Part shown: piece by piece, positions 1 to 64,000 of the stretch
How the letters are laid out: each line of letters begins with the position of its first letter
Position numbering within the stretch: the first letter of the stretch is position 1
Assembly: GCA_965248695.1 (NCBI GenBank)
Contig: CBDFKD010000002.1
Span: 2,816,001-2,880,000 of the forward strand
Direction of reading: 5' to 3'
Length of the DNA: 64,000 bases
Source: Acidobacteriota bacterium
Lineage (GTDB): Bacteria > Acidobacteriota > UBA890 > WLXD01
The notes under the pieces: model-generated
Seen by the model: only the letters and a program-made list of their open reading frames with translations
Databases searched by the model: none
Told to the model about the DNA's origin: nothing
Program-made: the position numbers and the translations under genes

Positions 1-11
1 AATCCAAGCGT

Positions 12-263
12 TCAACTGTCCACCGAAACGGGGTAACTCCACAACGTCGCATACGTCAGTGATAGGACAGCTGAGCTAACGCCCGTCCCGAGCGCGAACG
101 CTAAGATCGCTGCGACGGGCAGTGCGGGCGCCCGCATACCTGATCGGACGGCAACTACGAGGCCTCTCATCAGGAACGCGCTCCCGCTCGTAAACAGGCG
201 CCAAACGATGGAACTCTCGAGGCGCCCGCGATGCGTCCGGCTCCTTCTCCAGGCGACCGACAA
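12..263 (-). pseudogene. Degenerate N-terminal fragment of an ADOP/ABC-permease-like gene
   Basis: RAPALPVAAILAFALGTGVSSAVLSLTYATLW resembles the first TM helix of ADOP permeases (compare RRYPAFSLTAVLTLALTVGAVSTV in 27222..29330), followed by an early stop. Confidence 0.4.
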
Positions 264-371
264 CGACTCGATAAATCGACCGATGTGACGTGTATCAGCT
301 GCGATCCTTCTCCACGGATCAGACCCGTCGTAAGGGCGGCCCGCTGGGTTGCGCTTCGACGGCTGGCGCGA

Positions 372-470
372 GTGCCACTAGCCCGTTGACGCGCCGTACC
401 CCCCGCTTAGCGCTGCTCCCTTCCGGGCCTGACGCGGTTCACGAGGCTGCACCGCACAGGGCCCGGCGCC
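372..470 (-). ncRNA. ffs: Signal recognition particle small RNA (4.5S)
   Basis: The minus strand reads GAACCGCGTCAGGCCCGGAAGGGAGCAGCGC, the conserved SRP domain IV motif (CAGG..GGAA..AGCAG), within a long imperfect hairpin. Ends are approximate. Confidence 0.9.
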
Positions 471-688
471 GTCCCAAGACGCTGGCGGCCGTGGCTCCAC
501 CGCCGAATTCGTGCCGATCGATCGGCCGTAGCGGAGCGAGCTGCGCCACGCCGCGACCGAGCGCCGATGGTGCCACGCCGGCCGGATACCCATCAAGCGA
601 CCCGAGGGCAGTGACCTGCCCCCCAATAATCGGGCCAGTCTGAGAGTTAGGATTTGAGGCTCTCAGGATGGCTCGGGAAGGGGGAAGA

Positions 689-967
689 ATGGCGCGGAAG
701 CGGTACACTGTAGAGCAGATCATCGCCAAGCTCAGGGAGGCAGAGATCGAGCTAGCGAAAGGGGCCAAGACACCGGAGGCATGCCGCAAGCTGGGAATCA
801 GCGAGAACACGTATTACCGGTGGCGCAAGGAGTACGGTGGACTGAGGGTGGATCAGGCACGGCGACTCAAGGAGCTGGAGCGGGAAAACGGCCGGCTCAA
901 GAAGTTGCTGGCGGAGACGATGCTCGACAACGCCATCCTCAAAGAGGTTTCGTCGGGAAACTTCTGA
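689..967 (+). CDS. IS3 transposase OrfA
   Basis: MARKRYTVEQII...YYRWRKEYGG HTH with leucine zipper; ends at a GGGAAAC slippery site. Confidence 0.93.
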   Translation: MARKRYTVEQIIAKLREAEIELAKGAKTPEACRKLGISENTYYRWRKEYGGLRVDQARRLKELERENGRLKKLLAETMLDNAILKEVSSGNF

Positions 968-1848
968 GCCCGGCACGACGGAGCCGGGCAGTGCACCACG
1001 CACAGCAGTCGTTGGGTGTGTCCGAGAGGCGAGCCTGCAGAGTACTGGGCCAGGTGCGCTCGACGCAGCAGTATCGGCCCAAGGTGCCGCAGGAGGAGAA
1101 GGCACTGGTGGAGCGGATGACCCAGCTGGCGACGCAGTACGGGCGCTATGGGTACCGGCGGATCACGGCGCTGTTGGTACGTGAGGGGTGGCGAGTGAAT
1201 CACAAGAGGGTCGAACGGTTATGGCGTCGTGAGGGGCTGAAGGTACCGAAAAAGCAGCCCAAGCGCGGACGCTGGTGGCGCAATGATGGATCGTGCGTGC
1301 GGCTGCGGCCGGAGAGGAAAGATCACGTCTGGGCCTATGACTTCGTGCACGAACGAACTCACGACGGGCGAGCGTTTCGTCTACTGACGATCGTGGATGA
1401 GTACACGAGAGAGTGCTTGGCAATCGATGTAGCACGCAGGCTCAACTCCGAGAACGTGCTGGAGCGACTCGCTGAGCTGTTCGTGAACCGGGGTGTTGCC
1501 GATCACATCCGCTCCGACAACGGACCGGAGTTCACTTCTCGGGCAGTGCGTGAATGGCTCGAGCGAATCGGTGTGAAGACGCTGTTCATTGAGCCCGGAT
1601 CGCCATGGGAAAACGGCTATGTGGAGAGCTTCAACGGCAAGCTCCGAGACGAGCTGCTGAACGGCGAGATCTTCTACACGCTCAAGGAGGCGCAGTGCTT
1701 GGTGCACCGCTGGCGCCGCCAGTACAACCAGGTGCGGCCCCATAGCTCGTTGGGCTATCGACCGCCTGCACCCGAAGCGACGTTGTTGCAGCCGGCTACG
1801 CTCCGCTTCGCCAGCTCCAACAATCTCTTGCCAGTACCGATTCTATGA
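955..1848 (+). CDS. IS3 transposase OrfB (DDE), reached by -1 frameshift
   Basis: YGYRR, WAYDF, SDNGPEF and ESFNGKLRDE motifs; GGGAAAC at about 955-961. Confidence 0.93.
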   Translation, partial: GKLLSPARRSRAVHHAQQSLGVSERRACRVLGQVRSTQQYRPKVPQEEKALVERMTQLATQYGRYGYRRITALLVREGWRVNHKRVERLWRREGLKVPKKQPKRGRWWRNDGSCVRLRPERKDHVWAYDFVHERTHDGRAFRLLTIVDEYTRECLAIDVARRLNSENVLERLAELFVNRGVADHIRSDNGPEFTSRAVREWLERIGVKTLFIEPGSPWENGYVESFNGKLRDELLNGEIFYTLKEAQCLVHRWRRQYNQVRPHSSLGYRPPAPEATLLQPATLRFASSNNLLPVPIL

Positions 1849-3152
1849 GTTACGAAGTGGCCCAAACACTTGGGGCAGGTCACAGCGCCGTCGTCGGATA
1901 CACGGCTGCAGCGATCGGGTTGCCGACCAAGCTGCTTGCCAGAGCGATCCCGGACACGGGCCCGGAGGCAGCGCCGGAAGAGCAGAGACGCCCCGAAAGT
2001 TGGCGCAGAAACTGGACCATCCCGGCGGAGTACTACGTCGACGAATCGCGCTGGGAGTTCGACGAGCGCCTGGTGGCCGACCACTTCTGGCAGATGGTCG
2101 ACCACGAGAGCAGGATTCCCAACGCCGGCGACTTCTTTGTCTTCGAGTTCGGTCGCAGCGAGAGCATCCTGATTGTGCGCGGGCGCGACAACGAAGTCCG
2201 CGGCTTCTACAACGTCTGCCGTCACCGCGGCTCGCGCCTGTGTCGTCACAATGCGGACCCGATCCCCGAGGACCCGCGCCTGTCGGTCAAGCAACTCGGT
2301 CAGTCGGGCAGCTCGCCGGTGTTCCGATGCCCGTATCACGCCTGGACCTACGACACCGAGGGCAGCCTGATCTATGCCTATGGCATGCAGGAGGACTTCG
2401 ACCCGGCGGACAACGGCCTGATTCCCTGCCATCTCCGCATCGCCGACGGCTTCATCTTCGTGAACCTGTCGCGAGAGGAGACGCCGCCGGAGTTCGAGTC
2501 GGCGATCGAGCCCTTCCGCCGCAAGGTGGGCCAACGACACGGTACAGTGCAGTTGAAGGTCGGCGAGCGCGTCTACGTACCGATGCACGCCAACTGGAAG
2601 CTGGCGCTGGAGAACTTCCTGGAGTGCTACCATTGCGGGCCCTCGCACGAGTACCTGTGCCACGTGCACCCGGGCTCTGACCTCACGGTGCCGGGAGAGC
2701 GGCAATGGTGGGCCGAGGACTACGTCAGCGGCACGATGGACGGTAAGCCGGCGGCACCGTTGCTGCCCAGCATCAAACGCACCCGGGTCACGCAGAGCGA
2801 GACGGCGGCAGGTTGGTCGAACAGTTACTGGCTCGGCTACGACGACTACGTCTTCGCAGTGAGGTTCACGCCCCGCGATGTCGACCTCACCGATGTGGAG
2901 TGCCTCTGGCTGGTCCACCCCGACGCGGAGGCGAGGGTGGACTACGACCCGGACAGGCTCAAAGAGCTGTGGCTGGTCACGCTGCTGGAGGACATCTGGC
3001 TGTGCGAGAACAACCACGCCGGCATCCGCTCAGGCGCCTACCGGTCGGGACGCTACGCTACTCACGAGCTCGGGAAGGTGATGCCGGCCGGGTTCATCCG
3101 CTGGTACATGGCCGCCGTTCGGGGCGACATCGGGCCGGCGCTGCCGTACTGA
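1845..3152 (+). CDS. Rieske non-heme iron oxygenase alpha subunit (GbcA/choline monooxygenase-like); 5' end lies inside the IS
   Basis: Rieske ligands CRH...CPYH and mononuclear Fe motif NWKLALENFLECYHCGPSH...ED. Confidence 0.85.
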   Translation: MSYEVAQTLGAGHSAVVGYTAAAIGLPTKLLARAIPDTGPEAAPEEQRRPESWRRNWTIPAEYYVDESRWEFDERLVADHFWQMVDHESRIPNAGDFFVFEFGRSESILIVRGRDNEVRGFYNVCRHRGSRLCRHNADPIPEDPRLSVKQLGQSGSSPVFRCPYHAWTYDTEGSLIYAYGMQEDFDPADNGLIPCHLRIADGFIFVNLSREETPPEFESAIEPFRRKVGQRHGTVQLKVGERVYVPMHANWKLALENFLECYHCGPSHEYLCHVHPGSDLTVPGERQWWAEDYVSGTMDGKPAAPLLPSIKRTRVTQSETAAGWSNSYWLGYDDYVFAVRFTPRDVDLTDVECLWLVHPDAEARVDYDPDRLKELWLVTLLEDIWLCENNHAGIRSGAYRSGRYATHELGKVMPAGFIRWYMAAVRGDIGPALPY

Positions 3153-3202
3153 GCGGCGTGCTCACCGCGCCACCCGTATCCGGCGGAAGCTGGCCAGGGT
3201 GA

Positions 3203-3303
3203 TCCCGCGAGGCAACCGCGGTTCGGGTATCGGAGGTTGTGCGTGTTGCTGCGCCGTGAGGGATGGGTAGTGAACCCGAAGCGCGTGTATCGGATCTATC
3301 GGG
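3203..3303 (+). pseudogene. Relic of a different IS3 OrfB, cut by IS256
   Basis: Translates as PRFGYRRLCVLLRREGWVVNPKRVYRIYRE. Confidence 0.8.
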
Positions 3304-4690
3304 AGGATGCTTCCGTAGAAAAAGGTGACGGTGATCCGGCCCCGATAGACTGTCGGCGCCATCCACAGTCAATGGAGAATCACCATCATGGGCAAGAGTC
3401 GCAGAAGCGACACGAGTAGGAAAGCGGCAGCAGCGCACAACCAGCGGGCAGAGGCCGTGCTGGGAGCAAGAACGGGTCTGCTGGAGCTGGTGATGGAGGC
3501 TGGTTTCGGGGTACTCGGAGCCGTGCTGGAGCAGGACCGGGCGAGGCTGTGCGGTGAGCGCCACGCGCGGCCCGATCACAGGCGCGCGTACCGACACGGC
3601 TACGACGAAGGCTCGCTGGTGATGGGCGGTCGGCGGGTCAAGGTGCGCAAGCCACGAGTTCGGAGTCTCCAGGGACAGGAACTGCCGCTGCCTCACTGGG
3701 AGAGGTACAAGGCCGCCGATCCGCTGGGTGACCGAGCCCTGGAGCAGATCCTGTACGGGGTAACGACGCGCCGCTACGACCGCTCGTTGGAGACGCTGCC
3801 GGAAGGGCTCCCTTCATCAGCCACGAGCCGCTCGTGCGTATCCCGGGAGGTTCGTGGCGCGCACGCAGTACTTGGCGCGACCTCTGGGTGAGATCGACCT
3901 ACCGGTGCTGATGATCGACGGTATGCATATGGCCAGGCACTTGCTGGTGATCGGCATCGACATCGACACCGACGGGCACAAGCACGTGCTGGGCGTTGTG
4001 GAGGGCAGCACCGAGAGCTCGCGGACCTGCCGGGCGCTGCTGCGGCAGCACATCGAGCGCGGCATGCCGGTGGAGCGGGCGCGGCTCGCGGTGATCGACG
4101 GCTCCAAGGGACTGCACAAGGCGGTGCGCGCCACGTTCGACAACTGGGCGCTGATCCAGAGGTGTCGCGTGCACAAAATCAAGAATGTGCTGGAGCACCT
4201 TCCCAGGCACATCCGGCCCTGGTTCAGTGCCAAGATCCGCAAGGCTTGGCGGGCGGAGACACCGTCAGCCGCCGCCAGAAAGCTGGAGGCCTTGGCCAAC
4301 GAGCTGCAGGTTGATCATCCCGGCGCCGCGTCCTCTTTGCGCGAAGGGATGGATGAAACCCTGACCGTCACCCGGCTGCGCGTGCAGGGAGCGCTCCTTC
4401 GCACTGTCCGTTCAACCAAAACGATCGAGAACCTGCACGGGTGCATCAAGCGCGTCAGTGGCAACGTGAAGCGGTGGCGTTCTGGAAGCATGCTCGTACG
4501 TTGGGGCCGTGACTGCGCTCATCGAGGCCGAGAGCCGATTCCGTACGGTTCGTGGCTACCGCGAGATCGCCAAGCTCGATGCCCAACTCAACGCCGCGCT
4601 CGGTGTGTCCCTTGAGGAGCAACGCCGCAGTGCCTAACAATCCGTCCACCTTCACCGTCGCCTTTAGTTCAACGGACGACGGGACATCCC
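3304..4690 (+). mobile_element. IS256-family element, degenerate
   Basis: Imperfect ends AGGATGCTTCCGTAGAA... and ...TTCAACGGACGACGGGACATCCC enclose an IS256 transposase. Confidence 0.8.
3388..4638 (+). pseudogene. IS256 transposase with frameshifts near 3850 and 4505
   Basis: Motifs LMIDG, VIDGSKGL, QRCRVHK and RSTKTIENL are split over frames; the C-terminal ALIEAESRFRTVRGYREI lies in another frame. Confidence 0.85.
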
Positions 4691-4711
4691 CGAGCACCAA
4701 GAGGTAAGCCC

Positions 4712-7339
4712 ATGCAGATCCAATCCAGCCGTTTTGCGGCAGTGGCCACGCTGGTCGCCGTATTCCTTGGCACTCCAGCCTACGCGCAGTCTGCCGAGGG
4801 GACGATCAGCGGTACGGTGCGCGATGCCAACGGCGCTTCGGTCGCCGGCGCCACGGTGCTGGCGTCGAACGAAGTCACCGGCTCGGTAGTAGGTGCCGTG
4901 ACATCCGGCGGCGGGATCTACTCGCTAACCCTCGCCCGGGGCACCTACACGGTGCGGGTGTCGCTGAGCGGTTTCCGCGAGCAAGTGCGGGCTGCCGTTG
5001 ACGTCGGCGACGGCTCGATGGTGAGCGCGGATTTCACCCTCGAGGCCGAGCTCGCCGTGGAGGTCACGGTCACGGCCGCGAAGCGAGAGGCGGCCCTAGG
5101 CGACGTGCCGTTCTCGGTTGCCGCTGCAACCGAGGATCAGCTTCGCGACCGCGGCATCGACGACCTCGAGGGCGTGGCCGCGAACGTCGCCGGGTTCACC
5201 GTCCAGAACCTCGGTCCCGGCCAGAGCCAGGTCGCGATCCGCGGCGTGTCGGCCGGCCAGATCGTGCGCGACCAGCCGGGCGTCAAGGAGCAGGTGGGTG
5301 TGTACCTGGACGAGTCAACGATCTCGCTGTCGCTGTTCACGCCCCAGATCGACATGTTCGACATGTCCCGCATCGAGGTACTGCGCGGGCCGCAGGGAAC
5401 GCTGTTCGGCTCCGGCTCGCTGTCGGGGACCGTACGTTACATCACGAACCAGCCCGAGCTCGGCGTGCAGAAGACGTTCGGCGAGATCAACGTTGGTTCG
5501 ATGACCGGTGGTGAGGTCGGTGGCGCGGTAAAGATCGGCGTCAACGCACCCCTCAGCGAGAACGCCGCCGTACGCTTCACCGGCTATTCGACCCGCCTCG
5601 GCGGCTACATGGACGCCGTACAGCCGGACCTCAGCGTCGCCGAAAACGTCAACAGCGGTCATCGCACCGGTGGTCGCATCGCGCTGCTGGCGGCTCCCAG
5701 CGATCGGTTCACGATCACGCCACGGATCTTCTTCCAGAAGATCGAGATGGACGGCTGGAACCGGGCGGACGCATACAACATCCTCGCCAACCCGTTCACG
5801 ACCACGCGGCCGGCGGTGACGCTCGGTGACCGCCAGCTCTTCACACAGTTCGAGGAGCCGTACACCGACGAGTTCCTGCTCGCCGACGTGAACCTCACCT
5901 ACGAACTCAGCGACAAAGTTAGCCTCACCTCGATCACGTCGCACACCAACCGCGACGTGCTGGTGGTGCGCGACGCGACGGCACTGAACGCCAGCATTCT
6001 CGGCGGCACCCTCCCTTTCGGTGAGGAGATCTTCACGATCGACGCGCCGCTGGACGATGCTACCGATGCGCAAGTCTTCACACAGGAGCTGCGCTTTTCC
6101 GGCGGCACCGACCGCGTCGCCTGGGTGCTCGGGGGCTTCTACAGCAAGATTGACCGCGACTACGGTCAGAGCGTGATCGTGGTCGGCTTCGAGGACACTA
6201 CCAGTATCAGTACGGTAGGGGACTTCGGTGCTGGCAAAGACGAGCTGTTCTTCTCCGACCTCAGGTATGACTTCAAGCAGTTCGCTGCGTTCGGCGAGGC
6301 CACTGTCGACGTTACTGAGGACTTCAGCCTCACTGGCGGCCTGCGGTTCTATGACTTCAGCGAGGACCGGGTGCAGACGTTCGACGGCATCTACGCCAAC
6401 GCCGGCACCACCATCGGATCCACCGAGGCAAGCGGTGTTGTCCCCCGCTTCATCGCCTCGTACCGCGTCGGCGAGACAAACCTCAACGCGCAGGTCTCGA
6501 AGGGCTTCCGGTTGGGCGGCATCAACGATCCGCTCAATACCCCGCTGTGCACCCCGGAGGACCTCGTGACGTTCGGTGGCCGCGACTCGTGGGACGACGA
6601 GACCGCCTGGAACTACGAGGTCGGCACCAAGTCGACGATCATGGGCGGCCGCGGCTCGCTGAACCTGTCGGCGTTCTACGTGGACATCCGCGACCTGCAG
6701 GCCACGGTGACCGCGGGATCATGCTCGTCGCGTGTCATCTTCAACGTGCCGAAGGCCCGCAGCGCCGGCTTTGAAGTGGAGTTCTCGGCCACACCGACCG
6801 ACAACTTCGACTTCGCCATATCGGCCAGCTTCTCCGCTGCGCAGCTGCGCTCGACCCTCACGTCCACGTCGAGCACGGGCGCCGTCAGCGTTGTGTCGGG
6901 CATCGAAGAAGGCAACCGGCTGCCGAGCGTGCCGGAGGTGCAGATCGCCGCCGCCGCCACCTACCAGTGGCTCGTCGGCAACAGCTCGCTCATGTACTTG
7001 AGCGGCGTGTTCCAGCACGTCGGCTCGCGCTTAACGCAGATCGGCGATCAAGCGGCGGGTTTCGGCGCCGTGAACCTGTTGTCGTTCGATCCCAACAATA
7101 TCGGCGGCCCCTATACACAGAACATCTTCACGTTCGATCCCGAGCTGCCGTCCTACACGCTGCTTAACCTGCGCCTCGGCATGCTGCGCGGTCCCTGGGA
7201 CATCGCGCTGTACGCTAACAACATCACCGACGAGCGCGCTCTGCTGGCGTTGGACCAGGAGCGTGGAACCCGCGCCCGCGTCGGCTTTCTCGTCAACCCG
7301 CCGCGGCGGTTCGGCATCGCCTCGAGGTTCACGTTCTGA
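4712..7339 (+). CDS. TonB-dependent receptor with N-terminal carboxypeptidase-regulatory-like domain
   Basis: Signal peptide, GTISGTVRD, plug motif RIEVLRGPQGTLFG and a C-terminal Phe. Confidence 0.95.
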   Translation: MQIQSSRFAAVATLVAVFLGTPAYAQSAEGTISGTVRDANGASVAGATVLASNEVTGSVVGAVTSGGGIYSLTLARGTYTVRVSLSGFREQVRAAVDVGDGSMVSADFTLEAELAVEVTVTAAKREAALGDVPFSVAAATEDQLRDRGIDDLEGVAANVAGFTVQNLGPGQSQVAIRGVSAGQIVRDQPGVKEQVGVYLDESTISLSLFTPQIDMFDMSRIEVLRGPQGTLFGSGSLSGTVRYITNQPELGVQKTFGEINVGSMTGGEVGGAVKIGVNAPLSENAAVRFTGYSTRLGGYMDAVQPDLSVAENVNSGHRTGGRIALLAAPSDRFTITPRIFFQKIEMDGWNRADAYNILANPFTTTRPAVTLGDRQLFTQFEEPYTDEFLLADVNLTYELSDKVSLTSITSHTNRDVLVVRDATALNASILGGTLPFGEEIFTIDAPLDDATDAQVFTQELRFSGGTDRVAWVLGGFYSKIDRDYGQSVIVVGFEDTTSISTVGDFGAGKDELFFSDLRYDFKQFAAFGEATVDVTEDFSLTGGLRFYDFSEDRVQTFDGIYANAGTTIGSTEASGVVPRFIASYRVGETNLNAQVSKGFRLGGINDPLNTPLCTPEDLVTFGGRDSWDDETAWNYEVGTKSTIMGGRGSLNLSAFYVDIRDLQATVTAGSCSSRVIFNVPKARSAGFEVEFSATPTDNFDFAISASFSAAQLRSTLTSTSSTGAVSVVSGIEEGNRLPSVPEVQIAAAATYQWLVGNSSLMYLSGVFQHVGSRLTQIGDQAAGFGAVNLLSFDPNNIGGPYTQNIFTFDPELPSYTLLNLRLGMLRGPWDIALYANNITDERALLALDQERGTRARVGFLVNPPRRFGIASRFTF

Positions 7340-7397
7340 GATACGCTGTTGCGCACCCATGACTCGCCTTGCCGATGACGAGATCGAACCTCGACTC

Positions 7398-8800
7398 GAG
7401 ATATAACCGAAAGTTGTGGATGGGAGGAAAAAGAAAGGCAGCGTAACCTTCGCTGGGGATTTCAACAACCAGCAGCCGGCTATGGAGGCCGGGAAGGAGA
7501 CGCCACCCGTGCTCAAGATTATCGGTGGGACTGAAGGTGCGGAAGAGCAGCTGAGGCTGGACGTGGATGAGCTCACCCGGCAGGGGGCGGTGCAAATGCT
7601 GGCAGCGGCGCTGGAGTGGGAGGTTCAGCAGTATGTCCAGCGCTACGCGGGGCAGCTAGACGAAGCGGGCCGCCGGCAGGTAGTACGCAACGGACGAGCT
7701 CGGGCACGCAAGATCACGCTGGGGTGCGGGACGGTCCAGGTAGCTGCACCGCGGATCAACGATAAGCGGCTCGACGAGCAGGGACTCAGGCAGCGGTTCA
7801 GCAGTCGGATCCTGCCGCCGTACATGCGGCGTTCGCCAAAGGTGGCTGAGGTGTTGCCGGTGCTGTACCTGAGGGGCTTGTCGACGGGCGACTTCAAGGA
7901 GGCGCTGCCGATCCTACTGGGGCAGGAGGCGAGCGGCCTGTCGCCGTCGGCGATCTGCCGGCTGACCAACGCCTGGAGCACGGAGTACGAGGCGTTCCGC
8001 AGGCTGGATCTATCTACCAAGCAGTACGTCTACGTATGGGCCGACGGCGTGCACTTCAACATCCGACGTGAGGATGATCGGCTTTGCACGCTGGTGCTGC
8101 TGGGCGTTTTGCCGGACGGCACCAAGGAGCTCATTGCCGTCGAGGACGGGTATCGAGAGAGCACCGAGAGCTGGGCGTTCGTGCTCCGAGATCTGAAGCG
8201 TCGAGGGATGCCGGCACCGTTGCTGGCGGTGGGTGACGGTGCGCTAGGGTTCTGGGCACCGGTGCGAGAGGTATGGCCCGAGAGCCGAGAGCAACGATGC
8301 TGGGTGCATCGGCTGGCCAACGTGCTGGACAAGTTACCGAAGCGGCTGCAGGCCAAGGCCAAGCGTGCGCTCCACGAGATCATCGACGCGCCAACGCGTG
8401 AGGATGCTCAGGAGGCCATGACGCGGTTCGCTGCCGACTACGGAGCCAAGTACCCCAAGGCCGTCGCCTCGTTGCAGCGCGACGCCGACAAGCTGCTGAC
8501 GTTCTTCGACTTTCCCGCCGAGCACTGGGTTCATCTGCGCACCGTCAACCCGATCGAGTCGGCGTTCGCCACGGTGAGGCTCAGACAGCGCGTCACCAAG
8601 GGCGCCGGCTCACGCACCAAGGCGCTGACGATGGCCTTCAAGCTCCTGGAGATGGCGCAACGAAGATGGCGCCGCATCAACGCTCCCCACCTCAGTGCCC
8701 TCGTGCTCGAGGGCGCCACATTCGTCGACGGAGTTCACCTGATCTCTAGCGAAGACGCTGCCTGATCGGATCCCCTGATCCACAACATTTCAAATAACTC
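7398..8800 (+). mobile_element. IS256-family element
   Basis: IRs GAGATATAACCGAAAGTTGTGGAT and ATCCACAACATTTCAAATAACTC; no target duplication seen. Confidence 0.9.
7482..8765 (+). CDS. IS256 transposase (start uncertain)
   Basis: YLRGLSTGDF, VWADG, GDGALGFW, QRCWVH and RTVNPIES motifs. Confidence 0.93.
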   Translation: MEAGKETPPVLKIIGGTEGAEEQLRLDVDELTRQGAVQMLAAALEWEVQQYVQRYAGQLDEAGRRQVVRNGRARARKITLGCGTVQVAAPRINDKRLDEQGLRQRFSSRILPPYMRRSPKVAEVLPVLYLRGLSTGDFKEALPILLGQEASGLSPSAICRLTNAWSTEYEAFRRLDLSTKQYVYVWADGVHFNIRREDDRLCTLVLLGVLPDGTKELIAVEDGYRESTESWAFVLRDLKRRGMPAPLLAVGDGALGFWAPVREVWPESREQRCWVHRLANVLDKLPKRLQAKAKRALHEIIDAPTREDAQEAMTRFAADYGAKYPKAVASLQRDADKLLTFFDFPAEHWVHLRTVNPIESAFATVRLRQRVTKGAGSRTKALTMAFKLLEMAQRRWRRINAPHLSALVLEGATFVDGVHLISSEDAA

Positions 8801-8888
8801 CCATGCAACGTGACTGTGGTGGTAGCGTAGCGATCGGCACGCGACTCGCGAGGCCGCCTCTTCGGTAGACGATTCGGATGGAGCCAGG

Positions 8889-9605
8889 ATGAACGACGAC
8901 ACTCGAGTTTCGCGATCCACACCCCCCTGGGGATCGACAACGCCCATCGCCATCGCCTACCTCGATACACCGCCGCCCGGGCTCGATCGGTGGGACGGTG
9001 GACCGGTGCCGGCCGGCTGCGTGTTCTGGAGCGAAGCGATGAAGGGGCGCCCCTTCTACACGCTTCCGGAGGATCACTACAACTGTGCCGTCGGTAGCTA
9101 CACGCACAACATCTCGCTTCCCGACGAACGCAGCGCGGAGCTCGATCAGAGCCTCAGCGAGATGGTGGGCGCCGGCTACCTCGACATGGCGGAGGTAGCC
9201 GGAATCCCGCGGCTGAGCGCTTCTCCGGCAGTCGTGGCTTACGGGCCGGTGGACGATGTGAGCTTCGTTCCCGATGTCGTTCTGGTTGCCGTCGACGCGA
9301 GCCAGGCGATGTTGCTCTACGAGGCTGCGCTGAAAGCCGGCATCGGCGAGGCAATTGCGCCAGCTCTCGGACGGCCGTCGTGCGCCGTCCTGCCGCTGAC
9401 ACACAATGGTGGATCGATGTCGATGTCGCTCGGCTGCAAGGGCAACCGGATCTTCACGCAGCTCGGCGACGAGCAGATGTACGTCTGTGTCCCGGGAGAC
9501 AGGTGGTCGGATCTCCTACACGGACTCGATCGGGTCGCCAGCGCCAACGCTGCAATGGCGAGCCACTATGAGACCCACCGCGACCGCGTCGGACAGACGG
9601 GCTGA
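8889..9605 (+). CDS. DUF169-family protein
   Basis: GCVFW...NCAVG...RPSCA...SLGCKGNR cysteine pattern; GGAG RBS. Confidence 0.75.
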   Translation: MNDDTRVSRSTPPWGSTTPIAIAYLDTPPPGLDRWDGGPVPAGCVFWSEAMKGRPFYTLPEDHYNCAVGSYTHNISLPDERSAELDQSLSEMVGAGYLDMAEVAGIPRLSASPAVVAYGPVDDVSFVPDVVLVAVDASQAMLLYEAALKAGIGEAIAPALGRPSCAVLPLTHNGGSMSMSLGCKGNRIFTQLGDEQMYVCVPGDRWSDLLHGLDRVASANAAMASHYETHRDRVGQTG

Positions 9606-9630
9606 CACCGACCGGCAGAAGGAGTTGGCA

Positions 9631-10911
9631 ATGAAACGACGGTTGGTTGTAGCGGTTGCGACGATGGCTGTTGCCTCGACTGCCCTGGCCCAGCAAAGAC
9701 CCGACCCGAATCGTCCCGGGGCGCGAGAGGTGATCGAGTACGACGTGCCCGACACGGTCGACATCGACTACAAAGTGCTCGACAGCATCGATACCTCGTC
9801 GTCGGCGTACGGCGTTGTGCCGCTGCCCGCCGAGGTCGGCAAGACCCTGACCGGTCTCTTCAGCAAGTACACCAAGCACGTCGCGCCCAACGGTAAGCCG
9901 ATCCACATCTTCGGCCAATCGCGCGTGAGTGAGCTGCAGATGGCGCGTGCCCGGGAGATCCTGAAATACCACCTCACGGATGCGCCGGGCACCCGGTTCG
10001 GCAGCGACAAGGCCGCCATCGCCAACCGGATGGGAGACGTGCGCGCCACGCTCATATACACCGACACCCAGGCCAGGGCGTTCGCGATGTACGACATCGT
10101 CGGAGAGTCGGAGCTCGCGCTCCAGGACCTGTACGCCACCGAATCACCGGTGGAGGGCGACTACGTCTACCTTCACAACGAGGCCGAACCGGGAGCCTTT
10201 TTCACGCGCGACGCCTCGTACGAGGAGATCTTGCATCTCGTGCATGCCAAGGGCATCGAGGCGATGCTTCCCGAGTACCACGCCGCGATCGTGGACGCCG
10301 AGCAGCGTGCCGTGGATGCCGGGATCTACAAGTACGGCAGGCCGGCTCCCCACGAGTACATCATCAGCGGCTTCGACATCTACTTCGGACTGTGGGACCA
10401 CCATCCTCAAGGCGACGGGGGCTCCTACGGCGGCGAGTATCCCTACCACACACGCGTCGAAATGAAGGCGGGCGATCGGCCTCTGTTCGATCTCATCGAG
10501 GGCTTCTGGCCCGAGTACCTGACCTACAACGCCTACATCGATGCGTCGTTCGAGGGCAACTTCCTGATGGCCTACGACGGAGCGGTCGAGTACACCAACA
10601 AGTCCCGGTTCCTGGTGCAGGTCACGTTGACCGGCTCGAACGACTCGGGCGTTCGTGGCAACGACCAGGACAACGTGCTGACCGGAAACGCCGGCAACAA
10701 CGAGCTCACCGGAGCGGCGGGAGACGATCTCGTCGCCGGCGCGGCCGGCACCGACCGTGCCACCTTCGCCGGGGTGGCATCCGAGTATGGAATCGATACG
10801 AGCGGGTCGACGACGACCGTGGCCGATACGGTGGAGGACCGCGACGGGACCGACCGACTGACCGGTGTGGAGATCCTCGTCTTTCGCGACAGAGAGGTCG
10901 CCGTCGAGTAA
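9631..10911 (+). CDS. Secreted protein with a metallopeptidase-like EEILHLVH motif and C-terminal RTX/hemolysin-type Ca-binding repeats
   Basis: AGGAG RBS, signal peptide ending ALA-QQ, and GNDQDNVLTGNAGNNELTGAAGDDLV repeats. Confidence 0.7.
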   Translation: MKRRLVVAVATMAVASTALAQQRPDPNRPGAREVIEYDVPDTVDIDYKVLDSIDTSSSAYGVVPLPAEVGKTLTGLFSKYTKHVAPNGKPIHIFGQSRVSELQMARAREILKYHLTDAPGTRFGSDKAAIANRMGDVRATLIYTDTQARAFAMYDIVGESELALQDLYATESPVEGDYVYLHNEAEPGAFFTRDASYEEILHLVHAKGIEAMLPEYHAAIVDAEQRAVDAGIYKYGRPAPHEYIISGFDIYFGLWDHHPQGDGGSYGGEYPYHTRVEMKAGDRPLFDLIEGFWPEYLTYNAYIDASFEGNFLMAYDGAVEYTNKSRFLVQVTLTGSNDSGVRGNDQDNVLTGNAGNNELTGAAGDDLVAGAAGTDRATFAGVASEYGIDTSGSTTTVADTVEDRDGTDRLTGVEILVFRDREVAVE

Positions 10912-11013
10912 GGTCGCCCAGCCTGCGACAAGACCAGGATGGAGGCGACCCTGAAAGATCGTCGAGACGGGCGCCCCCCGTTGAGACCTTCGTTCCAAAC
11001 CGAGGAGACGCGC

Positions 11014-12786
11014 ATGTCAACACGATCCGTATGCCAGCTGGCCTTGTCGTTGGTCCTGTTGGGCGGAGCGCTGGATGCCGGATTTGCTCAATCGACTCCG
11101 ACGGGGAGTGCCCTCGTTGCGGGGACCGAGGCAATCGGTGCCGCCGTACGGCAGAACGGCAGCTACGACGATCTCGTGGCGCTCTTCTTCGAGTTCCGCG
11201 AGGCGCAGGACTCGACCAACGATCAGGGCGTGCCCGACTACACACGGGGAGCGGTTGCCGAGCGGTACCAGGAGTTGCAGCGGTTTCGCGAGCGGCTGGC
11301 CGGCTTCGAGATCAATGCTTGGCCTCTCTGGCAGCAGGTCGACTATCACCTCGTCCGCGCTGAAATGAACGCCGTGGAATTCCACCATCGGGTTCACAAG
11401 CCCTGGGAACGCGATCCCGGCTTCTACTCGATTCGTGGTGGCGACGCCGGAGCAGCGATCGAAGCCGAGGCGTTCACGCGCCCTCTCTTCGAGCTCGAGC
11501 CACCCTTCTCCGCCGAAGACAAGACCCGCTATCAGGCGATCCTCAGGGCCATTCCGGGATTCTACGAGCAAGCGCGAGGCAATCTCGCCGAGGCGGCGGG
11601 AGATCTCGCTGTGCTCGCGATTCGCAACTCCGAGAGTGAAGCGCGGATGTACGAGCGGATCGCGCGGCGGTTGCAAGACGCCCACCCCGAACTTGTTGCG
11701 GATGCTCGGGCAGCAGGGCAGGCGGTGCGCGACTACGCCGAGTGGCTGCAGGCCAACCTCGGCGACATGACCGCCGCAGCAGGCATCGGCAAGGACAACT
11801 ACAGCTGGTGGCTGCGAAACGTGCAGCTCTCTCCATGGGGTTGGGAGGAGAGCAACGCCATCATCCAGCGGGAGTACGACCGCATCATCTCGTTCTTGAA
11901 GCTCGAAGAGCAGCGCAACCGCGACTTGCCGTCGCTGGAGGTCGACATGACCATGCGCGATTACCGAGCCAGCGTGTTCGAGGCGCTCCACACCGTCGTC
12001 GAATTCCTACGCGACGAACAGATCATGACGATCGACGACTGGGTCAACCCGGCCGACTACACCGGGTTCGAGTCTCTCGAGGAGCTCGATGAGCGAATTG
12101 CCCGCGAAGGGGGAGGGGGTGATGAACGGCTCCTGCCCGAGAACTCCAGCATCGACACGAAAGTACGCCAGCGCGAGATGCTCCCTGGCGAGACGCACGA
12201 GTTCATCGGCCACATGCTCGATTACCAGCGCCAGGAGCGGCTCACTCGCAGTCCGATACGCAGCGCCGGGCGGCGCTACAACATGGGCTCGATGCGCACC
12301 GAGGGCTGGGCGGTCGCACTCGAGGAGTTGCTCATGCAGGCGGGTGTGCTCGACGACCGCCCTGGCAGAGGCCGCGAGATGGAGTACCTGATGAATGCCT
12401 CGCACATGAGCCTGTCCATCCCCGACATGAAGATGCACTCCAACGAGATCAATCTCACCGAGGCGAGGCAACTTTGCGCCGAGATCATGCCGCGCGGCTG
12501 GTCGCGGCCCGAGGAGGACATGGTCTGGTTCGAGATGCAGTCGAACCTCCGCAATCCAGGCGGGTTTCACAGCAACGTAGTCACCGGCAAGGCCTATTTC
12601 ATGAAGCTGTTCCGGGAACGGGCTCAGCCTCTCGGGGATGACTTCGTGCTCCGCGACTTCATCGACGACTTCCTGGCTGCGGGCGTTATTCCCATGCCCC
12701 TCATTCGCTGGGAGATGACCGGGAACGATGACGACATCGCGTTGGTGACCGAGGAGCTGCCGGCCGACGACAGCGCCGGGAACTAG
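11014..12786 (+). CDS. DUF885-family secreted protein
   Basis: Signal peptide, THEFIGH...EGWAVALEE and [11 protein letters not shown]-type C-terminus. Confidence 0.75.
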
Positions 12787-12817
12787 CGTGTTCGTCCTGA
12801 ACCGCGCGGAGAATCTC

Positions 12818-13753
12818 ATGCGTCCCACGCCGATACGTCTCATTATTCTCGTTGCCGCCCTCGCGTTAACTGTCGGTGCAGACTCACCCGGGTCAGCGAC
12901 GCAGGACATGGGCTCCAGAATCGCTTTCGTCTCGAACCGAGATGGGGATACCGAGATCTATCTGATGAACGCCGATGGGTCCGACGTGACGCGGTTGACG
13001 AACAGCCCGGGCTTTGACGGGGCGCCGGCGTGGTCTCCGGACGGCACACAGATCGCCTTCGCATCCTCGAGGAGTGGCAACGCCGACATCTGCATCATGA
13101 ATGCCGATGGATCCGACGTGACGTGCATCACGACCCACCAGGCAAGCGACCGTGGCCCCTCCTGGTCGCCCGATGGGTCGATGATCGCCTTCGAGTCCGA
13201 TCGCAGCGGCAGCTCGCAGGTGTGGCGCACGAACGTCGACGCCGGCAACTGGGGATACAACCTGACGCAGCTGACCGCCGACCATCCGCTGGGGCGCGTC
13301 AACAACTTCCTGGCGTGGTCGCCCGACGGTGTGTGGGTCGCTTTCGAAGCGGATCGGGACCGGGATGACCCTGAGATCTACCTCGCGAGCGCCGTTGACG
13401 GCACGAACCAACGGCGGTTGACGTACACTCGCGCCCTCGACGAAGTTCCGAGCTGGACCCCGGACAGCAAGCAGATCGTCTATTCGACGGACCGCGATGG
13501 CGAGCCCCAGAACGGCAACTACGAGATCTACATCATGAACGCCGACGGCTCCGACAAACGCCGCCTGACCAACGCACCTGGGGCCGATTCGAACCCGTCG
13601 GTGTCCGCCGACGGTTCACGGATCGCGTTCGATTCCTCCCGCGACGGGACGTCAGAGATCTACGTCATGAACATCGACGGGATGAACCAGGTTCGTTTGA
13701 CGACCTCGGACAGAGGGGTGTCCAGCAACAACCCGGCCTGGTCTCCGCACTAG
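12818..13753 (+). CDS. TolB-like beta-propeller (PD40 repeats)
   Basis: Repeated P(A/S)WSPDG..IAF.S.R and EIY.MNADG units. Confidence 0.9.
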
Positions 13754-13775
13754 TCGTTCGCACGAGTTGGCAGCC

Positions 13776-14095
13776 TCAGAACGAGTACGAAGCCCTCCCG
13801 TAGACGAATCGTCCCGGTTCCGGGACCGCGGTTCTGAGGAAAGGATTCTTGGCATTCAGGTGGTTGACGTAGCGTCGGTTCGCCAGGTTGAGCACGCGAA
13901 AGCTGACTCCGAATCCTTGTTGCGATCGCCAGCCTGCGTCCAGATTGATGACCTCGGCGCCTGCGGTCGGGGTCTCGCCGCGCAGGCTGGCCACACGGTT
14001 CTGGTCAGCGGTGATACGCAGCGTTCCCTGGGCGTACCAGCGGCTCTGCGGCTCGAAGCGCACGCCGAGATCTACAGTGAACGGCGAGACGCCCC
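13776..14095 (-). pseudogene. C-terminal fragment of a TonB-dependent receptor
   Basis: VLNLANRRYVNHL...PEPGRFVYGRASYSF* is a typical TBDR C-terminus; it is fused in frame behind a selO fragment. Confidence 0.8.
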
Positions 14096-15019
14096 GCACG
14101 ACCTGCTCCGGTCGTGGCGGCAGGGCCAGGCGCGATTGAGACGGATCGTACTCAAAAGGCTTTGTCAGACGCTCCACCAGGGCGTGAAATGGCTTGAAAT
14201 CACTGTCGCTGGTGGCCGCCTCAATCGCTTCTTCCACCAGATGATTGCGCGGAACGAAGGCCGGGTTGGCGGCGTACATGGATTCCTGTCGGTCGGCTGG
14301 CGTGGTCGGTTCTTCTTTCAGTCGCGCCCGCCAGCGCTCCAGCCATGAATTGAATGCTTGCGGGAATTCGAAAATCGCGCCGACCCCTTCGTCGCCCGTG
14401 TTCCCGTTGGCGAGGTCAGCCAGGCGCCGAAAACTGAGGGTGAAGTCCACACTGGTCTCCGCCATCACCGACACCAGGTCCTGTAGCAGGGACTCGTCCT
14501 CTTCACCCTCGGGCCGAAAGCCAAGCTTGCAAGCAATGCCCTGCTGGTGGGCATCCAGGAACTTATCGGGAAACGCATCGACGCTATCCTGCGCCAGCGT
14601 TCCGGCTTGCTCCGGGACTTCGTGCAGCAGTGGCAACAGGGTCTGTGCCAGGCAGACCAGGTTCCAGTGGGCGATGCGGGGCTGGTTGCGGTAGGCATAA
14701 CGGCCGCCATGGTCAATGGAGCTGTAGACGGTGTCGGGATTGAAATCATCCATGAAGGCACAGGGCCCGTAGTCAATGGTTTCCCCGGAAAGCAGCATAT
14801 TGTCCGTATTCATCACGCCGTGGATAAACCCGACCAGTTGCCACCGGGCCACCAGTTGAGCCTGTTGGCCTACGACTTCCTGCAGCAGCGCCTGCGCGGG
14901 ATTGTCTGCCGCGGCCAGGCCTGGGTAGTGGCGAGCTATCACGTGGGCCACCAGCATTTGCAGTGCCTCGGTATCCTGCTTTGAGGCGAAAAACTGGAAC
15001 GTGCCAATGCGGATATGGC
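14096..15019 (-). pseudogene. selO: Protein adenylyltransferase SelO/YdiU, central to C-terminal fragment
   Basis: [24 protein letters not shown] and NPAFVPRNH motifs; lacks the N-terminus and the terminal Cys motif. Confidence 0.9.
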
Positions 15020-15972
15020 CTCGGTCGTCCCGAACATTTCTTCGGTTTCGAGCCAGCGCACGTCTGGGAACGCTACGGCAGCCGCAACGAGATGAGCTCC
15101 GAGAGCTGGATCGAGGGCCCGTGGATGACGCGGCACGGCAACACCTATTACCTGCAGTACGCCGCTCCAGGAACCGACTGGATCACGTACGGAGTGGGCG
15201 TGTATACGAGCGATGCTCCGCTCGGCCCGTTTAACTACTACGAGGGGAGCCCGATCCTCGTGCACCGCGGTGGGCTGATCAACGGGACCGGTCACCACAG
15301 TGTGGTCGAGGGGCCCGACGGCGCGCTGTGGGCAGTCTATACGCTCCTGTAGCGAAACTGGAACCGCATGTTCGAGCGTCGCATCGGGCTGGATCCGGTC
15401 GGATTCAACGAGCACGGCAACATACGCATCGCCGGCCCGTCGGAGATTCCCCAGTGGGCCCCGGGCCACTCGCCCGAACCGTGGCGTAACAACGAAACCG
15501 GTTCCATCCCCCTGTCGCTGGACAAGAACTACGTCGCCAGCAGCGAGGCACCCGGGCGCAACGCTCCCTACGCGATCGATGACAACGCCCGCACCTGGTG
15601 GGCACCGACAGTCGACGACCTCGAGCCCTGGCTGCAGATCGACCTCACCGCCGGGTGGCGGCAGGACTACGTCATCGATTCGACGCGCCTTCTGTTCCTG
15701 CTCCCGGAGGGCGACGTGGAGGACGAGTCAGCACCGAGCAACCTCGGCGATCCGTGGCGGATCCGGCGCTACCGAATCGAGGTTTCGTCGAACGGCAAGA
15801 CCTTCTCCACTGTCGTCGACAAGACCGGCAACGGGACCGATAACGCTGTCGAGTTCGATGCGTTCGCCGAGGTTCCGTCCCGGTACGTGCGCCTCACGCT
15901 GACCGGATGGCCCCCGGATCTTCGCGCGGTGTGCTGGAGATCACGGTCTTCGGCAGGCCCGTGCCCGAGTAA
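15020..15972 (+). pseudogene. GH43-like glycoside hydrolase plus discoidin (F5/8 type C) domain, 5'-truncated
   Basis: WIEGPW...YYLQY..PGT, SDAPLGPF and GTGHHS; in-frame TAG at 15350-15352; AIDDN.RTWW and WLQIDL; frameshift near 15925. Confidence 0.8.
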
Positions 15973-16380
15973 CCGGCTCGCACCACGCTGGCGGCGCGAC
16001 CACGACAGCCGCTACCGGCAGATCAGCTCGCGTGGAGGGAGGCGCACGTGGTCGCCCAGACGCTCATGGCCCAGCAGGCCGCCGAGAGGGGCTTCGAGCT
16101 CCTCGGCGAGCGGCGCATGGGCTACATCCCTGAGAACGGCACCTTCTGGTATCAGGCTCGAAGTATCGTTCTACGCGCCCACGGGCTCCTCTACCGGCCG
16201 CACCATCACCACTGGCTCTACCAGCTCCACTTCGGCACCATCCTGACCGGAGGGCTGCCCTACCGGATCCTCGTCTCCGTGATGGGCGTCGTCATCGCCC
16301 TCCTCAGCGTTACCGGAGTCTGGATTTGGTGGGAACGGCGCCGGATCCGAGTTCGCAAGGCCGCCACAGCGTGCCTTGAG
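15973..16380 (+). pseudogene. PepSY-associated TM-helix protein, C-terminal fragment
   Basis: WLYQLHFG...YRILVSVMG...LSVTGVWIWW.RRR. Confidence 0.7.
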
Positions 16381-16728
16381 TGGCCAAACCCGTACCACCG
16401 AAAGGGGCTCGAGAGACGGTTGCGCGGGAAGCCGGTGCCGAAGCGAACCGTGGCGTCTCTGTTGACAACAGGAGCAACGTCGGTTGCCGCTAACATCCTG
16501 AGAATCAAAAGGTTATAGTCTGCTCTCTCGAAGAGTCCCACAGTAGTCTACGCCGCTCATGATTTGTTGTTCGGGAGTCTGCTGCTCGCCGCAGACACTT
16601 CGAGGCGAATCGGGTGGCGACGTACGGCTCGACATGCGCATTTCGCCGAGGCGCACCGTGCACGGGCCGCTACGGACGTAGAAATCGACGCCACCACAGC
16701 GCCCCGTCCGCCCATTCGACGAAACGTG

Positions 16729-16806
16729 TTCGGGAGCCGCTCGAGCGCGTACAATTCGGGAGCCGCTCGAGCGCGTACAATTCGGGAGCCGCTCGAGCGC
16801 GTACAA
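16729..16806 (+). repeat. Three perfect tandem copies of 26 bp (TTCGGGAGCCGCTCGAGCGCGTACAA)
   Basis: Read directly; each copy plus the next T forms TACAAT. Confidence 0.95.
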
Positions 16807-16844
16807 TAGGGGTGGAACTATGCGCTCCCGGGAGACTGGCGGAA

Positions 16845-17534
16845 ATGATATTCGATCCCATGTACGTTCTCTTCATCGCCCCTGGCCTAGTGCTGTCGAT
16901 TTGGGCCAGTGTGCGCGTGAAGAGCGTGTTCAAAAAGTACTCGCAGGTTCGCTGCATGCGGGGCTGCACGGGCGCCGAGGCAGCCCAGGAGCTGCTGCGC
17001 GGGGCCGGGATCACCGACGTGCGCATCGTCCGCTCCCACGGTGTCCTGTCCGATCACTACAACCCGGTCACCAAAACGCTTGCGTTGTCCGAGCAGGTCT
17101 ACAACTCGAACTCCATCGCGGCAGTGGGAGTCGCGACCCACGAAGCCGGGCACGCCATTCAGCACGCGCGACACTATGCACCGCTCTGGGTGCGCTCCGC
17201 ACTGGTGCCGACGGCCAATATCGGATCGAGCCTCGGGTATTTCGTGATGTTAATGGGCCTGTTCGTCGCGTCGACCAACATGGTGCTGGTGGGGGCGGTG
17301 TTGTTTTCGGCGGTTCTGCTGTTCCAGCTCGTCACGCTTCCCGTCGAGTTCAACGCCTCAAGCCGCGCCAAGGCGCTCGTCGTCGAGCACGGCATCATCA
17401 CGATGAAGGAACGGAAGGGCGTCGACAAGGTGTTGAACGCAGCGGCCCTGACCTACGTGGCGGCCGCCGTCAGCACGCTCCTGACTCTGCTGTACTTCCT
17501 GTGGCGGTCTGGGCTGATCGGCGGGCGTCGTTAG
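16845..17534 (+). CDS. Putative neutral zinc metallopeptidase (YugP / Zn_peptidase_2)
   Basis: LSDHYNP, ATHEAGHAIQH, TLPVEFNAS and AAALTYVA motifs. Confidence 0.92.
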   Translation: MIFDPMYVLFIAPGLVLSIWASVRVKSVFKKYSQVRCMRGCTGAEAAQELLRGAGITDVRIVRSHGVLSDHYNPVTKTLALSEQVYNSNSIAAVGVATHEAGHAIQHARHYAPLWVRSALVPTANIGSSLGYFVMLMGLFVASTNMVLVGAVLFSAVLLFQLVTLPVEFNASSRAKALVVEHGIITMKERKGVDKVLNAAALTYVAAAVSTLLTLLYFLWRSGLIGGRR

Positions 17535-17559
17535 TCTCGCGGCTTGCCGCACCCGAGGG

Positions 17560-17705
17560 CGAGCCTCGCGCACGGCGGGCCCGCAGCTCGTGAAGTCGCC
17601 GAGGTAGATCCGGTTGTCCGCATCGGGAAGCCACGAACATCCGGTCGTGTGGACCTCGTGATCGCCGTTCGACTGCGCGTTCTTGTTGACGTAGTACCCA
17701 GCCAT
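17560..17705 (-). pseudogene. Small Cys/His-containing hypothetical protein, probably 3'-truncated
   Basis: GGAGG RBS then [27 protein letters not shown]...LGDFTSC, after which it runs into unrelated sequence. Confidence 0.55.
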
Positions 17706-17959
17706 TGGTGGTCCCTCCGTGTTGCTGCCGGGATCATGGGATCCTGGCGTCCGATCGTCAGTACTTGAGTGCTCGCGGTCGTGCGGAGGGTTCGGGTCTC
17801 GGCCCGGCGATATCGTGCTCCTTGCTCCGAATACGCCCATCTCGACCCTTGGTCGTGAGCTCGCCCCCCTCTCCGCCCGTGGGGGACGTGACCAACATCG
17901 ACGAGCTGGTCGCCAAGATTCGCCGCTGGATCGAGGAGAAGGAGATCCCGCCAGGTGAG

Positions 17960-18660
17960 GGTCATCAATTCGGTGGCTGGAACCCGCAACTGGGCGACGG
18001 TCGCGCCATACTGCTCGGCGAGGTCATCGCCGCGGACGGTATTCGCCACGATATCCAACTCAAGGGCTCGGGCCGCACGCCCTATTCCCGCAATGGCGAT
18101 GGCCGCGCCCCCCTGGGCCCGGTATTGCGTGAGTACATTGTCAGCGAGGCCATGGCGTCCCTGGACATTCCCACCACCCGCTCGCTGGCGGCCGTGACCA
18201 CTGGCGATCCGGTATACGGGGAGGCAGCCCTGTCGGGCGCAGTCCTGGCTCGCGTGTCCCAGAGCCATATCCGCATTGGCACGTTCCAGTTTTTCGCCTC
18301 AAAGCAGGATGCCGAGGCACTGCAAATGCTGGTGGCCCACGTGATAGCTCGCCACTACCCAGGCCTGGCCGCGGCAGACAATCCCGCGCAGGCGCTGCTG
18401 CAGGAAGTCGTAGGCCAACAGGCTCAACTGGTGGCCCACTGGCAACTGGTTGGGTTTATCCACGGCGTGATGAATACGGACAATATGCTGCTTTCCGGGG
18501 AAACCATTGATTACGGCCCGTGTGCCTTCATGGATGATTTCAATCCCGACACCGTCTACAGCTCCATTGACCATGGCGGCCGTTATGCCTACCGCAACCA
18601 GCCCCGCATCGCCCACTGGAACCTGGTCTGCCTGGCACAGACCCTGTTGCCACTGCTGCA
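17960..18660 (+). pseudogene. selO: SelO/YdiU internal fragment (second allele)
   Basis: [34 protein letters not shown] and HGVMNTDN; truncated at both ends. Confidence 0.9.
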
Positions 18661-18809
18661 GGTTAAGCTAGCAGGGACCTTCCCGTCGGAGAGCCGGTCC
18701 GTCTTGTCCAATATTCGACTTATTGGACGCGCTTTGGAACCGCGATCGCATAGCTTTCCGGCAGGCCTGCAAGATCCCGATTGTTGTCGCCAGAGGGAAA
18801 GTGAGGCAA

Positions 18810-19456
18810 ATGGCGAGTAAGCAACGACGAACGGACACCGCACAAGGTTTCTTTGAACGAGAATGTGTTCAGGAGGCAGTTTGGCGAGGCATTATCTCGA
18901 CGAGTGATGGACGCATCACGTATCGCCTCCGCCAAACGAGATCATACGACCTGTCAGACCCCGAGGAACTTATTCGCGCGTTTTCCATTGCGTGGCTAGT
19001 CGTGCAACGCGACTACCCACCGACTCGACTTCGCACCGAGGTTACCGTCCCACGAAGGAATCCATCGGATTACGCGGATGTGGTTGTCTACGAGGATGCT
19101 GATTGTTCAACGCCTTATCTTGTTGTCGAAAATAAGGCCCCGGAGCAGACAGAGAGCAGACGGCGTCAAGGTATTGAACAGGGCTTCGGCAACGCCAATT
19201 CGCTCCGAGCCCCCTTCATGCTCTACGACGAAGGCACTGACTCGGCTGCATTTGACGTGGCGAATCATCCGCCAATGGAGCGCGAACAGAACCGCCTCGG
19301 CCCTCGTGACTCATTGCCGGCAATGTATGGTTCCGCTCCTGAGTACGTTCACATAGCCGGACAGCCCGGTGACATAGAACCATTGGATGCCCGACAACTC
19401 GAGACGGCGGTTCGTCGAGCGCGCGGCATTATATGGTCCGGAGGCCGGCGCGATCC
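18810..19456 (+). pseudogene. Restriction-modification enzyme N-terminus (HsdR_N-type nuclease, usually fused to an N6-methylase), truncated by IS3
   Basis: PEELIR, ADVVVY...VVENK (PD-(D/E)xK) and IIWSGGRRDP, which stops at the IS end. Confidence 0.75.
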
Positions 19457-20716
19457 TGACCTGACCCCCGAAAACGGATCCGGATGTAATCTCACGATCT
19501 GGGTCAAGAACGGGAGGTCAGAATGCCGAGTAAGAGGCACAGCGCCGAGCAGATCGTACGCAAGCTCCGGGAGGCTGAGGTGGAGCTGGCTCGAGGGGCG
19601 ACGGTCAAGGATGCCTGCCGCAAGCTAGCAATCACCGAGCACACCTACTACCGGTGGCGGCGAGAGTACGGCGGACTGAAGCTCAACCAGGCCAGAAAGC
19701 TCAAGCAACTGGAGAAGGAGAATGCCCGGCTCAAGAGGCTGGTGGCGGAAAAGGAACTCGACCTGTCGATCCTGAAGGAAGTGGCGGAGGGAAACTTCTG
19801 AGCCCAGCTCGGCGGCGAGAGGCGGTGGCACATGTACGGGGGCGGCTGGGCGTCTCGGAGAGGCGGGCGTGTCGGGTACTGAAACAACCACGCACGACAC
19901 ACCGGTACGTGCCAAGAGAGCCGCAACAGGAGCAGATTTTGACGGAGCGGATCGTGGATTTAGCCCGACAGTACGGGCGCTACGGATATCGGAGGGTGAC
20001 AGCGTTGCTGCGCATGGAGGGCTGGTCCGTGAACCACAAACGAGTGCAGCGTATCTGGCGGCGCGAAGGGCTGAAAGTACCGAGAAAACAGCCCAAACGA
20101 GCACGGCTGTGGCTGAGCGATGGCTCCTGCATCCGGCTGCGCCCACAGCACCGGGATCATGTCTGGGCGTATGACTTCCTGCACCACCGGACGCACGACG
20201 GTCGGGCTATGAGGCTGCTGACGATCGTCGATGAGTACACACGAGAAAGCCTGGCGATCCATGTAGCACGGAAGCTCAACTCTGAGGACGTGCTGGAGCA
20301 GCTCGGGAGGTTGTTCGTACACCGGGGCATACCTGAGCACATCCGGTCGGATAACGGACCAGAGTTCACCGCCGAGGCGGTTCGCGACTGGCTGGGCCGG
20401 TTGGGCGTGGGGACGCTGTTCATCGAGCCGGGCTCGCCGTGGGAGAACGGTTACGTGGAGAGCTTCAACGGCAAGCTACGCGACGAGCTGCTGGATGGAG
20501 AGATCTTCTACACGCTCAAGGAGGCAAAGGTTCTGATCGAGAGATGGCGTCAGCACTACAACCGCATGCGACCGCACAGCTCGCTGAGCTATCGGCCGCC
20601 CGCACCCGAAGCGACGTTGTTGAAGCCGGCTGCGCTCCGCTTCGCCGGCCTCAACAACCTCTTGTCAGCACCGAGTTACTGAGATAAGACATGGTACTAA
20701 CCGCGGGGTCAGGTCA
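19457..20716 (+). mobile_element. IS3-family insertion sequence (element B, copy 1)
   Basis: IRs TGACCTGACCCC...GGGGTCAGGTCA; orfA 19523..19801; orfB ends at 20682; GGGAAAC frameshift site; no target duplication. Confidence 0.95.
19523..20682 (+). CDS. IS3 transposase OrfAB (programmed -1 frameshift)
   Basis: HTH OrfA plus DDE OrfB motifs. Confidence 0.92.
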
Positions 20717-21142
20717 GCCCCAATAGCAACCGAATCCGTGACCCTACAGCTGTTCCTGAGCGATTCCGCGAATCGCCGCCTGGTGCCGCGTATCCAGCGC
20801 CTCGACGCACCGCTGACGCTGGCGGCCAAGGCTCAGCTGGCAATTGAGCAGCTGATCGACACGCCGGGCTCACCGCTGCCCCGCGGAACCGAAGTGCGCG
20901 AAGTCTGGGTATCGACGGCGGGCATCGCCTACGTCGACTTCGGCGCCAATCTACCGATCTCGATGCGCAAGGGAAGCCTGGCGGAGATCCACGCCGTCTA
21001 TGGGGTCGTAGGCACGTTGACGACCTCGTTCCCGCAAATAAGGGCGGTGCAGTTCCTCATCGACGGCAGCAGCGTGGACACGCTCACCGGCCATTTTGAC
21101 CTCGCCGGGCCGATCCTCCCCCACCGCGATTGGCTCTACTAG
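20717..21142 (+). pseudogene. GerMN-domain protein, 5'-truncated by the IS
   Basis: TLQLF...SPLPRGTEVR...AYVDF...VQFLIDG...TLTGHFDL; no signal or TM N-terminus. Confidence 0.8.
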
Positions 21143-21416
21143 TGGCCAGTAACAGATGATCGTTGCATATCGCAGATGGGATTTGCGGGTGAGATCAAGG
21201 CGCGGCGAGGATGTCGATGCAGTGGGCATCGTCGACGAGGCGCAACGCCGATATCGCCCGCAACCGCCCATCTGTCCGGAGGATGGCGGCGAAATCGGCC
21301 CGTCTGCGGCGTTGCTCCTCCTCCAAGATGGGCAAACATCGTCTCGTCGTCGCGCCTGGCATCCGGACCCATTTCGCCACCACGATATGCAACGATCATC
21401 TGTTACAGGCCACTAG
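21139..21416. mobile_element. MITE-like non-autonomous element
   Basis: 34-bp inverted repeat CTAGTGGCCWGTAACAGATGATCGTTGCATATCG with one mismatch and CTAG at both ends; no transposase. Confidence 0.85.
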
Positions 21417-21465
21417 GGCGTGCCGCGGGGTCCTGCGCGAAGCCCGCTACCTCGAAGCTGGCGCG

Positions 21466-22110
21466 ATGAGCGGCGCGGCGGCGCCGCCAGGCAACAGCGC
21501 ACGCATCGAGCTGCTCATCGGCACCCACAACCGCGCCAAGGTCGAGGAGATCGCTGCGCTGCTCGCGGCGGTGCCTTGGCGGTGCCGCGCACTGCCGGAG
21601 GGAGCTGACGAGTACCCCGAGAGCGGCGACACGTTCGCCGAGAACGCCCAAGGCAAGGCGCTGTACTACGCCCGGCTGACCGGGTCGGTCACGCTCGCCG
21701 ACGACTCGGGTCTGGAGATCGACGCCCTGGACGGCGAGCCGGGAGTCTACTCCGCCCGATACATCGATCCGGAGTTGTCGCAGCGGCAACGTAATCTCGC
21801 CGTGCTCGAACGCCTTGCCGGTGTTGCCGAGACGGACCGCAGTGCGCAGTTTGTATGCCATGTCGTGCTGGCGCGCCCGGATGCCCTGATATGCGAGCGC
21901 CACGGCGTCTGCACCGGCCGCATCACACGTCAGCCGCACGGCGAAGGAGGGTTCGGATATGACCCGATCTTTCGGGGCACGGGCGATACACGCACTTTTG
22001 CGCAGCTGACACGCGAGGAAAAGTCACAGCGCTCACATCGCGGCAAGGCCATCGCTGCGATGATCGAGTTCCTGCAAGGCTGGACCCCGGATTCGGAGTC
22101 CGGCTCATAG
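21466..22110 (+). CDS. rdgB: Non-canonical purine NTP pyrophosphatase RdgB/HAM1
   Basis: THNRAK, ENAQGKA, ADDSGL, PGVYSAR, GFGYDPIF and SHRGKA motifs. Confidence 0.95.
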   Translation: MSGAAAPPGNSARIELLIGTHNRAKVEEIAALLAAVPWRCRALPEGADEYPESGDTFAENAQGKALYYARLTGSVTLADDSGLEIDALDGEPGVYSARYIDPELSQRQRNLAVLERLAGVAETDRSAQFVCHVVLARPDALICERHGVCTGRITRQPHGEGGFGYDPIFRGTGDTRTFAQLTREEKSQRSHRGKAIAAMIEFLQGWTPDSESGS

Positions 22111-22154
22111 CACGAAGCAACTCGTCGCGGCGTTGTATCCTGAGCGCTGCACGA

Positions 22155-22228
22155 CGGGGTGTGGCGCAGCTTGGAAGCGCACCTGCTTTGGGAGCAGGGG
22201 GCCGGAGGTTCAAATCCTCTCACCCCGA
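22155..22228 (+). tRNA. tRNA-Pro (TGG)
   Basis: CGGGGTG/CACCCCG acceptor stem, CCTGC-TTTGGGA-GCAGG anticodon arm and GGTTCAAATCC T-arm; CCA is not encoded. Confidence 0.95.
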
Positions 22229-22459
22229 CTTGGTTAAGGCCTTACGCACCAACAGGTTGCGCTCATCGGGTTATCAGATCCGGTGAGCGCGATTTGCTTT
22301 GGGAGGTTCTCGGGGGGGGCTCGTGTCTCAATAAGGGGGGCTGATTCCCGAAAAACAGGGGGGTATGGCTGATCGGGAGCGAGCGCCGTCCAATCGCGGC
22401 CGTTTCGGGCGATTCTCCGACAAAGCGGCGTCGAGAAGGTGTGAATCATCGCGTAATCG

Positions 22460-22514
22460 AGAGCGAGGGCCTGAAGAGCCCTGCGTCGGTGGTTCAATTC
22501 CGCCCGAGCCCACC
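22460..22514 (+). pseudogene. 3' fragment of tRNA-Phe (GAA), att-core-like
   Basis: AGGGC-CTGAAGA-GCCCT arm, GGTTCAATTCC T-arm and GAGCCCACC end; no 5' acceptor strand or D-arm. Confidence 0.8.
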
Positions 22515-22809
22515 TCAATATTCCCCGATTTTCATAGCTATTCCGGGGTTTTCTCGCTGCCCGTGCGCGCGACACCCTTTTCGCTATACGGGGTCATATT
22601 TGCCCACAATGCGCACCAAGTGGCACCAGATCGGCACCACACCACGTTAGGGATGTGCTTTCGGTGAGTGAGAAACCGTTGAGCGACAGCGCGCGGATCG
22701 GGGAAGAACCGAGCCAGACGGCGCTACGGGTCCGTCGGCACGAGCCGGTTTAGCTCGTCCAGTGACTCCCGCTTGAGACTCACCCGTCATCGCCTCGTCT
22801 CGACATAAG

Positions 22810-22827
22810 TCATGATCTATATCATGA
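22810..22827. promoter_or_regulatory. Operator-like palindrome TCATGAT-N4-ATCATGA upstream of the TA pair
   Basis: Perfect 7-bp IR in an AT-rich patch, with TTGACA on the minus strand nearby. Confidence 0.5.
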
Positions 22828-22906
22828 TATGGCTGTCAAGTCACCACCTAGGGGCTAGGAGGCTCGCCATGGAAAGACCCGCAAAGACAGCAAGAGGACA
22901 TCCGTC

Positions 22907-23353
22907 GTGGCTACGAACTTCGTGCGGCTCGTCCGAACGAGTCAGACAGATACCATAACCAGCGGGCCTAACGGTCGCTTCCACGCCAGGCAGCCAACAA
23001 GCTACTTGGCAGACACGATTGAAACAGCAAGACAGGAGATAGCAGCGAGGCTCGGTCTTCGTAGAATCAAGCTCGGCGGGTTTCAGACAATTCACGTTGA
23101 CCTTGTCGGGCTAGACCTCGTGGATTTGACTGATGCCGACACGCGGAAACGATACGGGGCGTCGAGTGCAGACCTCACGGCTGTGCCGCCACCCCGAGCC
23201 TGTCAGGAGCTTGGTGCTCGACTTCGTTCGGAAGGTTACGACGGAGCGATCTACGAATCGGCCCGTGTTCGCGGCGCGCGGTGCGTGGTGCTGTTTCTCG
23301 AGAATGCTGGCGATCGACTCAGGGTAGAGAAGACCCACAAGAAACCGCCCTAG
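22907..23353 (+). CDS. RES-domain protein (putative NAD+-targeting toxin)
   Basis: R, GRF, TARQE, LVDLT, CQELG..LR..GYDGAIYESAR...CVVLF. Confidence 0.8.
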   Translation: MATNFVRLVRTSQTDTITSGPNGRFHARQPTSYLADTIETARQEIAARLGLRRIKLGGFQTIHVDLVGLDLVDLTDADTRKRYGASSADLTAVPPPRACQELGARLRSEGYDGAIYESARVRGARCVVLFLENAGDRLRVEKTHKKPP

Positions 23354-23372
23354 GGCGGCAAAATGAGATCTT

Positions 23373-23768
23373 ATGGCGAATACTCAGCGTGTGGAGATGA
23401 AACGCCGCGGAAGGCATTGGCCTACGTTGGTCCGAGGGCTACGGCAAGACCTTTCGGGCGATACCGACCGGCCGCTGTCGCGGGCACGGTTCGCGCAGCT
23501 GCTGGGTGTGACGGAGCGCACTGTGGTTCGATGGGAGCAGGATGGTACGCGGCCTCCCATCGGCCGCAACGCGAAGACGCTCGCTCACATGGCCGAAGTC
23601 ATCGACGCACTCGGTGACATGATCTACGAGGAGGACCGGCTCGCGTTCTTCGCTGAGCCTCATCCGCTGCTATTGAATCTGCCGCCCATCGTGCTGTTAG
23701 GCCATGACACGGGCGCGAAGAGGGTCATGGAGCAGGTCGAGGCGGCAGCTACAGGTACGTTCGGATAG
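23373..23768 (+). CDS. Xre-HTH / MbcA-ParS-type antitoxin
   Basis: LSRARFAQLLGVTERTVVRWE HTH and C-terminal FFAEPHPLLLNLPPIVLL...GAKRV. Confidence 0.75.
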   Translation: MANTQRVEMKRRGRHWPTLVRGLRQDLSGDTDRPLSRARFAQLLGVTERTVVRWEQDGTRPPIGRNAKTLAHMAEVIDALGDMIYEEDRLAFFAEPHPLLLNLPPIVLLGHDTGAKRVMEQVEAAATGTFG

Positions 23769-23926
23769 TCAGCGCATCTCGGCGACGCGGTGCGTGACTA
23801 TCGAAACCTCTCGCATGCGGGGCTGGAGGTGCGGCGCCAGATGACGTTCGGCAGAGAGGAAGCGAGAATCGCTGTGGACGTAGTGAATTTGGTCCAGCGT
23901 GACCTCAGCGAAGCGGCAAACGGCCA

Positions 23927-24438
23927 ATGCTGAAGAGCCTTGCTGAGGCTCTTGCGACTTTCTTTCAGAACCTCACCCTCACCCGACTGGTCGTAGTCCT
24001 GGTTGGTGTCGTGATATCGCTCTCGGCTGTGCTGTTCGCTGGCGATGCGGTGACTGGCTATTCCTTTTTCTGGACACTCAATCAGAAGACTGAATCCCTG
24101 CTCAGACTTCATGACACAGCGGAGCGCTTGGGCTTGGAGAGGTCCGGTGAGTTGGAGGAGATCTATCGGTCCTTGGTTGATGACCTGATGACACACGACG
24201 TACAGCCGTCCGTCGGCGCAGGGTTTTTCTCAAGAATCCCGTTCGCCGTCTATTACCCGCAAGATGGGATGGAAGTCACGGGCAAGGCGCTAAGCGCGTT
24301 GGTACTTCCGATCTTGTTCGTATTGGCGGCCTTGTTCAGGGTTGGGAAGGCGAAGATTGAAAAGAAGACGGTTTTCGGTCTGCTCGTGTTCTCTGCTGCG
24401 GCGGCAATCGTTGCGGTCCTGATCCCCACCATCATCGA
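23927..24438 (+). pseudogene. Membrane protein truncated by IS256
   Basis: Several hydrophobic helices; the ORF runs into the IS end. Confidence 0.55.
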
Positions 24439-25801
24439 GGATGTGCCCCGAATGTCGTGGAAATTGGATGAGCGTCTCCTCCGCGACGACGGATGATCCT
24501 ATCGGTTAGGCGGCCTGTTTGTCGGGGCCGCACGTGAGCTGAGCCAAGAACCGGTGGCCATCGATGCGTCGCATGCGGATCTGGCCGAAGGCGACCAGGC
24601 TCCACAGCAACGTCACCCCAGCGGCCTCGGTCGAGAACGAGCCCTGCGTCTTGGTACGACGACGGAACTCCCGGTTCAGGTTCTCGAGGGCGTTGGTGGT
24701 GCGCAGCGTCTTCCACATCGGCTTCGGGAACTGGTAGAAAGTCAGCAGGTTCAAGCCGGCCTCCTGCAGGCTCCGGGCCACGGCGGGCACGAGGGTCGAC
24801 CACTTGCGTACGAAGGCGGCGTAGGCGGCTCTGGCCTGGTTGCCGTCATCGGCCCGGACGATCGCATCCCAGTCCCGCTTCATCTCCGCACGTGCATGAA
24901 CCGGGCAGTGGTCGCGTAAGTTGCTCCACTTGTGTTGTGTGCACCGCTGCACCGACACATCGGGCCATACCTCGATCGCCTTGGCCAGGCCCTTGTGGCC
25001 GTCGGCGATCAGCACCTCCGGCGCCTGCAGCCCTCGTCTCACCAGCGACTCGATCAGTCCTTGCCAGTGCACCGCTGCCTCCGAGACCGCCAACTGCAAC
25101 GCTACCAACACCTTCTGGCCGTCGGGCTGGACCCCGAGCACCGCCAGTACCGGCGCCGACACGACCCGCCTCGCCAGCCTGACCTTCAGATGGAACCCGT
25201 CCAAATACAGGATCCAGTACCGCTCGCCTGACACATCTCGCTGTCTCCAGCGCTCGAAGTACGCCTTCAGGCGCCCCACCACCCTGGAGATCGTGCTCTT
25301 GGTCAGGTGCGCCTTGCCCAGCAGCGGAGAGAGCGCCTTGCGGATCCGCCGGGTGTTGGCTCCCGCCAGGTATGCTCCCAGGATCGCCTCGTCCACCTGC
25401 CGGGCTCGCCGTGCGTACCGTGGCAGGATCGCGCTGCGGAACTCTCGGGTGCTGCCGTCTTGCCCCACGATGCGCCCCCGCGGTATGTCCAGCTCCTGGA
25501 GCCCTTGGGCTGTCGTCACCCGACGCCTTTGGCTGCCGTTGCGGTAGCCTCGCCGCTGCCCGTTGCGCTCGTATCGGTCGCAACCCAGCGCCTCGGTGAG
25601 CTCCTCGTCAAGCGTCATCTGGATCGCCTCGCGGATCCTGGTGCGCAACAGCGCCTGTACGTCCTGCCGGAACTCGACGAGCCCGGTTCCCTCCGTGCTA
25701 ACCTGCTTCACGGCGTAGCCTCCTGCCGCTCGTGGCGGCTTTGTGTTTTTCCTACTCGGAGGTTACGCCATCTTTATTTCCACAGGACTCGGGCCGGATC
25801 C
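24439..25801 (-). mobile_element. IS256-family element
   Basis: IRs GGATGTGCCCCGAATGTCGTGGAAAT and ATTTCCACAGGACTCGGGCCGGATCC; no target duplication. Confidence 0.9.
24506..25711 (-). CDS. IS256 transposase
   Basis: GYRNG, LYLDG, IADGHKGL, QRCTQHK and RTTNALENLNREFRRR motifs. Confidence 0.93.
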   Translation of the reverse strand: MKQVSTEGTGLVEFRQDVQALLRTRIREAIQMTLDEELTEALGCDRYERNGQRRGYRNGSQRRRVTTAQGLQELDIPRGRIVGQDGSTREFRSAILPRYARRARQVDEAILGAYLAGANTRRIRKALSPLLGKAHLTKSTISRVVGRLKAYFERWRQRDVSGERYWILYLDGFHLKVRLARRVVSAPVLAVLGVQPDGQKVLVALQLAVSEAAVHWQGLIESLVRRGLQAPEVLIADGHKGLAKAIEVWPDVSVQRCTQHKWSNLRDHCPVHARAEMKRDWDAIVRADDGNQARAAYAAFVRKWSTLVPAVARSLQEAGLNLLTFYQFPKPMWKTLRTTNALENLNREFRRRTKTQGSFSTEAAGVTLLWSLVAFGQIRMRRIDGHRFLAQLTCGPDKQAA

Positions 25802-25986
25802 GTCGTTCGGGAAACCCGTAGTGCGGGCCTGGATCACAATGGTGCAATCCTCGCCGAGCGCATCGCTATCCACTGACAAGGGGCGGGACGACTTGGATTG
25901 CGCTGCCCAGCCAGACAACAGTCCGCAGGTGGCGATGAGTGCGACTGTCCGGACCAAGTGTCCCCGGTTACGCGCAGTTTGGATCC

Positions 25987-26550
25987 TCATGACAGCCGTA
26001 TCTCGAAGATCGCCCACGCCCCGAGCTTCTTCTTGTTCGGCGCTCGTACGAACCTGCCACTGTCTGTGGCGAAAGCCACGTAATGGAAATCCACGGACGG
26101 TAGGATGTCCACAGTGGTGCTGATCTGAATAATCGTGGTGCCGTCTGAAGTCGTGCTGATCGTGACCGGGCCAAAGAGGCTGAAGAATCCGCCCCCGGAC
26201 GGGATGCAAAGGGCTGTCACTTCGGCGTCGACTCCGAGGTACTTGCCGAGCCGGTTCGGCTTGCGGAATCCGGTGGTTTGGTCTTTGTCCGAGTCGATGA
26301 GGATTCCGTAGGCGAGATTCGTCACGGGGCCGGAGCAGTCGGGGGCCTCCGCCACCTCGATACGAATATCTACCCCGCGTCCTACGACCTTGCCCCATTT
26401 AAACTTGCCGGTCTCGACGAGTTGCGCCGAGATGATGTCCAGGTGCCCGGTCCGGGGGGCGGTCCCGTAGACAGGGGTGGCAAGCAGGACGCCCAGCAAG
26501 GCGATCCGCAGTCGGCGGGCGATCGTGGCGATCCTAGAGCGGTCGGTCAT
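25987..26550 (-). CDS. Hypothetical secreted protein
   Basis: GAGG RBS, signal peptide and a DSDKDQTTG loop. Confidence 0.6.
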   Translation of the reverse strand: MTDRSRIATIARRLRIALLGVLLATPVYGTAPRTGHLDIISAQLVETGKFKWGKVVGRGVDIRIEVAEAPDCSGPVTNLAYGILIDSDKDQTTGFRKPNRLGKYLGVDAEVTALCIPSGGGFFSLFGPVTISTTSDGTTIIQISTTVDILPSVDFHYVAFATDSGRFVRAPNKKKLGAWAIFEIRLS

Positions 26551-26884
26551 GGATCCCTCAGAGGGTTTGCGAAGTCGGACGGGTGTCCGGTGCTCGAGAC
26601 GCTACAGGTCGAATCCCTGATGAACAATAGGTGCCGCCTCTAGCAAGAGAGCGTCCCGGAGGGATCCGATGAACGTCTATGCGGCTATCGTCCTCGAGTG
26701 GGTTCGTCCGACGAGCACAGCAAACAGCAGGACATCCCAGGTGATCGCCGCCGGTACAGCAAACGTCGGGATAAGCCACGTAGCTCCGACAGTCTCCCGC
26801 TTGCGCTTCCCCTTGCACTTCGACAAGAGGCTTGGCATGATTGTCTCTTGTCGAAGCAGAAGGGGAACGAGCCGGGGAATGACA

Positions 26885-27217
26885 ATGACCGATGACGCGC
26901 CAGACCTCCCGCAGGGAACTCTCGATCTGTTGATCCTGAAGACCGTCGCGTTGCAGGCCACACACGGCTGGGCGGTGGCGCAGCGCATCCAGCAGCTATC
27001 GAGCGATGTGCTGCAGGTTCGCCAGGGGTCGCTGTATCCGGCGCTGCATCGGCTCGAGCACCGGGGGCTGATCCGGGCGCACTGGGGTACTTCGGACAAC
27101 AATCGTAAGGCGCGCTTCTACGAGCTCAGCGCCGCTGGGCGGCGCCATCTGGAGAATCAGATGCGGCAGTGGGGCCGGCTGACGACGGCCGTCGCCCAGG
27201 TGCTCGAGGCGAGCTGA
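26885..27217 (+). CDS. PadR-family regulator (acidobacterial type)
   Basis: QGTLDLLILK, HGWAVAQRI, GSLYPALHRLE and NNRKARFY motifs. Confidence 0.93.
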   Translation: MTDDAPDLPQGTLDLLILKTVALQATHGWAVAQRIQQLSSDVLQVRQGSLYPALHRLEHRGLIRAHWGTSDNNRKARFYELSAAGRRHLENQMRQWGRLTTAVAQVLEAS

Positions 27218-27221
27218 GAGC

Positions 27222-29919
27222 ATGCGGCGACTCGGTTCCTGGCTGCGGGCGATGGTCTTTCGACGCCACCATCGTGACGAGATCGATGCGGAGCTGCGAT
27301 CGCATCTGCACGAGGAAGTGGAGTCGCTGGTGGGTTCGGGAGTCGCTCGGTCAGAGGCTGAACGTCGAGCGCGGGCCCAGTTCGGCAACCTGAAGGCGAT
27401 ACAGGAGGAATGCCGCGAGGCCCGCGGCACGCGGATTGCGGACGTCACCGTCCAGGATCTGCGCCACGGGCTGCGCATTCTGCGGCGCTATCCGGCCTTC
27501 TCGCTGACCGCGGTTCTCACCCTGGCACTGACGGTGGGTGCGGTGTCGACGGTGCTCACGGTGCTCAGCACGTTCTACTTCCAGCGCTGGAACGTGCAGC
27601 ACCCGAAGCAGATCGTCGAGGTGCAGGCGACGCGCAACGAGGGCACCCGTATCGCCCCGGTTTCCTGGGCCGAGTACGTCCATTTTCGCGACGCCACGCG
27701 CACGCTGCAGAATCTGGCTGCCGCCTACACCACGGCGCCGTTGCACATCACCACCGACGACGATGCCTTCGACCTCACCGGCGCGGCGGTGTCGGCCAAC
27801 CTGTTCCCGATGCTCGGTCTGGAGCCGGCGGCGGGGCGGTTCTTCCGCGCCGAGGAGGACTCCATTCCGGGCCGCGACCCGGTGGCGGTGATCAGCCACG
27901 AATTCTGGCGCCGCTGGTACGGGGGTGAGCCTGGCGCGATGGGCGCCACCTTGGTGATCAACGGCACCGGATTCGAGGTGATCGGCCTAGTGCCAGCGGC
28001 GTTCACCGGCTTCGATGCGGCGCCGGTGCAGATCTACATGCCCACCATGATGCTCGGGGTGGGCTACCGGTGGTGCTCGGTTCTGGAGGATATCGACTGC
28101 ACCATCCTGCAGATGTTCGGTCGGCTCGCCGATGGGGCCTCGGCCGCCACCGTGGAGGCGGAGATGCAGTCGCTGCATCCGACCCACTGGGCCGCTGCGG
28201 AACGCGGCGACAACTCGGGCACCGCCGTGCGCCAGGTGCGTGGCATGTACCAGAGCGGCGTGGATGAGCAGTTCATGAGCCTGCTGATGATCGTCGCCGG
28301 TGTCCTCTTCCTGGTGTGCTGTGCCAACCTGGCGGGTCTGCTGATTTCCCGTGGTCGGGCACGGACAGCGGAGCTGGCGCTCCGCGCATCGCTCGGAGCT
28401 TCGCGTCGCCGATTGGTGCGCCAGTTGTTGACCGAGGCCTTGGTGCTTGCGACCGTCGGCGGCGGTCTCGGCGTGTTGCTGTCGGTGCTGTTGACGCGCC
28501 TGCTGCAGGCCCGGTTCTACCTGCTCGACAGCTCCGGGCGGCCGCTGGTCTACGACTTCGGGCTGCGGCCAGAGATCGTAGGTGCGACGTTCCTCGTCGC
28601 GCTGGTCGCCGGCTTGCTGTTCGTATTGCTGCCAGCGTGGGGGCTGGTGCGCCGGACGGTCACCCTGGAGCGGGTGGCGTCGGCCGGCCGAACGTCGGCG
28701 CCGGTGCATCGCTGGCTGTTGGGTTTGCAGGCGGCGAGTGCGGTCGCGCTGGTGGTGCTCGCTTCGCTGCTCTCGGTGAGCGTTGGCGCGCGGGCACGCG
28801 AGGCCAACATCGAGCCTTCCCGAGTGGCGCTCCTTCGGTTGCGTCCGCGGCTCATGGAGTACTCGCCCGAACAGGCGCAGCGCTATCTGCGAGACGCGGT
28901 TGATCGCCTCGAGGCGTTGCCTGGAGTGGAGTCGGTGAGCGCCGTCGGTACAGGGATCGCCCTGATGGGCTTTGTCGCCGATGTCAGCGTCTCTGGCACA
29001 GCCTCGGAGGGCAGCGGCACCGAGGGCAGCGCCACCGAAGGCAACGCCACCGGGGACAATGCCGCTGAGGCACCGACGGCGGCGACGCGCGTGGGGTATA
29101 TCGAGATCGGCCCGCGCTACTTCGAGACCCTCGGCACCCCGGTGCTCCGCGGGCCGCGAGTTCGGCATCGACGACGACACCACGAGCTCACCGGTGGCGG
29201 TGGTCAGCGTGGCGCTCGCACGGCAGCTGTGGACCGATCGCGATCCGCTAGGCGCCGCGATTCGGGTCAACGACGTCGAGCACCAAGTGGTCGGGGTGGT
29301 GGCGGACGTACCGCTGCAGGGGCGCGGTGAACCATCGCGGCCGTACGTGTTCGTTCCCTTCTGGCAGAACCCCGAGCGGGTCGACGCCCGGCTGCAAGTA
29401 CGCGTCGACGGCAACCCGGAGACGATGCTCCCGACGCTGGTGCGCGAGGTTCGACAGGTCGACCCGCGGGTGCCGGTATCGGAGACCATCACCATGGAGT
29501 GGCGTCTGGCGGGTTTGTTTCGACCACTGCGTATGGGCGCCGCCACGGTTTCCTACGCCGGCGGCCTGACCGTCATGCTCAGCGCGCTGGGTCTGTACGC
29601 TTCGCTCGCTGCCGCCGTTGCCCGGCGGACCAAGGAGATCGGCATCCGTCAGGCGATTGGCGCCTCAGCCACCGGAATCCACGCCATGGTCGCCCGCGAG
29701 GGCATGCGCGTGATCCTGATCGGTGTTGTCGCCGGAGCCGGGCTGGCGCTGGCGAGCGCGCGAGTCTTCCGGCACCTGTTGTACGGAGCCGCGTCGGGTG
29801 ATGCGATCTACTACGTGCTGGCCGGCACCCTGGTCACGATCGTCGGTCTGTTGGCATGTTTCCTGCCCGCCAGGCGTGCCGCTCGCATAGCACCGATGAA
29901 GGCTCTGCGGGCCGACTGA
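27222..29919 (+). pseudogene. ADOP-family (MacB-like duplicated) permease, frameshifted near 29150
   Basis: Permease prefix domain, CANLAGLL..R..E.A.R.SLGA and YFETLG.P, then GREF...RTKEIGIRQAIGA...PARRAARI in a second frame. Confidence 0.85.
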
Positions 29920-30314
29920 TCTGGAGGGCAGCTATCACGGACGAAGCGCTCGGTACCGTAGGATCCCTCGCGCTAGTGGGGGCCGCCCGAGACGATCGGC
30001 GTCTGTTGGCGTCGCCCCACCGGCGGAAGTCTCGAGGAGGGGTGCTCGACACCTCGCAACGATGGGTCGCGCGGCCATGTCTCTTACCGCCGGCCCTACG
30101 GCACAATAAGCGACTGCTCGTGGAGCGCCCTGCATCGTTGTTTATGCCGGACCCTTGCAACCAGAAAAGCCTACGAAACGGCAGCTGGCCACCTCGAAGG
30201 GTGTCGCGCCGCTGCTGCCCCTGTCTTGGTCTCTGATCGTAAAAGGGACCCTTCGGCCGTTTCATGTGTAGTGGGATGGGCACGGCGCAAATTCTGACGG
30301 GAGGCAATCGGTGA

Positions 30315-30535
30315 TGACCTGCCCCCCAATAATCGGGCCAGTCTGAGAGTTAGGATTTGAGGCTCTCAGGATGGCTCGGGAAGGGGGAAGAATGGCGCGG
30401 AAGCGGTACACTGTAGAGCAGATCATCGCCAAGCTCAGGGAGGCAGAGATCGAGCTAGCGAAAGGGGCCAAGACACCGGAGGCATGCCGCAAGCTGGGAA
30501 TCAGCGAGAACACGTATTACCGGTGGCGCAAGGAG
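30315..30535 (+). mobile_element. Truncated left end of IS3 element A (same sequence as 612..832)
   Basis: Matches element A up to ...CGCAAGGAG and then abuts element B. Confidence 0.95.
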
Positions 30536-31795
30536 TGACCTGACCCCGCGGTTAGTACCATGTCTTATCTCAGTAACTCGGTGCTGACAAGAGGTTGTTG
30601 AGGCCGGCGAAGCGGAGCGCAGCCGGCTTCAACAACGTCGCTTCGGGTGCGGGCGGCCGATAGCTCAGCGAGCTGTGCGGTCGCATGCGGTTGTAGTGCT
30701 GACGCCATCTCTCGATCAGAACCTTTGCCTCCTTGAGCGTGTAGAAGATCTCTCCATCCAGCAGCTCGTCGCGTAGCTTGCCGTTGAAGCTCTCCACGTA
30801 ACCGTTCTCCCACGGCGAGCCCGGCTCGATGAACAGCGTCCCCACGCCCAACCGGCCCAGCCAGTCGCGAACCGCCTCGGCGGTGAACTCTGGTCCGTTA
30901 TCCGACCGGATGTGCTCAGGTATGCCCCGGTGTACGAACAACCTCCCGAGCTGCTCCAGCACGTCCTCAGAGTTGAGCTTCCGTGCTACATGGATCGCCA
31001 GGCTTTCTCGTGTGTACTCATCGACGATCGTCAGCAGCCTCATAGCCCGACCGTCGTGCGTCCGGTGGTGCAGGAAGTCATACGCCCAGACATGATCCCG
31101 GTGCTGTGGGCGCAGCCGGATGCAGGAGCCATCGCTCAGCCACAGCCGTGCTCGTTTGGGCTGTTTTCTCGGTACTTTCAGCCCTTCGCGCCGCCAGATA
31201 CGCTGCACTCGTTTGTGGTTCACGGACCAGCCCTCCATGCGCAGCAACGCTGTCACCCTCCGATATCCGTAGCGCCCGTACTGTCGGGCTAAATCCACGA
31301 TCCGCTCCGTCAAAATCTGCTCCTGTTGCGGCTCTCTTGGCACGTACCGGTGTGTCGTGCGTGGTTGTTTCAGTACCCGACACGCCCGCCTCTCCGAGAC
31401 GCCCAGCCGCCCCCGTACATGTGCCACCGCCTCTCGCCGCCGAGCTGGGCTCAGAAGTTTCCCTCCGCCACTTCCTTCAGGATCGACAGGTCGAGTTCCT
31501 TTTCCGCCACCAGCCTCTTGAGCCGGGCATTCTCCTTCTCCAGTTGCTTGAGCTTTCTGGCCTGGTTGAGCTTCAGTCCGCCGTACTCTCGCCGCCACCG
31601 GTAGTAGGTGTGCTCGGTGATTGCTAGCTTGCGGCAGGCATCCTTGACCGTCGCCCCTCGAGCCAGCTCCACCTCAGCCTCCCGGAGCTTGCGTACGATC
31701 TGCTCGGCGCTGTGCCTCTTACTCGGCATTCTGACCTCCCGTTCTTGACCCAGATCGTGAGATTACATCCGGATCCGTTTTCGGGGGTCAGGTCA
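30536..31795 (-). mobile_element. IS3 element B, copy 2 (inverted)
   Basis: Same IRs and identical ORF translations as 19457..20716. Confidence 0.95.
30570..31729 (-). CDS. IS3 transposase OrfAB (programmed -1 frameshift)
   Basis: Identical to copy 1. Confidence 0.92.
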
Positions 31796-31947
31796 AGGTC
31801 GTCCACCCTGACGAGTTTGCCGGGTGGATTATTGACGCTCGCAAGCCCGCCAGGATGTCCGACAGACCCGCCCGTTAGATCAAACCGCACATTAGTTCGG
31901 CGGTTCCCCCCCCACGCTCCCCTCCGCGCAGCGGGCGTCGTCGTCCC

Positions 31948-33930
31948 TTACTGAATGTAGCCCAGACTTCTTAGAAGCTCGTGCTGCTGACGCGATAGCG
32001 TTGCGTCTGGGTTGGTCTTCAACAGTCCGGCCGCGCCGGCAGCATCGAATCCTTCCGTCGCGAGGCGAGCCACCGCTTCGTCCACAGTCGAGCCCGTCAA
32101 GAGCTGGTGCTCCTCTCCGGGATCTTGACTGAGGTCGTATAGCTCTCGAAGCTTGCCTGTCAGGCTTTCGGCCATGAGCTTCCACGGGCCCTTCCGGATG
32201 CCTAGCATCTCGCGGCCATTCAATAAGACCAGTCTGTTTTCGTCGCTCTCGACAGTGACCGTGGCACCACGGACTGAATCGATAACCATCGGCTTGACGT
32301 CAATCAGGGACCACAGCCCGTCGATCGTCCGACCCGTATCCTGTCCAGGGCGCTTTACCAGCAAAGGTACCCTCGCCTGCTCTTCATACGGACGCCATCC
32401 ATGGGTCGGGAAGCCATGGGCCCCAAGCCCTTCACCGTGATCAGAAGTCACCACGATGAGCGACCGGTCGAACCTCTCCGTCTGTTGAAGATACGCGAAC
32501 AGTCTCCCGATCTCCGAGTCCAAATATGCGATTTCACCATCGTATTGAGAACTGACGTGAGCGGCCTGGCGGCTTGTGTACGTCCCGGTCCGACGGTAAT
32601 CGGATATCAGCCGCGAATCATAGCGAAGCGCAGGGTCATATCCGGGGAACCGACCGGTAAACTCAGTGGGCGGTCGATACGGATCGTGTGCATCCAACAG
32701 GTTCAAGAAGAAGAACGTGGGGCCTTCCGAAGACTCGACCCAAGAGATCGCACTGTCGACCATCGCCGTCGCGCGCGGGTAGTACACGTCGCCGACTATC
32801 CAGCGGTTGTCGAACCAATTCAGTTGCCCGACGAACGGGACGGGAGCCAGTAGCGTCCGCACTGCCGCATCTTGGTGGGCTCCAGGGAGGTTGTGAACTC
32901 CGGGCGCGATGCGGTCGAATCCCCGATGCATGTCGGCCGGTAAAGCGAGGCGATTCGCCGAAAGCGCGATCGTCGAGTAACCCCGGCCACGAAGTTCCTC
33001 AGCGATTGTCTCCGCTTGTGAATGTTCGGCGTATCGTCCAGTGAAAAGGGATCGATGACTTTCTGGCGTGCGGGTGTGCGTCGAGTATGCGTTCTCGTAA
33101 CGATCGGAAATCTCCGCGAACCTGTCCAGGTTCGGGCTTACACGGCGCGCATAACCGTAGGACCCGAGACGGTCAGCGCGCACCGTATCGAGCACGATCA
33201 GCCATACATCGGCGCGGGTCTCCCCAGTTTCGACAATGCTCTCCACGTCCGGTCTGCCACCCGCATACCCGACCGTGCCCGCATAAAGGATCTGGCCCGC
33301 GGTAGCCAGGAGCACCAGGAGCGGGACCACTAGCACGGCCCAGTACCGGGAAGCCGGGGCGATGTGACGCGACCGCCAGATGAGAGCGAATCCGAGCCCC
33401 GGCAGAATCAAGAACCAGCTCGGATCCACGTCTACGAGCTGCGTCGCCACGGACGGGAAGCACAGCCAAACGCTAGCGATTGGCACAGAACTCGTGAGGA
33501 GCACTGTGACCGTTCCCTCCCGGTCGCGCGCGATCATTCGTGCCGCCGCTGCCCCAATAAGCAGCACGACGCTCATAGGAATCCAGGCCCAGCCTTCCCA
33601 CGATGCCGACGACCCGTCGGTTTGGCTGATCAGAACAACCAGAGATACGAAATTGATCGTGAACAGCATCGTCTCTGGATGCTGCCGCGATTCGCCTCGG
33701 AATCGACGGGTGAGCGCCGCCGCCAGAGCCGCGATGGCACCCATCGCGCACGACAACACGCCGTAGAAAGCCAGCGAAACGAGTACCTGGCGGAAGCCGA
33801 CGGGCTGATAGAGGTACCGCATTCGAAGCCCCTCGAACACGGCGAATGATAGCCAGAACAACAGCGACGCGGCGAAGAGGGAACTACCCTTGGGTGGCCG
33901 TGGTCGTGTGATCCAAGCGGGCATCCGCAT
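31948..33930 (-). CDS. Membrane-anchored sulfatase-like hydrolase/transferase
   Basis: Multiple TMs, LDTVRAD, TPESHRSLFTG, DAHDPY, YDGEI, SDHGE and LRSLGYIQ. Confidence 0.88.
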   Translation of the reverse strand: MRMPAWITRPRPPKGSSLFAASLLFWLSFAVFEGLRMRYLYQPVGFRQVLVSLAFYGVLSCAMGAIAALAAALTRRFRGESRQHPETMLFTINFVSLVVLISQTDGSSASWEGWAWIPMSVVLLIGAAAARMIARDREGTVTVLLTSSVPIASVWLCFPSVATQLVDVDPSWFLILPGLGFALIWRSRHIAPASRYWAVLVVPLLVLLATAGQILYAGTVGYAGGRPDVESIVETGETRADVWLIVLDTVRADRLGSYGYARRVSPNLDRFAEISDRYENAYSTHTRTPESHRSLFTGRYAEHSQAETIAEELRGRGYSTIALSANRLALPADMHRGFDRIAPGVHNLPGAHQDAAVRTLLAPVPFVGQLNWFDNRWIVGDVYYPRATAMVDSAISWVESSEGPTFFFLNLLDAHDPYRPPTEFTGRFPGYDPALRYDSRLISDYRRTGTYTSRQAAHVSSQYDGEIAYLDSEIGRLFAYLQQTERFDRSLIVVTSDHGEGLGAHGFPTHGWRPYEEQARVPLLVKRPGQDTGRTIDGLWSLIDVKPMVIDSVRGATVTVESDENRLVLLNGREMLGIRKGPWKLMAESLTGKLRELYDLSQDPGEEHQLLTGSTVDEAVARLATEGFDAAGAAGLLKTNPDATLSRQQHELLRSLGYIQ

Positions 33931-34174
33931 CCAGGTGGGTCCTCTCCCGAATAGTTCGCTAGGCAGGCACGTCCGACACCCGCGCCCGTCCGCCTGGGCC
34001 AAGGTGGGCGGTCATCTTAGTACATCGAGTTTGCACACGGGCGGCTCATGGTGGAGCCGGTGAGCTGACTCGCGCGGGGACTGGGAACCTCGCAGCCCAT
34101 CTCTGCCGCCGTGCTACTCGTACTTGGACCGGTTCATTGCGCCACCGCGAAGATCAGCGCCAACAGGCGCGCGA

Positions 34175-36157
34175 CTACTGAATGTAGCCCAAGCTCCTGA
34201 GCAACTCGCGTTGCTGTTTGGATGGGGCCGAGCCCTGTTTCAACAACCCCGCCGCGTCAGCGGCGGCGAACCCTTCCGCGGCGAGCCGATTGGCCACCTC
34301 GTTGGTCGTCGAGCCTGCCAGAAGGTCTGTTTCCTCACCGGGATCACGACTGAGGTCGTATAGCTCGCGGAGCCTACCGTTCAGCTTGTCGGCCAACAGC
34401 TTCCACGGACCTTTCCGTACGCCTAGCAACTCGCGGCCGTTGAGCAGGACCACGTCGTCTCCGTCGCGGGCGGAGCTTGACTCGCCACCGTTGACCGAGT
34501 CCAGGACGATCGACTTAACCTCAACAAGGGACCACAAGCCACCAATTGTCCGACCCGCATCCTGCCCCGGGTGCTTTACGATCAAGGGTACTCGAGACTG
34601 CTCCTCGTACGGAAACCACCCATGCGTAGCAAACCCGTGAGCTCCAAGCCCCTCGCCATGGTCTGAGGTCACCAGTACGAGCGACGGCTCGAACCTCCCG
34701 GCTCGCCGAAGATACGAGAACAGCCGCCCCAGTTCCGCATCCGCATAGGCGATCTCTCCGTCGTATTGAGAAACCACGTGGGAGGTTTGAGCGCTCGTGT
34801 ATCTTCCCGTCCGCATGCCTTCGACCACCAACCCGGAGTCATAGCGCAGCATGGGATCGTAGCCTGGGAACAATTCCGCAAACTGTAGGGGGGGGCGATA
34901 AGGATCGTGTGCGTCCAATAGGTTCAGGAACAAGAACGTGGGCCTGTCCGATGCGTCGAGCCAGGACACCGCCCTGTCTACCATCGCGGTTGCTCGCGAG
35001 TAAAACACGTCCCCGATCACCCAGCGGTTGTTGAACCAGTTTCGTTCTCCGAGGAACGGGATGGGAGCCAGCAACGCTCGCACGGTCGAAGCGTGGTGAG
35101 CCCTGGGAAGGTTGTGCACGCCGGGAGCTATGCGATCGAATCCGCGATGCATGTCGGCGGGTAGGGCGAGGCGGTTTGCCGAAAGCGCGATCGTCGAGTA
35201 CCCGAGACTGCGCAATTCTTCGGCAATTGTCGTCGCTTCTGCGTGCTTGGCGAATCGCCCGGTGAACAGGGATCGATGACTCTCTGGAGTCCGCGTGTGT
35301 GTCGCGTAGGCATATTCATACCTGTCGGACAGGGCCGCAAGTTGGTCAAGATGCGGGCTCACTGGCCGCTCGTAGCCGTATGAACCGATGTGATCAGCGC
35401 GCACCGTATCGAGCACGATCATTAGGACGTCAGGTTGACGCTGCACGCCGTCGTTCTCCGTACCTCCATCGCTGACGAACTGTTCCGGCGCATGTCCTAC
35501 TTTGCCCGCATAGAGAATATGGCAGCTGGTGGCGACGAGAATCAGCAGCGGGAGGAGAAGTGCTAGCCCGTATCCCGATGGAGCTGCGAGACGCGGGGAG
35601 CGCCACAGCGCCGCGAATCCGACCCCGATCATGACCAAGAACCAGGCCGGGTCTAGCTCTACGAGTTGCGTGCGCACGGACGGGAAAGTCAGCCAAACAA
35701 TGACGCCAGGTACCAAGACGGTCAGGAGAACTTCGACCTTCCCGTTTGTCTGGTTCGCGATTGCTCCTAGTGCAACTGCTCCGACTAGGACTGCGACACC
35801 TGCAGCCACCCAGCTGAAGCCCTCCAGCGACGAACGCGATCCGTCGGCTCGACTAATGAGAATCAGCAGGACCACGGCGTTGAGGGCGAACAAGAGAACC
35901 ACTGGTCTTGCAGTCCACGAGGCTCGAAGTCGGGGAATCAAACACATGGTCAGAGCTGCAACGGCGGCCATGGCTACCGCGAACCCGGCGTAGAAGACCA
36001 GCGAGACAAGCACCTGGCGGAAGCCAAGTGGCTGGTACAGGTATCGACTGCGAAGGCCCTCGAAGACGGCGAAAGAGACCCAGAACAGGACCGATGCACC
36101 GAGCAAGCACCGCCCGGCCGACAGTCGTTCCCGATCGGCCCAAGCAGGCGACCACAT
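34175..36157 (-). CDS. Membrane-anchored sulfatase-like hydrolase/transferase (paralog)
   Basis: Same motifs and architecture as its neighbour. Confidence 0.88.
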   Translation of the reverse strand: MWSPAWADRERLSAGRCLLGASVLFWVSFAVFEGLRSRYLYQPLGFRQVLVSLVFYAGFAVAMAAVAALTMCLIPRLRASWTARPVVLLFALNAVVLLILISRADGSRSSLEGFSWVAAGVAVLVGAVALGAIANQTNGKVEVLLTVLVPGVIVWLTFPSVRTQLVELDPAWFLVMIGVGFAALWRSPRLAAPSGYGLALLLPLLILVATSCHILYAGKVGHAPEQFVSDGGTENDGVQRQPDVLMIVLDTVRADHIGSYGYERPVSPHLDQLAALSDRYEYAYATHTRTPESHRSLFTGRFAKHAEATTIAEELRSLGYSTIALSANRLALPADMHRGFDRIAPGVHNLPRAHHASTVRALLAPIPFLGERNWFNNRWVIGDVFYSRATAMVDRAVSWLDASDRPTFLFLNLLDAHDPYRPPLQFAELFPGYDPMLRYDSGLVVEGMRTGRYTSAQTSHVVSQYDGEIAYADAELGRLFSYLRRAGRFEPSLVLVTSDHGEGLGAHGFATHGWFPYEEQSRVPLIVKHPGQDAGRTIGGLWSLVEVKSIVLDSVNGGESSSARDGDDVVLLNGRELLGVRKGPWKLLADKLNGRLRELYDLSRDPGEETDLLAGSTTNEVANRLAAEGFAAADAAGLLKQGSAPSKQQRELLRSLGYIQ

Positions 36158-36237
36158 CAAGCTGGGTCCTTTCGCAGAGCGTGCCAGGGCGCGCGCAGAG
36201 GCCCCCAACCGAGTGATCTCAAGACCGATCGCTCATC

Positions 36238-37320
36238 TTAGTACACCGACTGGACCGATTTGCGGAGCTCTTCGGCCAGCAACCGTGCGCCGATCGGGAT
36301 GGTGTATCGCCCCTCGACGAACGCGCGTCCCGCGGCGCCCATACGCTCACGCTGCTCCGCGCTATCAACTAGTCGGAGGATGCCGGACACCCATTCGTCG
36401 TGGGTCCGGGCGTGGAACCCAGTCTCCCCATGCTGGACCATCTCCGCCACCACTCCGACCGGAGAGGCGACAACTGGCACTCCGGCAGCCATGTATTGGA
36501 TGGCCTTCAAGCCACATTTGCCGCGTGACCAGTCCGAGTCCGGCAATGGGTAGAGACCTATGTCCGCGTTGGCGAAATAGCTCGTCTCGTCGGCCAGCCT
36601 CCAACGCGTGGCCTTCACCGGAACGCTTCCGAGTCGGTTCGGTGGCCTACTGCTGACGACCTCGAAGCAGAACTCTCGCTGCGACGCCACCTCCTCGAGG
36701 GCCGATCTGACCAACTCCAGATACGGCTGCGTCGTATGCGTGCCTACCCAGGAAATGCGAACCACGCCTTGAGCTGCGCGAGCCGCTGACGGCTGCAGCC
36801 GGTCGGCATCGACGACCGTTGGAACGATCTGAACCCGTTTGGCTCCTTCGTGCCGGGCAAACTCGGCGAGCCACCTGTTGCCAGCCAGGACGACCCGTGC
36901 GCCACGCACGATTGCCTTCGTATCCTTGCGCTCCTGACGCAATGGTCGGAGCCAACTCGTACCACCCTCTACCGGCAGGTAGACGGCATCATCGAGATCG
37001 AACAGGTATGGGATCCCGGTGCTCTTGAGGCTGCCAAGTAGCAAACGGTTGAAGAAGGGGGCCAGCTCTCGGTAAACGATCACCGCGTCGGTGTCGGACA
37101 AGCTCGATATCTGTCGTCGCCGGCGGCGGTAGCCGTGCCAGACCGCTTTCGCTCGTGTGGTGAGCCCTCGGCGGTAGAGCGCCTGGAACTCCGTAGGCGA
37201 GAAGAAGGGCCACACCTTGAGCTGAATGCCCAGGCGATTCAGCTCGTCCGTATACTGAACAAGCCGGTAGCGCGAACCGGGGCTCTCCTCGGGGTGAGTC
37301 GTTAGCGCCACTACCCGCAT
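36238..37320 (-). CDS. Glycosyltransferase family 4
   Basis: FDLDDA and GKCGLKAIQYMAAGVPVVASPVG motifs. Confidence 0.9.
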   Translation of the reverse strand: MRVVALTTHPEESPGSRYRLVQYTDELNRLGIQLKVWPFFSPTEFQALYRRGLTTRAKAVWHGYRRRRRQISSLSDTDAVIVYRELAPFFNRLLLGSLKSTGIPYLFDLDDAVYLPVEGGTSWLRPLRQERKDTKAIVRGARVVLAGNRWLAEFARHEGAKRVQIVPTVVDADRLQPSAARAAQGVVRISWVGTHTTQPYLELVRSALEEVASQREFCFEVVSSRPPNRLGSVPVKATRWRLADETSYFANADIGLYPLPDSDWSRGKCGLKAIQYMAAGVPVVASPVGVVAEMVQHGETGFHARTHDEWVSGILRLVDSAEQRERMGAAGRAFVEGRYTIPIGARLLAEELRKSVQSVY

Positions 37321-37341
37321 GCGTCTTGCCTGCGTCGGTGG

Positions 37342-39333
37342 CTACGCTGATCTGGCGGCACGGCTAGGTTGGTCGCTGTCTCGGGCGGGCGCCACGGACT
37401 CAGCGGAGTGCTCGAGCCACGCCTGGAACATCAAGACGGTCCATAGCTCGTGGTGGCGATTGAGCCGTTCCGACGTGTGCTCGTTCCAGGCCTTGCGGAT
37501 TGGCGCCGCATTCAAATATCCATCACCGCCCAGTCGACGAGCGTCTAGCAGCGACTCCGCCCAATCACGAAGTGGGCCGCGGAGCCACGTATCGATCGGC
37601 ACCGCGAACCCCATCTTCGGACGGTCTGTCAAAGCGACAGGAACGTGCCGATCGAGAACACGTCGGAGCACCCATTTGCCGGGTCCTCGGTCAGCTTTCA
37701 TGGCGGATCTGAGTCGCCATGAGAGCTCGACGACACGATGGTCCAATAGTGGAACCCGAGCCTCCAGCCCGACCGACATGCTGGCCCGGTCCACCTTGGC
37801 CAGAATGTCGTCCGGCAGATAGGTCAGCGAGTCCAGCAGCTGCATACGCTCCTTGGGGTCGGGAACGTCTGCCTCGAGATCGCGATCCCATGGAACATCG
37901 GACGCTGACTGGGCTCCGGCAACCAGGTCGTTGGGCCGTGTCCAACAGCTGACCAAGGTTTCGTAGACGGCTGCCTCGGACTCGAGGGCAATCAGGTCGG
38001 CCAGCTTGTGCATCTTCTCGCCCGGCAGTCGCACACGACGTCGCGCCGGGACGATACGCGCCAGCCGGTTCCATGCATCGGGAGACAGTGCCCGGAGAGC
38101 CGCCGCGCCGAATTGCCGGAACAAGCGTGGCACCTGAGCCACACCGTTGTGAAGCCGCGAGCCCCACGAGTACCGATTGTAGCCTCCGAACAGCTCGTCG
38201 CCGCCGTCCCCCGAGAGCGCCACCGTTACGTGCTTGCGCGTAAGGTGAGACACCAGGCTCGTCGGGACCTGCGAGGAATCACCGAACGGCTCGTCGAACC
38301 ACTCCGGCAACCGCGGGATAAGCGCCATCGCGTCGTCTGGCTCGACGTACAGCTCCGTATGCTCCGTGCCGAGATGTTTGGCGACAGCGGCGGCATGCAC
38401 AGCCTCGTTGTACAAATCCTGGCCGAAGCCGATTGAGAACGTACGTACCGGGCGAGAGCTCTGCGCCTGCATGAGCGCTACTACCGTAGAGCTGTCGATA
38501 CCGCCCGACAGGAAGGCGCCGAGCGGAACATCCGCGACCATGCGCCTTCCCACAGCGTCCAACAGCAGTTCCTCTAGCTGATCGGTCAGGTCGGAGTCAC
38601 TGCCCTCGAGTCGGTGACGGACCCCCTCGGCGGCGATTCTGCGCAGATCCCAATAGGTCGAGATCTGGTGGGTTCCATCAGGGTGAATCCGCACGAGCTG
38701 TCCCGGCGGGAGCTTGGCGATCCCCTCATAGATGCTCTGCGGCGCGGGGACATATCCGAAGCGTAGGTAGCTCGCCAGCGCGGTCCGATCGACCCTCGCC
38801 TCGAAAGCCGGATGCGCCAGAAAGCACTTCGGCTGCGAGCCGAAGAACACGACGTTCTGCTGTCTACCCCAGTAGAGAGGCTTGATGCCAAGCCGGTCGC
38901 GCGCGAGCGTCAGGGTCTGTGTATGGCGATCCCAAAGCGCGAACGAGAACATTCCGTTGAGCCGCTCCAGCGCGCCCTCGACACCCCATTCAACGCACCC
39001 TTCGAGAAGAACCTCGGTATCGGAATAGCCGCGAAACCGGGTTCCGCCCGCCCGGAGGTCGTCGGCCAGGGCGCGAAAGTTGTAGATCTCGCCGTTATAC
39101 GCAAGAACGAATCTGCCGTCCGACGACACCATCGGTTGGCCGCCAAGCGGCGACAGATCCACGATCGAGAGTCGCCGATGTCCGAGAGCAACGCCCACAG
39201 CGGGGTCTGCCCAGGTGCCACCGTCATCGGGACCGCGGTGTCGAACCTGGTCGGCCATGGCGTGGGCGAGCTGTTCGAGCTCGTGGCCCGAGGTCTCGGC
39301 CCGAAGATCTATGAACCCGGCGTAGCCGCACAT
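37342..39333 (-). CDS. asnB: Asparagine synthase-type glutamine amidotransferase (glycan-locus type)
   Basis: MCG, HRGPD, NGEIYN, LSGGIDSS and SGDGGDELFGGY motifs. Confidence 0.93.
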   Translation of the reverse strand: MCGYAGFIDLRAETSGHELEQLAHAMADQVRHRGPDDGGTWADPAVGVALGHRRLSIVDLSPLGGQPMVSSDGRFVLAYNGEIYNFRALADDLRAGGTRFRGYSDTEVLLEGCVEWGVEGALERLNGMFSFALWDRHTQTLTLARDRLGIKPLYWGRQQNVVFFGSQPKCFLAHPAFEARVDRTALASYLRFGYVPAPQSIYEGIAKLPPGQLVRIHPDGTHQISTYWDLRRIAAEGVRHRLEGSDSDLTDQLEELLLDAVGRRMVADVPLGAFLSGGIDSSTVVALMQAQSSRPVRTFSIGFGQDLYNEAVHAAAVAKHLGTEHTELYVEPDDAMALIPRLPEWFDEPFGDSSQVPTSLVSHLTRKHVTVALSGDGGDELFGGYNRYSWGSRLHNGVAQVPRLFRQFGAAALRALSPDAWNRLARIVPARRRVRLPGEKMHKLADLIALESEAAVYETLVSCWTRPNDLVAGAQSASDVPWDRDLEADVPDPKERMQLLDSLTYLPDDILAKVDRASMSVGLEARVPLLDHRVVELSWRLRSAMKADRGPGKWVLRRVLDRHVPVALTDRPKMGFAVPIDTWLRGPLRDWAESLLDARRLGGDGYLNAAPIRKAWNEHTSERLNRHHELWTVLMFQAWLEHSAESVAPARDSDQPSRAARSA

Positions 39334-39575
39334 TGATAGTTACCCTGCTGTGTTCATCAACGCCCTCGCCCAACACCTGTGCGGCGAAGCATGGCACCGA
39401 TGAATGCGGCGATCCTCCTCGAACTGAGCACGGCCACGGAGGAATCTTGACGTCGGTCGGGAGCGTAGCGAAGATTCATCCTATCTGGCAGTGTCCTCTC
39501 TGGCAGAGTTCTGTCCCGTCGGGGGCACCTACTAGACTGCCCGCATACCCTCGCCCAACCGAATCGGAAGAAACT

Positions 39576-40595
39576 ATGGCGATCCGCGGGAAGTCCTTCC
39601 GAGCGATCCAGAGCCGACTTACACGGTTCTGCGTCGCGACCGGTCACGCGGACCGTGCGTTCTTCCTTCTCCTGAGCTCCGGGCGGGCGATACCGGTGAA
39701 CGAGCTGCTCGCACCGAGGAATGTCGCGCGTCTTGCTTCCAGCGCACTGCGATATGGCCGACCGAGAATCCTGCGCATGCCCACGAACTTCAAGCTCAAG
39801 ATCAAGAACAATGCACAACTAGTCTACTCGGACACGTCCGGCAAGACCGGCGCTACCGATCGACGGCTCGTCTCCGCCAAGATCGGCCTTCCCTCGGAGT
39901 GGCGGACCGGCTCCCTGGCGCGTGAGATCAAGGCGCGGCAGATCCTGCGCGATTCCGATGCGGCTTCATTTTCCATGCCGACGTTGCACGGCTACGATCG
40001 ACAGAGCCTTACGTGGCTGGCAGAGGAGTTCATCGATGCCGATCCACAGGTCTCTCCGGATCAGAGATCGGCGATCTTCCTGGACAAGCAGGCTACTCGT
40101 TTCTACAAACAGTTCGCGCGGCCACGCCCCATCGCGGCTTTTCTGCGCAAGACCGGAATCGCCCCCGAGACCGTTCAGCAACTCTTGGACGATGCCACAG
40201 TGACGCTCGGCCCCGCCCACTCGACGGATACCTGGCCGGTCTCCTTGACCCACGGTGACCTCTCTACCGGCAACATGATCGCGTCCCACGACGGACGTCT
40301 GTATATCATCGACTGGGAGAAGTTCGGACGAGGACCGATCGCGTGGGATCTGCGCAAGCTGTATCGGAACAGCGTGACTTCCGTCCTCGACGTGCTACAG
40401 AAGACCAGCGCGGAGGGAGATGTCGCCCCCGCGATGCAGATGCGCCTCGTCTTTGCCGTCGAACTGGCGGTACTCCGCCGTGACCGAGATCAGAGGCTCG
40501 CCTACCTGAGGCGCCATGCGGGATTGAGCCGCACCGCGTCCCTCCGGAGGGTTCAGGATCAGGACAGGACCCTACGTGATCTAATCGCAGCCTAG
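39576..40595 (+). CDS. Aminoglycoside-phosphotransferase/kinase-like protein
   Basis: HGDLSTGN...IIDWE. Confidence 0.75.
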   Translation: MAIRGKSFRAIQSRLTRFCVATGHADRAFFLLLSSGRAIPVNELLAPRNVARLASSALRYGRPRILRMPTNFKLKIKNNAQLVYSDTSGKTGATDRRLVSAKIGLPSEWRTGSLAREIKARQILRDSDAASFSMPTLHGYDRQSLTWLAEEFIDADPQVSPDQRSAIFLDKQATRFYKQFARPRPIAAFLRKTGIAPETVQQLLDDATVTLGPAHSTDTWPVSLTHGDLSTGNMIASHDGRLYIIDWEKFGRGPIAWDLRKLYRNSVTSVLDVLQKTSAEGDVAPAMQMRLVFAVELAVLRRDRDQRLAYLRRHAGLSRTASLRRVQDQDRTLRDLIAA

Positions 40596-40664
40596 AGCGA
40601 TGTGGCACCGTCGGGTCAGGAACACAGCAGCTCGACGGTAGGTTCAAAACCAGACTCCAGGCGA

Positions 40665-41924
40665 ATGAGCATGGCTAGCACCACACAACCCTTTGTGCAG
40701 CGCACGCTGGAGGTGACGCTCGCCGGATTCTTGGTCGGTGTCGGCGGACTCTCCGCCGCCTGCAGCGCTCCACCCGATGCGGACGGCCCCGCAGCCAGCC
40801 TGTGGACCAACGGCGCTGACAACCGCAGCTGGGACGATCCAGACAACTGGGAACGGCGCATCCTGCCCGGGGTCGCCCGCGACGCGGATTTCCGCTCCTC
40901 GACACCTGCCATCGTCGACATCCAGCCAGGAGTCACCAACTCGGCGTTGGACCTCGAGATTCACGATGGCAGCCATGTGTTCGAGTTTCGGTCCGGCTCC
41001 TCCATCGAGATTGCAGACGAGGTGGAGATCGGTGATTCAGGCCCCGCCTCGCTGACGTTGAGGGGACCGGGGACCCTCGTCGGACACGCGGTTCAATTCA
41101 CCGTGGGCCACAAGGGCAGCGTCGACAACGTCGGGACCTTGAGGGTGGCGGGGGGTGCCACCATCGATTGGTCGAACGGATTTGTGCGCGTCGGACGAGG
41201 GCTGGAGGATCTCCCGATACCCGGCCACCTCGAGGTCGTGGCCGGCGGGAAGATGGTTCTGAACGGCAGTTCGCTGCAGGTGGGCCTCAACGGTCCTGGA
41301 ACGCTCGAACTGAGCGGTTCGCGCTCAATGATCTCTCTTGGCGGGGATCCCGACAGCGGTACCGGCGACCTACTGATTGGTACTGCCGCCAGCGGATCTG
41401 TGGTCGTCGAAGAACAGGCAGTGCTGAGCGGTATTGGCGAGCTCGTGGTCGGAAACGGGAGCTCGGCCAGTCTCTCCGTTCTGTCCGGTGGTTCTGTCCG
41501 AGTCACAGGCCCTCGGATTGCCGTCAACGGAGGTCAGGTCGCCGTGTCGGGTGGAGGATCGATTCTGGCCGGCGCCGGTACCGGCACGGCCCTGAGTATC
41601 GAGGCCGGCGGCTCCCTTTCACTCGCCGCAGGAGGGGTTGTGCAGGGTATCGGAAGCCTCTCTTTTGATTCCGAAGCCAGGTTCAACCTCTCGTTCGAAG
41701 CCGGCCCCGCTGGAGACGTGACCGTGAGCGGCGCGGTGAGCCTGAACGGGGCTCGCATTGTCGTTACCGGCGCGGGGGTCTCCGGCGAGGCCTATCCTGT
41801 TCTTCGCACCCAGGGCGACGATGTGATCAGCGGTCGTTTCAATGAAGAGGATCTTGCACCTGGGTGGTCCATCGAGTATCGGGACAGTCAGGTCCTCCTG
41901 CATTTCGAGTCTGCCGCGACCTGA
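40665..41924 (+). CDS. Gly-rich beta-repeat surface protein, putative lipoprotein (autotransporter-passenger-like)
   Basis: LSAAC lipobox-like motif, W...SWDDPDNW and repeated L.VG..G.G.L. Confidence 0.6.
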   Translation: MSMASTTQPFVQRTLEVTLAGFLVGVGGLSAACSAPPDADGPAASLWTNGADNRSWDDPDNWERRILPGVARDADFRSSTPAIVDIQPGVTNSALDLEIHDGSHVFEFRSGSSIEIADEVEIGDSGPASLTLRGPGTLVGHAVQFTVGHKGSVDNVGTLRVAGGATIDWSNGFVRVGRGLEDLPIPGHLEVVAGGKMVLNGSSLQVGLNGPGTLELSGSRSMISLGGDPDSGTGDLLIGTAASGSVVVEEQAVLSGIGELVVGNGSSASLSVLSGGSVRVTGPRIAVNGGQVAVSGGGSILAGAGTGTALSIEAGGSLSLAAGGVVQGIGSLSFDSEARFNLSFEAGPAGDVTVSGAVSLNGARIVVTGAGVSGEAYPVLRTQGDDVISGRFNEEDLAPGWSIEYRDSQVLLHFESAAT

Positions 41925-41987
41925 CGCTCTGAGCGGGCTTCTGACGGTGACCCTCGCACCTCGCCTGCCCGGTAGGGGGCGCCCACT

Positions 41988-42923
41988 CTAGTCGTCAGCG
42001 GGGCCTCCGAACGAAGCACTTCCGTGAGCGTACGCGTTGCAATTGTGGCGCGGCAACGCGTAGCGAGCCGACTCGGCAATCGGCGTGTCGATGTCGGCAT
42101 CTTCGACGGCGAACGCGAACGGATGTCCGGCCTCCGCCACAACCCTCTCGGAGGTCTGATCGAAGGCCTCGTGGATCCCATGCGGATAGCAGTACCCCCA
42201 ATCGAGATGGCCAACGAGCGACTTGATGAGATCGCAGGAAGCTTCGACCTCCCGCCTCTGGGCGTCCTCTTGCAGGTGGCTGAGGATGGCATGGCTGAAG
42301 CCGTGACCGCCTACTCCCATGCCTGCCTCGCAGAGATGCCGCACATCAGCATCGTCCAGGTAGAGCGTCCGCCATTCAGGCAACGTTCCCTCGAAGGCGT
42401 AGTCGAACAAGCCTCGAAGCGCCTCGCGGCGCGACTCTGAAGAGAGCTCCCAGTTGAACAGCCGCTTGATGCGCTTCGTCGGCGTGTCCGAGGGCTGTCC
42501 GACGTAGTGACCCATCCGAGCCTTGTCGATCTCCGGGAGCAGCTCTGGGTGGGCCGCGCGGACCCAGTCGAGGGCTTCGGCGCCACCCAGTCGCCCTACT
42601 GCGAGATGCAGCTTGTGGACATCGAGGAACTCGCCCGTCGTGATGGGACCAGCCGGCACATAGAAGATGCCGAAGATCTTCCTGGCCTGCAGTGCCGGCA
42701 GGACATGGGCGACGTGATCACGGAACCCATCGTCGAACGTCAGCAGCACTCCGGACGGCGCCGCACCTCCGGCAGTCCACTTCTCGAAGGAGTCCCGGTC
42801 AACGAATCCGTACACCTCGGCAAGGTAGTCGAGCTGCTGCTCGAAATGCCGTCTTGCCAAGTACGGAAAGTGCGGAAGACCTGGAGCACTAGGTCGCACG
42901 TAGTGGTACATCAGCGGCTTCAT
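41988..42923 (-). CDS. Polysaccharide deacetylase
   Basis: MYHYVR, LTFDDG, GGHGFSH and YCYPHG motifs. Confidence 0.9.
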   Translation of the reverse strand: MKPLMYHYVRPSAPGLPHFPYLARRHFEQQLDYLAEVYGFVDRDSFEKWTAGGAAPSGVLLTFDDGFRDHVAHVLPALQARKIFGIFYVPAGPITTGEFLDVHKLHLAVGRLGGAEALDWVRAAHPELLPEIDKARMGHYVGQPSDTPTKRIKRLFNWELSSESRREALRGLFDYAFEGTLPEWRTLYLDDADVRHLCEAGMGVGGHGFSHAILSHLQEDAQRREVEASCDLIKSLVGHLDWGYCYPHGIHEAFDQTSERVVAEAGHPFAFAVEDADIDTPIAESARYALPRHNCNAYAHGSASFGGPADD

Positions 42924-42984
42924 CACACACGGTCCCGTCGCATGGAGGTCTCGCCCGCCCGGGCGCCGACCGAAGATAGCCAAG

Positions 42985-45249
42985 CTACTCTACGAAGACT
43001 TCCTCTCCTGCCTCGATGGCGTCCAGGACCATGCGCGCGATCTCAGGACGCATGAACCAATCCGGAGGCGCCTCGCCGCGCTGGAACCTGCTGCGAGCCT
43101 CGCTGCCGCTGATGTGGAGTTTCTCGTTGTCGGCGTGATGGAGAGTCCCGTCTTCTTCCATGTGGGCCCCGTGTTTCCGGGAATAGAAGACCGAATCGAA
43201 CTTGACCACCTCAATTCCCAGGTCGGGAAACCTGTCGAAAATCTCGTGCGAGGCGTGCGGATCGTACGACGTCCCGGCGCCTGTATGGTCCCTACCAACG
43301 ATGAAGTGCGTGCAACCGAAGTTCTTCCTGCATATTGCCGTGAAGACCGCCTCGCGGGGCCCTGCGTAGCGCGAGAACGTCGACAGCGTGGCGAACACCA
43401 CTTTGTCCTTCGGATAGCAGTGCTGGACCATGTACTCGTAACTCTTGACGATGTACTCGTTGCGAAAATCACCGCTCCGCTTCTTACCGATTACTGGATG
43501 GACGAACAGTCCGTCGCAGTGCTCTTTCTCGAGCGCCGCAAGCTGAATGTACTCATGGCTCCGATGGATCACATTCCGCGTATGAAAACCGACGACCTTG
43601 GTCCACATCCGCTCGCTGAACAACCTCCGAACCTGCCGCGGAGTCAACTCGTACCCCCTGTGATCCGAGATACTCCTCCGGAAGAGGCTGATCCGTCCCC
43701 CGAGGAAGAACGGCTGCAGCGCTAGCGCCCATGCCACACCGGGGTGCGCGGTGTCCGTCGTTCCATAGATCTTGTCGCAGAAACGCTCCCTATCGAACAG
43801 GTAGCTGTCACTGACGTCCAGCGTCCCGACGATGCCCTCGTCGTCGGCTAAAGCGACGGTGTCGCCGGACGCGATCTGGTCTGCGGTCTCCTTGTCCACA
43901 TCCAAGACCAGTGGGACTGTCCACAGGACGCCCGAAGGAAGCCGCATGTCATCGAGCACGCCGCCGAGCTCGCTCTCGGTCATGAATCCATCCAGCGGAC
44001 TGAACGTTCCGATGGCGATTTGCTCGAGGTCCATCAGCTGGTTGGCGTTCAGCACTATCTTCTGCAGCGAGTCCAGCTGAGCGCTCCCGCCGGCGGGCTC
44101 GCCTACGAGTCGATCAACGAGGATACCCCCGTGCGGCGCCACCAACGTGGAGCCGCTGGCATCGTCGAGGAGATAACGGATGTCCCGAGGCTGCTTCGCT
44201 CCGGGTACCTGCTCGATCCCTTCGAGAATCCGCTGCGCGTCAACCGCCCGGACCTGCTCGAAGAGCTTGTTCATCATCGACACACACTCCATCGGGAATC
44301 TTCCGATCGCGGTCTCGGCGGAGAGAATGACCCCGCTCGCGCCATCGAGCAGCGTGGCAATGACGTCATGCACTTCCGCTCGGGTGGGCCTGTTCTTCGC
44401 GACCATCGTTTCCAGGAGATTGGTCGCGACGAACACGTCTTTGCCCATCCGGGCTGCACGCCCGAGGACGATCTTCTGCGCGATCGGGACCTTCTCGATC
44501 GGGATCTCTTTGCTGAGGTCACCACGATCCAGCAGGAGAGCGTCCGACGCTTCGATGATCTCATCGAGTCTTTGTAGCGCGTCGGTACACTCGATCTTGG
44601 AGATGATCCTCATTCTTGATTGCGTCGCTTGGCGTACTGCGTCAACCGATGCGCCACCACGGACGAATGACACGGCAATGTCCTCTACGTTCGCCGCCAA
44701 GCCGATCTCGATCGATTGATAGTCCTTCTCGGACAGCGGGGGAAGGGCGAGTCGCCTGTCACCAGACGCCTCGATCGCCACCGCTTTGTTGCTCCCCAAG
44801 CTCCCGGACGTCAGCGCCTTGGCGCGAATATGACCCTTGCTGCTACTGCTGGTGTCGAGAACCCTCAAGATGAGCGACTCGAAATCCACGTACAGGAGAT
44901 CTCCCTCTTCGAGCTGCTCCACGACATGACTCGGGTGCAACGAGATTCCCTGCTGATCTCCCATCACCTCCCGCGTGAGGATCCTCAGATCGTCTCCCTC
45001 CCGAAGCTCCAATGACCCTGTGCGAACGCGCCCCGAGCGCACCTGCGAGCCCTCGGTATCGATGATGAACGGAATTCCGACTTTCTTCGAGAGATCGATT
45101 GACCGTTGCAGATCGTCCAGGCTCGAATGCGACATATTGACGCGGACGAAATCCACGCCCTTGTCTTTGAGCTTCCGCAGGGCAGCCTCGGTATTCGTCG
45201 CAGGCCCGAGCGTGACGATGAGCTTTGGCTTTCTCCACATACGATTCAT
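42985..45249 (-). CDS. Pyruvate kinase-like domain fused to sulfate adenylyltransferase (Sat)
   Basis: N-terminal TLGP, RVNMSH, SFVR, ISKIE, DRGDL, PTRAE and LSAETAIG; C-terminal PHGG, FSPLDGFM, HTRNVIHRSH, YAGPREA and FIVGRDH; one uninterrupted ORF. Confidence 0.92.
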   Translation of the reverse strand: MNRMWRKPKLIVTLGPATNTEAALRKLKDKGVDFVRVNMSHSSLDDLQRSIDLSKKVGIPFIIDTEGSQVRSGRVRTGSLELREGDDLRILTREVMGDQQGISLHPSHVVEQLEEGDLLYVDFESLILRVLDTSSSSKGHIRAKALTSGSLGSNKAVAIEASGDRRLALPPLSEKDYQSIEIGLAANVEDIAVSFVRGGASVDAVRQATQSRMRIISKIECTDALQRLDEIIEASDALLLDRGDLSKEIPIEKVPIAQKIVLGRAARMGKDVFVATNLLETMVAKNRPTRAEVHDVIATLLDGASGVILSAETAIGRFPMECVSMMNKLFEQVRAVDAQRILEGIEQVPGAKQPRDIRYLLDDASGSTLVAPHGGILVDRLVGEPAGGSAQLDSLQKIVLNANQLMDLEQIAIGTFSPLDGFMTESELGGVLDDMRLPSGVLWTVPLVLDVDKETADQIASGDTVALADDEGIVGTLDVSDSYLFDRERFCDKIYGTTDTAHPGVAWALALQPFFLGGRISLFRRSISDHRGYELTPRQVRRLFSERMWTKVVGFHTRNVIHRSHEYIQLAALEKEHCDGLFVHPVIGKKRSGDFRNEYIVKSYEYMVQHCYPKDKVVFATLSTFSRYAGPREAVFTAICRKNFGCTHFIVGRDHTGAGTSYDPHASHEIFDRFPDLGIEVVKFDSVFYSRKHGAHMEEDGTLHHADNEKLHISGSEARSRFQRGEAPPDWFMRPEIARMVLDAIEAGEEVFVE

Positions 45250-45289
45250 GCTGTACGCCGTCTGGCTCTGTTTGCCGTGGGTCGGTGCC

Positions 45290-46198
45290 TCAGATTTCCA
45301 CTTCGTATTTTTCGAAGACCTGGCCCCGCAAATCCGTCGTGGCCGCGTCAATTGCCTGTGCTAGATCCGCGGCAATGTGGTGCCGCCAATCGCCAGCCAC
45401 GCCCTTGCGCATGGATTCGCCTCGATCTTCCTCACCGCGCTTTCGGGAACCGTTCTCCGCATGTCGGCGAGTCATTTGCTCGAAAGAGGCGGCGTGGACC
45501 ATCTGTTCAACGACCGCGCCCGTGGCCTCTACTTCCAGGTAGTCGAGGACGCCCCTGGTAACCTCGAGCGGACTGGTGGACATCCGTTCATAGGTGATGC
45601 AGTGCACGCTTCCAGCGTATTCCAGTAGGGCCTCGTACTCCTTGATGATCCTGCTCTCCAAGTATTCGTGGGCGAACGCCGAGGTTATCTCTCGTTCCTT
45701 TTTTCTGCCCTTCCGCAGATTGCTGAAATGCCAGGAAGTGAGCTTGTCTTTGGGGTCTCGGATACAACAGATCTTCTTGATGGAGGGATAGAACGAGTCG
45801 ATGAAGTCGAGATGAAAAGTGTACGCGGGCGACGATTCACCCACTAGCGCCTTGTCGCCGCGTTGCTCGTCGCAATAGTCGCTATAGCGGTTCACCATCA
45901 GGCGGTAGAACTCCGCCTTCGAAACCTCGTCGGCAAGCGGAATGAGGTCGGCGAACACCTTGCCGAACTTGGTCAAATAGTCAGAGAGGGGGCGTACGAA
46001 CCGGTCCGCAGTATCCGGCTCGAGGCTGGCAATCGTGTTGAAGAAGTGGACCTCACCGGCGCGGCGCTCGTGGGCAGTGACCATGAACGGCAGGCTCGGG
46101 AAACTCGCAATGTTCGGATGCTCGTTCAACGTCGCAGACGTCCACAGCGTTCCGCTACGCTCGTGTCCGACGATGAGGAAGTCGGGGCGCAATCTCAT
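45290..46198 (-). CDS. PAPS-dependent sulfotransferase
   Basis: GHERSGT 5'-PSB loop, RDPKD...S 3'-PB and RKGVAGDW. Confidence 0.88.
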   Translation of the reverse strand: MRLRPDFLIVGHERSGTLWTSATLNEHPNIASFPSLPFMVTAHERRAGEVHFFNTIASLEPDTADRFVRPLSDYLTKFGKVFADLIPLADEVSKAEFYRLMVNRYSDYCDEQRGDKALVGESSPAYTFHLDFIDSFYPSIKKICCIRDPKDKLTSWHFSNLRKGRKKEREITSAFAHEYLESRIIKEYEALLEYAGSVHCITYERMSTSPLEVTRGVLDYLEVEATGAVVEQMVHAASFEQMTRRHAENGSRKRGEEDRGESMRKGVAGDWRHHIAADLAQAIDAATTDLRGQVFEKYEVEI

Positions 46199-46403
46199 TT
46201 GACGTGCCTTATGGTTTCGGGACGTGGTCGGCGAGGCGATCCGATCGAACTGTCTGGATGAGCGCGGCCGTTCCTACTCCCAGGACAACATTGCTGGAGA
46301 GCTCTCGCGGCGCAGCAAGGCTTGCAGCGTGCACGCCCGACGAGGATCGCAAGCGGGGCGGACGACTGCAATCGGCTCGGTCCGCGCGGCTGGTGAACAG
46401 CGC

Positions 46404-47126
46404 TCAGAGGGCATCCGAGGATGCCTCTGTCGCCAGCCATTCGGCCAACCGGAGCTCGAATGGATCGTCAATGTTGACGACCGGACGCTTCACGATCACG
46501 GCGGCCGCGTCGCAATCGATGATCCGACCCTCGTCGAGCAGGTGGCGCCGGGTCACCGAGTAACAAAGACCGTTGCGGTGATAGTACTGCGGCACGCTTT
46601 GCCGCAAGCTGTGTTGCGAGCCGTCTTCACGGTAGAAGCCGATCAGCCCATCGTCAGACACAGTCAGGGTCTTGTGGGGAGTGTAGTGCGCCGGCGTGGG
46701 ACTCACCGTCGCAGCCGCCGGATGCCCTCCGTCGACCATGGTGCGCACCGTGCGCTCGACGTCCTCCGGACGACGCAGCGGACTCGTAGGCTCCAGCAAC
46801 ACGGAGATCTCGAAGGTCCGGCCCCAGTGCTTCTCCGCCTCTAGCCAGGCATGCCTCCAGGTCTCGACGGAGCCAGCGCGATCCCCGGAAAGTTCAGCAG
46901 GACGGAGGAACGGGACCTCCAGCCCGTGATCCCGACCCTCTGCGGCAATCTCTTCGTCGTCTGTCGAGAGCAGCCGCGCATCGATCCACGGCAGCGCCGC
47001 GGCCGTTCTCGCGGCCCGGGCAACCAGCGACAGACTCGCAACGGTGCACAGGTTCTTTCTTGGAATGCTCTTCGACCCGCCGCGCGCAGGTACGACGGCG
47101 AGCACCGCGAGTCCCTCCGGCGTCAC
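46404..47126 (-). CDS. neuA: Acylneuraminate (CMP-nonulosonate) cytidylyltransferase
   Basis: PARGGSKSIPRKN, STDD, PFLRP and EPTSPLR motifs. Confidence 0.88.
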   Translation of the reverse strand: MTPEGLAVLAVVPARGGSKSIPRKNLCTVASLSLVARAARTAAALPWIDARLLSTDDEEIAAEGRDHGLEVPFLRPAELSGDRAGSVETWRHAWLEAEKHWGRTFEISVLLEPTSPLRRPEDVERTVRTMVDGGHPAAATVSPTPAHYTPHKTLTVSDDGLIGFYREDGSQHSLRQSVPQYYHRNGLCYSVTRRHLLDEGRIIDCDAAAVIVKRPVVNIDDPFELRLAEWLATEASSDAL

Positions 47127-48136
47127 GGCGTGGCTGCCTCGGCGCCGAGCTCGACGACGCGCCCTTCAGCGCTGCTGGCTCGAATAGCCTCGACGATTCG
47201 CATCACTCTCGCTCCATCGTCCAACGTACACGTACTCGGCTCGGAGCCCGCGATCACGTCCAGGAACTCGCGCGCCACGGCGACGAACATGTCGTTTCGT
47301 TCGCACGTGAAGACTTCCTCCTGCCACACCTGCTTCCATTCGTGGCCGTACGCAATGCGATTCGGCTCGGCTGACCAAACGAGCGTCCCGTCCTCGCCGA
47401 GCAGACGGATGAACTTCTCGTGCGGCCGGCCATAGAGATCCAGATGCAGGGAGACTTGCAACGAGTCATAGGAGCACAGCGCATCCACGGTGTCGTCGGT
47501 GTCGATCTCGAGGTCGGACAGCTTCGCCACCCTTCCCAGAACCTCACGCGGCATGCCATGAAATCGGACCATCAAGTCAATCCAGTGACTTTCATCGAGC
47601 AAGGCGCCCCCACCCAAAGCTCGACTCGACATGAAGAACTCCTGATACGGCTCCCAGGGGTGCCAGTCCGCAAGGTGGGCCGACATGTGGAACTGAACGT
47701 GCCGTGGAGCTCCAATGACCCCGGCCGCGAGCAGGCTTCGAACGCGCTCCAGGGGCGGCCACCATCGCCAGCAGTACCCTAGAACCACGGGCGTGCCGGT
47801 GGCTTGCTGCGCCACCATCACTCGCTCGGCGTCGGACAGGGAGATTGCGACGGGCTTCTCCAGTAGCACCGGCAGCCGGTCGCGAAGCGCGGCGATCGTC
47901 TGATCGGGATGGAAGCTCGTGGGGGAGCAGATCGCGACGCCGTTCAGACCGCCGGCTCCGAGAGCCTCCTCCATCGTCTCGTGCGCGGCTTCGACCGCGA
48001 CCTCCGCGGCGAGCTCCTCTCGCCGATCTGCCCGTGGGTCGCAACACGAAATGCGACATCCCAGCGCCGAGAGGTTGCGCGCATGCCGTTGGCCCACGCT
48101 GCCGCTTCCGACGACAAGAATGTGCTGTCTCTCCAT
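47123..48136 (-). CDS. Gfo/Idh/MocA oxidoreductase
   Basis: GSGSVGQRH, EKP and GGGALLDESHWID motifs. Confidence 0.9.
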   Translation of the reverse strand: MERQHILVVGSGSVGQRHARNLSALGCRISCCDPRADRREELAAEVAVEAAHETMEEALGAGGLNGVAICSPTSFHPDQTIAALRDRLPVLLEKPVAISLSDAERVMVAQQATGTPVVLGYCWRWWPPLERVRSLLAAGVIGAPRHVQFHMSAHLADWHPWEPYQEFFMSSRALGGGALLDESHWIDLMVRFHGMPREVLGRVAKLSDLEIDTDDTVDALCSYDSLQVSLHLDLYGRPHEKFIRLLGEDGTLVWSAEPNRIAYGHEWKQVWQEEVFTCERNDMFVAVAREFLDVIAGSEPSTCTLDDGARVMRIVEAIRASSAEGRVVELGAEAATP

Positions 48137-48151
48137 CTGCGTTTCTGCCCG

Positions 48152-49696
48152 TTACCTGATACCTGCGACCATGCTCTCGTAGGCGTCCGAGTCGAACGGT
48201 ACCTCGATGAAACCCGGGCCCGACTCCGGGTTCCAAGCCGAGAGTGCTGATTCAACGGCACCCTGTGTCTCTGCCCTTGTCCCGGGAACCCCGAACGCGT
48301 CGAAACCGGCCACCCACGACCGTCCATCCATGACGAGCGGCGATTGTGTCAGCCCATCCCGTAGCGCACGGGTGCGTATCGATCCGAAGGCATTGTCAGT
48401 CATGAGGAGGACCAGAAGGGGTAGTCGATGACGGACGGCGATTTTCAACTCCGAAGGGTACATTCCGACGCTGCCATCGCCGAGCACTACGACGGTGGGT
48501 ACGGTGGAGTCGTGTAGTGCGGCACCGATAGCCATGGGCAACCCGGTTCCCATATAGCGAGCCTGTCCCGACATGAGGCACCAATCTGCCCGGCGGGCGG
48601 GCCAAGCATGCTCCCCGACGGTGCAGAAATACCCCGTGTCCATGACGAGCCTGACGGTTCCCAAGAAGCGTCGGTCCAGGGCCGCGAATACGCTTCCGGG
48701 CAAGAACCCCTGGCTCAGATGGGCATCAAGGTCGGCCAGTGCGCTGCGTAGGCGAGCGCCTCCCCATGCCTTGCCCTGGAGAGCGCCTGCGAGCTCCTCG
48801 AACGCCGAAGCGGGAAGACGAGCCGCGAACGCAAAGCCCTCGACGCCGGGAGTTGCAATGACCTCCACGTTGATCGCCGGACTGGCGAACGGCCGTACAG
48901 CAAGCAGTTCGCGCGCCGTCAGCCCGAGCCCGACCACCACATCGGCCTCGGGCAAGAGACTCGCCTCTGGAGTGAGCTCGAGCCCGCTCCCGGTGTAAAC
49001 GCCTGCCGCGTGTGCGAGCGTCTCGTCCACCAAGCCCTTGGCTGCGGCGGTGGAGAACACCGGGACCTCAAGTCGCGAGAGCTCCCCGCCCCAGTTCTGA
49101 CGGATCGCCAGGCTACCCGCGATGATCGCTGGCTTCCGCGAGCGGCGCACGAGATCGAGGCCCGTTCGGAGGTCGCCTGCCGGTCCCACTCCTGCTGCGA
49201 TTGGCGGCGCTATCGGTGCAGCGCCGTCGGCAAGTTCCAGCAGCACCGGGGCTGGCTCCTCCCGCTCCGCCAAGCTCGCCATCTCGTCGAAGCCCGTCCC
49301 TTCCGGCGTCAGCGAACCCACCGCCTTCGTCACTGCCGAGCACAGCGCTCGATGGTCCAAGCGCTTGTGGGCAACCCACGGCGGCGCTTCTGGAGCGACG
49401 GCCTCGGCGAGGTGCACTAGCGGGAACGATTCGAACCACGCGGCAGCCATTCCTGGCAGGGTGTTGGTAAGGCCAGGCCCCTTGATCGACAGAGAGACTC
49501 CGGCGCGACCGCTGAGCCGGCCGACGGTGGCGGCCATGAGCGCGCCACTGCCCTCGAAGTGCGTGAGGTGAAAGGGAACACCTCGCGCCTCCAGGGCGTC
49601 TATCAACGACAATGTCGCGCCGCTCCCCGGGATTCCGAAGACCTCGCGCACGCCTCGCGCGGTGATGTCATCGGCAAGCTGCTCGAACCGACTCAA
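48152..49696 (-). CDS. Thiamine-diphosphate-dependent enzyme (acetolactate synthase/decarboxylase family)
   Basis: VFGIPG, HFE, GPGLTN and GDGS...DN; TTG start overlaps the upstream TGA. Confidence 0.88.
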   Translation of the reverse strand: MSRFEQLADDITARGVREVFGIPGSGATLSLIDALEARGVPFHLTHFEGSGALMAATVGRLSGRAGVSLSIKGPGLTNTLPGMAAAWFESFPLVHLAEAVAPEAPPWVAHKRLDHRALCSAVTKAVGSLTPEGTGFDEMASLAEREEPAPVLLELADGAAPIAPPIAAGVGPAGDLRTGLDLVRRSRKPAIIAGSLAIRQNWGGELSRLEVPVFSTAAAKGLVDETLAHAAGVYTGSGLELTPEASLLPEADVVVGLGLTARELLAVRPFASPAINVEVIATPGVEGFAFAARLPASAFEELAGALQGKAWGGARLRSALADLDAHLSQGFLPGSVFAALDRRFLGTVRLVMDTGYFCTVGEHAWPARRADWCLMSGQARYMGTGLPMAIGAALHDSTVPTVVVLGDGSVGMYPSELKIAVRHRLPLLVLLMTDNAFGSIRTRALRDGLTQSPLVMDGRSWVAGFDAFGVPGTRAETQGAVESALSAWNPESGPGFIEVPFDSDAYESMVAGIR

Positions 49697-50655
49697 GCAG
49701 AGCCCTCGAGCGCATCCTTGATCTTGGCCGCCGCAACACGGCAAACGACCCGCACGGCGTCGGGACTGAAACCACCGCAATGGGGCGTGATCAAGAGGTT
49801 GTCATGCGAGCTTGCATAGGCCACCAGGGGATCGTCCCCGACGTCGGGCTCGGCCGCCAGGACATCGAGCCCCGCGGCAGCGATATGCCCCGAATTCAGA
49901 CCCCTCAGCAGAGCCGCTTCATCGAGGATCTGACCTCTCGAGGTATTGACAATGACGATACCGGGCCGCGCACGGGCCAGGAGATCTGCCGACACGAGCC
50001 CTTCGGTCTGCTCGGTCAGATGAACGTGGATGGAGACGAAGTCGGCGCGCTCGAACACTGCTTCCAGAGCCACCGGTTCGATGGTCTCGGGGAAATGCTC
50101 GACGAAGGGATCGTGTCCGATGACCTCCATGTCGAAAGCACGCCCATATCGGGCCATCCACGTCCCGATCCGTCCACACCCCACGAGCCCGAGGCACCTG
50201 CCCTTGAGCATTCGCCCGGGGAATTCCTCCCGATCCCAGCGACGCTCTCGGACGTGCCTGACCGCCCCGACCAAGTTGCGTGCACAGGCCATCAACAGGG
50301 CCCAGGAGAGCTCAGCCGCGGGGGTCAGCTCTTGGAGCACGTCCGGGTTGTCCCTGAGCGTCCGCACGACGATCCCGCGCTCGTCCGCCACGCTCTGAGA
50401 AATGTGATCCGAACCCGTTGTCGCGCACGAGATAATGCGCAGGCGGGATGCAGCTGACAGCATCGAATCGCTGATACGGACCTTCATGGATGCGTCGAGA
50501 AACCCCTCGGCGAGAACCAGGGCAGCAGCGACTGCGGCGGGTTCCGCCGCGATGTGCTGGACGTTGGCCACCGGCGTCAGCACCTCGGCCGCGGCCTCGT
50601 AGCCCTCGGTCGCACCGACGTACGCGACCATACGCTCGTCAGTATCGGAACCCAT
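49693..50655 (-). CDS. D-isomer-specific 2-hydroxyacid dehydrogenase (SerA-like)
   Basis: GCGRIG, NTSRG, LDV...EP and TPHCGG motifs. Confidence 0.9.
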   Translation of the reverse strand: MGSDTDERMVAYVGATEGYEAAAEVLTPVANVQHIAAEPAAVAAALVLAEGFLDASMKVRISDSMLSAASRLRIISCATTGSDHISQSVADERGIVVRTLRDNPDVLQELTPAAELSWALLMACARNLVGAVRHVRERRWDREEFPGRMLKGRCLGLVGCGRIGTWMARYGRAFDMEVIGHDPFVEHFPETIEPVALEAVFERADFVSIHVHLTEQTEGLVSADLLARARPGIVIVNTSRGQILDEAALLRGLNSGHIAAAGLDVLAAEPDVGDDPLVAYASSHDNLLITPHCGGFSPDAVRVVCRVAAAKIKDALEGSA

Positions 50656-51482
50656 TAGCCAACCGGCTCAGGCCAGGCCAACGCTCGCTCACCGAGGCAG
50701 TACTGGAGCGTGGCTCGATTCGCCTCGCCAAGCGGTGCCTCCTGGAGCTCGAAGACGGTCACGTCTGCTGGCCCTGCCGGTTCAAACTTCCAGTTCCGGT
50801 AGAGGTGGGCGGCGAGGAAGCGACTCGTGGCGGTGCGCCCGTCGACGATGACGAGCGCTCCGGGCAAGAGCAACGGCTCGATGCGCGCCACGTCGGCGGA
50901 CATCACAACGTAGTCTGGGCAATCCCACGAGACGTTGGCGACATCGCCGTCCACAGCTGCCGGGTCGGGGCCGTCCAGATAGATCAGATCGGGCAGGACG
51001 GCCGGCAGTCGGTCGTAGTAGTGACAGACGCGCCCTTGGAAGGTTCCCGCTGTCGCACCTGAGTGGTGCATCGTGACGAAATCACCAAGGCGTGAGGGAA
51101 GCATCTCCTTCGTGCGCTCGATCCAAGTCTTCGACGTGTCGACAGCGTGCAATTCGAAAGGGGTGGAGTTGCGGAGAACCGGCGGGCTGGACAGACGATC
51201 CCAGTCGCTACGATTCTTCAACAGTGCATCAGCCATCACCACGGTCGAATAACCGAGGCCGAACTCCAGAATCGTAAGGACCCGCCGCTGACGGACCACG
51301 GCGTGCAAGCGTGCGAGATCCGGATAGCTGGGCCGAATACGTTTCGCGTCGCCCTCGCGACCCTCCAGCACCTCCAGGAGACCTTCTCCGCGTAGGTACT
51401 CGAGCGCCCCAGCCTCTCCGTCGGCTGAAAACAACGCGGCGACCTCGCGAGGCCCCAATCCAACCTCACTCACTTGCGTCAA
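50655..51482 (-). CDS. Methyltransferase-fold hypothetical protein
   Basis: ILEFGLGYST, LHAVD, IYLDGP and IVDGR. Confidence 0.65.
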   Translation of the reverse strand: MTQVSEVGLGPREVAALFSADGEAGALEYLRGEGLLEVLEGREGDAKRIRPSYPDLARLHAVVRQRRVLTILEFGLGYSTVVMADALLKNRSDWDRLSSPPVLRNSTPFELHAVDTSKTWIERTKEMLPSRLGDFVTMHHSGATAGTFQGRVCHYYDRLPAVLPDLIYLDGPDPAAVDGDVANVSWDCPDYVVMSADVARIEPLLLPGALVIVDGRTATSRFLAAHLYRNWKFEPAGPADVTVFELQEAPLGEANRATLQYCLGERALAWPEPVG

Positions 51483-52680
51483 CGGCGGCGATGGGAGATC
51501 CGGAGGAGCTCTCCGCGTCGAGGTACGTCAACGTCTTGCCGACCCTCAGTGGCGCCGAAGCTATGACCTCGGCGATGCGCGCGCCGGCGGCGCCGTCACC
51601 GAACATCAACGAGCGCTCGTGGCGACCGTGCGCCATCTGGTGCTCGATCGCCGCGCCGATCGCATCTGCTTCGTGCGGAACATCCATGACGTTCTCGGCT
51701 CGTTCGCGGCCGTGTTGTCGACTGCCGATATTCACGCATGGGGTACCGAGGAAAGCTCCCTCACGAAGCCCTGAGGAGGAGTTGCCGACGACGCACACGG
51801 CGCTGCGCAGGAGCCGAGCGTAGTCTTCCGCCGAAAAGTGACGGTATAGCCTCAGGTAGTCGGGCTGGTGCTTCTCACGAAACACGCGCAACCCCTTCGA
51901 GATGTCGTCGGATCCGGCATCGACGTTGGGCCACAGCCAGACGACCTGGGTGCCCTGTCGCCCGATCCGACCCACCGCCTCGAGCGTCTGGGCGACCTGG
52001 TCCAGCCCCTGGCCGTACTCCGTGGTCACGGGATGCTGAAGAACGATCATGTACGGCTTGGTCGAATCGAGCTCCGCCCCGACGCCGCCGGGCCGCTCGA
52101 AGATATCCGCCGGCAGAGTAAGGTCGTTGTCGACAAGAAGGTCGAGAGAGGGACATCCGGTGAGGTGCACGGTGTCGGGATCCTCTCCGAGGCGAAGGAG
52201 GAAATCCCGAGCACGTTGGGTAGCGGGGAAGTGCAGGTGCGACAGCTTGGTGACAGCGTGACGCACGCTCTCATCGATCGAACCAGTTACCTCGCCGCCC
52301 TGAGTGTGGGCAACGGGAATGTTCATGTAGCTCGCCGCAATGGCGGTGGCAATCGTCTCGAACCGATCCGCAACGGTGAGCACGACGTCCGGTCGCAGGT
52401 TGTCGAAGTGGGTCGCCAGCTCGACGATTCCCAGGCCGGTTGATTTCGCCATTGTCGTCGGCGTCTCGCCTTCGACGATCGTGTGCACGACCCTGTCCGG
52501 TTCGAACCCGTCTTCCCTGATCAGGTCGACGACTCGGCCGAAGCGATACAACAACGCCGAGGCGCCGACAATGAGCTGTAGCTCGAGGTCCGAGCGAGCC
52601 TGGGCGGCCTCGAGGAAGCTCTTGATCCGAGCATAGTTCGCGCGGCTGTTGACGATCGCGCAGACCTTACGTGTCGGCAT
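51466..52680 (-). CDS. neuC: UDP-N-acetylglucosamine 2-epimerase (hydrolysing)
   Basis: SRANY, ADRFE, HTQGGE, DESVRHAVTKLSHLHF and GNSSSG motifs. Confidence 0.9.
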   Translation of the reverse strand: MPTRKVCAIVNSRANYARIKSFLEAAQARSDLELQLIVGASALLYRFGRVVDLIREDGFEPDRVVHTIVEGETPTTMAKSTGLGIVELATHFDNLRPDVVLTVADRFETIATAIAASYMNIPVAHTQGGEVTGSIDESVRHAVTKLSHLHFPATQRARDFLLRLGEDPDTVHLTGCPSLDLLVDNDLTLPADIFERPGGVGAELDSTKPYMIVLQHPVTTEYGQGLDQVAQTLEAVGRIGRQGTQVVWLWPNVDAGSDDISKGLRVFREKHQPDYLRLYRHFSAEDYARLLRSAVCVVGNSSSGLREGAFLGTPCVNIGSRQHGRERAENVMDVPHEADAIGAAIEHQMAHGRHERSLMFGDGAAGARIAEVIASAPLRVGKTLTYLDAESSSGSPIAAVDASE

Positions 52681-53707
52681 CCAGGTCCTCCCAGCGAAGC
52701 AACCTTGCGGGCTCCACGTCCCGCGCCAGGCGTCGGCCAATCAGGTCGTCGAGGGCGTCGGCAGAGATGCCGGTCGCCGGTTTCTTGAACGCGAGCATCT
52801 CGCGAGTCAATCGCGTGCCGGCGGCAAGCGGCCTCGCGGGCGCCACACTCTTACCGAACATCTCACGTGTTTCTGTGAGCAATTCTGCAATCTCATCCTT
52901 GTCCACCGGACGAGTGTCCATCTCGTGGAACGCATCTCGGGCACGCACAAGCTGTGCCAGCTCGTCGAAGGTGAGCGAGGCGGTGACATCCGGACCGAAC
53001 ATCGCTCGATCGAAAGTCACATGAACTTCGATCATCCGCGCCCCGCGAGCCAGTGCTGCAAGCGCAGGATACGGGGTACCGGAATGGTCAGAAAGCCCTA
53101 CCGGGCAACCGTACCGTGCGCTCATGTCCGCGAGCGCGTTGAGGCCTACGGCATCAAGCGGCGTCGGATACTGACTGGTGCACTGGAGCAGCAGGAACTC
53201 GGCGTCGCGCTGGCGCAGAAAAGCGACCACGCTATCGATGTCCGCCCAGCTGCTCATCCCGGTGCTGACCAGGATCGGGCCTCCTGCGACGAGCATGTCC
53301 TCGATCAAATCGCGACCGCGCACTTCCCCGGAGCCGACCTTCCAGGCAGGCACCCCGAGATCACGGAGCAGCTGCACCGCCTCCCGTGAGAAGGGCGAGC
53401 TGAGAAAATGCAGGCCGCGCCGGCGCGCGTGATCCGCCAGCTGTGCCCATTGCTCCGTCGAGAACTCCATGCGCTGCCAATAATCGTAGCGGCTGGCGTC
53501 CTGGGTACTGAAGCGCACCCGGAACGGCTCATCCAGCGTCGACTCGGCGGCCGCGATATGCGTCTGAAATTTGACCGCATCGGCGCCAGCATCGGCCACA
53601 GCGTCGACAAACGCGTGCGCTGTGCCCAGCGACCCGTCATGCGCCTGCGCCACTTCGGCGACAAGGATCGGCTTGCCCGAGGAGATGTCGAACGAAGGAT
53701 CTGTCAT
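52667..53707 (-). CDS. neuB: N-acetylneuraminate/nonulosonate synthase
   Basis: VAEVAQAHDGS, KFQTH, KVGSGE, STGMS, GLSDHS and a C-terminal SAF domain. Confidence 0.92.
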   Translation of the reverse strand: MTDPSFDISSGKPILVAEVAQAHDGSLGTAHAFVDAVADAGADAVKFQTHIAAAESTLDEPFRVRFSTQDASRYDYWQRMEFSTEQWAQLADHARRRGLHFLSSPFSREAVQLLRDLGVPAWKVGSGEVRGRDLIEDMLVAGGPILVSTGMSSWADIDSVVAFLRQRDAEFLLLQCTSQYPTPLDAVGLNALADMSARYGCPVGLSDHSGTPYPALAALARGARMIEVHVTFDRAMFGPDVTASLTFDELAQLVRARDAFHEMDTRPVDKDEIAELLTETREMFGKSVAPARPLAAGTRLTREMLAFKKPATGISADALDDLIGRRLARDVEPARLLRWEDLDADT

Positions 53708-53796
53708 TGCTTCCTACCCGTCATGCTGCGCCACTATTTGATCGCATCCGACGATTCTCTGCTGCCCCTGATATCGGCCTGAGGCCCACGAGCCCT

Positions 53797-55614
53797 CTAC
53801 GTAGCGTCCGAGTTGGTGACGCCGGCCGCCATGGTCCTGAAACGACTATTGTCGCGTAGCAGCTCGTCGAAGCTCCCGACGCCAACCAACCGACCCTCTT
53901 CCAGGAGAAATATCCGGTCGACATCCCGGACCGTCGTCAGCCGGTGCGCTATCAGGATAATGGTCCTGTCCTTCTCCAGCCGGGCAATGGACTCCATCAC
54001 GGCGCGCTCGGTGGTGGTGTCGAGGGAGCTGGTCGCCTCGTCCAAGATCAGAACCGTAGGATCTGCGTAGAGAGCGCGAGCAATACCGAGTCGCTGACGT
54101 TGTCCGCCGGAGAGTCGAACCCCTCGCTCGCCAACGACGGTCTCATAGCCGTGCGGGAGTTGCTCGGCGATGAACTCGTGTAGCTGGGCCATGCCGGCGG
54201 CTCTCTCGATCGCCTCGTAGTCGATCTCCCGCTCCGGAACTCCGAACGCGATGTTCGCAGCGACGCTGTTGTCCGACAAGTAGATATCTTGCGGAACATA
54301 GCCGATCGAGTCCTGCCACTGACGCATCGTAGCTTCGTCCAGAAGCACCCCATCGACTCGAATCTCTCCCTGTCTCGGACGCAGAAGGCCGAGAGTCAGA
54401 TCGACGACCGTTGTTTTCCCCGCGCCGGTGCCGCCGACAATGGCCACGCTGCTGCGCGCCGGAATCTCGAGGCTCAGATCGTGGATCACCACGTTTTCGC
54501 TTTCTGGGTAGGTATAGCTGACGCCGAGCCATTGAATTCGGTCATCGAGCGACAACCGCTGTCGTTGGCGCGCGGCCCCCAACTGCGTTCGAGATTCGGA
54601 GTACAGATCCGCGTGGATATTCGCCACCGTCGGTAGGCCGAACCGAAGGTTGGTTCCGGCGGTGTATATCTGCTGAACCGCAGGCAGCAGTCGGGACGCC
54701 GCCAGTGCGTAGACGCCTAGCACGGGAAGCACTCCGCCCAGCTCTTTGCCGGTCGCCATCAGAAAGACCGTCAACGCCAGGATCCCTCCGAAAGCGAGTG
54801 CTTCGACCACGTAGCGTGGTAACACCGACAGCGTGCCGACGGCGACCTTGTGTCGCGAGAAACGGAGTGAGGGGCGCAGGAACCGTTTCAGGTAGAACTC
54901 CTCGCGACCCGTGAGCTTGAGGGCCTTGATGCCGCCGAAGGCCTCGGACGCTGCGGTGAAGCGCTCCCGGTTGGCGCGCAACCGATCCTGCCCGCGGCGC
55001 TCGAGCATCCGGCTGACGCTGAAGTAGATGCCCAGATACACCGTACCCGCCAACAGGGCCACGACCCGGGCCACCGACGCGTCGACGATTACCAGCAGGA
55101 CGACCAGCGCGCCTGCGAGCAATCCGAAAGCCGGAATACGTAGACACGGACGGAAGACGTAGTTCACGAGGACGTCAACTTCCGATAGCAAGCTCTTCGA
55201 CAGGTCCGCAGAATTACGACCCAGGAAGAACGTGTATGGCCTTCCCAGATATCGTCGAAACAGCCGCGTGCTCAGGGAGTGGCGGCGCATTTCTACAAAG
55301 CGCACCATGGCGTACTCGGTGACCAAACGGATGAGCGCGCTGACGAGCACCATCGCCAGCGAAGCAACACCGAGCACGAGCAAGAAGTCGTCCACCGACG
55401 TCATGCCCAGGACCTCGTATGCGCTCCGCAGCCGTGGATCCGTCCGCGCAATCTCGGGACTCCCGAGCACGGCGAGGAACGGGATCACGGACGCCACTCC
55501 GATGGTCTCGAGCAAGGCACTGACGGCCATCAGACCGCCCACCAGAGTGCCGCGCCTGAGCTCCTTGGGCGTTAGCAACCCGAGGATCATTCGCAGACTC
55601 GTTGCCGTCTTCAT
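53797..55614 (-). CDS. ABC transporter, fused permease/ATPase (PglK/MsbA-like flippase)
   Basis: TM domain, GGTGAGKTT, LSGGQRQR and ILDEATS. Confidence 0.92.
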   Translation of the reverse strand: MKTATSLRMILGLLTPKELRRGTLVGGLMAVSALLETIGVASVIPFLAVLGSPEIARTDPRLRSAYEVLGMTSVDDFLLVLGVASLAMVLVSALIRLVTEYAMVRFVEMRRHSLSTRLFRRYLGRPYTFFLGRNSADLSKSLLSEVDVLVNYVFRPCLRIPAFGLLAGALVVLLVIVDASVARVVALLAGTVYLGIYFSVSRMLERRGQDRLRANRERFTAASEAFGGIKALKLTGREEFYLKRFLRPSLRFSRHKVAVGTLSVLPRYVVEALAFGGILALTVFLMATGKELGGVLPVLGVYALAASRLLPAVQQIYTAGTNLRFGLPTVANIHADLYSESRTQLGAARQRQRLSLDDRIQWLGVSYTYPESENVVIHDLSLEIPARSSVAIVGGTGAGKTTVVDLTLGLLRPRQGEIRVDGVLLDEATMRQWQDSIGYVPQDIYLSDNSVAANIAFGVPEREIDYEAIERAAGMAQLHEFIAEQLPHGYETVVGERGVRLSGGQRQRLGIARALYADPTVLILDEATSSLDTTTERAVMESIARLEKDRTIILIAHRLTTVRDVDRIFLLEEGRLVGVGSFDELLRDNSRFRTMAAGVTNSDAT

Positions 55615-55690
55615 CTGCGGACGCCTGACAACCGTGCCACGGCGAACACCCGGCCGAAGCAAGGCACCCCGGGGCCGGCAACCGATTCGG

Positions 55691-56830
55691 TCACGCCACG
55701 CCACGGGATACGAGGTTGAGAAACATTTTCTCGTACTCGGCGCAGATCCTCTCGATTCCGAAGCGGTCGCGGACACGCGCCTCGATGAGCGCCGCATCGA
55801 GGGCGTCTGTCGCATCCAGCGCGTCCAGGATAGTCCGTGCCAGACCGCCGGGATCGTCGGGCGGCGCCAACCATCCGTTGCTCCCCTCCTCGACGATCTC
55901 CGTACCGCCGCCAGGGCAGTCGGTTGCCACCACAGGGATTCCCAGACCCAACGACTCGAGCATCGAGTTCGATAGCCCCTCGTATCGAGAAGACGACACG
56001 AACAGGTCGGCCGCACGAATCGCCGGGAACGGATTCTCGCAGAATCCCGGTAGATGAACCGACCCCACGAGACCCTCGGCGTCTATCTGCGCTTCTAGAT
56101 CGGCTCGGTCCTCGCCTTCGCCGAGGACCGTCAACGTCGCCTCGACCCGTTCTCTACGAACCGCGGCAAAGGCCTCCAAGAGCACATCGTACCCCTTCTG
56201 CCAACTCAGGCGTCCGACGGAAACAAGGTGCGGCCCAGTACCTCCGCGACCGATAAACTCGGCGCTCGACAGCGGCTCAGATGCCGCCGCCTTGATGCGG
56301 TCGATGTCCACCGGGTTGTAGATGCGCACAAAACGTTTCCGAGACGCCGGGAGACGTCCCACGGCGTCCTGAATCATGAAGTCGCTCTGGGCGACGACCC
56401 GATCGGCCCCCAGCACCATGAGGGTCGAAGCTAGCGTCTGGGCCCACCGAGCCCATGGCGCGCGCCGACCCGCTTCGTCGAGGAAAGCACCAATGGTGTT
56501 GCCGAGCCGAGTTATGACCCGGGTTCCCGATGGGTAACGAGGACGAGCGAGCACTGAGGCGACTGCCAAGCCGAGCGTGGCCATGACCACGTCTGGCCTC
56601 CAATCTCGAACGACTCGTGCGAGAGGAAGAACACAGCGCCGCGCTCGTTTGGCACCGAGCTCGAAGATACGGACGTCCTGTGGAACGTCCCGCACGAACA
56701 CCCCCTCGCGGAGACCGACCGCCAGGGCCACCTTGAACCGGTTTCGATCGAGACCACGGGCCAAGTGGACAATGACTCTCTCGGCCCCCCCGCCCTGGAG
56801 ATTGGGCACAACGAACAGAACCCGAATCAC
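55691..56830 (-). CDS. Glycosyltransferase family 4
   Basis: GGGAERV and SRYEGLSNSMLES motifs. Confidence 0.92.
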   Translation of the reverse strand: MIRVLFVVPNLQGGGAERVIVHLARGLDRNRFKVALAVGLREGVFVRDVPQDVRIFELGAKRARRCVLPLARVVRDWRPDVVMATLGLAVASVLARPRYPSGTRVITRLGNTIGAFLDEAGRRAPWARWAQTLASTLMVLGADRVVAQSDFMIQDAVGRLPASRKRFVRIYNPVDIDRIKAAASEPLSSAEFIGRGGTGPHLVSVGRLSWQKGYDVLLEAFAAVRRERVEATLTVLGEGEDRADLEAQIDAEGLVGSVHLPGFCENPFPAIRAADLFVSSSRYEGLSNSMLESLGLGIPVVATDCPGGGTEIVEEGSNGWLAPPDDPGGLARTILDALDATDALDAALIEARVRDRFGIERICAEYEKMFLNLVSRGVA

Positions 56831-56834
56831 GCGA

Positions 56835-57761
56835 TTACCCGGCTCGCGCCGCTGCTTGATCGCCGCCGCTCTTGACGAATCTCCCCTTCAGTGAGTCACC
56901 GAGCCGTGTGGCACTCAGGATTGCGTTGAGGCCACCCTTCACCCAGCGCAATCCGCGCCCACGCTCGAGGGCACGCCGTACCACCTCGTCGGCGTCGTTC
57001 TTTCCTATCTCGAGATGGCGCTGTCCGGCGCGACTCTTGCGAAACCGAGTCGGGCTGAAGCCGGTTGTTCTGATCGATTCGCTCCGAAGCTCTAGCTCCG
57101 TCAAGAGCCGTCTCAACGTGGATGCGGTGAAATAGCTCAGGTGCGCAGGATACTCGATGACGTTCCACGACTGGCGCAGGATTCGCCTGGAGACCGAATC
57201 GAAGTTCGGTGTGGTGATGTAGAGCAGCCCGCCTGGCCTGAGGGCCGTCAGAATCGCCTGCAGCCCGAGTCTCGGCTCCGGCATGTGTTCGATCACCTCG
57301 ATCATGGCGATGATATCGAAGTGGTCAGGATCGAAAACAGCGGGACTGTAGTCGCCTTCGACCATCACGAACCCGCGTTCGCGGCCGTGACGGAGCGCGT
57401 CCTCGGAGTACTCGGTGCCGTAACACTCCCACCCCCGGGCCTGCGCCGCTTCGAGCAACAACCCGCGCCCACAGCCAATATCCAGGATCCGGCCGCTCCG
57501 GCGGTAGGGCTCGAAGGAGTCGGCGAGCTCACCCAGTCTTCTGCGGGTAGCGTCCGAGACCCAAGCATCGGGATCGTACTTTCTCTCGTACTTGTGCGCG
57601 TAGTGCGCCTCGAGCTCCTCAGCAGACGGCGTCCTGGCCGCGTGGACAAAGCCGCAGCTGCTGCAGATGCCCAGATAGGCACGCTCGTAACCCTTGAGCG
57701 GTGCGAGCGCGCCGCGCCGACAGCAGGGACAATCGTCACGACCTAAAGGAGCCAACACCAT
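56835..57761 (-). CDS. Class I SAM-dependent methyltransferase with N-terminal zinc ribbon
   Basis: CPCC...CSSC, ILDIGCGRG, EVIEH and TTPN. Confidence 0.9.
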   Translation of the reverse strand: MVLAPLGRDDCPCCRRGALAPLKGYERAYLGICSSCGFVHAARTPSAEELEAHYAHKYERKYDPDAWVSDATRRRLGELADSFEPYRRSGRILDIGCGRGLLLEAAQARGWECYGTEYSEDALRHGRERGFVMVEGDYSPAVFDPDHFDIIAMIEVIEHMPEPRLGLQAILTALRPGGLLYITTPNFDSVSRRILRQSWNVIEYPAHLSYFTASTLRRLLTELELRSESIRTTGFSPTRFRKSRAGQRHLEIGKNDADEVVRRALERGRGLRWVKGGLNAILSATRLGDSLKGRFVKSGGDQAAARAG

Positions 57762-58162
57762 GTGCCTGTATCGTCGCTTCTACGGATCCGTCGGAGGTGG
57801 ACGGACGCTGATTGTGGCTGCTTGCGAGACGGCTTCGGTGGCCGTCAGACACTGGACATGAGGGGCGAATCGCGCCATCGGGAGGGCTGCCGGAGGAGCC
57901 AGTGCGTGCCGAATTCGAAACGCCCGCTTAGTCAGCCTAGCCTACAACGCTCTCGGGAACGTTAGCGTTCGGTTCACACTCGAGGAGTCTTCTGCGCGCC
58001 GGTTTGGTTTGCGGCAATTGTGACTCCCGGTAGGGGCGCTTGCCGCGCTCGGTCGTCGGATCCAACCTGGCCTAGCCGGAGTCCAAGCGAGAAGAAGGAG
58101 GTGTGAATCGAATGCGCCGCGCCGCTGGACTACGATAACGACAGGACCATGAAGACAACGAC

Positions 58163-59275
58163 ATGAACCGCCGCGAGGACCTCACGAGTATGGTCAGCGA
58201 GACTAGCCAGGGTCTTGCTCCAACGGAGCACACGGTGACCCGGAAACGGATGGCCGTCTTCGCCCTCCTGACGGCCGTCCTCTGCATCGTGTTGGTCACC
58301 GCGGCACTGCTGGCTGTCGACGTCTTCTATGTTCATCCCAAATTCGACGAGGTGATCGGCCTCAACATCTGGGGCTACAGAGGCCCGGTCGTCGGTCGCA
58401 AGGAGCCCGGCGAACAGCGCGTCGTAGTCGTCGGCGGGAGCACGGCGCTGGGGTACGGCGTGCTCTGGAGCGAGGCCATTTCCGCAGTCTTGCAAGACCT
58501 GTTGAGTCAGGAACAGAAGTCTGGTGCTGGCGAGGTGTCCGTGGTCAATCTCGCTTACAACAACGAGGGCTCGTACTCGCTCCAATTCACGTTACAGGAC
58601 TACGACTATCTCGAGTACGACGCAGTTCTGTTCTACAGCGGCTACAACAACCTCAAGGACTTCAACCCGCAGGTACATCGCCACAAATCTCCGATATTCC
58701 GTTTGACGGGCTACTACCCTCTGCTGCCGCTCGTGATGTCGGAGAAGGCGATGGCGATTCGGTACGGTGGCGACCTTGATGCTGCGTATCGGGACGACAA
58801 GACCGTTTTCAGACCCGGACTCGCGGAGCGCGCGACTGCTAGCGCTCTCGAACAAGCCAACGCTATCGGCGAGGCACTCGGGCGCCAGCTGGCGCGTGCA
58901 ATCCCAGACGCAGAAGGCGCCGATTCGGGGTTGGTCGGAGATACCTGCGGTAGGTGGCCAAGGTACTGCGATGAGATGTATGTAGCGGTCAAATCCGTGT
59001 TGGATCGCGGCAAGCGCGCGCTCGTCGTCTCCCAGCCTCTTCTTCGCAACGGTCAGGGCAACGTTGGCGAGAAGCACCGCGAACAACAACGCCTGGTGGT
59101 CGCCTATCTGCGTCAGCGGCTAGGTGAAGATCCGAAGCTCCGCTTCGTTGACTTGAGGTCGGCGCTGAATCTCACGGATCCGCTGCTGGCTTGGGACGGT
59201 GTACACCTGACGGTCGCGGGGAATCGCCAGGTCGCCGAGCGCCTCGTGGAGCCTGTTCGTCAATTGTTGCAGTGA
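58163..59275 (+). CDS. SGNH/GDSL hydrolase-family membrane-anchored protein
   Basis: N-terminal TM helix, GGSTALG, GYNN and DGVH. Confidence 0.8.
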   Translation: MNRREDLTSMVSETSQGLAPTEHTVTRKRMAVFALLTAVLCIVLVTAALLAVDVFYVHPKFDEVIGLNIWGYRGPVVGRKEPGEQRVVVVGGSTALGYGVLWSEAISAVLQDLLSQEQKSGAGEVSVVNLAYNNEGSYSLQFTLQDYDYLEYDAVLFYSGYNNLKDFNPQVHRHKSPIFRLTGYYPLLPLVMSEKAMAIRYGGDLDAAYRDDKTVFRPGLAERATASALEQANAIGEALGRQLARAIPDAEGADSGLVGDTCGRWPRYCDEMYVAVKSVLDRGKRALVVSQPLLRNGQGNVGEKHREQQRLVVAYLRQRLGEDPKLRFVDLRSALNLTDPLLAWDGVHLTVAGNRQVAERLVEPVRQLLQ

Positions 59276-59352
59276 CGACAGACCTGAGTTGTTTCGTTCA
59301 AGCGCTCGCGAGTCCGTCGTTCCAGCTTTGCGCCAGAAGGTAGGGTCCCACC

Positions 59353-62172
59353 GTGTACATCCTCGGCATATCCGCCTTCTATCACGATAGTGCGGCGGTT
59401 CTTCTCCACGACGGCGAAATCGTCGCCGCAGCTCAGGAAGAGCGATATACGCGACAGAAACACGACGCGCGATTTCCCGCCCAGGCCATTGACTACTGCT
59501 TGGAGCAGGCCGGCATCACCGCCGACGAACTAGCGCACATCGGTTTCTACGAGAAGCCGCTCGCCAAGTTCGACCGCCTGCTGGAGTCCTATCTCGCGTC
59601 CGTGCCCGCGGGCTTCGAGTCCTTCAGGGAGGCTCTTCCTCTGTGGCTGGGGAAGAAGCTCTTTCTGCCACGGGAGATGGATCAAGAGCTAGGTCTCAGT
59701 CGCGAGATTCGGTACGTGTTTTGCGACCACCATGAATCCCACGCCGCCAGCGCTTTCTTCCCATCTCCGTTCGAAGAAGCCGCGATCATCACGATGGACG
59801 GCGTTGGCGAGTGGACCACGGCAGCCCTGGGGCATGGGAGCGAAAACCGCATCGAGCTCACGCGAGAGATCCGCTTCCCCCACTCGCTCGGATTGCTGTA
59901 CTCGGCGTTCACGTACTACACCGGGTTCAGGGTCAACGAAGGCGAGTACAAGGTCATGGGCCTCGCCACGTACGGCCAGCCAGTCTACAAGGACCTCATC
60001 CTGAGCCACCTGATCGACGTGAAAGATGACGGCTCCTTCTGGATGGACATGACGTACTTCAACTACGTTCATGGGCTGACCATGACGTCGGCCAAGTTCC
60101 ACGACCTTCTCGGCGGGCCGCCGCGGAAGGCCGATGAGCCGCTCGAGCAACGCCACATGGATCTCGCATCGTCGGTCCAGGCGGTTGTCGAGGAGGTGAT
60201 GCTCAAGGCCGCCGCGTACATACACCACCTGACCGGTTCCAGGAACCTCTGCCTTGCCCGTGGCGTTGCACTCAACTGCGTGGCTAACGGCCGGATCTTG
60301 CGAGAAGGGCCATTCGAGAATCTGTGGATCCAGCCGGCTGCCGGGGATGCCGGAGGCGCGCTTGGTGTGGCGCTGTTGATCTGGCACCAGCTCGTTGGCA
60401 AGCCTCGACAGACGCCGACGCCGGATGGGCAGCAAGGCTCCCTGCTCGGACCTGCGTACAGCAACTCCGAGATCAAACCGTTCCTCGACGAGGTTGGGGC
60501 CGCCTACGATGAGCTGGATGACGACGCCTTGATCGAGGCGGTGTCAGATCTGCTGGCTGCGGGCAAAGTGGTCGGTTTGTTCCAGGGGCGTTCGGAGTAC
60601 GGACCGCGGGCACTCGGCTGCCGGAGCATCATCGGCGATGCCCGAGATCCCGAGATGCAGAAGACCATGAATCTGAAGGTGAAGTTCCGCGAGTCCTTCC
60701 GCCCGTTCGCTCCGATCGTGCTACGCGATCACGCTCACGAGTACTTCGACGTGCGCCCGGACGAGGACAGCCCGTACATGCTCCTAGTAGCGTCCGTGAG
60801 AGAAAAGCGCCGCCGCCAGTTAACGTCGGAGGAGGCGCGGCGAACTGGAATCGACCTCTTGAACGTATGCCGCTCGGAGATTCCCGCGGTAACCCACGTG
60901 GATTATTCCGCGCGGGTACAGACCGTAGACCAACAACGCCACCTGAAGCTCTGGCAACTGATGTCCCGCTTCCATGAGAAGACCGGAGCGCCAGTCCTGG
61001 TCAACACTAGCTTCAATCTGAGCTGGGAGCCGATCGTGAACCGCCCGGTCGAGGCGTACCGCACGTTCATGTCATCCGACATCGATGCGTTGGTGCTGGA
61101 GAGCTGCATCCTCCACAAGCATCGTCAGGTTTCGAACGTGAAGGCCCGCAGAGGCGGATCGAGTGGCATCGAGGTCGACCCGGCCCTCGAGGAAGTCTGG
61201 GCCTGCCCGGCGTGTGAGGGATCCCTGGAGCGGGAGGGCGATGTCGCTCGATGCACACGGTGCCACGAGAGCTTTTCCAAGGAGGAGGGGATTTGGCGTT
61301 TGTTCGCGCCACACGAGAAGTACGACGGCGACGTGACCGAGCTGGTGAAGAGCTTCTACGAGGAGACACCCTTTCCTCACTACGACGAGGACGAATCTGT
61401 TCAGTCGCTGATCGACAAGTCCCGGAAGGGCGTCTACGCACGGCTGCTTGGCGACCAGATCCCATACAACGCTCGAGTGCTGGAGGTGGGGTGTGGGACC
61501 GGGCAGCTATCGAACTTTCTCGGCATCGGTTGTCGGACCGTTGTCGGGACCGACATGTGTTTGAACTCGCTCCGGCTGGCGGAGGGTTTCCGCAGCGCAC
61601 AAGGGTTGAACCGCGTGCGCTTCTTGCAGATGAACCTGTTCAAGCCCGCTCTGGCGGACGCCCGGTTCGACGTAGTTCTGTGTAACGGAGTGCTCCACCA
61701 CACGAGTGATCCCTACGGCGGGTACAAGGCCATTAGCAGACTCGTCAGGCCGGGCGGACTCCTGGTGGTCGGGCTATACAATACGTACGGACGGTTCTGT
61801 CATCAGGCGAGAGGCGCGGCCTTCCGATTGACGAACGGCCGGATGCGCAGCCTTGATCCGTACCTGCGAACGGCGAAGCTGAGCCGCGACAAGCAGGAGG
61901 CCTGGTTCAGGGATCAGTACCAGCACCCGCATGAATCGAAGCACTCCATGGGCGAGGTGCTCGGGTGGTTTCGAAACAATGGCTTCGACTTTGTCAACGC
62001 AGTCCCGAAGTTCAAGGTCTGGGATTCCTTCGATGCTCGCGAGATGCTTTTTGAGCAGGCCGACCCTGGATCCGCATTCGATCGAGCTCTCGCGCAAGCA
62101 AAGATGATCGTTACCGGAAACCGAGAGGGCGGCTTCTTCATCGTGATCGGGCGCAAGCAGGCGACCACGTGA
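59353..62172 (+). CDS. NodU/CmcH/SxtI-type carbamoyltransferase fused to a zinc ribbon and a SAM methyltransferase
   Basis: YHDSAA, HHESHAASAF, GPRALG, KFRESFRPFAP and NTSFN, then CPAC..CTRC, LEVGCGTG and GVLHHT. Confidence 0.9.
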   Translation: MYILGISAFYHDSAAVLLHDGEIVAAAQEERYTRQKHDARFPAQAIDYCLEQAGITADELAHIGFYEKPLAKFDRLLESYLASVPAGFESFREALPLWLGKKLFLPREMDQELGLSREIRYVFCDHHESHAASAFFPSPFEEAAIITMDGVGEWTTAALGHGSENRIELTREIRFPHSLGLLYSAFTYYTGFRVNEGEYKVMGLATYGQPVYKDLILSHLIDVKDDGSFWMDMTYFNYVHGLTMTSAKFHDLLGGPPRKADEPLEQRHMDLASSVQAVVEEVMLKAAAYIHHLTGSRNLCLARGVALNCVANGRILREGPFENLWIQPAAGDAGGALGVALLIWHQLVGKPRQTPTPDGQQGSLLGPAYSNSEIKPFLDEVGAAYDELDDDALIEAVSDLLAAGKVVGLFQGRSEYGPRALGCRSIIGDARDPEMQKTMNLKVKFRESFRPFAPIVLRDHAHEYFDVRPDEDSPYMLLVASVREKRRRQLTSEEARRTGIDLLNVCRSEIPAVTHVDYSARVQTVDQQRHLKLWQLMSRFHEKTGAPVLVNTSFNLSWEPIVNRPVEAYRTFMSSDIDALVLESCILHKHRQVSNVKARRGGSSGIEVDPALEEVWACPACEGSLEREGDVARCTRCHESFSKEEGIWRLFAPHEKYDGDVTELVKSFYEETPFPHYDEDESVQSLIDKSRKGVYARLLGDQIPYNARVLEVGCGTGQLSNFLGIGCRTVVGTDMCLNSLRLAEGFRSAQGLNRVRFLQMNLFKPALADARFDVVLCNGVLHHTSDPYGGYKAISRLVRPGGLLVVGLYNTYGRFCHQARGAAFRLTNGRMRSLDPYLRTAKLSRDKQEAWFRDQYQHPHESKHSMGEVLGWFRNNGFDFVNAVPKFKVWDSFDAREMLFEQADPGSAFDRALAQAKMIVTGNREGGFFIVIGRKQATT

Positions 62173-62576
62173 TCGGGCCGAACTGGCATCCGACGCGTCC
62201 GCAACTTCGTCAGTTTGCGGTCGCCGCGCTCCTTGCCTCCGCTATCGTCGGGACAGCTCTACGCTGGCGCTTCGGCTCTGACCTCGCGCCGCTCCTGATC
62301 TGGAGCTTCGGTAGCGTGGTGTTCGTGCTCGGCATGCTCTCACCGACGCTCGTTAGGCCCGTGTATCGCGTACTGATGGCCATCACCCTGCCGATCGGGT
62401 GGGCGGTGTCCAACGTGTTCTTGCGCGTGATCTACTACGGTCTCTTTACGCCGATCGGACTCGTGCTTCGGCTCGTCGGGCGAGATCCGCTGCGGATGAA
62501 GAAGCCGAACACGAGCTCCTACTACCTGGAGCGCAAGCAGCCGCGTGATCTATCCAGCTACTACCGTCAGGCGTGA
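62169..62576 (+). CDS. SxtJ-family membrane protein
   Basis: LRQF, TM helices and YY..FTPIG...GRDPL; follows the carbamoyltransferase. Confidence 0.85.
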   Translation: MIGPNWHPTRPQLRQFAVAALLASAIVGTALRWRFGSDLAPLLIWSFGSVVFVLGMLSPTLVRPVYRVLMAITLPIGWAVSNVFLRVIYYGLFTPIGLVLRLVGRDPLRMKKPNTSSYYLERKQPRDLSSYYRQA

Positions 62577-62600
62577 CGAAGAACCCCTTTGGAGCTAGCT

Positions 62601-62816
62601 GTGACTGACCCAGAACGCAACGAAGTTGATCAAGCGCAGGAATTCGAGCAGCTGGGAAAGGGTCGACGCCCGTCCTTCTTGCGTGAGTACCTCTACGTGC
62701 TCAGGACCTACAAGAAGCTGTGGATGGTGCCGATCATTCTCGTGCTGCTGGCCTTCAGCCTTCTGATGACTCTCTCGAGCTCCGGAGTTGCACCCTTTAT
62801 CTACACGCTGTTCTAG
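62601..62816 (+). CDS. DUF5989 / SxtK-like small protein
   Basis: KKLWMVPII...APFIYTLF C-terminus. Confidence 0.88.
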   Translation: MTDPERNEVDQAQEFEQLGKGRRPSFLREYLYVLRTYKKLWMVPIILVLLAFSLLMTLSSSGVAPFIYTLF

Positions 62817-62894
62817 CCGACTGGGGATCGGTCTCCCCAGAGGCGGTCGGAGTTTGCGACGGGCTGATGTTGGTGGATCGCCTCGCCTCGGTAG

Positions 62895-64000
62895 CTATTC
62901 GCCCGACAGAAAGGCCGCGTTGCGAAAGGCGCGTCGGACGCGCACACCGCCGAAGCGACCGGTGAGATTGCGGTAGCGATCAACCAAATCCATGACTTCC
63001 CGGGTGGCAAGACCCGGGAACTTCTGGCGAACGTAGAGCTGCGATTCGCGGAATCTCGGGATCAACGCCGACGCTACAGCCAGGGCGAACTGCTCACCAC
63101 CGTCACGCACTCGTCCGAGTAGCGGGTAGCCACCTCCCGAGACACCGTTCGCGGCCACATCCGCCAGATGTCCTGCGATGCGGTCTGCCGCACCGAGACC
63201 TGTGCGGCCGGTGATGTACCGATCGACGACTGCCGCAACCGCGGGGTCGCTATCCATCGGAGCGCGGTATTTGCCGGCCAGCACCTCCTCTACCCCGCTG
63301 ACCAAATCATCGAAGCTCGTCAGGTTGACGCTCACCAGATTGGGCAGGTAGGAGTCGTAGGTTTCCGACTCGACCGTTCGGTAGGCCAGCACCGGTCGAT
63401 CGAGCAGGCAACTCTCCAGACCGGTCGTACAACTGTTGTGGATCGAGAGCTCCGCTCCGAGCACCCAGGGCACGACCCCGCCCTCGTAAACCACGCGAAC
63501 GTTGGGCATGTCAGCGGCGATCCGATGCCAGGTCTCATGATTCTCGGAAGGGTGCGGCCTCAACACGATCGTCTGACGCGGGAACTTGCGCGCCAGTCGC
63601 GGCAACATGTCGACGAACGACTCGAAGGCGCTGCGAAGGAACGCTACCCACCCCTCGTAGAAGCGTTCGTCCGCCTCGTGCCGGAGGATCCCCCGGGAAC
63701 GCAAGATCTCCAGCACCCGATCGCTGCCATAGAAGTGGTTGTAGCGTGAGAAATTCGTGTTGATCAGAATGTAGCTCCCGAAACGCTGACGCAGCGCCGC
63801 CGCGTCGGCCGCGTAGAACTCCCGCATCTCCGGTCGAAGCAGATCGAAACGAGGATTGCCGGTGAGGTGGATGCGGTCGTCCTCACCAACAACACTCTGC
63901 ACGTCGTCGGCCTGATTCTGACCCCATGCAAAGAAGGCCTCGGTACGGTTGAAAGCAGCCGGTGCGACACGCTCATGCAGGTACGAGTCGCGGTTCCGGT
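62895..64000 (-). CDS. Surface carbohydrate biosynthesis protein (5' part outside the window)
   Basis: TGNPRFDLLR, YILINTNF, RPHPSE and HNSCTTGLES motifs. Confidence 0.8.
   Translation of the reverse strand, partial: RNRDSYLHERVAPAAFNRTEAFFAWGQNQADDVQSVVGEDDRIHLTGNPRFDLLRPEMREFYAADAAALRQRFGSYILINTNFSRYNHFYGSDRVLEILRSRGILRHEADERFYEGWVAFLRSAFESFVDMLPRLARKFPRQTIVLRPHPSENHETWHRIAADMPNVRVVYEGGVVPWVLGAELSIHNSCTTGLESCLLDRPVLAYRTVESETYDSYLPNLVSVNLTSFDDLVSGVEEVLAGKYRAPMDSDPAVAAVVDRYITGRTGLGAADRIAGHLADVAANGVSGGGYPLLGRVRDGGEQFALAVASALIPRFRESQLYVRQKFPGLATREVMDLVDRYRNLTGRFGGVRVRRAFRNAAFLSGE

What the first reader, a model, noticed from the sequence alone, without database searches (positions are those of the whole stretch)
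41988..53707. Candidate sulfonate/sulfate-decorated nonulosonic acid pathway
Seen: a co-directional run with several overlapping start/stop codons: neuB, neuC, MTase-like, 2-hydroxyacid dehydrogenase, ThDP enzyme, Gfo/Idh/MocA, neuA, sulfotransferase, PK-Sat, deacetylase. Known: phosphonate glycan loci use PEP mutase, then a ThDP phosphonopyruvate decarboxylase and dehydrogenases; coenzyme M synthesis uses sulfolactate dehydrogenase and a ThDP sulfopyruvate decarboxylase. Inference: this could be the sulfur analogue (PEP to sulfopyruvate, then sulfolactate or sulfoacetaldehyde-derived groups on the glycan). A simpler reading is O-sulfation via PAPS, although no APS kinase is visible in the window.
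Basis: inference. Interest (0 to 1): 0.75.

Follow-up and report, generated by a model that had tools for sequence, protein, structure and literature searches.

The report
Sulfated sialic-acid-like sugar operon
This is a horizontally acquired surface-sugar operon that joins a little-known sialic-acid-type pathway to an ordinary sulfate-ester module built round an apparently undescribed pyruvate kinase–ATP sulfurylase fusion, not a carbon-sulfur (sulfonate) pathway.

Summary
All ten genes are at the stated coordinates on the minus strand, with the stated domains.

The sulfonate reading fails its own test.
- The ThDP enzyme sat with the 2-hydroxyacid dehydrogenase in 72 of 80 metagenome loci, with Gfo in 63 and neuA in 47. 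It sat with PK-Sat in 0 of 80.
- None of 80 PK-Sat loci held the ThDP gene.
- The ThDP gene is acetolactate-synthase-like. The sulfopyruvate and phosphonopyruvate decarboxylase models do not hit it.
- The genome has no ComA and no PEP mutase match.

PK-Sat is a PAPS-supply module.
- APS kinase is fused or adjacent in most of the 56 of 80 loci that have one.
- 46 of 80 loci hold a sulfotransferase, and CysQ-like phosphatases recur.
- The window's sulfotransferase shows PAPS-type motifs.
- cysC lies 1.6 Mb away.

So the region combines two recurrent modules. One is a neuB-neuC-dehydrogenase-ThDP-Gfo-neuA cassette of unknown chemistry. The other is a sulfotransferase plus PK-Sat pair set between neuA and a deacetylase. 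Sulfotransferases and nonulosonate genes co-occur repeatedly across phyla. This points to sulfated nonulosonate glycans, which my paper searches did not find described in prokaryotes.

The parts
56835..57761 (-). SAM-dependent methyltransferase (Methyltransf_23 type). It is the first gene of the same-strand run.
   Evidence: Pfam Methyltransf_23 at 92 bits. Methyltransferases of this type recur inside related cassettes: 16 of 98 extra ORFs, and 7 of 7 ORFs of about 305 aa that I scanned singly.
55691..56830 (-). GT4 glycosyltransferase.
   Evidence: Glyco_trans_1_4 at 118.6 bits and Glycos_transf_1 at 107.8 bits.
53797..55815 (-). Fused membrane-plus-ATPase ABC exporter, a candidate flippase or exporter of the glycan. 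The ORF is open to 56016; the likely start is ATG 55815.
   Evidence: ABC_tran at 100.6 bits and ABC_membrane at 40.5 bits. Homologues of 39-45% identity lie beside nonulosonate genes in L008, L046, L058, L064, L067 and L070.
52667..53707 (-). neuB, nonulosonate synthase (an aldose plus PEP).
   Evidence: Pfam NeuB 218.8 bits plus SAF. TIGR03569 scores 284 bits, below its cut-off of 399.65. The nearest solved structure is N. meningitidis NeuB/SiaC at 1.6e-48, ahead of pseudaminic acid synthase at 1.3e-36.
51466..52680 (-). neuC, hydrolysing UDP-GlcNAc 2-epimerase.
   Evidence: TIGR03568 scores 370.4 bits against a cut-off of 235.9. ATG 52680 overlaps the neuB stop by 14 nt.
50655..51482 (-). 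Methyltransferase-like protein, weakly assigned.
   Evidence: Methyltransf_24 scores 24.1 bits, below its cut-off of 26.3. There is no NCBIfam hit. Homologues occur in 8 of 80 ThDP loci.
49693..50655 (-). D-isomer 2-hydroxyacid dehydrogenase, phosphoglycerate-dehydrogenase-like. It is the constant partner of the ThDP enzyme.
   Evidence: 2-Hacid_dh_C scores 167.8 bits. TIGR01327 scores 194.5 bits, below its cut-off of 454. The nearest solved structures are phosphoglycerate dehydrogenases at 4.6e-42. It lies directly upstream of the ThDP gene in 72 of 80 loci.
48152..49696 (-). Acetolactate-synthase-like ThDP enzyme, 514 aa, substrate unknown.
   Evidence: TPP_enzyme_N, M and C are all present. 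The nearest solved structures are catabolic acetolactate synthases at 2.4e-30. It belongs to a tight family of 48-65% identity, with 120 clusters listed. The Ppd and ComD models do not hit it.
47123..48136 (-). Gfo/Idh/MocA oxidoreductase, paired with neuA.
   Evidence: GFO_IDH_MocA scores 59.2 bits, plus C-terminal domains. It lies directly downstream of the ThDP gene in 63 of 80 loci. Its stop overlaps the neuA start by 4 nt. A precedent is ElaA beside ElaB in PMC13656337 (passages).
46404..47126 (-). neuA, CMP-nonulosonate synthetase.
   Evidence: CTP_transf_3 scores 35.2 bits. The nearest solved structures are CMP-Neu5Ac synthetases at 9.5e-21.
45290..46198 (-). PAPS-type sulfotransferase.
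   Evidence: Sulfotransfer_1 scores 91.2 bits and Sulfotransfer_3 63.8 bits. The translation shows GHERSGTLW, IRDPKDKLTS and RKGVAGDW. Orthologues of 47-52% identity lie just upstream of PK-Sat in L005, L008, L017 and L067.
42985..45249 (-). Fusion of a pyruvate kinase barrel (no C-terminal regulatory domain) with ATP sulfurylase.
   Evidence: PK 245 bits, PUA_2 148 bits, ATP-sulfurylase 255 bits. NF003166 scores 411.7 bits against a cut-off of 387. PK catalytic motifs align with solved PKs. All 120 listed database hits carry the same three domains.
41988..42983 (-). NodB-type polysaccharide deacetylase, the last gene of the run.
   Evidence: Polysacc_deac_1 scores 49 bits. Homologues occur in 14 of 80 ThDP loci and 6 of 80 PK-Sat loci, often right after neuA or after the sulfotransferase.

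Best explanation
The region is a horizontally acquired surface-glycan operon built from two recurrent, separable modules.

Module 1 is a sialic-acid-type CMP-nonulosonate cassette: neuB, neuC, a methyltransferase-like gene, a phosphoglycerate-dehydrogenase-like 2-hydroxyacid dehydrogenase, an acetolactate-synthase-like ThDP enzyme, a Gfo/Idh/MocA oxidoreductase and neuA, followed by a deacetylase.
- Inferred from family membership: NeuC gives ManNAc, NeuB adds PEP, NeuA makes the CMP-sugar.
- Inferred, low confidence (about 0.2-0.25 for the details): the Gfo enzyme, like ElaA beside ElaB, oxidises a side-chain hydroxyl of the (CMP-)nonulosonate to a ketone. The ThDP enzyme does carbon-carbon chemistry at that carbonyl. 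The dehydrogenase makes or reduces the 2-oxo-acid partner.

Module 2 is a sulfation unit set between neuA and the deacetylase: a PAPS-type sulfotransferase plus PK-Sat.
- The Sat domain makes APS.
- The genome's distant CysC makes PAPS.
- Inferred: the PK domain uses PEP to turn the ADP left by CysC back into ATP. This feeds both steps and removes an inhibitory product.
- The sulfotransferase puts a sulfate ester (or a sulfamate, after de-N-acetylation) on the nonulosonate or on the glycan that carries it.

Sulfur therefore enters as sulfate through PAPS, not as a carbon-bound sulfonate.
For: Modularity
- ThDP loci from metagenomes (the query itself is matched in all 80): dehydrogenase 72, Gfo 63, neuA 47, neuC 36, neuB 26, deacetylase 14, PK-Sat 0, window-type sulfotransferase 0.
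- PK-Sat loci from species genomes: neuA 21, neuB 17, neuC 15, Gfo 11, window-type sulfotransferase 5, dehydrogenase 5, ThDP 0 of 80.

PAPS role of PK-Sat
- All 120 listed database hits carry PK, PUA_2 and ATP-sulfurylase. Many forms of about 925 aa add APS_kinase.
- APS kinase is found in 56 of 80 loci. In most it starts 6-40 nt after the end of the PK-Sat match, in a few it is kilobases away.
- Among 140 nearest-neighbour ORFs, 21 match Sulfotransfer_1, 20 match Sulfotransfer_3 and 8 match Inositol_P, which is CysQ-like.
- A sulfotransferase-like ORF occurs in 46 of 80 PK-Sat loci, and in 32 of the 42 that are at least 18 kb long.
- The PK domain keeps the RxNxSH, DT.G..R, KIE, RGDL, AT..LE.M and S.ET motifs aligned with solved PKs.
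- The Sat domain passes NF003166 and TIGR00339.
- The window's sulfotransferase shows PAPS-type loops.
- The genome has cysC beside a second sat.

Link between sulfation and nonulosonate genes
- 20 of the 42 long PK-Sat loci hold at least one nonulosonate gene, and 15 hold at least two.
- 17 of 80 ThDP loci, and 11 of the 18 long ones, hold a sulfotransferase-like ORF. By my own comparison of the coordinates, it often sits directly after neuA, as in the window.
- L008, L017 and L067 are labelled Saccharibacteria and Gammaproteobacteria and have 31-46% GC. They carry neuC, neuA, a sulfotransferase of 47-52% identity, PK-Sat (with CysC fused in L017 and L067) and a deacetylase. L017 and L067 also carry neuB and a methyltransferase, and L008 and L067 an ABC exporter. 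L067 adds a CysQ-like gene.

Horizontal origin
- No full-length PK-Sat was found in 30 relatives. Matches cover either residues 5-330 or residues 364-745.
- The ThDP gene was found in 0 of 4 same-genus genomes and in 1 of 400 genomes of the phylum, at 32% identity.
- There is no close neuB in the relatives.

Gfo precedent
- In PMC13656337, ElaA (Gfo family), beside the CMP-synthetase ElaB, is proposed to make CMP-8-keto-Leg (passages).
Against: - No chemistry is available. Neither the sulfate acceptor nor the product of the dehydrogenase-ThDP-Gfo trio is shown.
- cysC is not in the cluster, unlike most relatives, so PAPS supply rests on a gene 1.6 Mb away.
- The PK domain's role as an ATP regenerator is inferred from conserved motifs and domain partners only.
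- In about half of the long PK-Sat loci (22 of 42) no nonulosonate gene was detected within 10 kb. PK-Sat therefore serves sulfation in general, not nonulosonates alone.
- D-2-hydroxyacid dehydrogenases normally need a carboxylate next to the carbonyl, so this enzyme's place in a side-chain scheme is unclear.
- The window's Gfo is only distantly like the fold relative named for ElaA (3ezy, 6.7e-14).
- Gene labels in the loci come from tblastn at E below 1e-8 and from crude ORF calls.
- Several loci look like near-duplicates by their identical gene maps and scores (L091/L092, L141/L142, L128/L129, L126/L127), so the counts are not independent.
- The taxon labels of MAG records may be wrong.
- GC3 is uniform across the run, so composition gives no sign of a recent insertion.
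Confidence: 0.7

Rival explanations
1. The dehydrogenase and the ThDP enzyme are sulfolactate dehydrogenase and sulfopyruvate decarboxylase analogues. Fed by PK-Sat, they put a carbon-bound sulfonate group on the nonulosonate.
For: - The chemistry is plausible by analogy with coenzyme M and phosphonate pathways (recalled).
- Sulfoacetaldehyde acetyltransferase models give weak hits to the ThDP enzyme, at 69-71 bits against cut-offs of 620 and 676.
- Sulfur-activating genes lie in the same operon.
Against: - ThDP and PK-Sat co-occur in 0 of 80 loci in both directions.
- The ThDP enzyme is a three-domain acetolactate-synthase type, best matched by acetolactate synthase models and structures.
- TIGR03297 and TIGR03845 hit two other genomic loci but not this gene at E up to 0.01.
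- The dehydrogenase is in the 2-Hacid_dh family. That ComC belongs to the Ldh_2 family is recalled.
- No ComA and no PEP mutase match was found in the genome.
- PK-Sat's partners are APS kinase, sulfotransferases and CysQ-like phosphatases.
Confidence: 0.03
2. The sulfotransferase sulfates a different residue of the same glycan, or the finished polymer, and not the nonulosonate. The gene proximity reflects only a shared product.
For: - 22 of the 42 long PK-Sat loci show no nonulosonate gene within 10 kb, so the module is generic.
- The window also encodes GT1 and GT4 transferases and an ABC exporter, so there are other sugars to sulfate.
- Bacterial polysaccharide sulfotransferases that act on polymers are known (recalled: Mesorhizobium KpsS).
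Against: - Orthologues of the window's sulfotransferase at 47-52% identity lie in operons with neuC and neuA in 3 of 4 loci (L008, L017, L067, but not L005).
- In ThDP loci the sulfotransferase often directly follows neuA (my comparison of the coordinates).
- 11 of the 18 long ThDP loci hold a sulfotransferase.
Confidence: 0.3
3. The dehydrogenase, ThDP and Gfo genes make a separate, non-nonulosonate building block or substituent of the glycan. An example would be a glycerate- or acetoin-type group, or a branched hexose. They would not modify the nonulosonate itself.
For: - More distant dehydrogenase-ThDP pairs (about 42% identity; L155, L158, L160, L162, L164, L165) lie beside GT4 genes, without Gfo or neuA on the fetched stretch.
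- Some long loci (L126, L141) hold the trio with no neuB or neuC detected within 10 kb.
Against: - In the closer family the genes are embedded between neuC and neuA: dehydrogenase in 72, Gfo in 63 and neuA in 47 of 80 loci.
- In the window they have 1-4 nt overlaps.
- No nucleotidyltransferase or other sugar-activating gene accompanies them in the cassette.
Confidence: 0.2
4. PK-Sat is a housekeeping sulfate-assimilation enzyme that merely happens to lie in the glycan locus.
For: The Sat domain passes the assimilatory sulfate adenylyltransferase models.
Against: - The genome has a separate sat-cysC pair.
- None of 30 relatives has the fusion.
- Its relatives sit with sulfotransferases in 46 of 80 loci.
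Confidence: 0.04

Closest known systems
Bifunctional PAPS synthases (Sat fused to APS kinase; NCBIfam NF004040; human PAPSS1/2, recalled)
   Same: The ATP sulfurylase domain passes curated models. In relatives APS kinase is fused or adjacent. The output feeds sulfotransferases.
   Different: There is an N-terminal pyruvate kinase barrel without the PK C-terminal domain. The window copy has no fused or adjacent APS kinase. Two paper searches found no description of a natural PK-Sat fusion.
ElaA/ElaB/ElaC 8-epi-legionaminic acid module of Acinetobacter baumannii KL49 (PMC13656337; passages read)
   Same: A Gfo/Idh/MocA oxidoreductase is encoded beside the CMP-nonulosonate synthetase. It is proposed to oxidise a side-chain hydroxyl (C8) of the CMP-sugar.
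   Different: The window has no SDR reductase partner; a ThDP enzyme and a 2-hydroxyacid dehydrogenase stand there instead. The base sugar here looks Neu5Ac-type, not legionaminic. The window's Gfo has only family-level likeness.
Shewanella oneidensis sfmABCDE flagellin-modification cluster (PMC3765264; one passage read)
   Same: A NeuB-domain protein is encoded next to an IlvB-like ThDP-binding enzyme and a methyltransferase, in a nonulosonate-related modification locus.
   Different: That ThDP protein has 581 aa and is partnered by an oxoacyl-ACP reductase. No 2-hydroxyacid dehydrogenase, Gfo or neuC/neuA synteny was reported in the passage I read. Its chemistry is also unknown.
YerE-type ThDP carboligases of branched-chain sugar synthesis (recalled, not tested here)
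   Same: These are acetolactate-synthase-fold ThDP enzymes that add a pyruvate-derived two-carbon unit to a keto-sugar. This is the model for what a ThDP enzyme could do after a Gfo oxidation.
   Different: I made no sequence comparison because no reference sequence was at hand. YerE acts on a CDP-4-keto-hexose, not on a nonulosonate.
Coenzyme M ComC/ComDE and phosphonopyruvate decarboxylase routes
   Same: A ThDP decarboxylase plus a hydroxyacid dehydrogenase, in a pathway that starts from PEP.
   Different: The protein families differ: the window's ThDP gene is not hit by the Ppd or ComD models, and its dehydrogenase is a 2-Hacid_dh, whereas ComC is recalled to be an Ldh_2 protein. No ComA or PEP mutase match was found. 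There is no co-occurrence with PK-Sat.
Eukaryotic sialic acid sulfation (PMC9304399; search listing and start of abstract only)
   Same: A sulfate ester on a sialic acid, donated by PAPS.
   Different: It is known in vertebrates and echinoderms. I did not compare the enzymes. My searches found no prokaryotic sulfated nonulosonate. PMC10483923 (passages) reports both sialylated and sulfated polymers in sludge EPS; the terms 'sulfated nonulosonic' and 'sulfated sialic' each occur 0 times in its text.

Membership tests
Sulfopyruvate decarboxylase (ComDE) / phosphonopyruvate decarboxylase | A match to TIGR03845 (ComD) or TIGR03297 (Ppd). | tested here: not met
   Both models hit other loci of the genome (C2:1997656-1998659 and C2:5466036-5467081). 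They do not hit the window's ThDP gene (C2:2864155-2865780) at E up to 0.01.
Sulfopyruvate decarboxylase (ComDE) / phosphonopyruvate decarboxylase | A short two-domain or split architecture without the central TPP_enzyme_M domain (recalled). | tested here: not met
   The window protein has the N, M and C domains in one chain of 514-542 aa.
Coenzyme M / phosphonate-type entry step | A ComA (phosphosulfolactate synthase) or a PEP mutase in the genome. | tested here: not met
   PF02679 gave 0 matches and TIGR02320 gave 0 matches in the 96.4%-complete genome.
Acetolactate synthase / pyruvate oxidase-like ThDP enzymes | Three TPP_enzyme domains, the cofactor-activating Glu, and the GDG...N ThDP-Mg motif. 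| tested here: met
   All three Pfam domains exceed their cut-offs. E48 and G406-D407-G408 are invariant in 13 family members. The roles of these motifs are recalled.
Acetolactate synthase proper (AlsS / IlvB equivalogs) | A score above an NCBIfam equivalog cut-off. | tested here: not met
   The best is NF006187 at 156.7 bits against 509, then AlsS NF006378 at 130.6 against 510.
D-3-phosphoglycerate dehydrogenase (SerA) | TIGR01327 above its cut-off. | tested here: not met
   194.5 bits against 454. The protein is a member of the D-2-hydroxyacid dehydrogenase superfamily only.
PAPS-dependent sulfotransferase (Sulfotransfer_1) | A Pfam match, plus 5'-phosphosulfate and 3'-phosphate binding loops. 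| tested here: met
   PF00685 scores 91.2 bits against a cut-off of 22. GHERSGTLW, IRDPKDKLTS and RKGVAGDW are seen in the translation. The motif definitions are recalled, and I did no structure-based check.
ATP sulfurylase (Sat) | Curated sulfate adenylyltransferase models above their cut-offs. | tested here: met
   NF003166 scores 411.7 against 387, and TIGR00339 scores 342.6 against 322.95.
Pyruvate kinase | The barrel domain with catalytic and K+/Mg2+/nucleotide residues. | tested here: met
   PF00224 scores 245 bits. Motifs align with solved PKs and are invariant in 12 fusion proteins. Residue roles are recalled.
Pyruvate kinase | The full-length enzyme with the C-terminal regulatory domain (TIGR01064 above its cut-off). 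| tested here: not met
   286.1 bits against 306.4. The match covers model positions 1-337 of 476. The PUA_2 and Sat domains follow instead.
Neu5Ac-type nonulosonate pathway (NeuC/NeuB/NeuA) | NeuC, NeuB and NeuA equivalog scores. | tested here: inconclusive
   NeuC passes (370.4 against 235.9). NeuB does not (284 against 399.65). NeuA passes Pfam only. The nearest solved structures are Neu5Ac-type. No dehydratase or aminotransferase of the Leg/Pse routes lies in the run.
ElaA-like CMP-nonulosonate dehydrogenase | A Gfo/Idh/MocA enzyme adjacent to the CMP-synthetase and acting on the CMP-sugar. | tested here: inconclusive
   Adjacency is met, with a 4-nt overlap and Gfo then neuA in 47 of 80 loci. 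I had no ElaA sequence, and the activity is not testable here.

The most novel reading that the evidence does not exclude
Many uncultivated bacteria and archaea, and this genome by transfer, may make sulfated sialic-acid-like sugars. None was described for prokaryotes in the papers I searched. The sulfate may be an N-sulfate, added after the conserved deacetylase removes the N-acetyl group, as in heparan N-deacetylase/N-sulfotransferase logic.

PAPS would come from a self-contained, PEP-driven synthase (PK-Sat-CysC) that recycles its own ADP.

In this genome the sugar skeleton would be remodelled further by a conserved dehydrogenase-ThDP-Gfo trio, for example to a carbon-branched or side-chain-recut nonulosonate. 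That would be a new class of nonulosonic acid.
Probability: 0.3. Interest if true: 0.8.

Novelty: new variant of a known kind. Interest (0 to 1): 0.58.

Why it matters
Nonulosonic acids and sulfate esters are the two main anionic signatures of animal cell surfaces. Finding both encoded in one operon, repeatedly and across records labelled as CPR bacteria, DPANN archaea, Chloroflexi and others, gives three leads.

- **A genetic handle for sulfated polymers.** It offers candidate genes for the sulfated and sialylated polymers seen chemically in sludge EPS. PMC10483923 states that sulfotransferase hits were few and the pathways poorly known (passages).
- **An unstudied enzyme architecture.** PK fused to Sat, often with CysC, may relieve the energetic and product-inhibition problems of PAPS synthesis. 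It could be useful for enzymatic PAPS regeneration.
- **An unassigned three-enzyme branch.** A conserved branch of a sialic-acid-type pathway has no known product.

It also removes a tempting but unsupported idea, that sulfonated nonulosonates are made by a coenzyme-M-like route.

Tried and rejected
- **C-sulfonate route.** Rejected on co-occurrence, family membership and the lack of ComA or PEP mutase matches.
- **PK domain as an APS 3'-kinase that replaces CysC.** I considered this and set it aside. Relatives keep a fused or adjacent APS kinase as well, and the PK nucleotide and PEP motifs are ordinary.
- **Composition as evidence of a recent insertion of the sulfur module.** Overall GC is lower (0.58-0.60 against about 0.64), but GC3 is uniform at 0.74-0.77. 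It gives no support.
- **RNA elements or promoters in the 205-nt neuA-sulfotransferase gap.** Rfam at E up to 0.1 gave only a sub-threshold snoRNA-like match inside the ThDP gene. The promoter and terminator scan was at or below shuffle expectation.
- **Papers.**
  - (pyruvate kinase with ATP sulfurylase or sulfate adenylyltransferase, plus fusion or fused) showed only coupled assays or unrelated mentions. The one candidate, PMC10839748, does not mention the fusion (passages).
  - (nonulosonic acid or neuB/neuC with thiamine, acetolactate synthase or 2-hydroxyacid dehydrogenase) gave only the Shewanella sfm cluster. PMC4758666 and PMC8397731 were irrelevant.
  - One search found nothing relevant. 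One search was noise, because the word start 'neub' matched other words.
  - Supplementary files were not consulted. They may hold gene tables that bear on these claims.
- **Finer function of the ThDP enzyme and the dehydrogenase from active-site residues.** Not attempted, because I had no reference sequences of YerE, CEAS, ElaA or SerA that could be typed or fetched.
- **Tools I chose not to use.** No structure prediction, complex prediction or read mapping was run. I judged that they would not discriminate between the readings.

Full report
**Observation**

- Pfam and NCBIfam confirm every domain call: NeuB plus SAF; NeuC (TIGR03568, 370.4 bits against a cut-off of 235.9); a weak methyltransferase-like protein (24.1 bits, below its cut-off); a D-2-hydroxyacid dehydrogenase; a three-domain ThDP enzyme; a Gfo/Idh/MocA oxidoreductase; a cytidylyltransferase; a Sulfotransfer_1 protein; a PK barrel, PUA_2 and ATP-sulfurylase fusion; and a NodB-type deacetylase.
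- Start-codon inspection shows tight coupling inside the cassette: neuB/neuC overlap 14 nt, methyltransferase-like/dehydrogenase 1 nt, dehydrogenase/ThDP 4 nt and Gfo/neuA 4 nt.
- There is a 205-nt gap before the sulfotransferase and a 40-nt gap before PK-Sat.
- The database forms of the ThDP enzyme (514 aa) and of PK-Sat (754 aa) fix their starts at 49696 and 45249.
- The same-strand run continues upstream through an ABC exporter, a GT4 and a methyltransferase to 57761.
- No APS kinase is in the window. The genome's only PF01583 match lies beside a second sat, 1.6 Mb away.

**The ThDP enzyme and the dehydrogenase belong to a nonulosonate cassette, not to the sulfur genes**

The ThDP protein is a member of a tight family of about 514 aa. 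120 clusters at 48-65% identity are listed, mostly unnamed or called acetolactate synthase.

I fetched 80 metagenome loci of this family. tblastn with the window's proteins at E below 1e-8 gave these counts of 80:

| Gene | Loci |
|---|---|
| Dehydrogenase | 72 |
| Gfo | 63 |
| neuA | 47 |
| neuC | 36 |
| neuB | 26 |
| Deacetylase | 14 |
| Methyltransferase-like | 8 |
| PK-Sat | 0 |
| Window-type sulfotransferase | 0 |

- Many contigs are short, so the lower counts for neuB and neuC are minima.
- The order neuB, neuC, (methyltransferase), dehydrogenase, ThDP, Gfo, neuA, (deacetylase) repeats locus after locus.
- Several loci look like near-duplicates by their identical maps and scores (L091/L092, L141/L142, L128/L129, L126/L127), so the counts are not independent.
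- The gene is rare near the window's organism. It was found in 0 of 4 same-genus genomes and in 1 of 400 genomes of the phylum, at 32% identity.

**PK-Sat is a PAPS-supply module**

- All 120 listed database hits to PK-Sat carry PK, PUA_2 and ATP-sulfurylase. Many forms of about 925 aa add an APS kinase domain.
- A scan of species genomes found 182 confirmed relatives. The 80 kept come from records labelled as more than a dozen phyla of bacteria and archaea.
- 56 of those 80 loci hold an APS kinase. In most it starts 6-40 nt after the end of the PK-Sat match; in a few it is kilobases away.
- Among 140 nearest-neighbour ORFs the commonest Pfam families are Sulfotransfer_1 (21), Sulfotransfer_3 (20) and Inositol_P (8). 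The last is the family of CysQ PAP phosphatases.
- An iterated sulfotransferase profile finds at least one hit in 46 of 80 loci, and in 32 of the 42 loci of at least 18 kb. All but one of these hits have E of 2.4e-30 or lower.
- The ThDP gene is in 0 of these 80 loci, and the dehydrogenase is in 5.
- The PK domain keeps the catalytic and ligand motifs of solved pyruvate kinases (residue roles recalled).
- The Sat domain passes two curated models.
- The window's sulfotransferase shows loops of the PAPS-binding type (motif definitions recalled).

The simplest reading is therefore as follows. Sat makes APS and CysC makes PAPS. The PK domain uses PEP to rephosphorylate the ADP that CysC leaves. 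The last step is inference; it also fits the recalled dead-end ADP-APS inhibition of APS kinases.

**The sulfonate idea fails on family membership too**

- The ThDP enzyme's best models and structures are acetolactate synthases.
- The phosphonopyruvate and sulfopyruvate decarboxylase models hit two other, split gene pairs in the genome but not this gene.
- No ComA and no PEP mutase match was found.
- The dehydrogenase is a 2-Hacid_dh protein, nearest to phosphoglycerate dehydrogenases. It is well below the SerA cut-off.

**Sulfation and nonulosonate genes are nevertheless linked**

- Of the 42 long PK-Sat loci, 20 hold at least one nonulosonate gene and 15 hold at least two.
- Of the ThDP loci, 17 of 80 hold a sulfotransferase-like ORF of another subfamily, as do 11 of the 18 long ones. 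By my own comparison of the coordinates, it often directly follows neuA, and in several loci a deacetylase comes next. This is the position it has in the window.
- The window-type sulfotransferase (47-52% identity) lies just upstream of PK-Sat in L005, L008, L017 and L067. Three of these (all but L005) carry neuC, neuA and a deacetylase. L017 and L067 also carry neuB and a methyltransferase, L008 and L067 an ABC exporter, and L067 a CysQ-like gene. Their GC is 31-46% and their taxon labels are far from the window's organism.
- In L008 and L067 a Capsule_synth-family protein lies next to the exporter. That family is recalled to include ulosonic-acid transferases.

The window therefore looks like the ThDP-type cassette with the sulfotransferase and PK-Sat pair set between neuA and the deacetylase.

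**Origin**

- None of 30 relatives has a full-length PK-Sat. Their matches cover only the PK part or only the Sat part.
- None of them has a close neuB.
- IS copies and a Mutator transposase lie upstream in the window.
- GC3 is uniform across the run, so any transfer is not recent or came from a donor of similar composition.

**What the dehydrogenase-ThDP-Gfo trio does is not known**

- NeuB and NeuA are nearest to Neu5Ac-type enzymes, and no Leg/Pse dehydratase or aminotransferase is present. The base sugar is therefore probably made from ManNAc.
- The Gfo-neuA pair has a published parallel. ElaA (Gfo family), beside the CMP-synthetase ElaB, is proposed to oxidise C8 of CMP-legionaminic acid (PMC13656337, passages).
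- A NeuB-domain gene beside an IlvB-like ThDP enzyme is also known from the Shewanella sfm flagellin-modification cluster, whose chemistry is unsolved (PMC3765264, passage).
- My best guess, at about 0.2-0.25 for the details, is this. Gfo makes a keto-nonulosonate. The ThDP enzyme adds to or cuts at that carbonyl. The dehydrogenase handles the 2-oxo acid partner.
- Against this guess, more distant dehydrogenase-ThDP pairs occur beside GT4 genes without Gfo or neuA.
- Cassette variants carry further tailoring genes. Of 98 extra ORFs, 16 are methyltransferases, 11 are sulfotransferases and 4 are B12-radical-SAM enzymes.

**Verdict**

- The sulfonate interpretation is not supported. The PAPS sulfation reading is.
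- The locus is a new variant of known kinds (nonulosonate synthesis plus PAPS sulfation), but it brings out two conserved modules that my searches did not find described.
- The strongest open claim is that the sulfate goes on the nonulosonate itself. That needs mass spectrometry.

Noticed in passing
window 19654-20682 (+) and 30570-31598 (-): Two 342-aa integrase-core (rve) transposase ORFs give identical Pfam scores, so they are probably identical IS copies. They lie in inverted orientation and bracket about 10 kb that holds a Mutator-family transposase (24506-25711) and a MacB/FtsX-type permease (27222-29330).
   Followed up: no
window 31948-34002 and 34175-36208 (-): Two paralogous proteins of about 680 aa have a C-terminal Sulfatase-family domain and about 250 N-terminal residues with no match. 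They could be LtaS- or phosphoethanolamine-transferase-like enzymes, or true sulfatases. A homologue (25-29% identity) lies beside nonulosonate genes in L046.
   Followed up: partly
window 62895-64000 (-), which runs off the window end: An ORF with no Pfam family is 26% identical (E 2e-41) to the 460-aa ORF that follows the ThDP gene in L145. Family-less ORFs of similar size (about 460 aa) follow the cassette in L103, L150 and L162, but I did not compare them with the window. It may be the glycan's transferase or polymerase.
   Followed up: partly
window 59353-62172 (+): A carbamoyltransferase (NodU/CmcH-type N and C domains) is fused to a class I methyltransferase. Homologues lie in L158 (43% identity, near a dehydrogenase-ThDP pair) and in L028 (28%).
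   Followed up: no
own genome C2:1997656-1998659 and C2:5466036-5467081: Two split ThDP decarboxylase pairs match the sulfopyruvate and phosphonopyruvate decarboxylase models below their cut-offs. The second pair has a TGA inside one match. They are far from the window and unrelated to its ThDP gene.
   Followed up: no
own genome C2:974922-975866: A second, distant NeuB-like gene (26% identity to the window's neuB). The genome may therefore encode another ulosonic acid pathway.
   Followed up: no
window 39333-40595 and 40602-41924 (+): An APH-family kinase-like protein and a 440-aa protein with no family lie convergent to the deacetylase, between the two minus-strand glycan blocks. The kinase-like gene is not an APS kinase.
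   Followed up: no
L128:4255-5637, with similar ORFs in L123, L129, L138 and L143: B12-binding radical SAM enzymes of about 460-475 aa sit between neuB and neuC in some ThDP-type cassettes. This hints at methylation on carbon, or other radical tailoring, of the nonulosonate.
   Followed up: partly

Follow-up and report, generated by a model that had tools for sequence, protein, structure and literature searches.

Why should a pyruvate kinase (PK)-like domain be fused to an ATP sulfurylase (Sat) among the genes for a surface glycan? The question is raised by P0001, a gene on the minus strand (42985..45249) of a 64,000-nucleotide stretch of Acidobacteriota DNA, hereafter called the window. The synthesis of PAPS, the universal sulfate donor, is energetically uphill and strongly product-inhibited. 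The known natural remedies are pyrophosphatase, fusion with APS kinase (APSK), and the CysN GTPase. Here, we propose that the fusion is a module in which PEP fuels the return of ADP to ATP during the synthesis of PAPS and which thereby serves the sulfation of a sialic-acid-like sugar, an answer that we hold with more confidence than doubt.

Gene and domain architecture

The frame of P0001 is open over 754 aa in the translation of positions 42985-45249 of the window (minus strand), and the gene was assigned from this open frame together with Pfam and NCBIfam matches. The longest ORF (42985-45351, TTG start) would run at its 5′ end into the upstream sulfotransferase gene, whereas the ATG at 45249 matches the N-terminus of the family and was therefore favored as the start codon. 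Pfam placed the PK barrel at residues 6-323 (E 1.3e-72, positions 2-328 of the 328-position profile), PUA_2 at residues 371-524 (E 2.2e-43), and the ATP-sulfurylase domain at residues 533-742 (E 4.8e-76). It gave no match in P0001 to the C-terminal α/β (allosteric) domain of PK (PF02887, PK_C) or to the APS kinase domain (PF01583).

As delimited by Pfam and an AF2 model, the PK-like domain (residues 1-340; 44230..45249, minus strand) consists of the A barrel and the B lid (about residues 72-170) without the C domain. It is followed by a flexible linker (residues 344-371; 44137..44220, minus strand), in which pLDDT drops below 50 at residues 344-355 and 366-371. PUA_2 and the Sat catalytic domain occupy residues 371-754 (42988..44139, minus strand), as assigned from Pfam, a structure match, and motifs. 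The AF2 single-chain model had a pTM of 0.80 and a pLDDT of about 90 across the PK-like part. The translation and Pfam confirm the preliminary description of this gene as one ORF joining a PK barrel without the PK C-terminal domain to a complete Sat, and the motifs lie where they had been placed (DTEGSQVR, 64-71; DRGDL, 241-245; ATNL, 275-278; PHGG, 372-375).

Reality and distribution of the fusion

All of the 120 best matches among 5.8 billion proteins have the PK + PUA_2 + Sat architecture, so the architecture search that had been suggested for this gene revealed a family. Of the other 119 closest homologues, 19 also carry a fused APS kinase (PK-Sat-APSK). Single Logan contigs from three runs cover positions 42800-45500 with 0 differences, and a Logan contig from a fourth run spans 43260-44334, crossing the PK/Sat junction. 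Since the four runs were made from a single sample, probably the one behind the assembly itself, the independent support for the fusion is its recurrence in other assemblies. A search of sequencing runs listed none from RNA, a result that bears on expression in neither direction. An assembly artifact, a concern voiced when the gene was first described, is rejected, as the fusion recurs in the best database matches and contigs of four runs cover the junction.

The PK domain of P0001 is matched by 2,693 representatives at E ≤ 1e-30. Among the best 150 representatives at 50% identity, 89 are fused to Sat and/or APSK; 84 were counted as PK-Sat (three of them also with APSK) and two as PK-APSK without Sat. 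Short stand-alone PK-like proteins make up 28 of the 150. The family ranges over CPR bacteria, DPANN archaea, Chloroflexota, Proteobacteria, and Planctomycetes, and it is widespread and apparently unstudied. No instance of the fusion turned up in 40 relatives, four of them from the same genus, or in 400 other species of the phylum of the window searched at E ≤ 1e-60, a cut-off at which the most divergent sequences of the clade might escape detection. Vertical inheritance is rejected because of this absence, and horizontal acquisition is likely. The GC content of the gene region shows a mild dip (0.587 against about 0.63 around it). A housekeeping PK and a Sat-CysC pair are encoded elsewhere in the same genome, and the fusion is an accessory paralogue.

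The PK-like domain

The PK-like domain is about 33% identical to the E. coli and human PK structures, and Foldseek aligned it to PK structures with an rmsd of 3-4 Å over about 345 columns. The canonical PK residues R36, N38, S40, H41, D64, T65, R71, K155, K218, E220, D244, T276, and E312 are kept in the alignment, and they fit the canonical motifs R-x-N-x-S-H, D-T...R, K-x-E, G-D, A-T, and E-T across the clade. In PKs, the residues aligned here are catalytic, metal-binding, and phosphate-binding. The preliminary description had regarded the PK motifs as altered in a consistent way, and this is borne out as a family signature: T65, E66, G67, Q69, R71, D241, R242, G243, D244, A275, T276, and N277 are invariant in 32/32 aligned members. 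The clade-invariant changes beside the active site are E66, Q69, D241, S246, and N277, and position 310 is mostly Ala in the clade versus Ser in canonical PKs. In the B domain, the canonical DDG turn (Asp and Gly both 100% in 17 rows) becomes DF[N/D] in the linked clade, with Phe present in 92% of 85 rows. The whole clade signature reads TEGxQ, DRGDLS[KR], ATNL, and DF[ND]. Against the PK equivalog TIGR01064, P0001 scored 286.3 bits, below the cut-off of 306.4, and matched only positions 1-337 of the 476-position profile.

The PK phylogeny that had been called for was built with FastTree from 145 PK domains. The sample was taken from the best 150 matches to the PK domain of P0001, not at random, and the canonical rows include the PK of the same genome. 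The Sat-linked clade (121 rows) is set apart from the canonical PKs (20 rows) by branches with support values of 98 and 100, and the domain of P0001 does not group with the housekeeping enzymes.

Judged by residues and scores, the invariant changes near the active site and the bit score below the equivalog cut-off would count against reading the domain as a plain PK. Together with the separate clade and the loss of the allosteric C domain, they would suit a domain that transfers the phosphoryl group to another acceptor (another nucleotide of the pathway or a sugar acid), or one that has become a PEP/ADP-sensing regulator gating Sat. However, about 120 diverged members of the clade have retained all residues for phosphoryl transfer, metal binding, and the lid, which argues for PK-type catalysis. 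In three small genomes, whose assemblies may be incomplete, PF00224 is matched solely by the fused gene, which fits a real PK. The family is also linked to APS kinase, which releases ADP, and this suits ADP as the acceptor. We regard such a changed role as unlikely.

The Sat half and its predicted docking

The Sat half scored above the cut-offs of two Sat models, NF003166/PRK04149 (411.8 versus 387 bits) and TIGR00339 (342.7 versus 322.95 bits), and below that of the bifunctional PAPS synthase model NF004040 (275 versus 669 bits). It is 40% identical to the M. thermolithotrophicus ATPS (8a8d; TMt 0.92), and it matched the Aquifex aeolicus structure 2gks with an E value of 4.9e-63. The Sat motifs appear as FHTRN (555-559), HRSH (562-565), and GRDHTG (652-657); that is, HxxH is intact as HRSH, QxRN reads HTRN, and GRDHAG reads GRDHTG. 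Stand-alone Sats have FQTRN/GRDHAG in 70/72 cases, versus the signature FHTRN/GRDHTG of the fused clade, in which His takes the Gln position of QxRN in 59 of 62 sequences. At position 637, Thr replaces a His that is 94% conserved. These changes of the Sat pocket are confined to the fused clade in a comparison with 72 stand-alone Sats. In yeast ATPS, Q195 forms a hydrogen bond with the sulfate of APS and the backbone NH of A293 binds a sulfate oxygen, so the Gln of QxRN and the Ala of GRDHAG are sulfate-contact positions there (PMC6607087). Because the sulfate pocket is altered at both (Q to H and A to T), sulfate is taken as the substrate of the Sat half from the genomic context.

For complex prediction, PK (residues 1-345) and Sat (residues 366-754) were given as separate chains with our own alignment. 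The predicted complex scored 0.73 versus 0.00 for the best control, with 91% or more of the contacts shared between runs and a pLDDT of the partners of at least 87. Among solved complexes, 116 of 157 attained the mark set for such predictions, as did 2 of 215 mismatches. A structure search found no solved structure spanning both halves. In the model, residues 83-86, 114-132, 146-148, and 160-165 of the PK B lid face residues 381-383, 413, 524-547, and 605-618 of Sat. Contact positions on the Sat side are mostly weakly conserved, and only some of them differ between fused and stand-alone Sats. Apart from F123/N124 of the PK domain, the interface showed no strong sign of co-evolution.

The predicted docking would be expected of a machine in which Sat serves as the anchor of the PK lid and PEP turnover or lid closure is directly coupled to uphill APS formation, either by handing nascent ATP to the Sat site (channeling) or by conformational coupling, as CysN drives CysD. 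The altered DF[N/D] turn falls inside the modeled interface, E66, S68, and Q69 are changed on the strand leading to the lid, and the remodeling of the Sat pocket (Q to H, A to T, and H637 to T) is restricted to the fused clade, all of which would accord with such coupling. On the other side, F123 is retained in PK-APSK and short stand-alone PK-like forms and may thus be a mere clade mark, and the poor conservation on the Sat side is not what a coupled interface would lead one to expect. Moreover, PK-APSK fusions work without this contact in cis, as does an unfused pair in another glycan locus (L076), where an ordinary Sat gene is directly followed by a full-length PK gene. Direct coupling of the two halves is, in our judgment, quite unlikely.

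Gene neighborhood and conserved partners

Immediately upstream of the fusion lies a sulfotransferase gene, P0271 (302 aa; 45290..46198, minus strand; PF00685, 9.3e-26), whose product is presumed to be the user of PAPS. Farther upstream and in the same orientation, Pfam and NCBIfam identified nonulosonic-acid genes (46404..53707, minus strand) that encode a cytidylyltransferase (NeuA-like), a GFO/IDH/MocA oxidoreductase, a ThDP enzyme, a 2-hydroxyacid dehydrogenase (2-HADH), a methyltransferase, NeuC, and a NeuB-like synthase. With NCBIfam models, NeuC scored 370 bits, above the cut-off of 236, and the NeuB-like synthase 284 bits, below the cut-off of 400. On the other side, the start of a polysaccharide deacetylase-family gene (41988..42983, minus strand; PF01522, 7.2e-13) abuts the stop codon of the fusion. 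With glycosyltransferases and an ABC exporter also flanking the gene, the surface-glycan locus reported earlier is real. Pfam detected neither APS kinase nor CysQ in the locus of the window.

Of eight related fused loci with flanks, seven have a sulfotransferase gene no more than three genes away from the fusion, and none was seen in the remaining locus, L051. The sulfotransferase of the window shares 60% identity with the fusion-adjacent sulfotransferase of L009 and 48% with that of L007. CysQ (PAP phosphatase) directly follows the fusion in L006 and L007, and cysC lies 1.8 kb downstream of it in L009. APS kinase is present in four of five fusion-host genomes and was not found in G003, a small and possibly incomplete assembly. 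Homologues of NeuC, NeuB, the cytidylyltransferase, and 2-HADH adjoin the fusion in L007 and L009, and the polysaccharide deacetylase family is also present in L007, L011, and L012. Linkage of the family to sulfur-activation genes is therefore conserved, with APS kinase and CysQ recurring beside sulfotransferases, and these partners (sulfotransferase PF00685, APS kinase, and PAP phosphatase) point to an O/N-sulfation route through PAPS. Grouping with housekeeping PKs and a lack of such linkage had been named beforehand as refuting outcomes, and both checks came out in favor of the description. That the PK domain substitutes for APS kinase is rejected as a general rule, given that APSK is fused in 19/119 homologues, adjacent in L009, and encoded in 4/5 host genomes as well as in that of the window.

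The ThDP enzyme and 2-HADH lie 3-5 kb upstream of the fusion. The former is acetolactate-synthase-like, although its best NCBIfam score (156.7 bits versus a cut-off of 509) is far below every curated cut-off, and no model of sulfopyruvate or phosphonopyruvate decarboxylase is among the best 25 of its 48 NCBIfam matches. It has no counterpart in 10 related loci (blastp, E ≤ 1e-8); L012 has a split ThDP enzyme of a different family. Of the ThDP, 2-HADH, and GFO neighbors, 2-HADH alone recurs, in L009 with 45% identity. A conserved role for the three is rejected on these grounds, and they are putative sugar-tailoring genes. The earlier suggestion that an enolate derived from PEP reacts with APS or PAPS, creating the C-S bond of 3-sulfopyruvate, which would feed a sulfonate pathway through the ThDP enzyme and 2-HADH, can appeal to these two neighbors and to their partial echoes in L009 and L012, but we dismiss it as highly improbable in view of the conserved PAPS-route partners, the character and isolation of the ThDP enzyme, and the intact phosphate-binding residues of PK, and we know of no precedent for sulfuryl transfer to a carbon enolate.

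Proposed mechanism of ADP recycling

In the preferred reading, a PEP-fueled recycling of ADP, the Sat half would convert ATP and sulfate to APS. APS kinase would then convert APS to PAPS with the release of ADP; here, this step would fall to the single cysC of the genome, located 1.6 Mb from the fusion, and in relatives to a fused or nearby-encoded APS kinase. The PK-like half would perform ordinary PK chemistry, PEP + ADP → pyruvate + ATP. Removal of ADP would relieve the dead-end ADP-APS complex of APS kinase, and ATP would be kept high at the site of sulfate activation. The net reaction would be sulfate + ATP + PEP → PAPS + PPi + pyruvate, after which the adjoining sulfotransferase would sulfate a nonulosonic sugar resembling sialic acid, or the glycan to which it belongs. 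The analysis shows the architecture, the family membership, the retention of catalytic residues, the conserved neighborhood, and a predicted docking of the PK lid on Sat; that both halves are active, that ADP accepts the phosphoryl group, and which sugar is the target are parts of this scheme that we infer.

The preliminary description had offered a supply of ATP from PK to Sat as one possibility. Its direction stands, as the PK residues are kept and the family is linked to APSK, CysQ, and a PAPS-type sulfotransferase, but not its exact form. Recycling of the ADP released by APS kinase is preferred because PK-APSK fusions without Sat exist and Sat makes no ADP. For the latter reason, the benefit in the two-domain P0001 would depend on the separate, distantly encoded CysC. 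A study on PAPSS1 reports that PAPS synthesis in vitro needed removal of ADP by PK/PEP, owing to a dead-end APS kinase-ADP-APS complex (PMC9885120). The adjacent, unfused Sat and PK genes of L076 are an independent second arrangement that speaks for the recycling scheme.

Significance and comparison with known systems

Searches of the openly accessible literature yielded no account of PK fused to Sat or to a PAPS synthase, in agreement with the earlier statement that no enzyme of this architecture has been characterized; the terms PAPS, adenylyltransferase, and pyruvate kinase are absent from PMC10483923. The PK-Sat fusion, often extended by APSK, would add another natural remedy for PAPS synthesis and mirror the PK/PEP regeneration module of chemists, and a compact PEP-driven PAPS synthase could serve biocatalytic sulfation. 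If the two halves were directly coupled, such a “PEP-driven sulfate activase” would be a third natural solution beside the pyrophosphatase/APS-kinase pull and the CysN GTPase. The family also marks prokaryotic gene clusters from which sulfated surface sugars of the nonulosonic-acid type would be predicted; a limited literature search yielded no prior description of these.

The closest known systems are compared as follows. The Sat-APSK PAPS synthases (2gks, NF004040; PAPSS1/2), like P0001, have a Sat of the homo-oligomeric type fused to another enzyme, and this Sat-APSK unit sits behind the PK domain in 19/119 other closest homologues. P0001 differs from them in lacking the APS kinase domain and in bearing an N-terminal PK core that is absent from the described ones. 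Stand-alone Sats (8a8d; Thermus thermophilus 1v47) share PUA_2 and the catalytic domain with P0001 (40% identity, TMt 0.92-0.93); P0001 keeps HxxH and RN, whereas it has His for Gln in QxRN, Thr for Ala in GRDHAG, and T637 for His. Housekeeping PKs (PykF/PykA; TIGR01064) and PKs without the C domain (NF005234) share the A barrel, the B lid, and the catalytic and metal-binding residues. In contrast to the housekeeping enzymes, P0001 has no C-terminal allosteric domain and belongs to a separate clade with fixed TEGxQ, DRGDLS[KR], ATNL, and DF[ND] motifs. CysDN and the laboratory PAPS cascades with PK/PEP address the same problem, in that the unfavorable, product-inhibited route to PAPS gains either an input of energy or a means of removing ADP. 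The fold of CysD is unrelated to Sat, and CysDN is coupled through GTP hydrolysis. The laboratory PK/PEP module is a mix of separate commercial enzymes, whereas P0001 is a natural fusion.

Domain architecture and integrity of the fusion gene

The gene at 42985-45249 (-) of the window is one open frame without interruption and encodes 754 residues. Pfam assigned a pyruvate kinase (PK) barrel to residues 6-323 (E = 1.3e-72, profile positions 2-328 of 328), a PUA_2 domain to residues 371-524, and an ATP-sulfurylase (Sat) domain to residues 533-742, and gave no match to the PK C-terminal domain in the protein. The preliminary description of a PK barrel fused to Sat without the PK C-terminal domain is thus borne out, and its motifs (DTEGSQVR, DRGDL, ATNL, and PHGG) were all located where it had placed them. 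In NCBIfam, the C-terminal half scored above the curated sulfate adenylyltransferase cut-off (NF003166; 411.8 versus 387), and the N-terminal half scored slightly below the PK equivalog cut-off (286.3 versus 306.4), matching only positions 1-337 of 476. A start at the TTG at 45351, which gives the longest ORF, would bring an overlap with the sulfotransferase gene upstream; the N terminus of the PK-Sat family is matched by the ATG at 45249.

All 120 best matches in a search of 5.8 billion proteins have the PK, PUA_2, and Sat domains, with 54-63% identity to the window protein, and in 19 of them an APS kinase follows at the C terminus. In each of three runs, a Logan contig covers 42800-45500 in one piece with 0 differences; in a fourth, a contig at 43260-44334 crosses the domain junction. 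The four runs derive from one sample, probably the source of the assembly, so that the independent evidence against an artifact is the recurrence of the architecture in other assemblies. With this recurrence and the contigs derived from reads, an assembly artifact can be dismissed. Confidence in the AlphaFold2 model is high (mean pLDDT 87.8, pTM 0.80) except for a linker at residues 344-371, where it is low. No solved structure covering both halves was found by sequence or fold (TMq at most 0.48).

PK half

Residues 1-345 were searched against 1.84 billion cluster representatives, giving 2693 matches at E ≤ 1e-30, and the 150 best were classed with HMMs cut from the family alignment. They comprise 84 PK-Sat proteins (three also with APS kinase), two PK-APS kinase proteins without Sat, for which Pfam agrees, and about 33 short proteins of 310-380 residues with the PK domain only. 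Canonical PKs of 470-480 residues enter the match list only from about E-54. The two PK-APS kinases (P0125 and P0201; 533 and 505 aa) are two-domain proteins whose PK domains bear the same clade signature. Other fusions among the matches are PK-PK-adenylate kinase (P0223, 1051 aa), phosphodiesterase-PK (P0253, 786 aa), PK-CBS (P0144, 478 aa), and NTP-transferase-PK-Sat (P0011, 1019 aa).

A FastTree analysis of 145 PK domains from the best matches and the genome's own housekeeping PK split a Sat-linked clade of 121 rows from 20 canonical PKs by branches with support of 98 and 100; because the sample consists of best matches to this domain, the tree shows separation, not the full PK phylogeny. 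Grouping with housekeeping PKs, named beforehand as the outcome that would speak against a distinct family, does not occur. In the alignment, the clade retains R36, N38, S40, H41, D64, T65, R71, K155, K218, E220, D244, T276, and E312, all the positions that align with PK residues serving catalysis or binding metal or phosphate. Its signature is [ST]-E-G-x-Q where canonical PKs have [TL]-x-G-P-[EK], D-R-G-D-L-S-[KR] where they have A-R-G-D-L-G-[VI], and A-T-N-L in place of A-T-Q-M. Position 310 is mostly Ala in the clade and Ser in canonical PKs. The lid domain has D-F-[ND] at the turn that is D-D-G in canonical PKs, the second residue being Phe in 92% of 85 linked rows versus Asp in 100% of 17 canonical rows. 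Since these differences are fixed across the clade, the consistent alteration of the PK motifs noticed earlier is a real clade signature, which leaves the residues that bear the chemistry untouched. In three small genomes, whose assemblies may be incomplete, PF00224 has no match but the fused gene; this would fit real PK activity.

Sat half

The Sat half shows 40% identity (TMt 0.92) to the ATP sulfurylase of M. thermolithotrophicus. The Sat domains of 62 fused proteins were set against 72 stand-alone Sats from the reference-genome loci. Fused Sats have FHTRN, GRDHTG, and SRYAGPR, and stand-alone Sats have FQTRN, GRDHAG, and MRYAGPR. The His of FHTRN is present in 59 of the 62 fused domains, and the Gln/Ala pair of FQTRN/GRDHAG in 70 of the 72 stand-alone enzymes. 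Position 637 is likewise class-specific (Thr in 85% of fused and His in 94% of stand-alone Sats). The two stand-alone exceptions are H/T-type Sats: one at L008:1046-2254 (FHTRN/GRDHTG, 60% identity to the window Sat half) and one in L018 (FHGRN/GRDHTG). No PK domain was found in the same ORF as either.

In the yeast enzyme, the APS sulfate is within hydrogen-bond distance of the QxRN Gln, and a sulfate oxygen is bound by the backbone NH of the GRDHAG Ala (PMC6607087). As the signature positions are sulfate contacts in yeast ATP sulfurylase, the alignments indicate that the sulfate pocket itself is remodeled in the fused clade. Higher sulfate affinity or altered APS inhibition would be possible consequences. 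That sulfate is the substrate of the fused Sat, we infer from context.

Glycan locus in the window

By Pfam and NCBIfam, the fusion lies within a minus-strand run of glycan genes. A PF00685 sulfotransferase gene ends 41 bases ahead of its start, and the start of a polysaccharide deacetylase gene abuts its stop. The run also contains a NeuB-like synthase (below the NeuB cut-off), NeuC (370 bits versus a cut-off of 236), a methyltransferase, a PGDH-like 2-hydroxyacid dehydrogenase, an acetolactate-synthase-like ThDP enzyme (542 aa), an inositol-dehydrogenase-like GFO/IDH/MocA oxidoreductase, and a NeuA/PseF-like cytidylyltransferase (PseF-like score below cut-off). At 46404-53707 (-), in a nonulosonic-acid operon, the ThDP enzyme, dehydrogenase, oxidoreductase, and methyltransferase genes stand between NeuB/NeuC and the cytidylyltransferase; they would be unusual tailoring genes. 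HERSGTLW and RDPKDKLTS of the sulfotransferase resemble the motifs with which PAPS-dependent enzymes bind the 5'-phosphosulfate and the 3'-phosphate.

Several other genes accompany the cluster. Two paralogs of about 680 aa at 31948-34002 and 34175-36208 (-) each combine a long N-terminal region with a sulfatase-superfamily domain at the C terminus. They match arylsulfatase and EptA-type phosphoethanolamine transferases weakly, and could transfer substituents to the same glycan or act on it as sulfatases. An AsnB-type amidotransferase lies inside the cluster at 37342-39333 (-) (top match, XrtA/PEP-CTERM system amidotransferase model, 577 bits, below the 817 cut-off). Two plus-strand genes at 39333-41924 break up the cluster; their products are 420 aa, containing an APH-type kinase domain, and 440 aa, without a Pfam or NCBIfam match.

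Elsewhere, the genome has one housekeeping full-length PK and, 1.6 Mb from the fusion, its one APS kinase gene adjoining the housekeeping Sat. The fusion is therefore an accessory paralog, and the locus relies on a distant cysC.

Related loci and origin

Nine fused loci were collected from reference genomes (L006, L007, L009, L010, L011, L012, L051, L069, and L085), eight with usable flanks. A sulfotransferase lies within three genes of the fusion in seven of these eight; none was found within that distance in L051. A CysQ-type PAP phosphatase gene directly follows the fusion in L006 and L007. The fused protein includes APS kinase in L006, L007, and L012; in L009, APS kinase lies 1.8 kb downstream. 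Five host assemblies were searched for APS kinase, and four have it; it was not found in the fifth, a 0.8 Mb archaeal assembly. L007 and L009 also have NeuB, NeuC, and a cytidylyltransferase alongside the fusion. The sulfotransferase of L009 (Parcubacteria MAG) shares 60% identity with the window enzyme, and that of L007 (Gammaproteobacteria MAG) shares 48%; the window 2-hydroxyacid dehydrogenase and NeuC are each 45% identical to their L009 counterparts. A sulfotransferase/PK-Sat/nonulosonic-acid cassette is thus common to very distant lineages. A second, unfused pairing occurs in a glycan locus of a Ferrovibrio MAG (L076:6511-9140), where a Sat gene comes first and a full-length PK gene adjoins its stop, in reverse order. 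That Sat is ordinary (FQTRN/GRDHAG), and the PK, with its C domain, has a mixed signature (DIPGRK, DRGDLS, and ATEM).

The fusion was not found in 40 relatives (four of the same genus), in which Sat (at most 45% identity) and PK (at most 39%) are encoded by separate genes only, and none of 400 other species of the phylum gave a PK-domain match at E ≤ 1e-60. The cassette is thus isolated in a 5.9 Mb genome, the phylum being otherwise without it among those searched. GC content dips mildly in the gene region (0.587 versus about 0.63). The fusion was likely acquired horizontally. An IS-type integrase (rve, rve_3, and HTH_21) at 30570-31598 (-), at the edge of the glycan cluster, fits a mobile origin of the region.

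Proposed mechanism

Here, we propose that the Sat half would make APS, which CysC would convert to PAPS with release of ADP. The PK half would use PEP to turn this ADP back to ATP, and the adjoining sulfotransferase would spend PAPS on the nonulosonic-acid sugar or its glycan. Of the earlier suggestion that PK supplies ATP to Sat, ATP regeneration stands; a push on the Sat step is less favored than ADP recycling, because ADP is the product of APS kinase, not of Sat, and because PK also occurs fused to APS kinase alone.

Complex prediction points to a specific contact between PK and Sat (ipSAE 0.73 versus 0.00 for the best of three controls; runs agreeing in at least 91% of contacts; partner pLDDT at least 87). 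Among solved complexes, 116 of 157 reach the mark for a contact; among mismatched pairs, 2 of 215 do. These counts are rough, since an alignment of our own was used. The predicted contact joins the PK lid domain to the first helix of the Sat catalytic domain, and the DF[ND] change of the lid lies inside this interface. Given this contact, a tighter coupling of the halves, by ATP hand-over or conformational coupling, is conceivable but unlikely. The further idea that the PEP-derived enolate attacks APS or PAPS to form a C-S bond (3-sulfopyruvate) found nothing in its support. The conserved partners of the fusion are those of the PAPS/sulfotransferase route, and the phosphate-binding residues of PK are intact. 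The ThDP enzyme is not conserved beside the fusion in the loci compared, and the NCBIfam matches listed for it include no sulfopyruvate or phosphonopyruvate decarboxylase.

Comparison with known systems

Many family members are present in public databases, named only "sulfate adenylyltransferase" or "pyruvate kinase," and no study of a PK-Sat fusion was found in the full-text literature outside subscription journals. A biochemical rationale for ADP recycling comes from a published in vitro cascade with human PAPSS1: PAPS was "practically missing" without a PK/PEP module, which its authors ascribe to a dead-end APS kinase-ADP-APS complex (PMC9885120). We class the fusion as a PAPS-synthesis enzyme with an added PEP-driven module.
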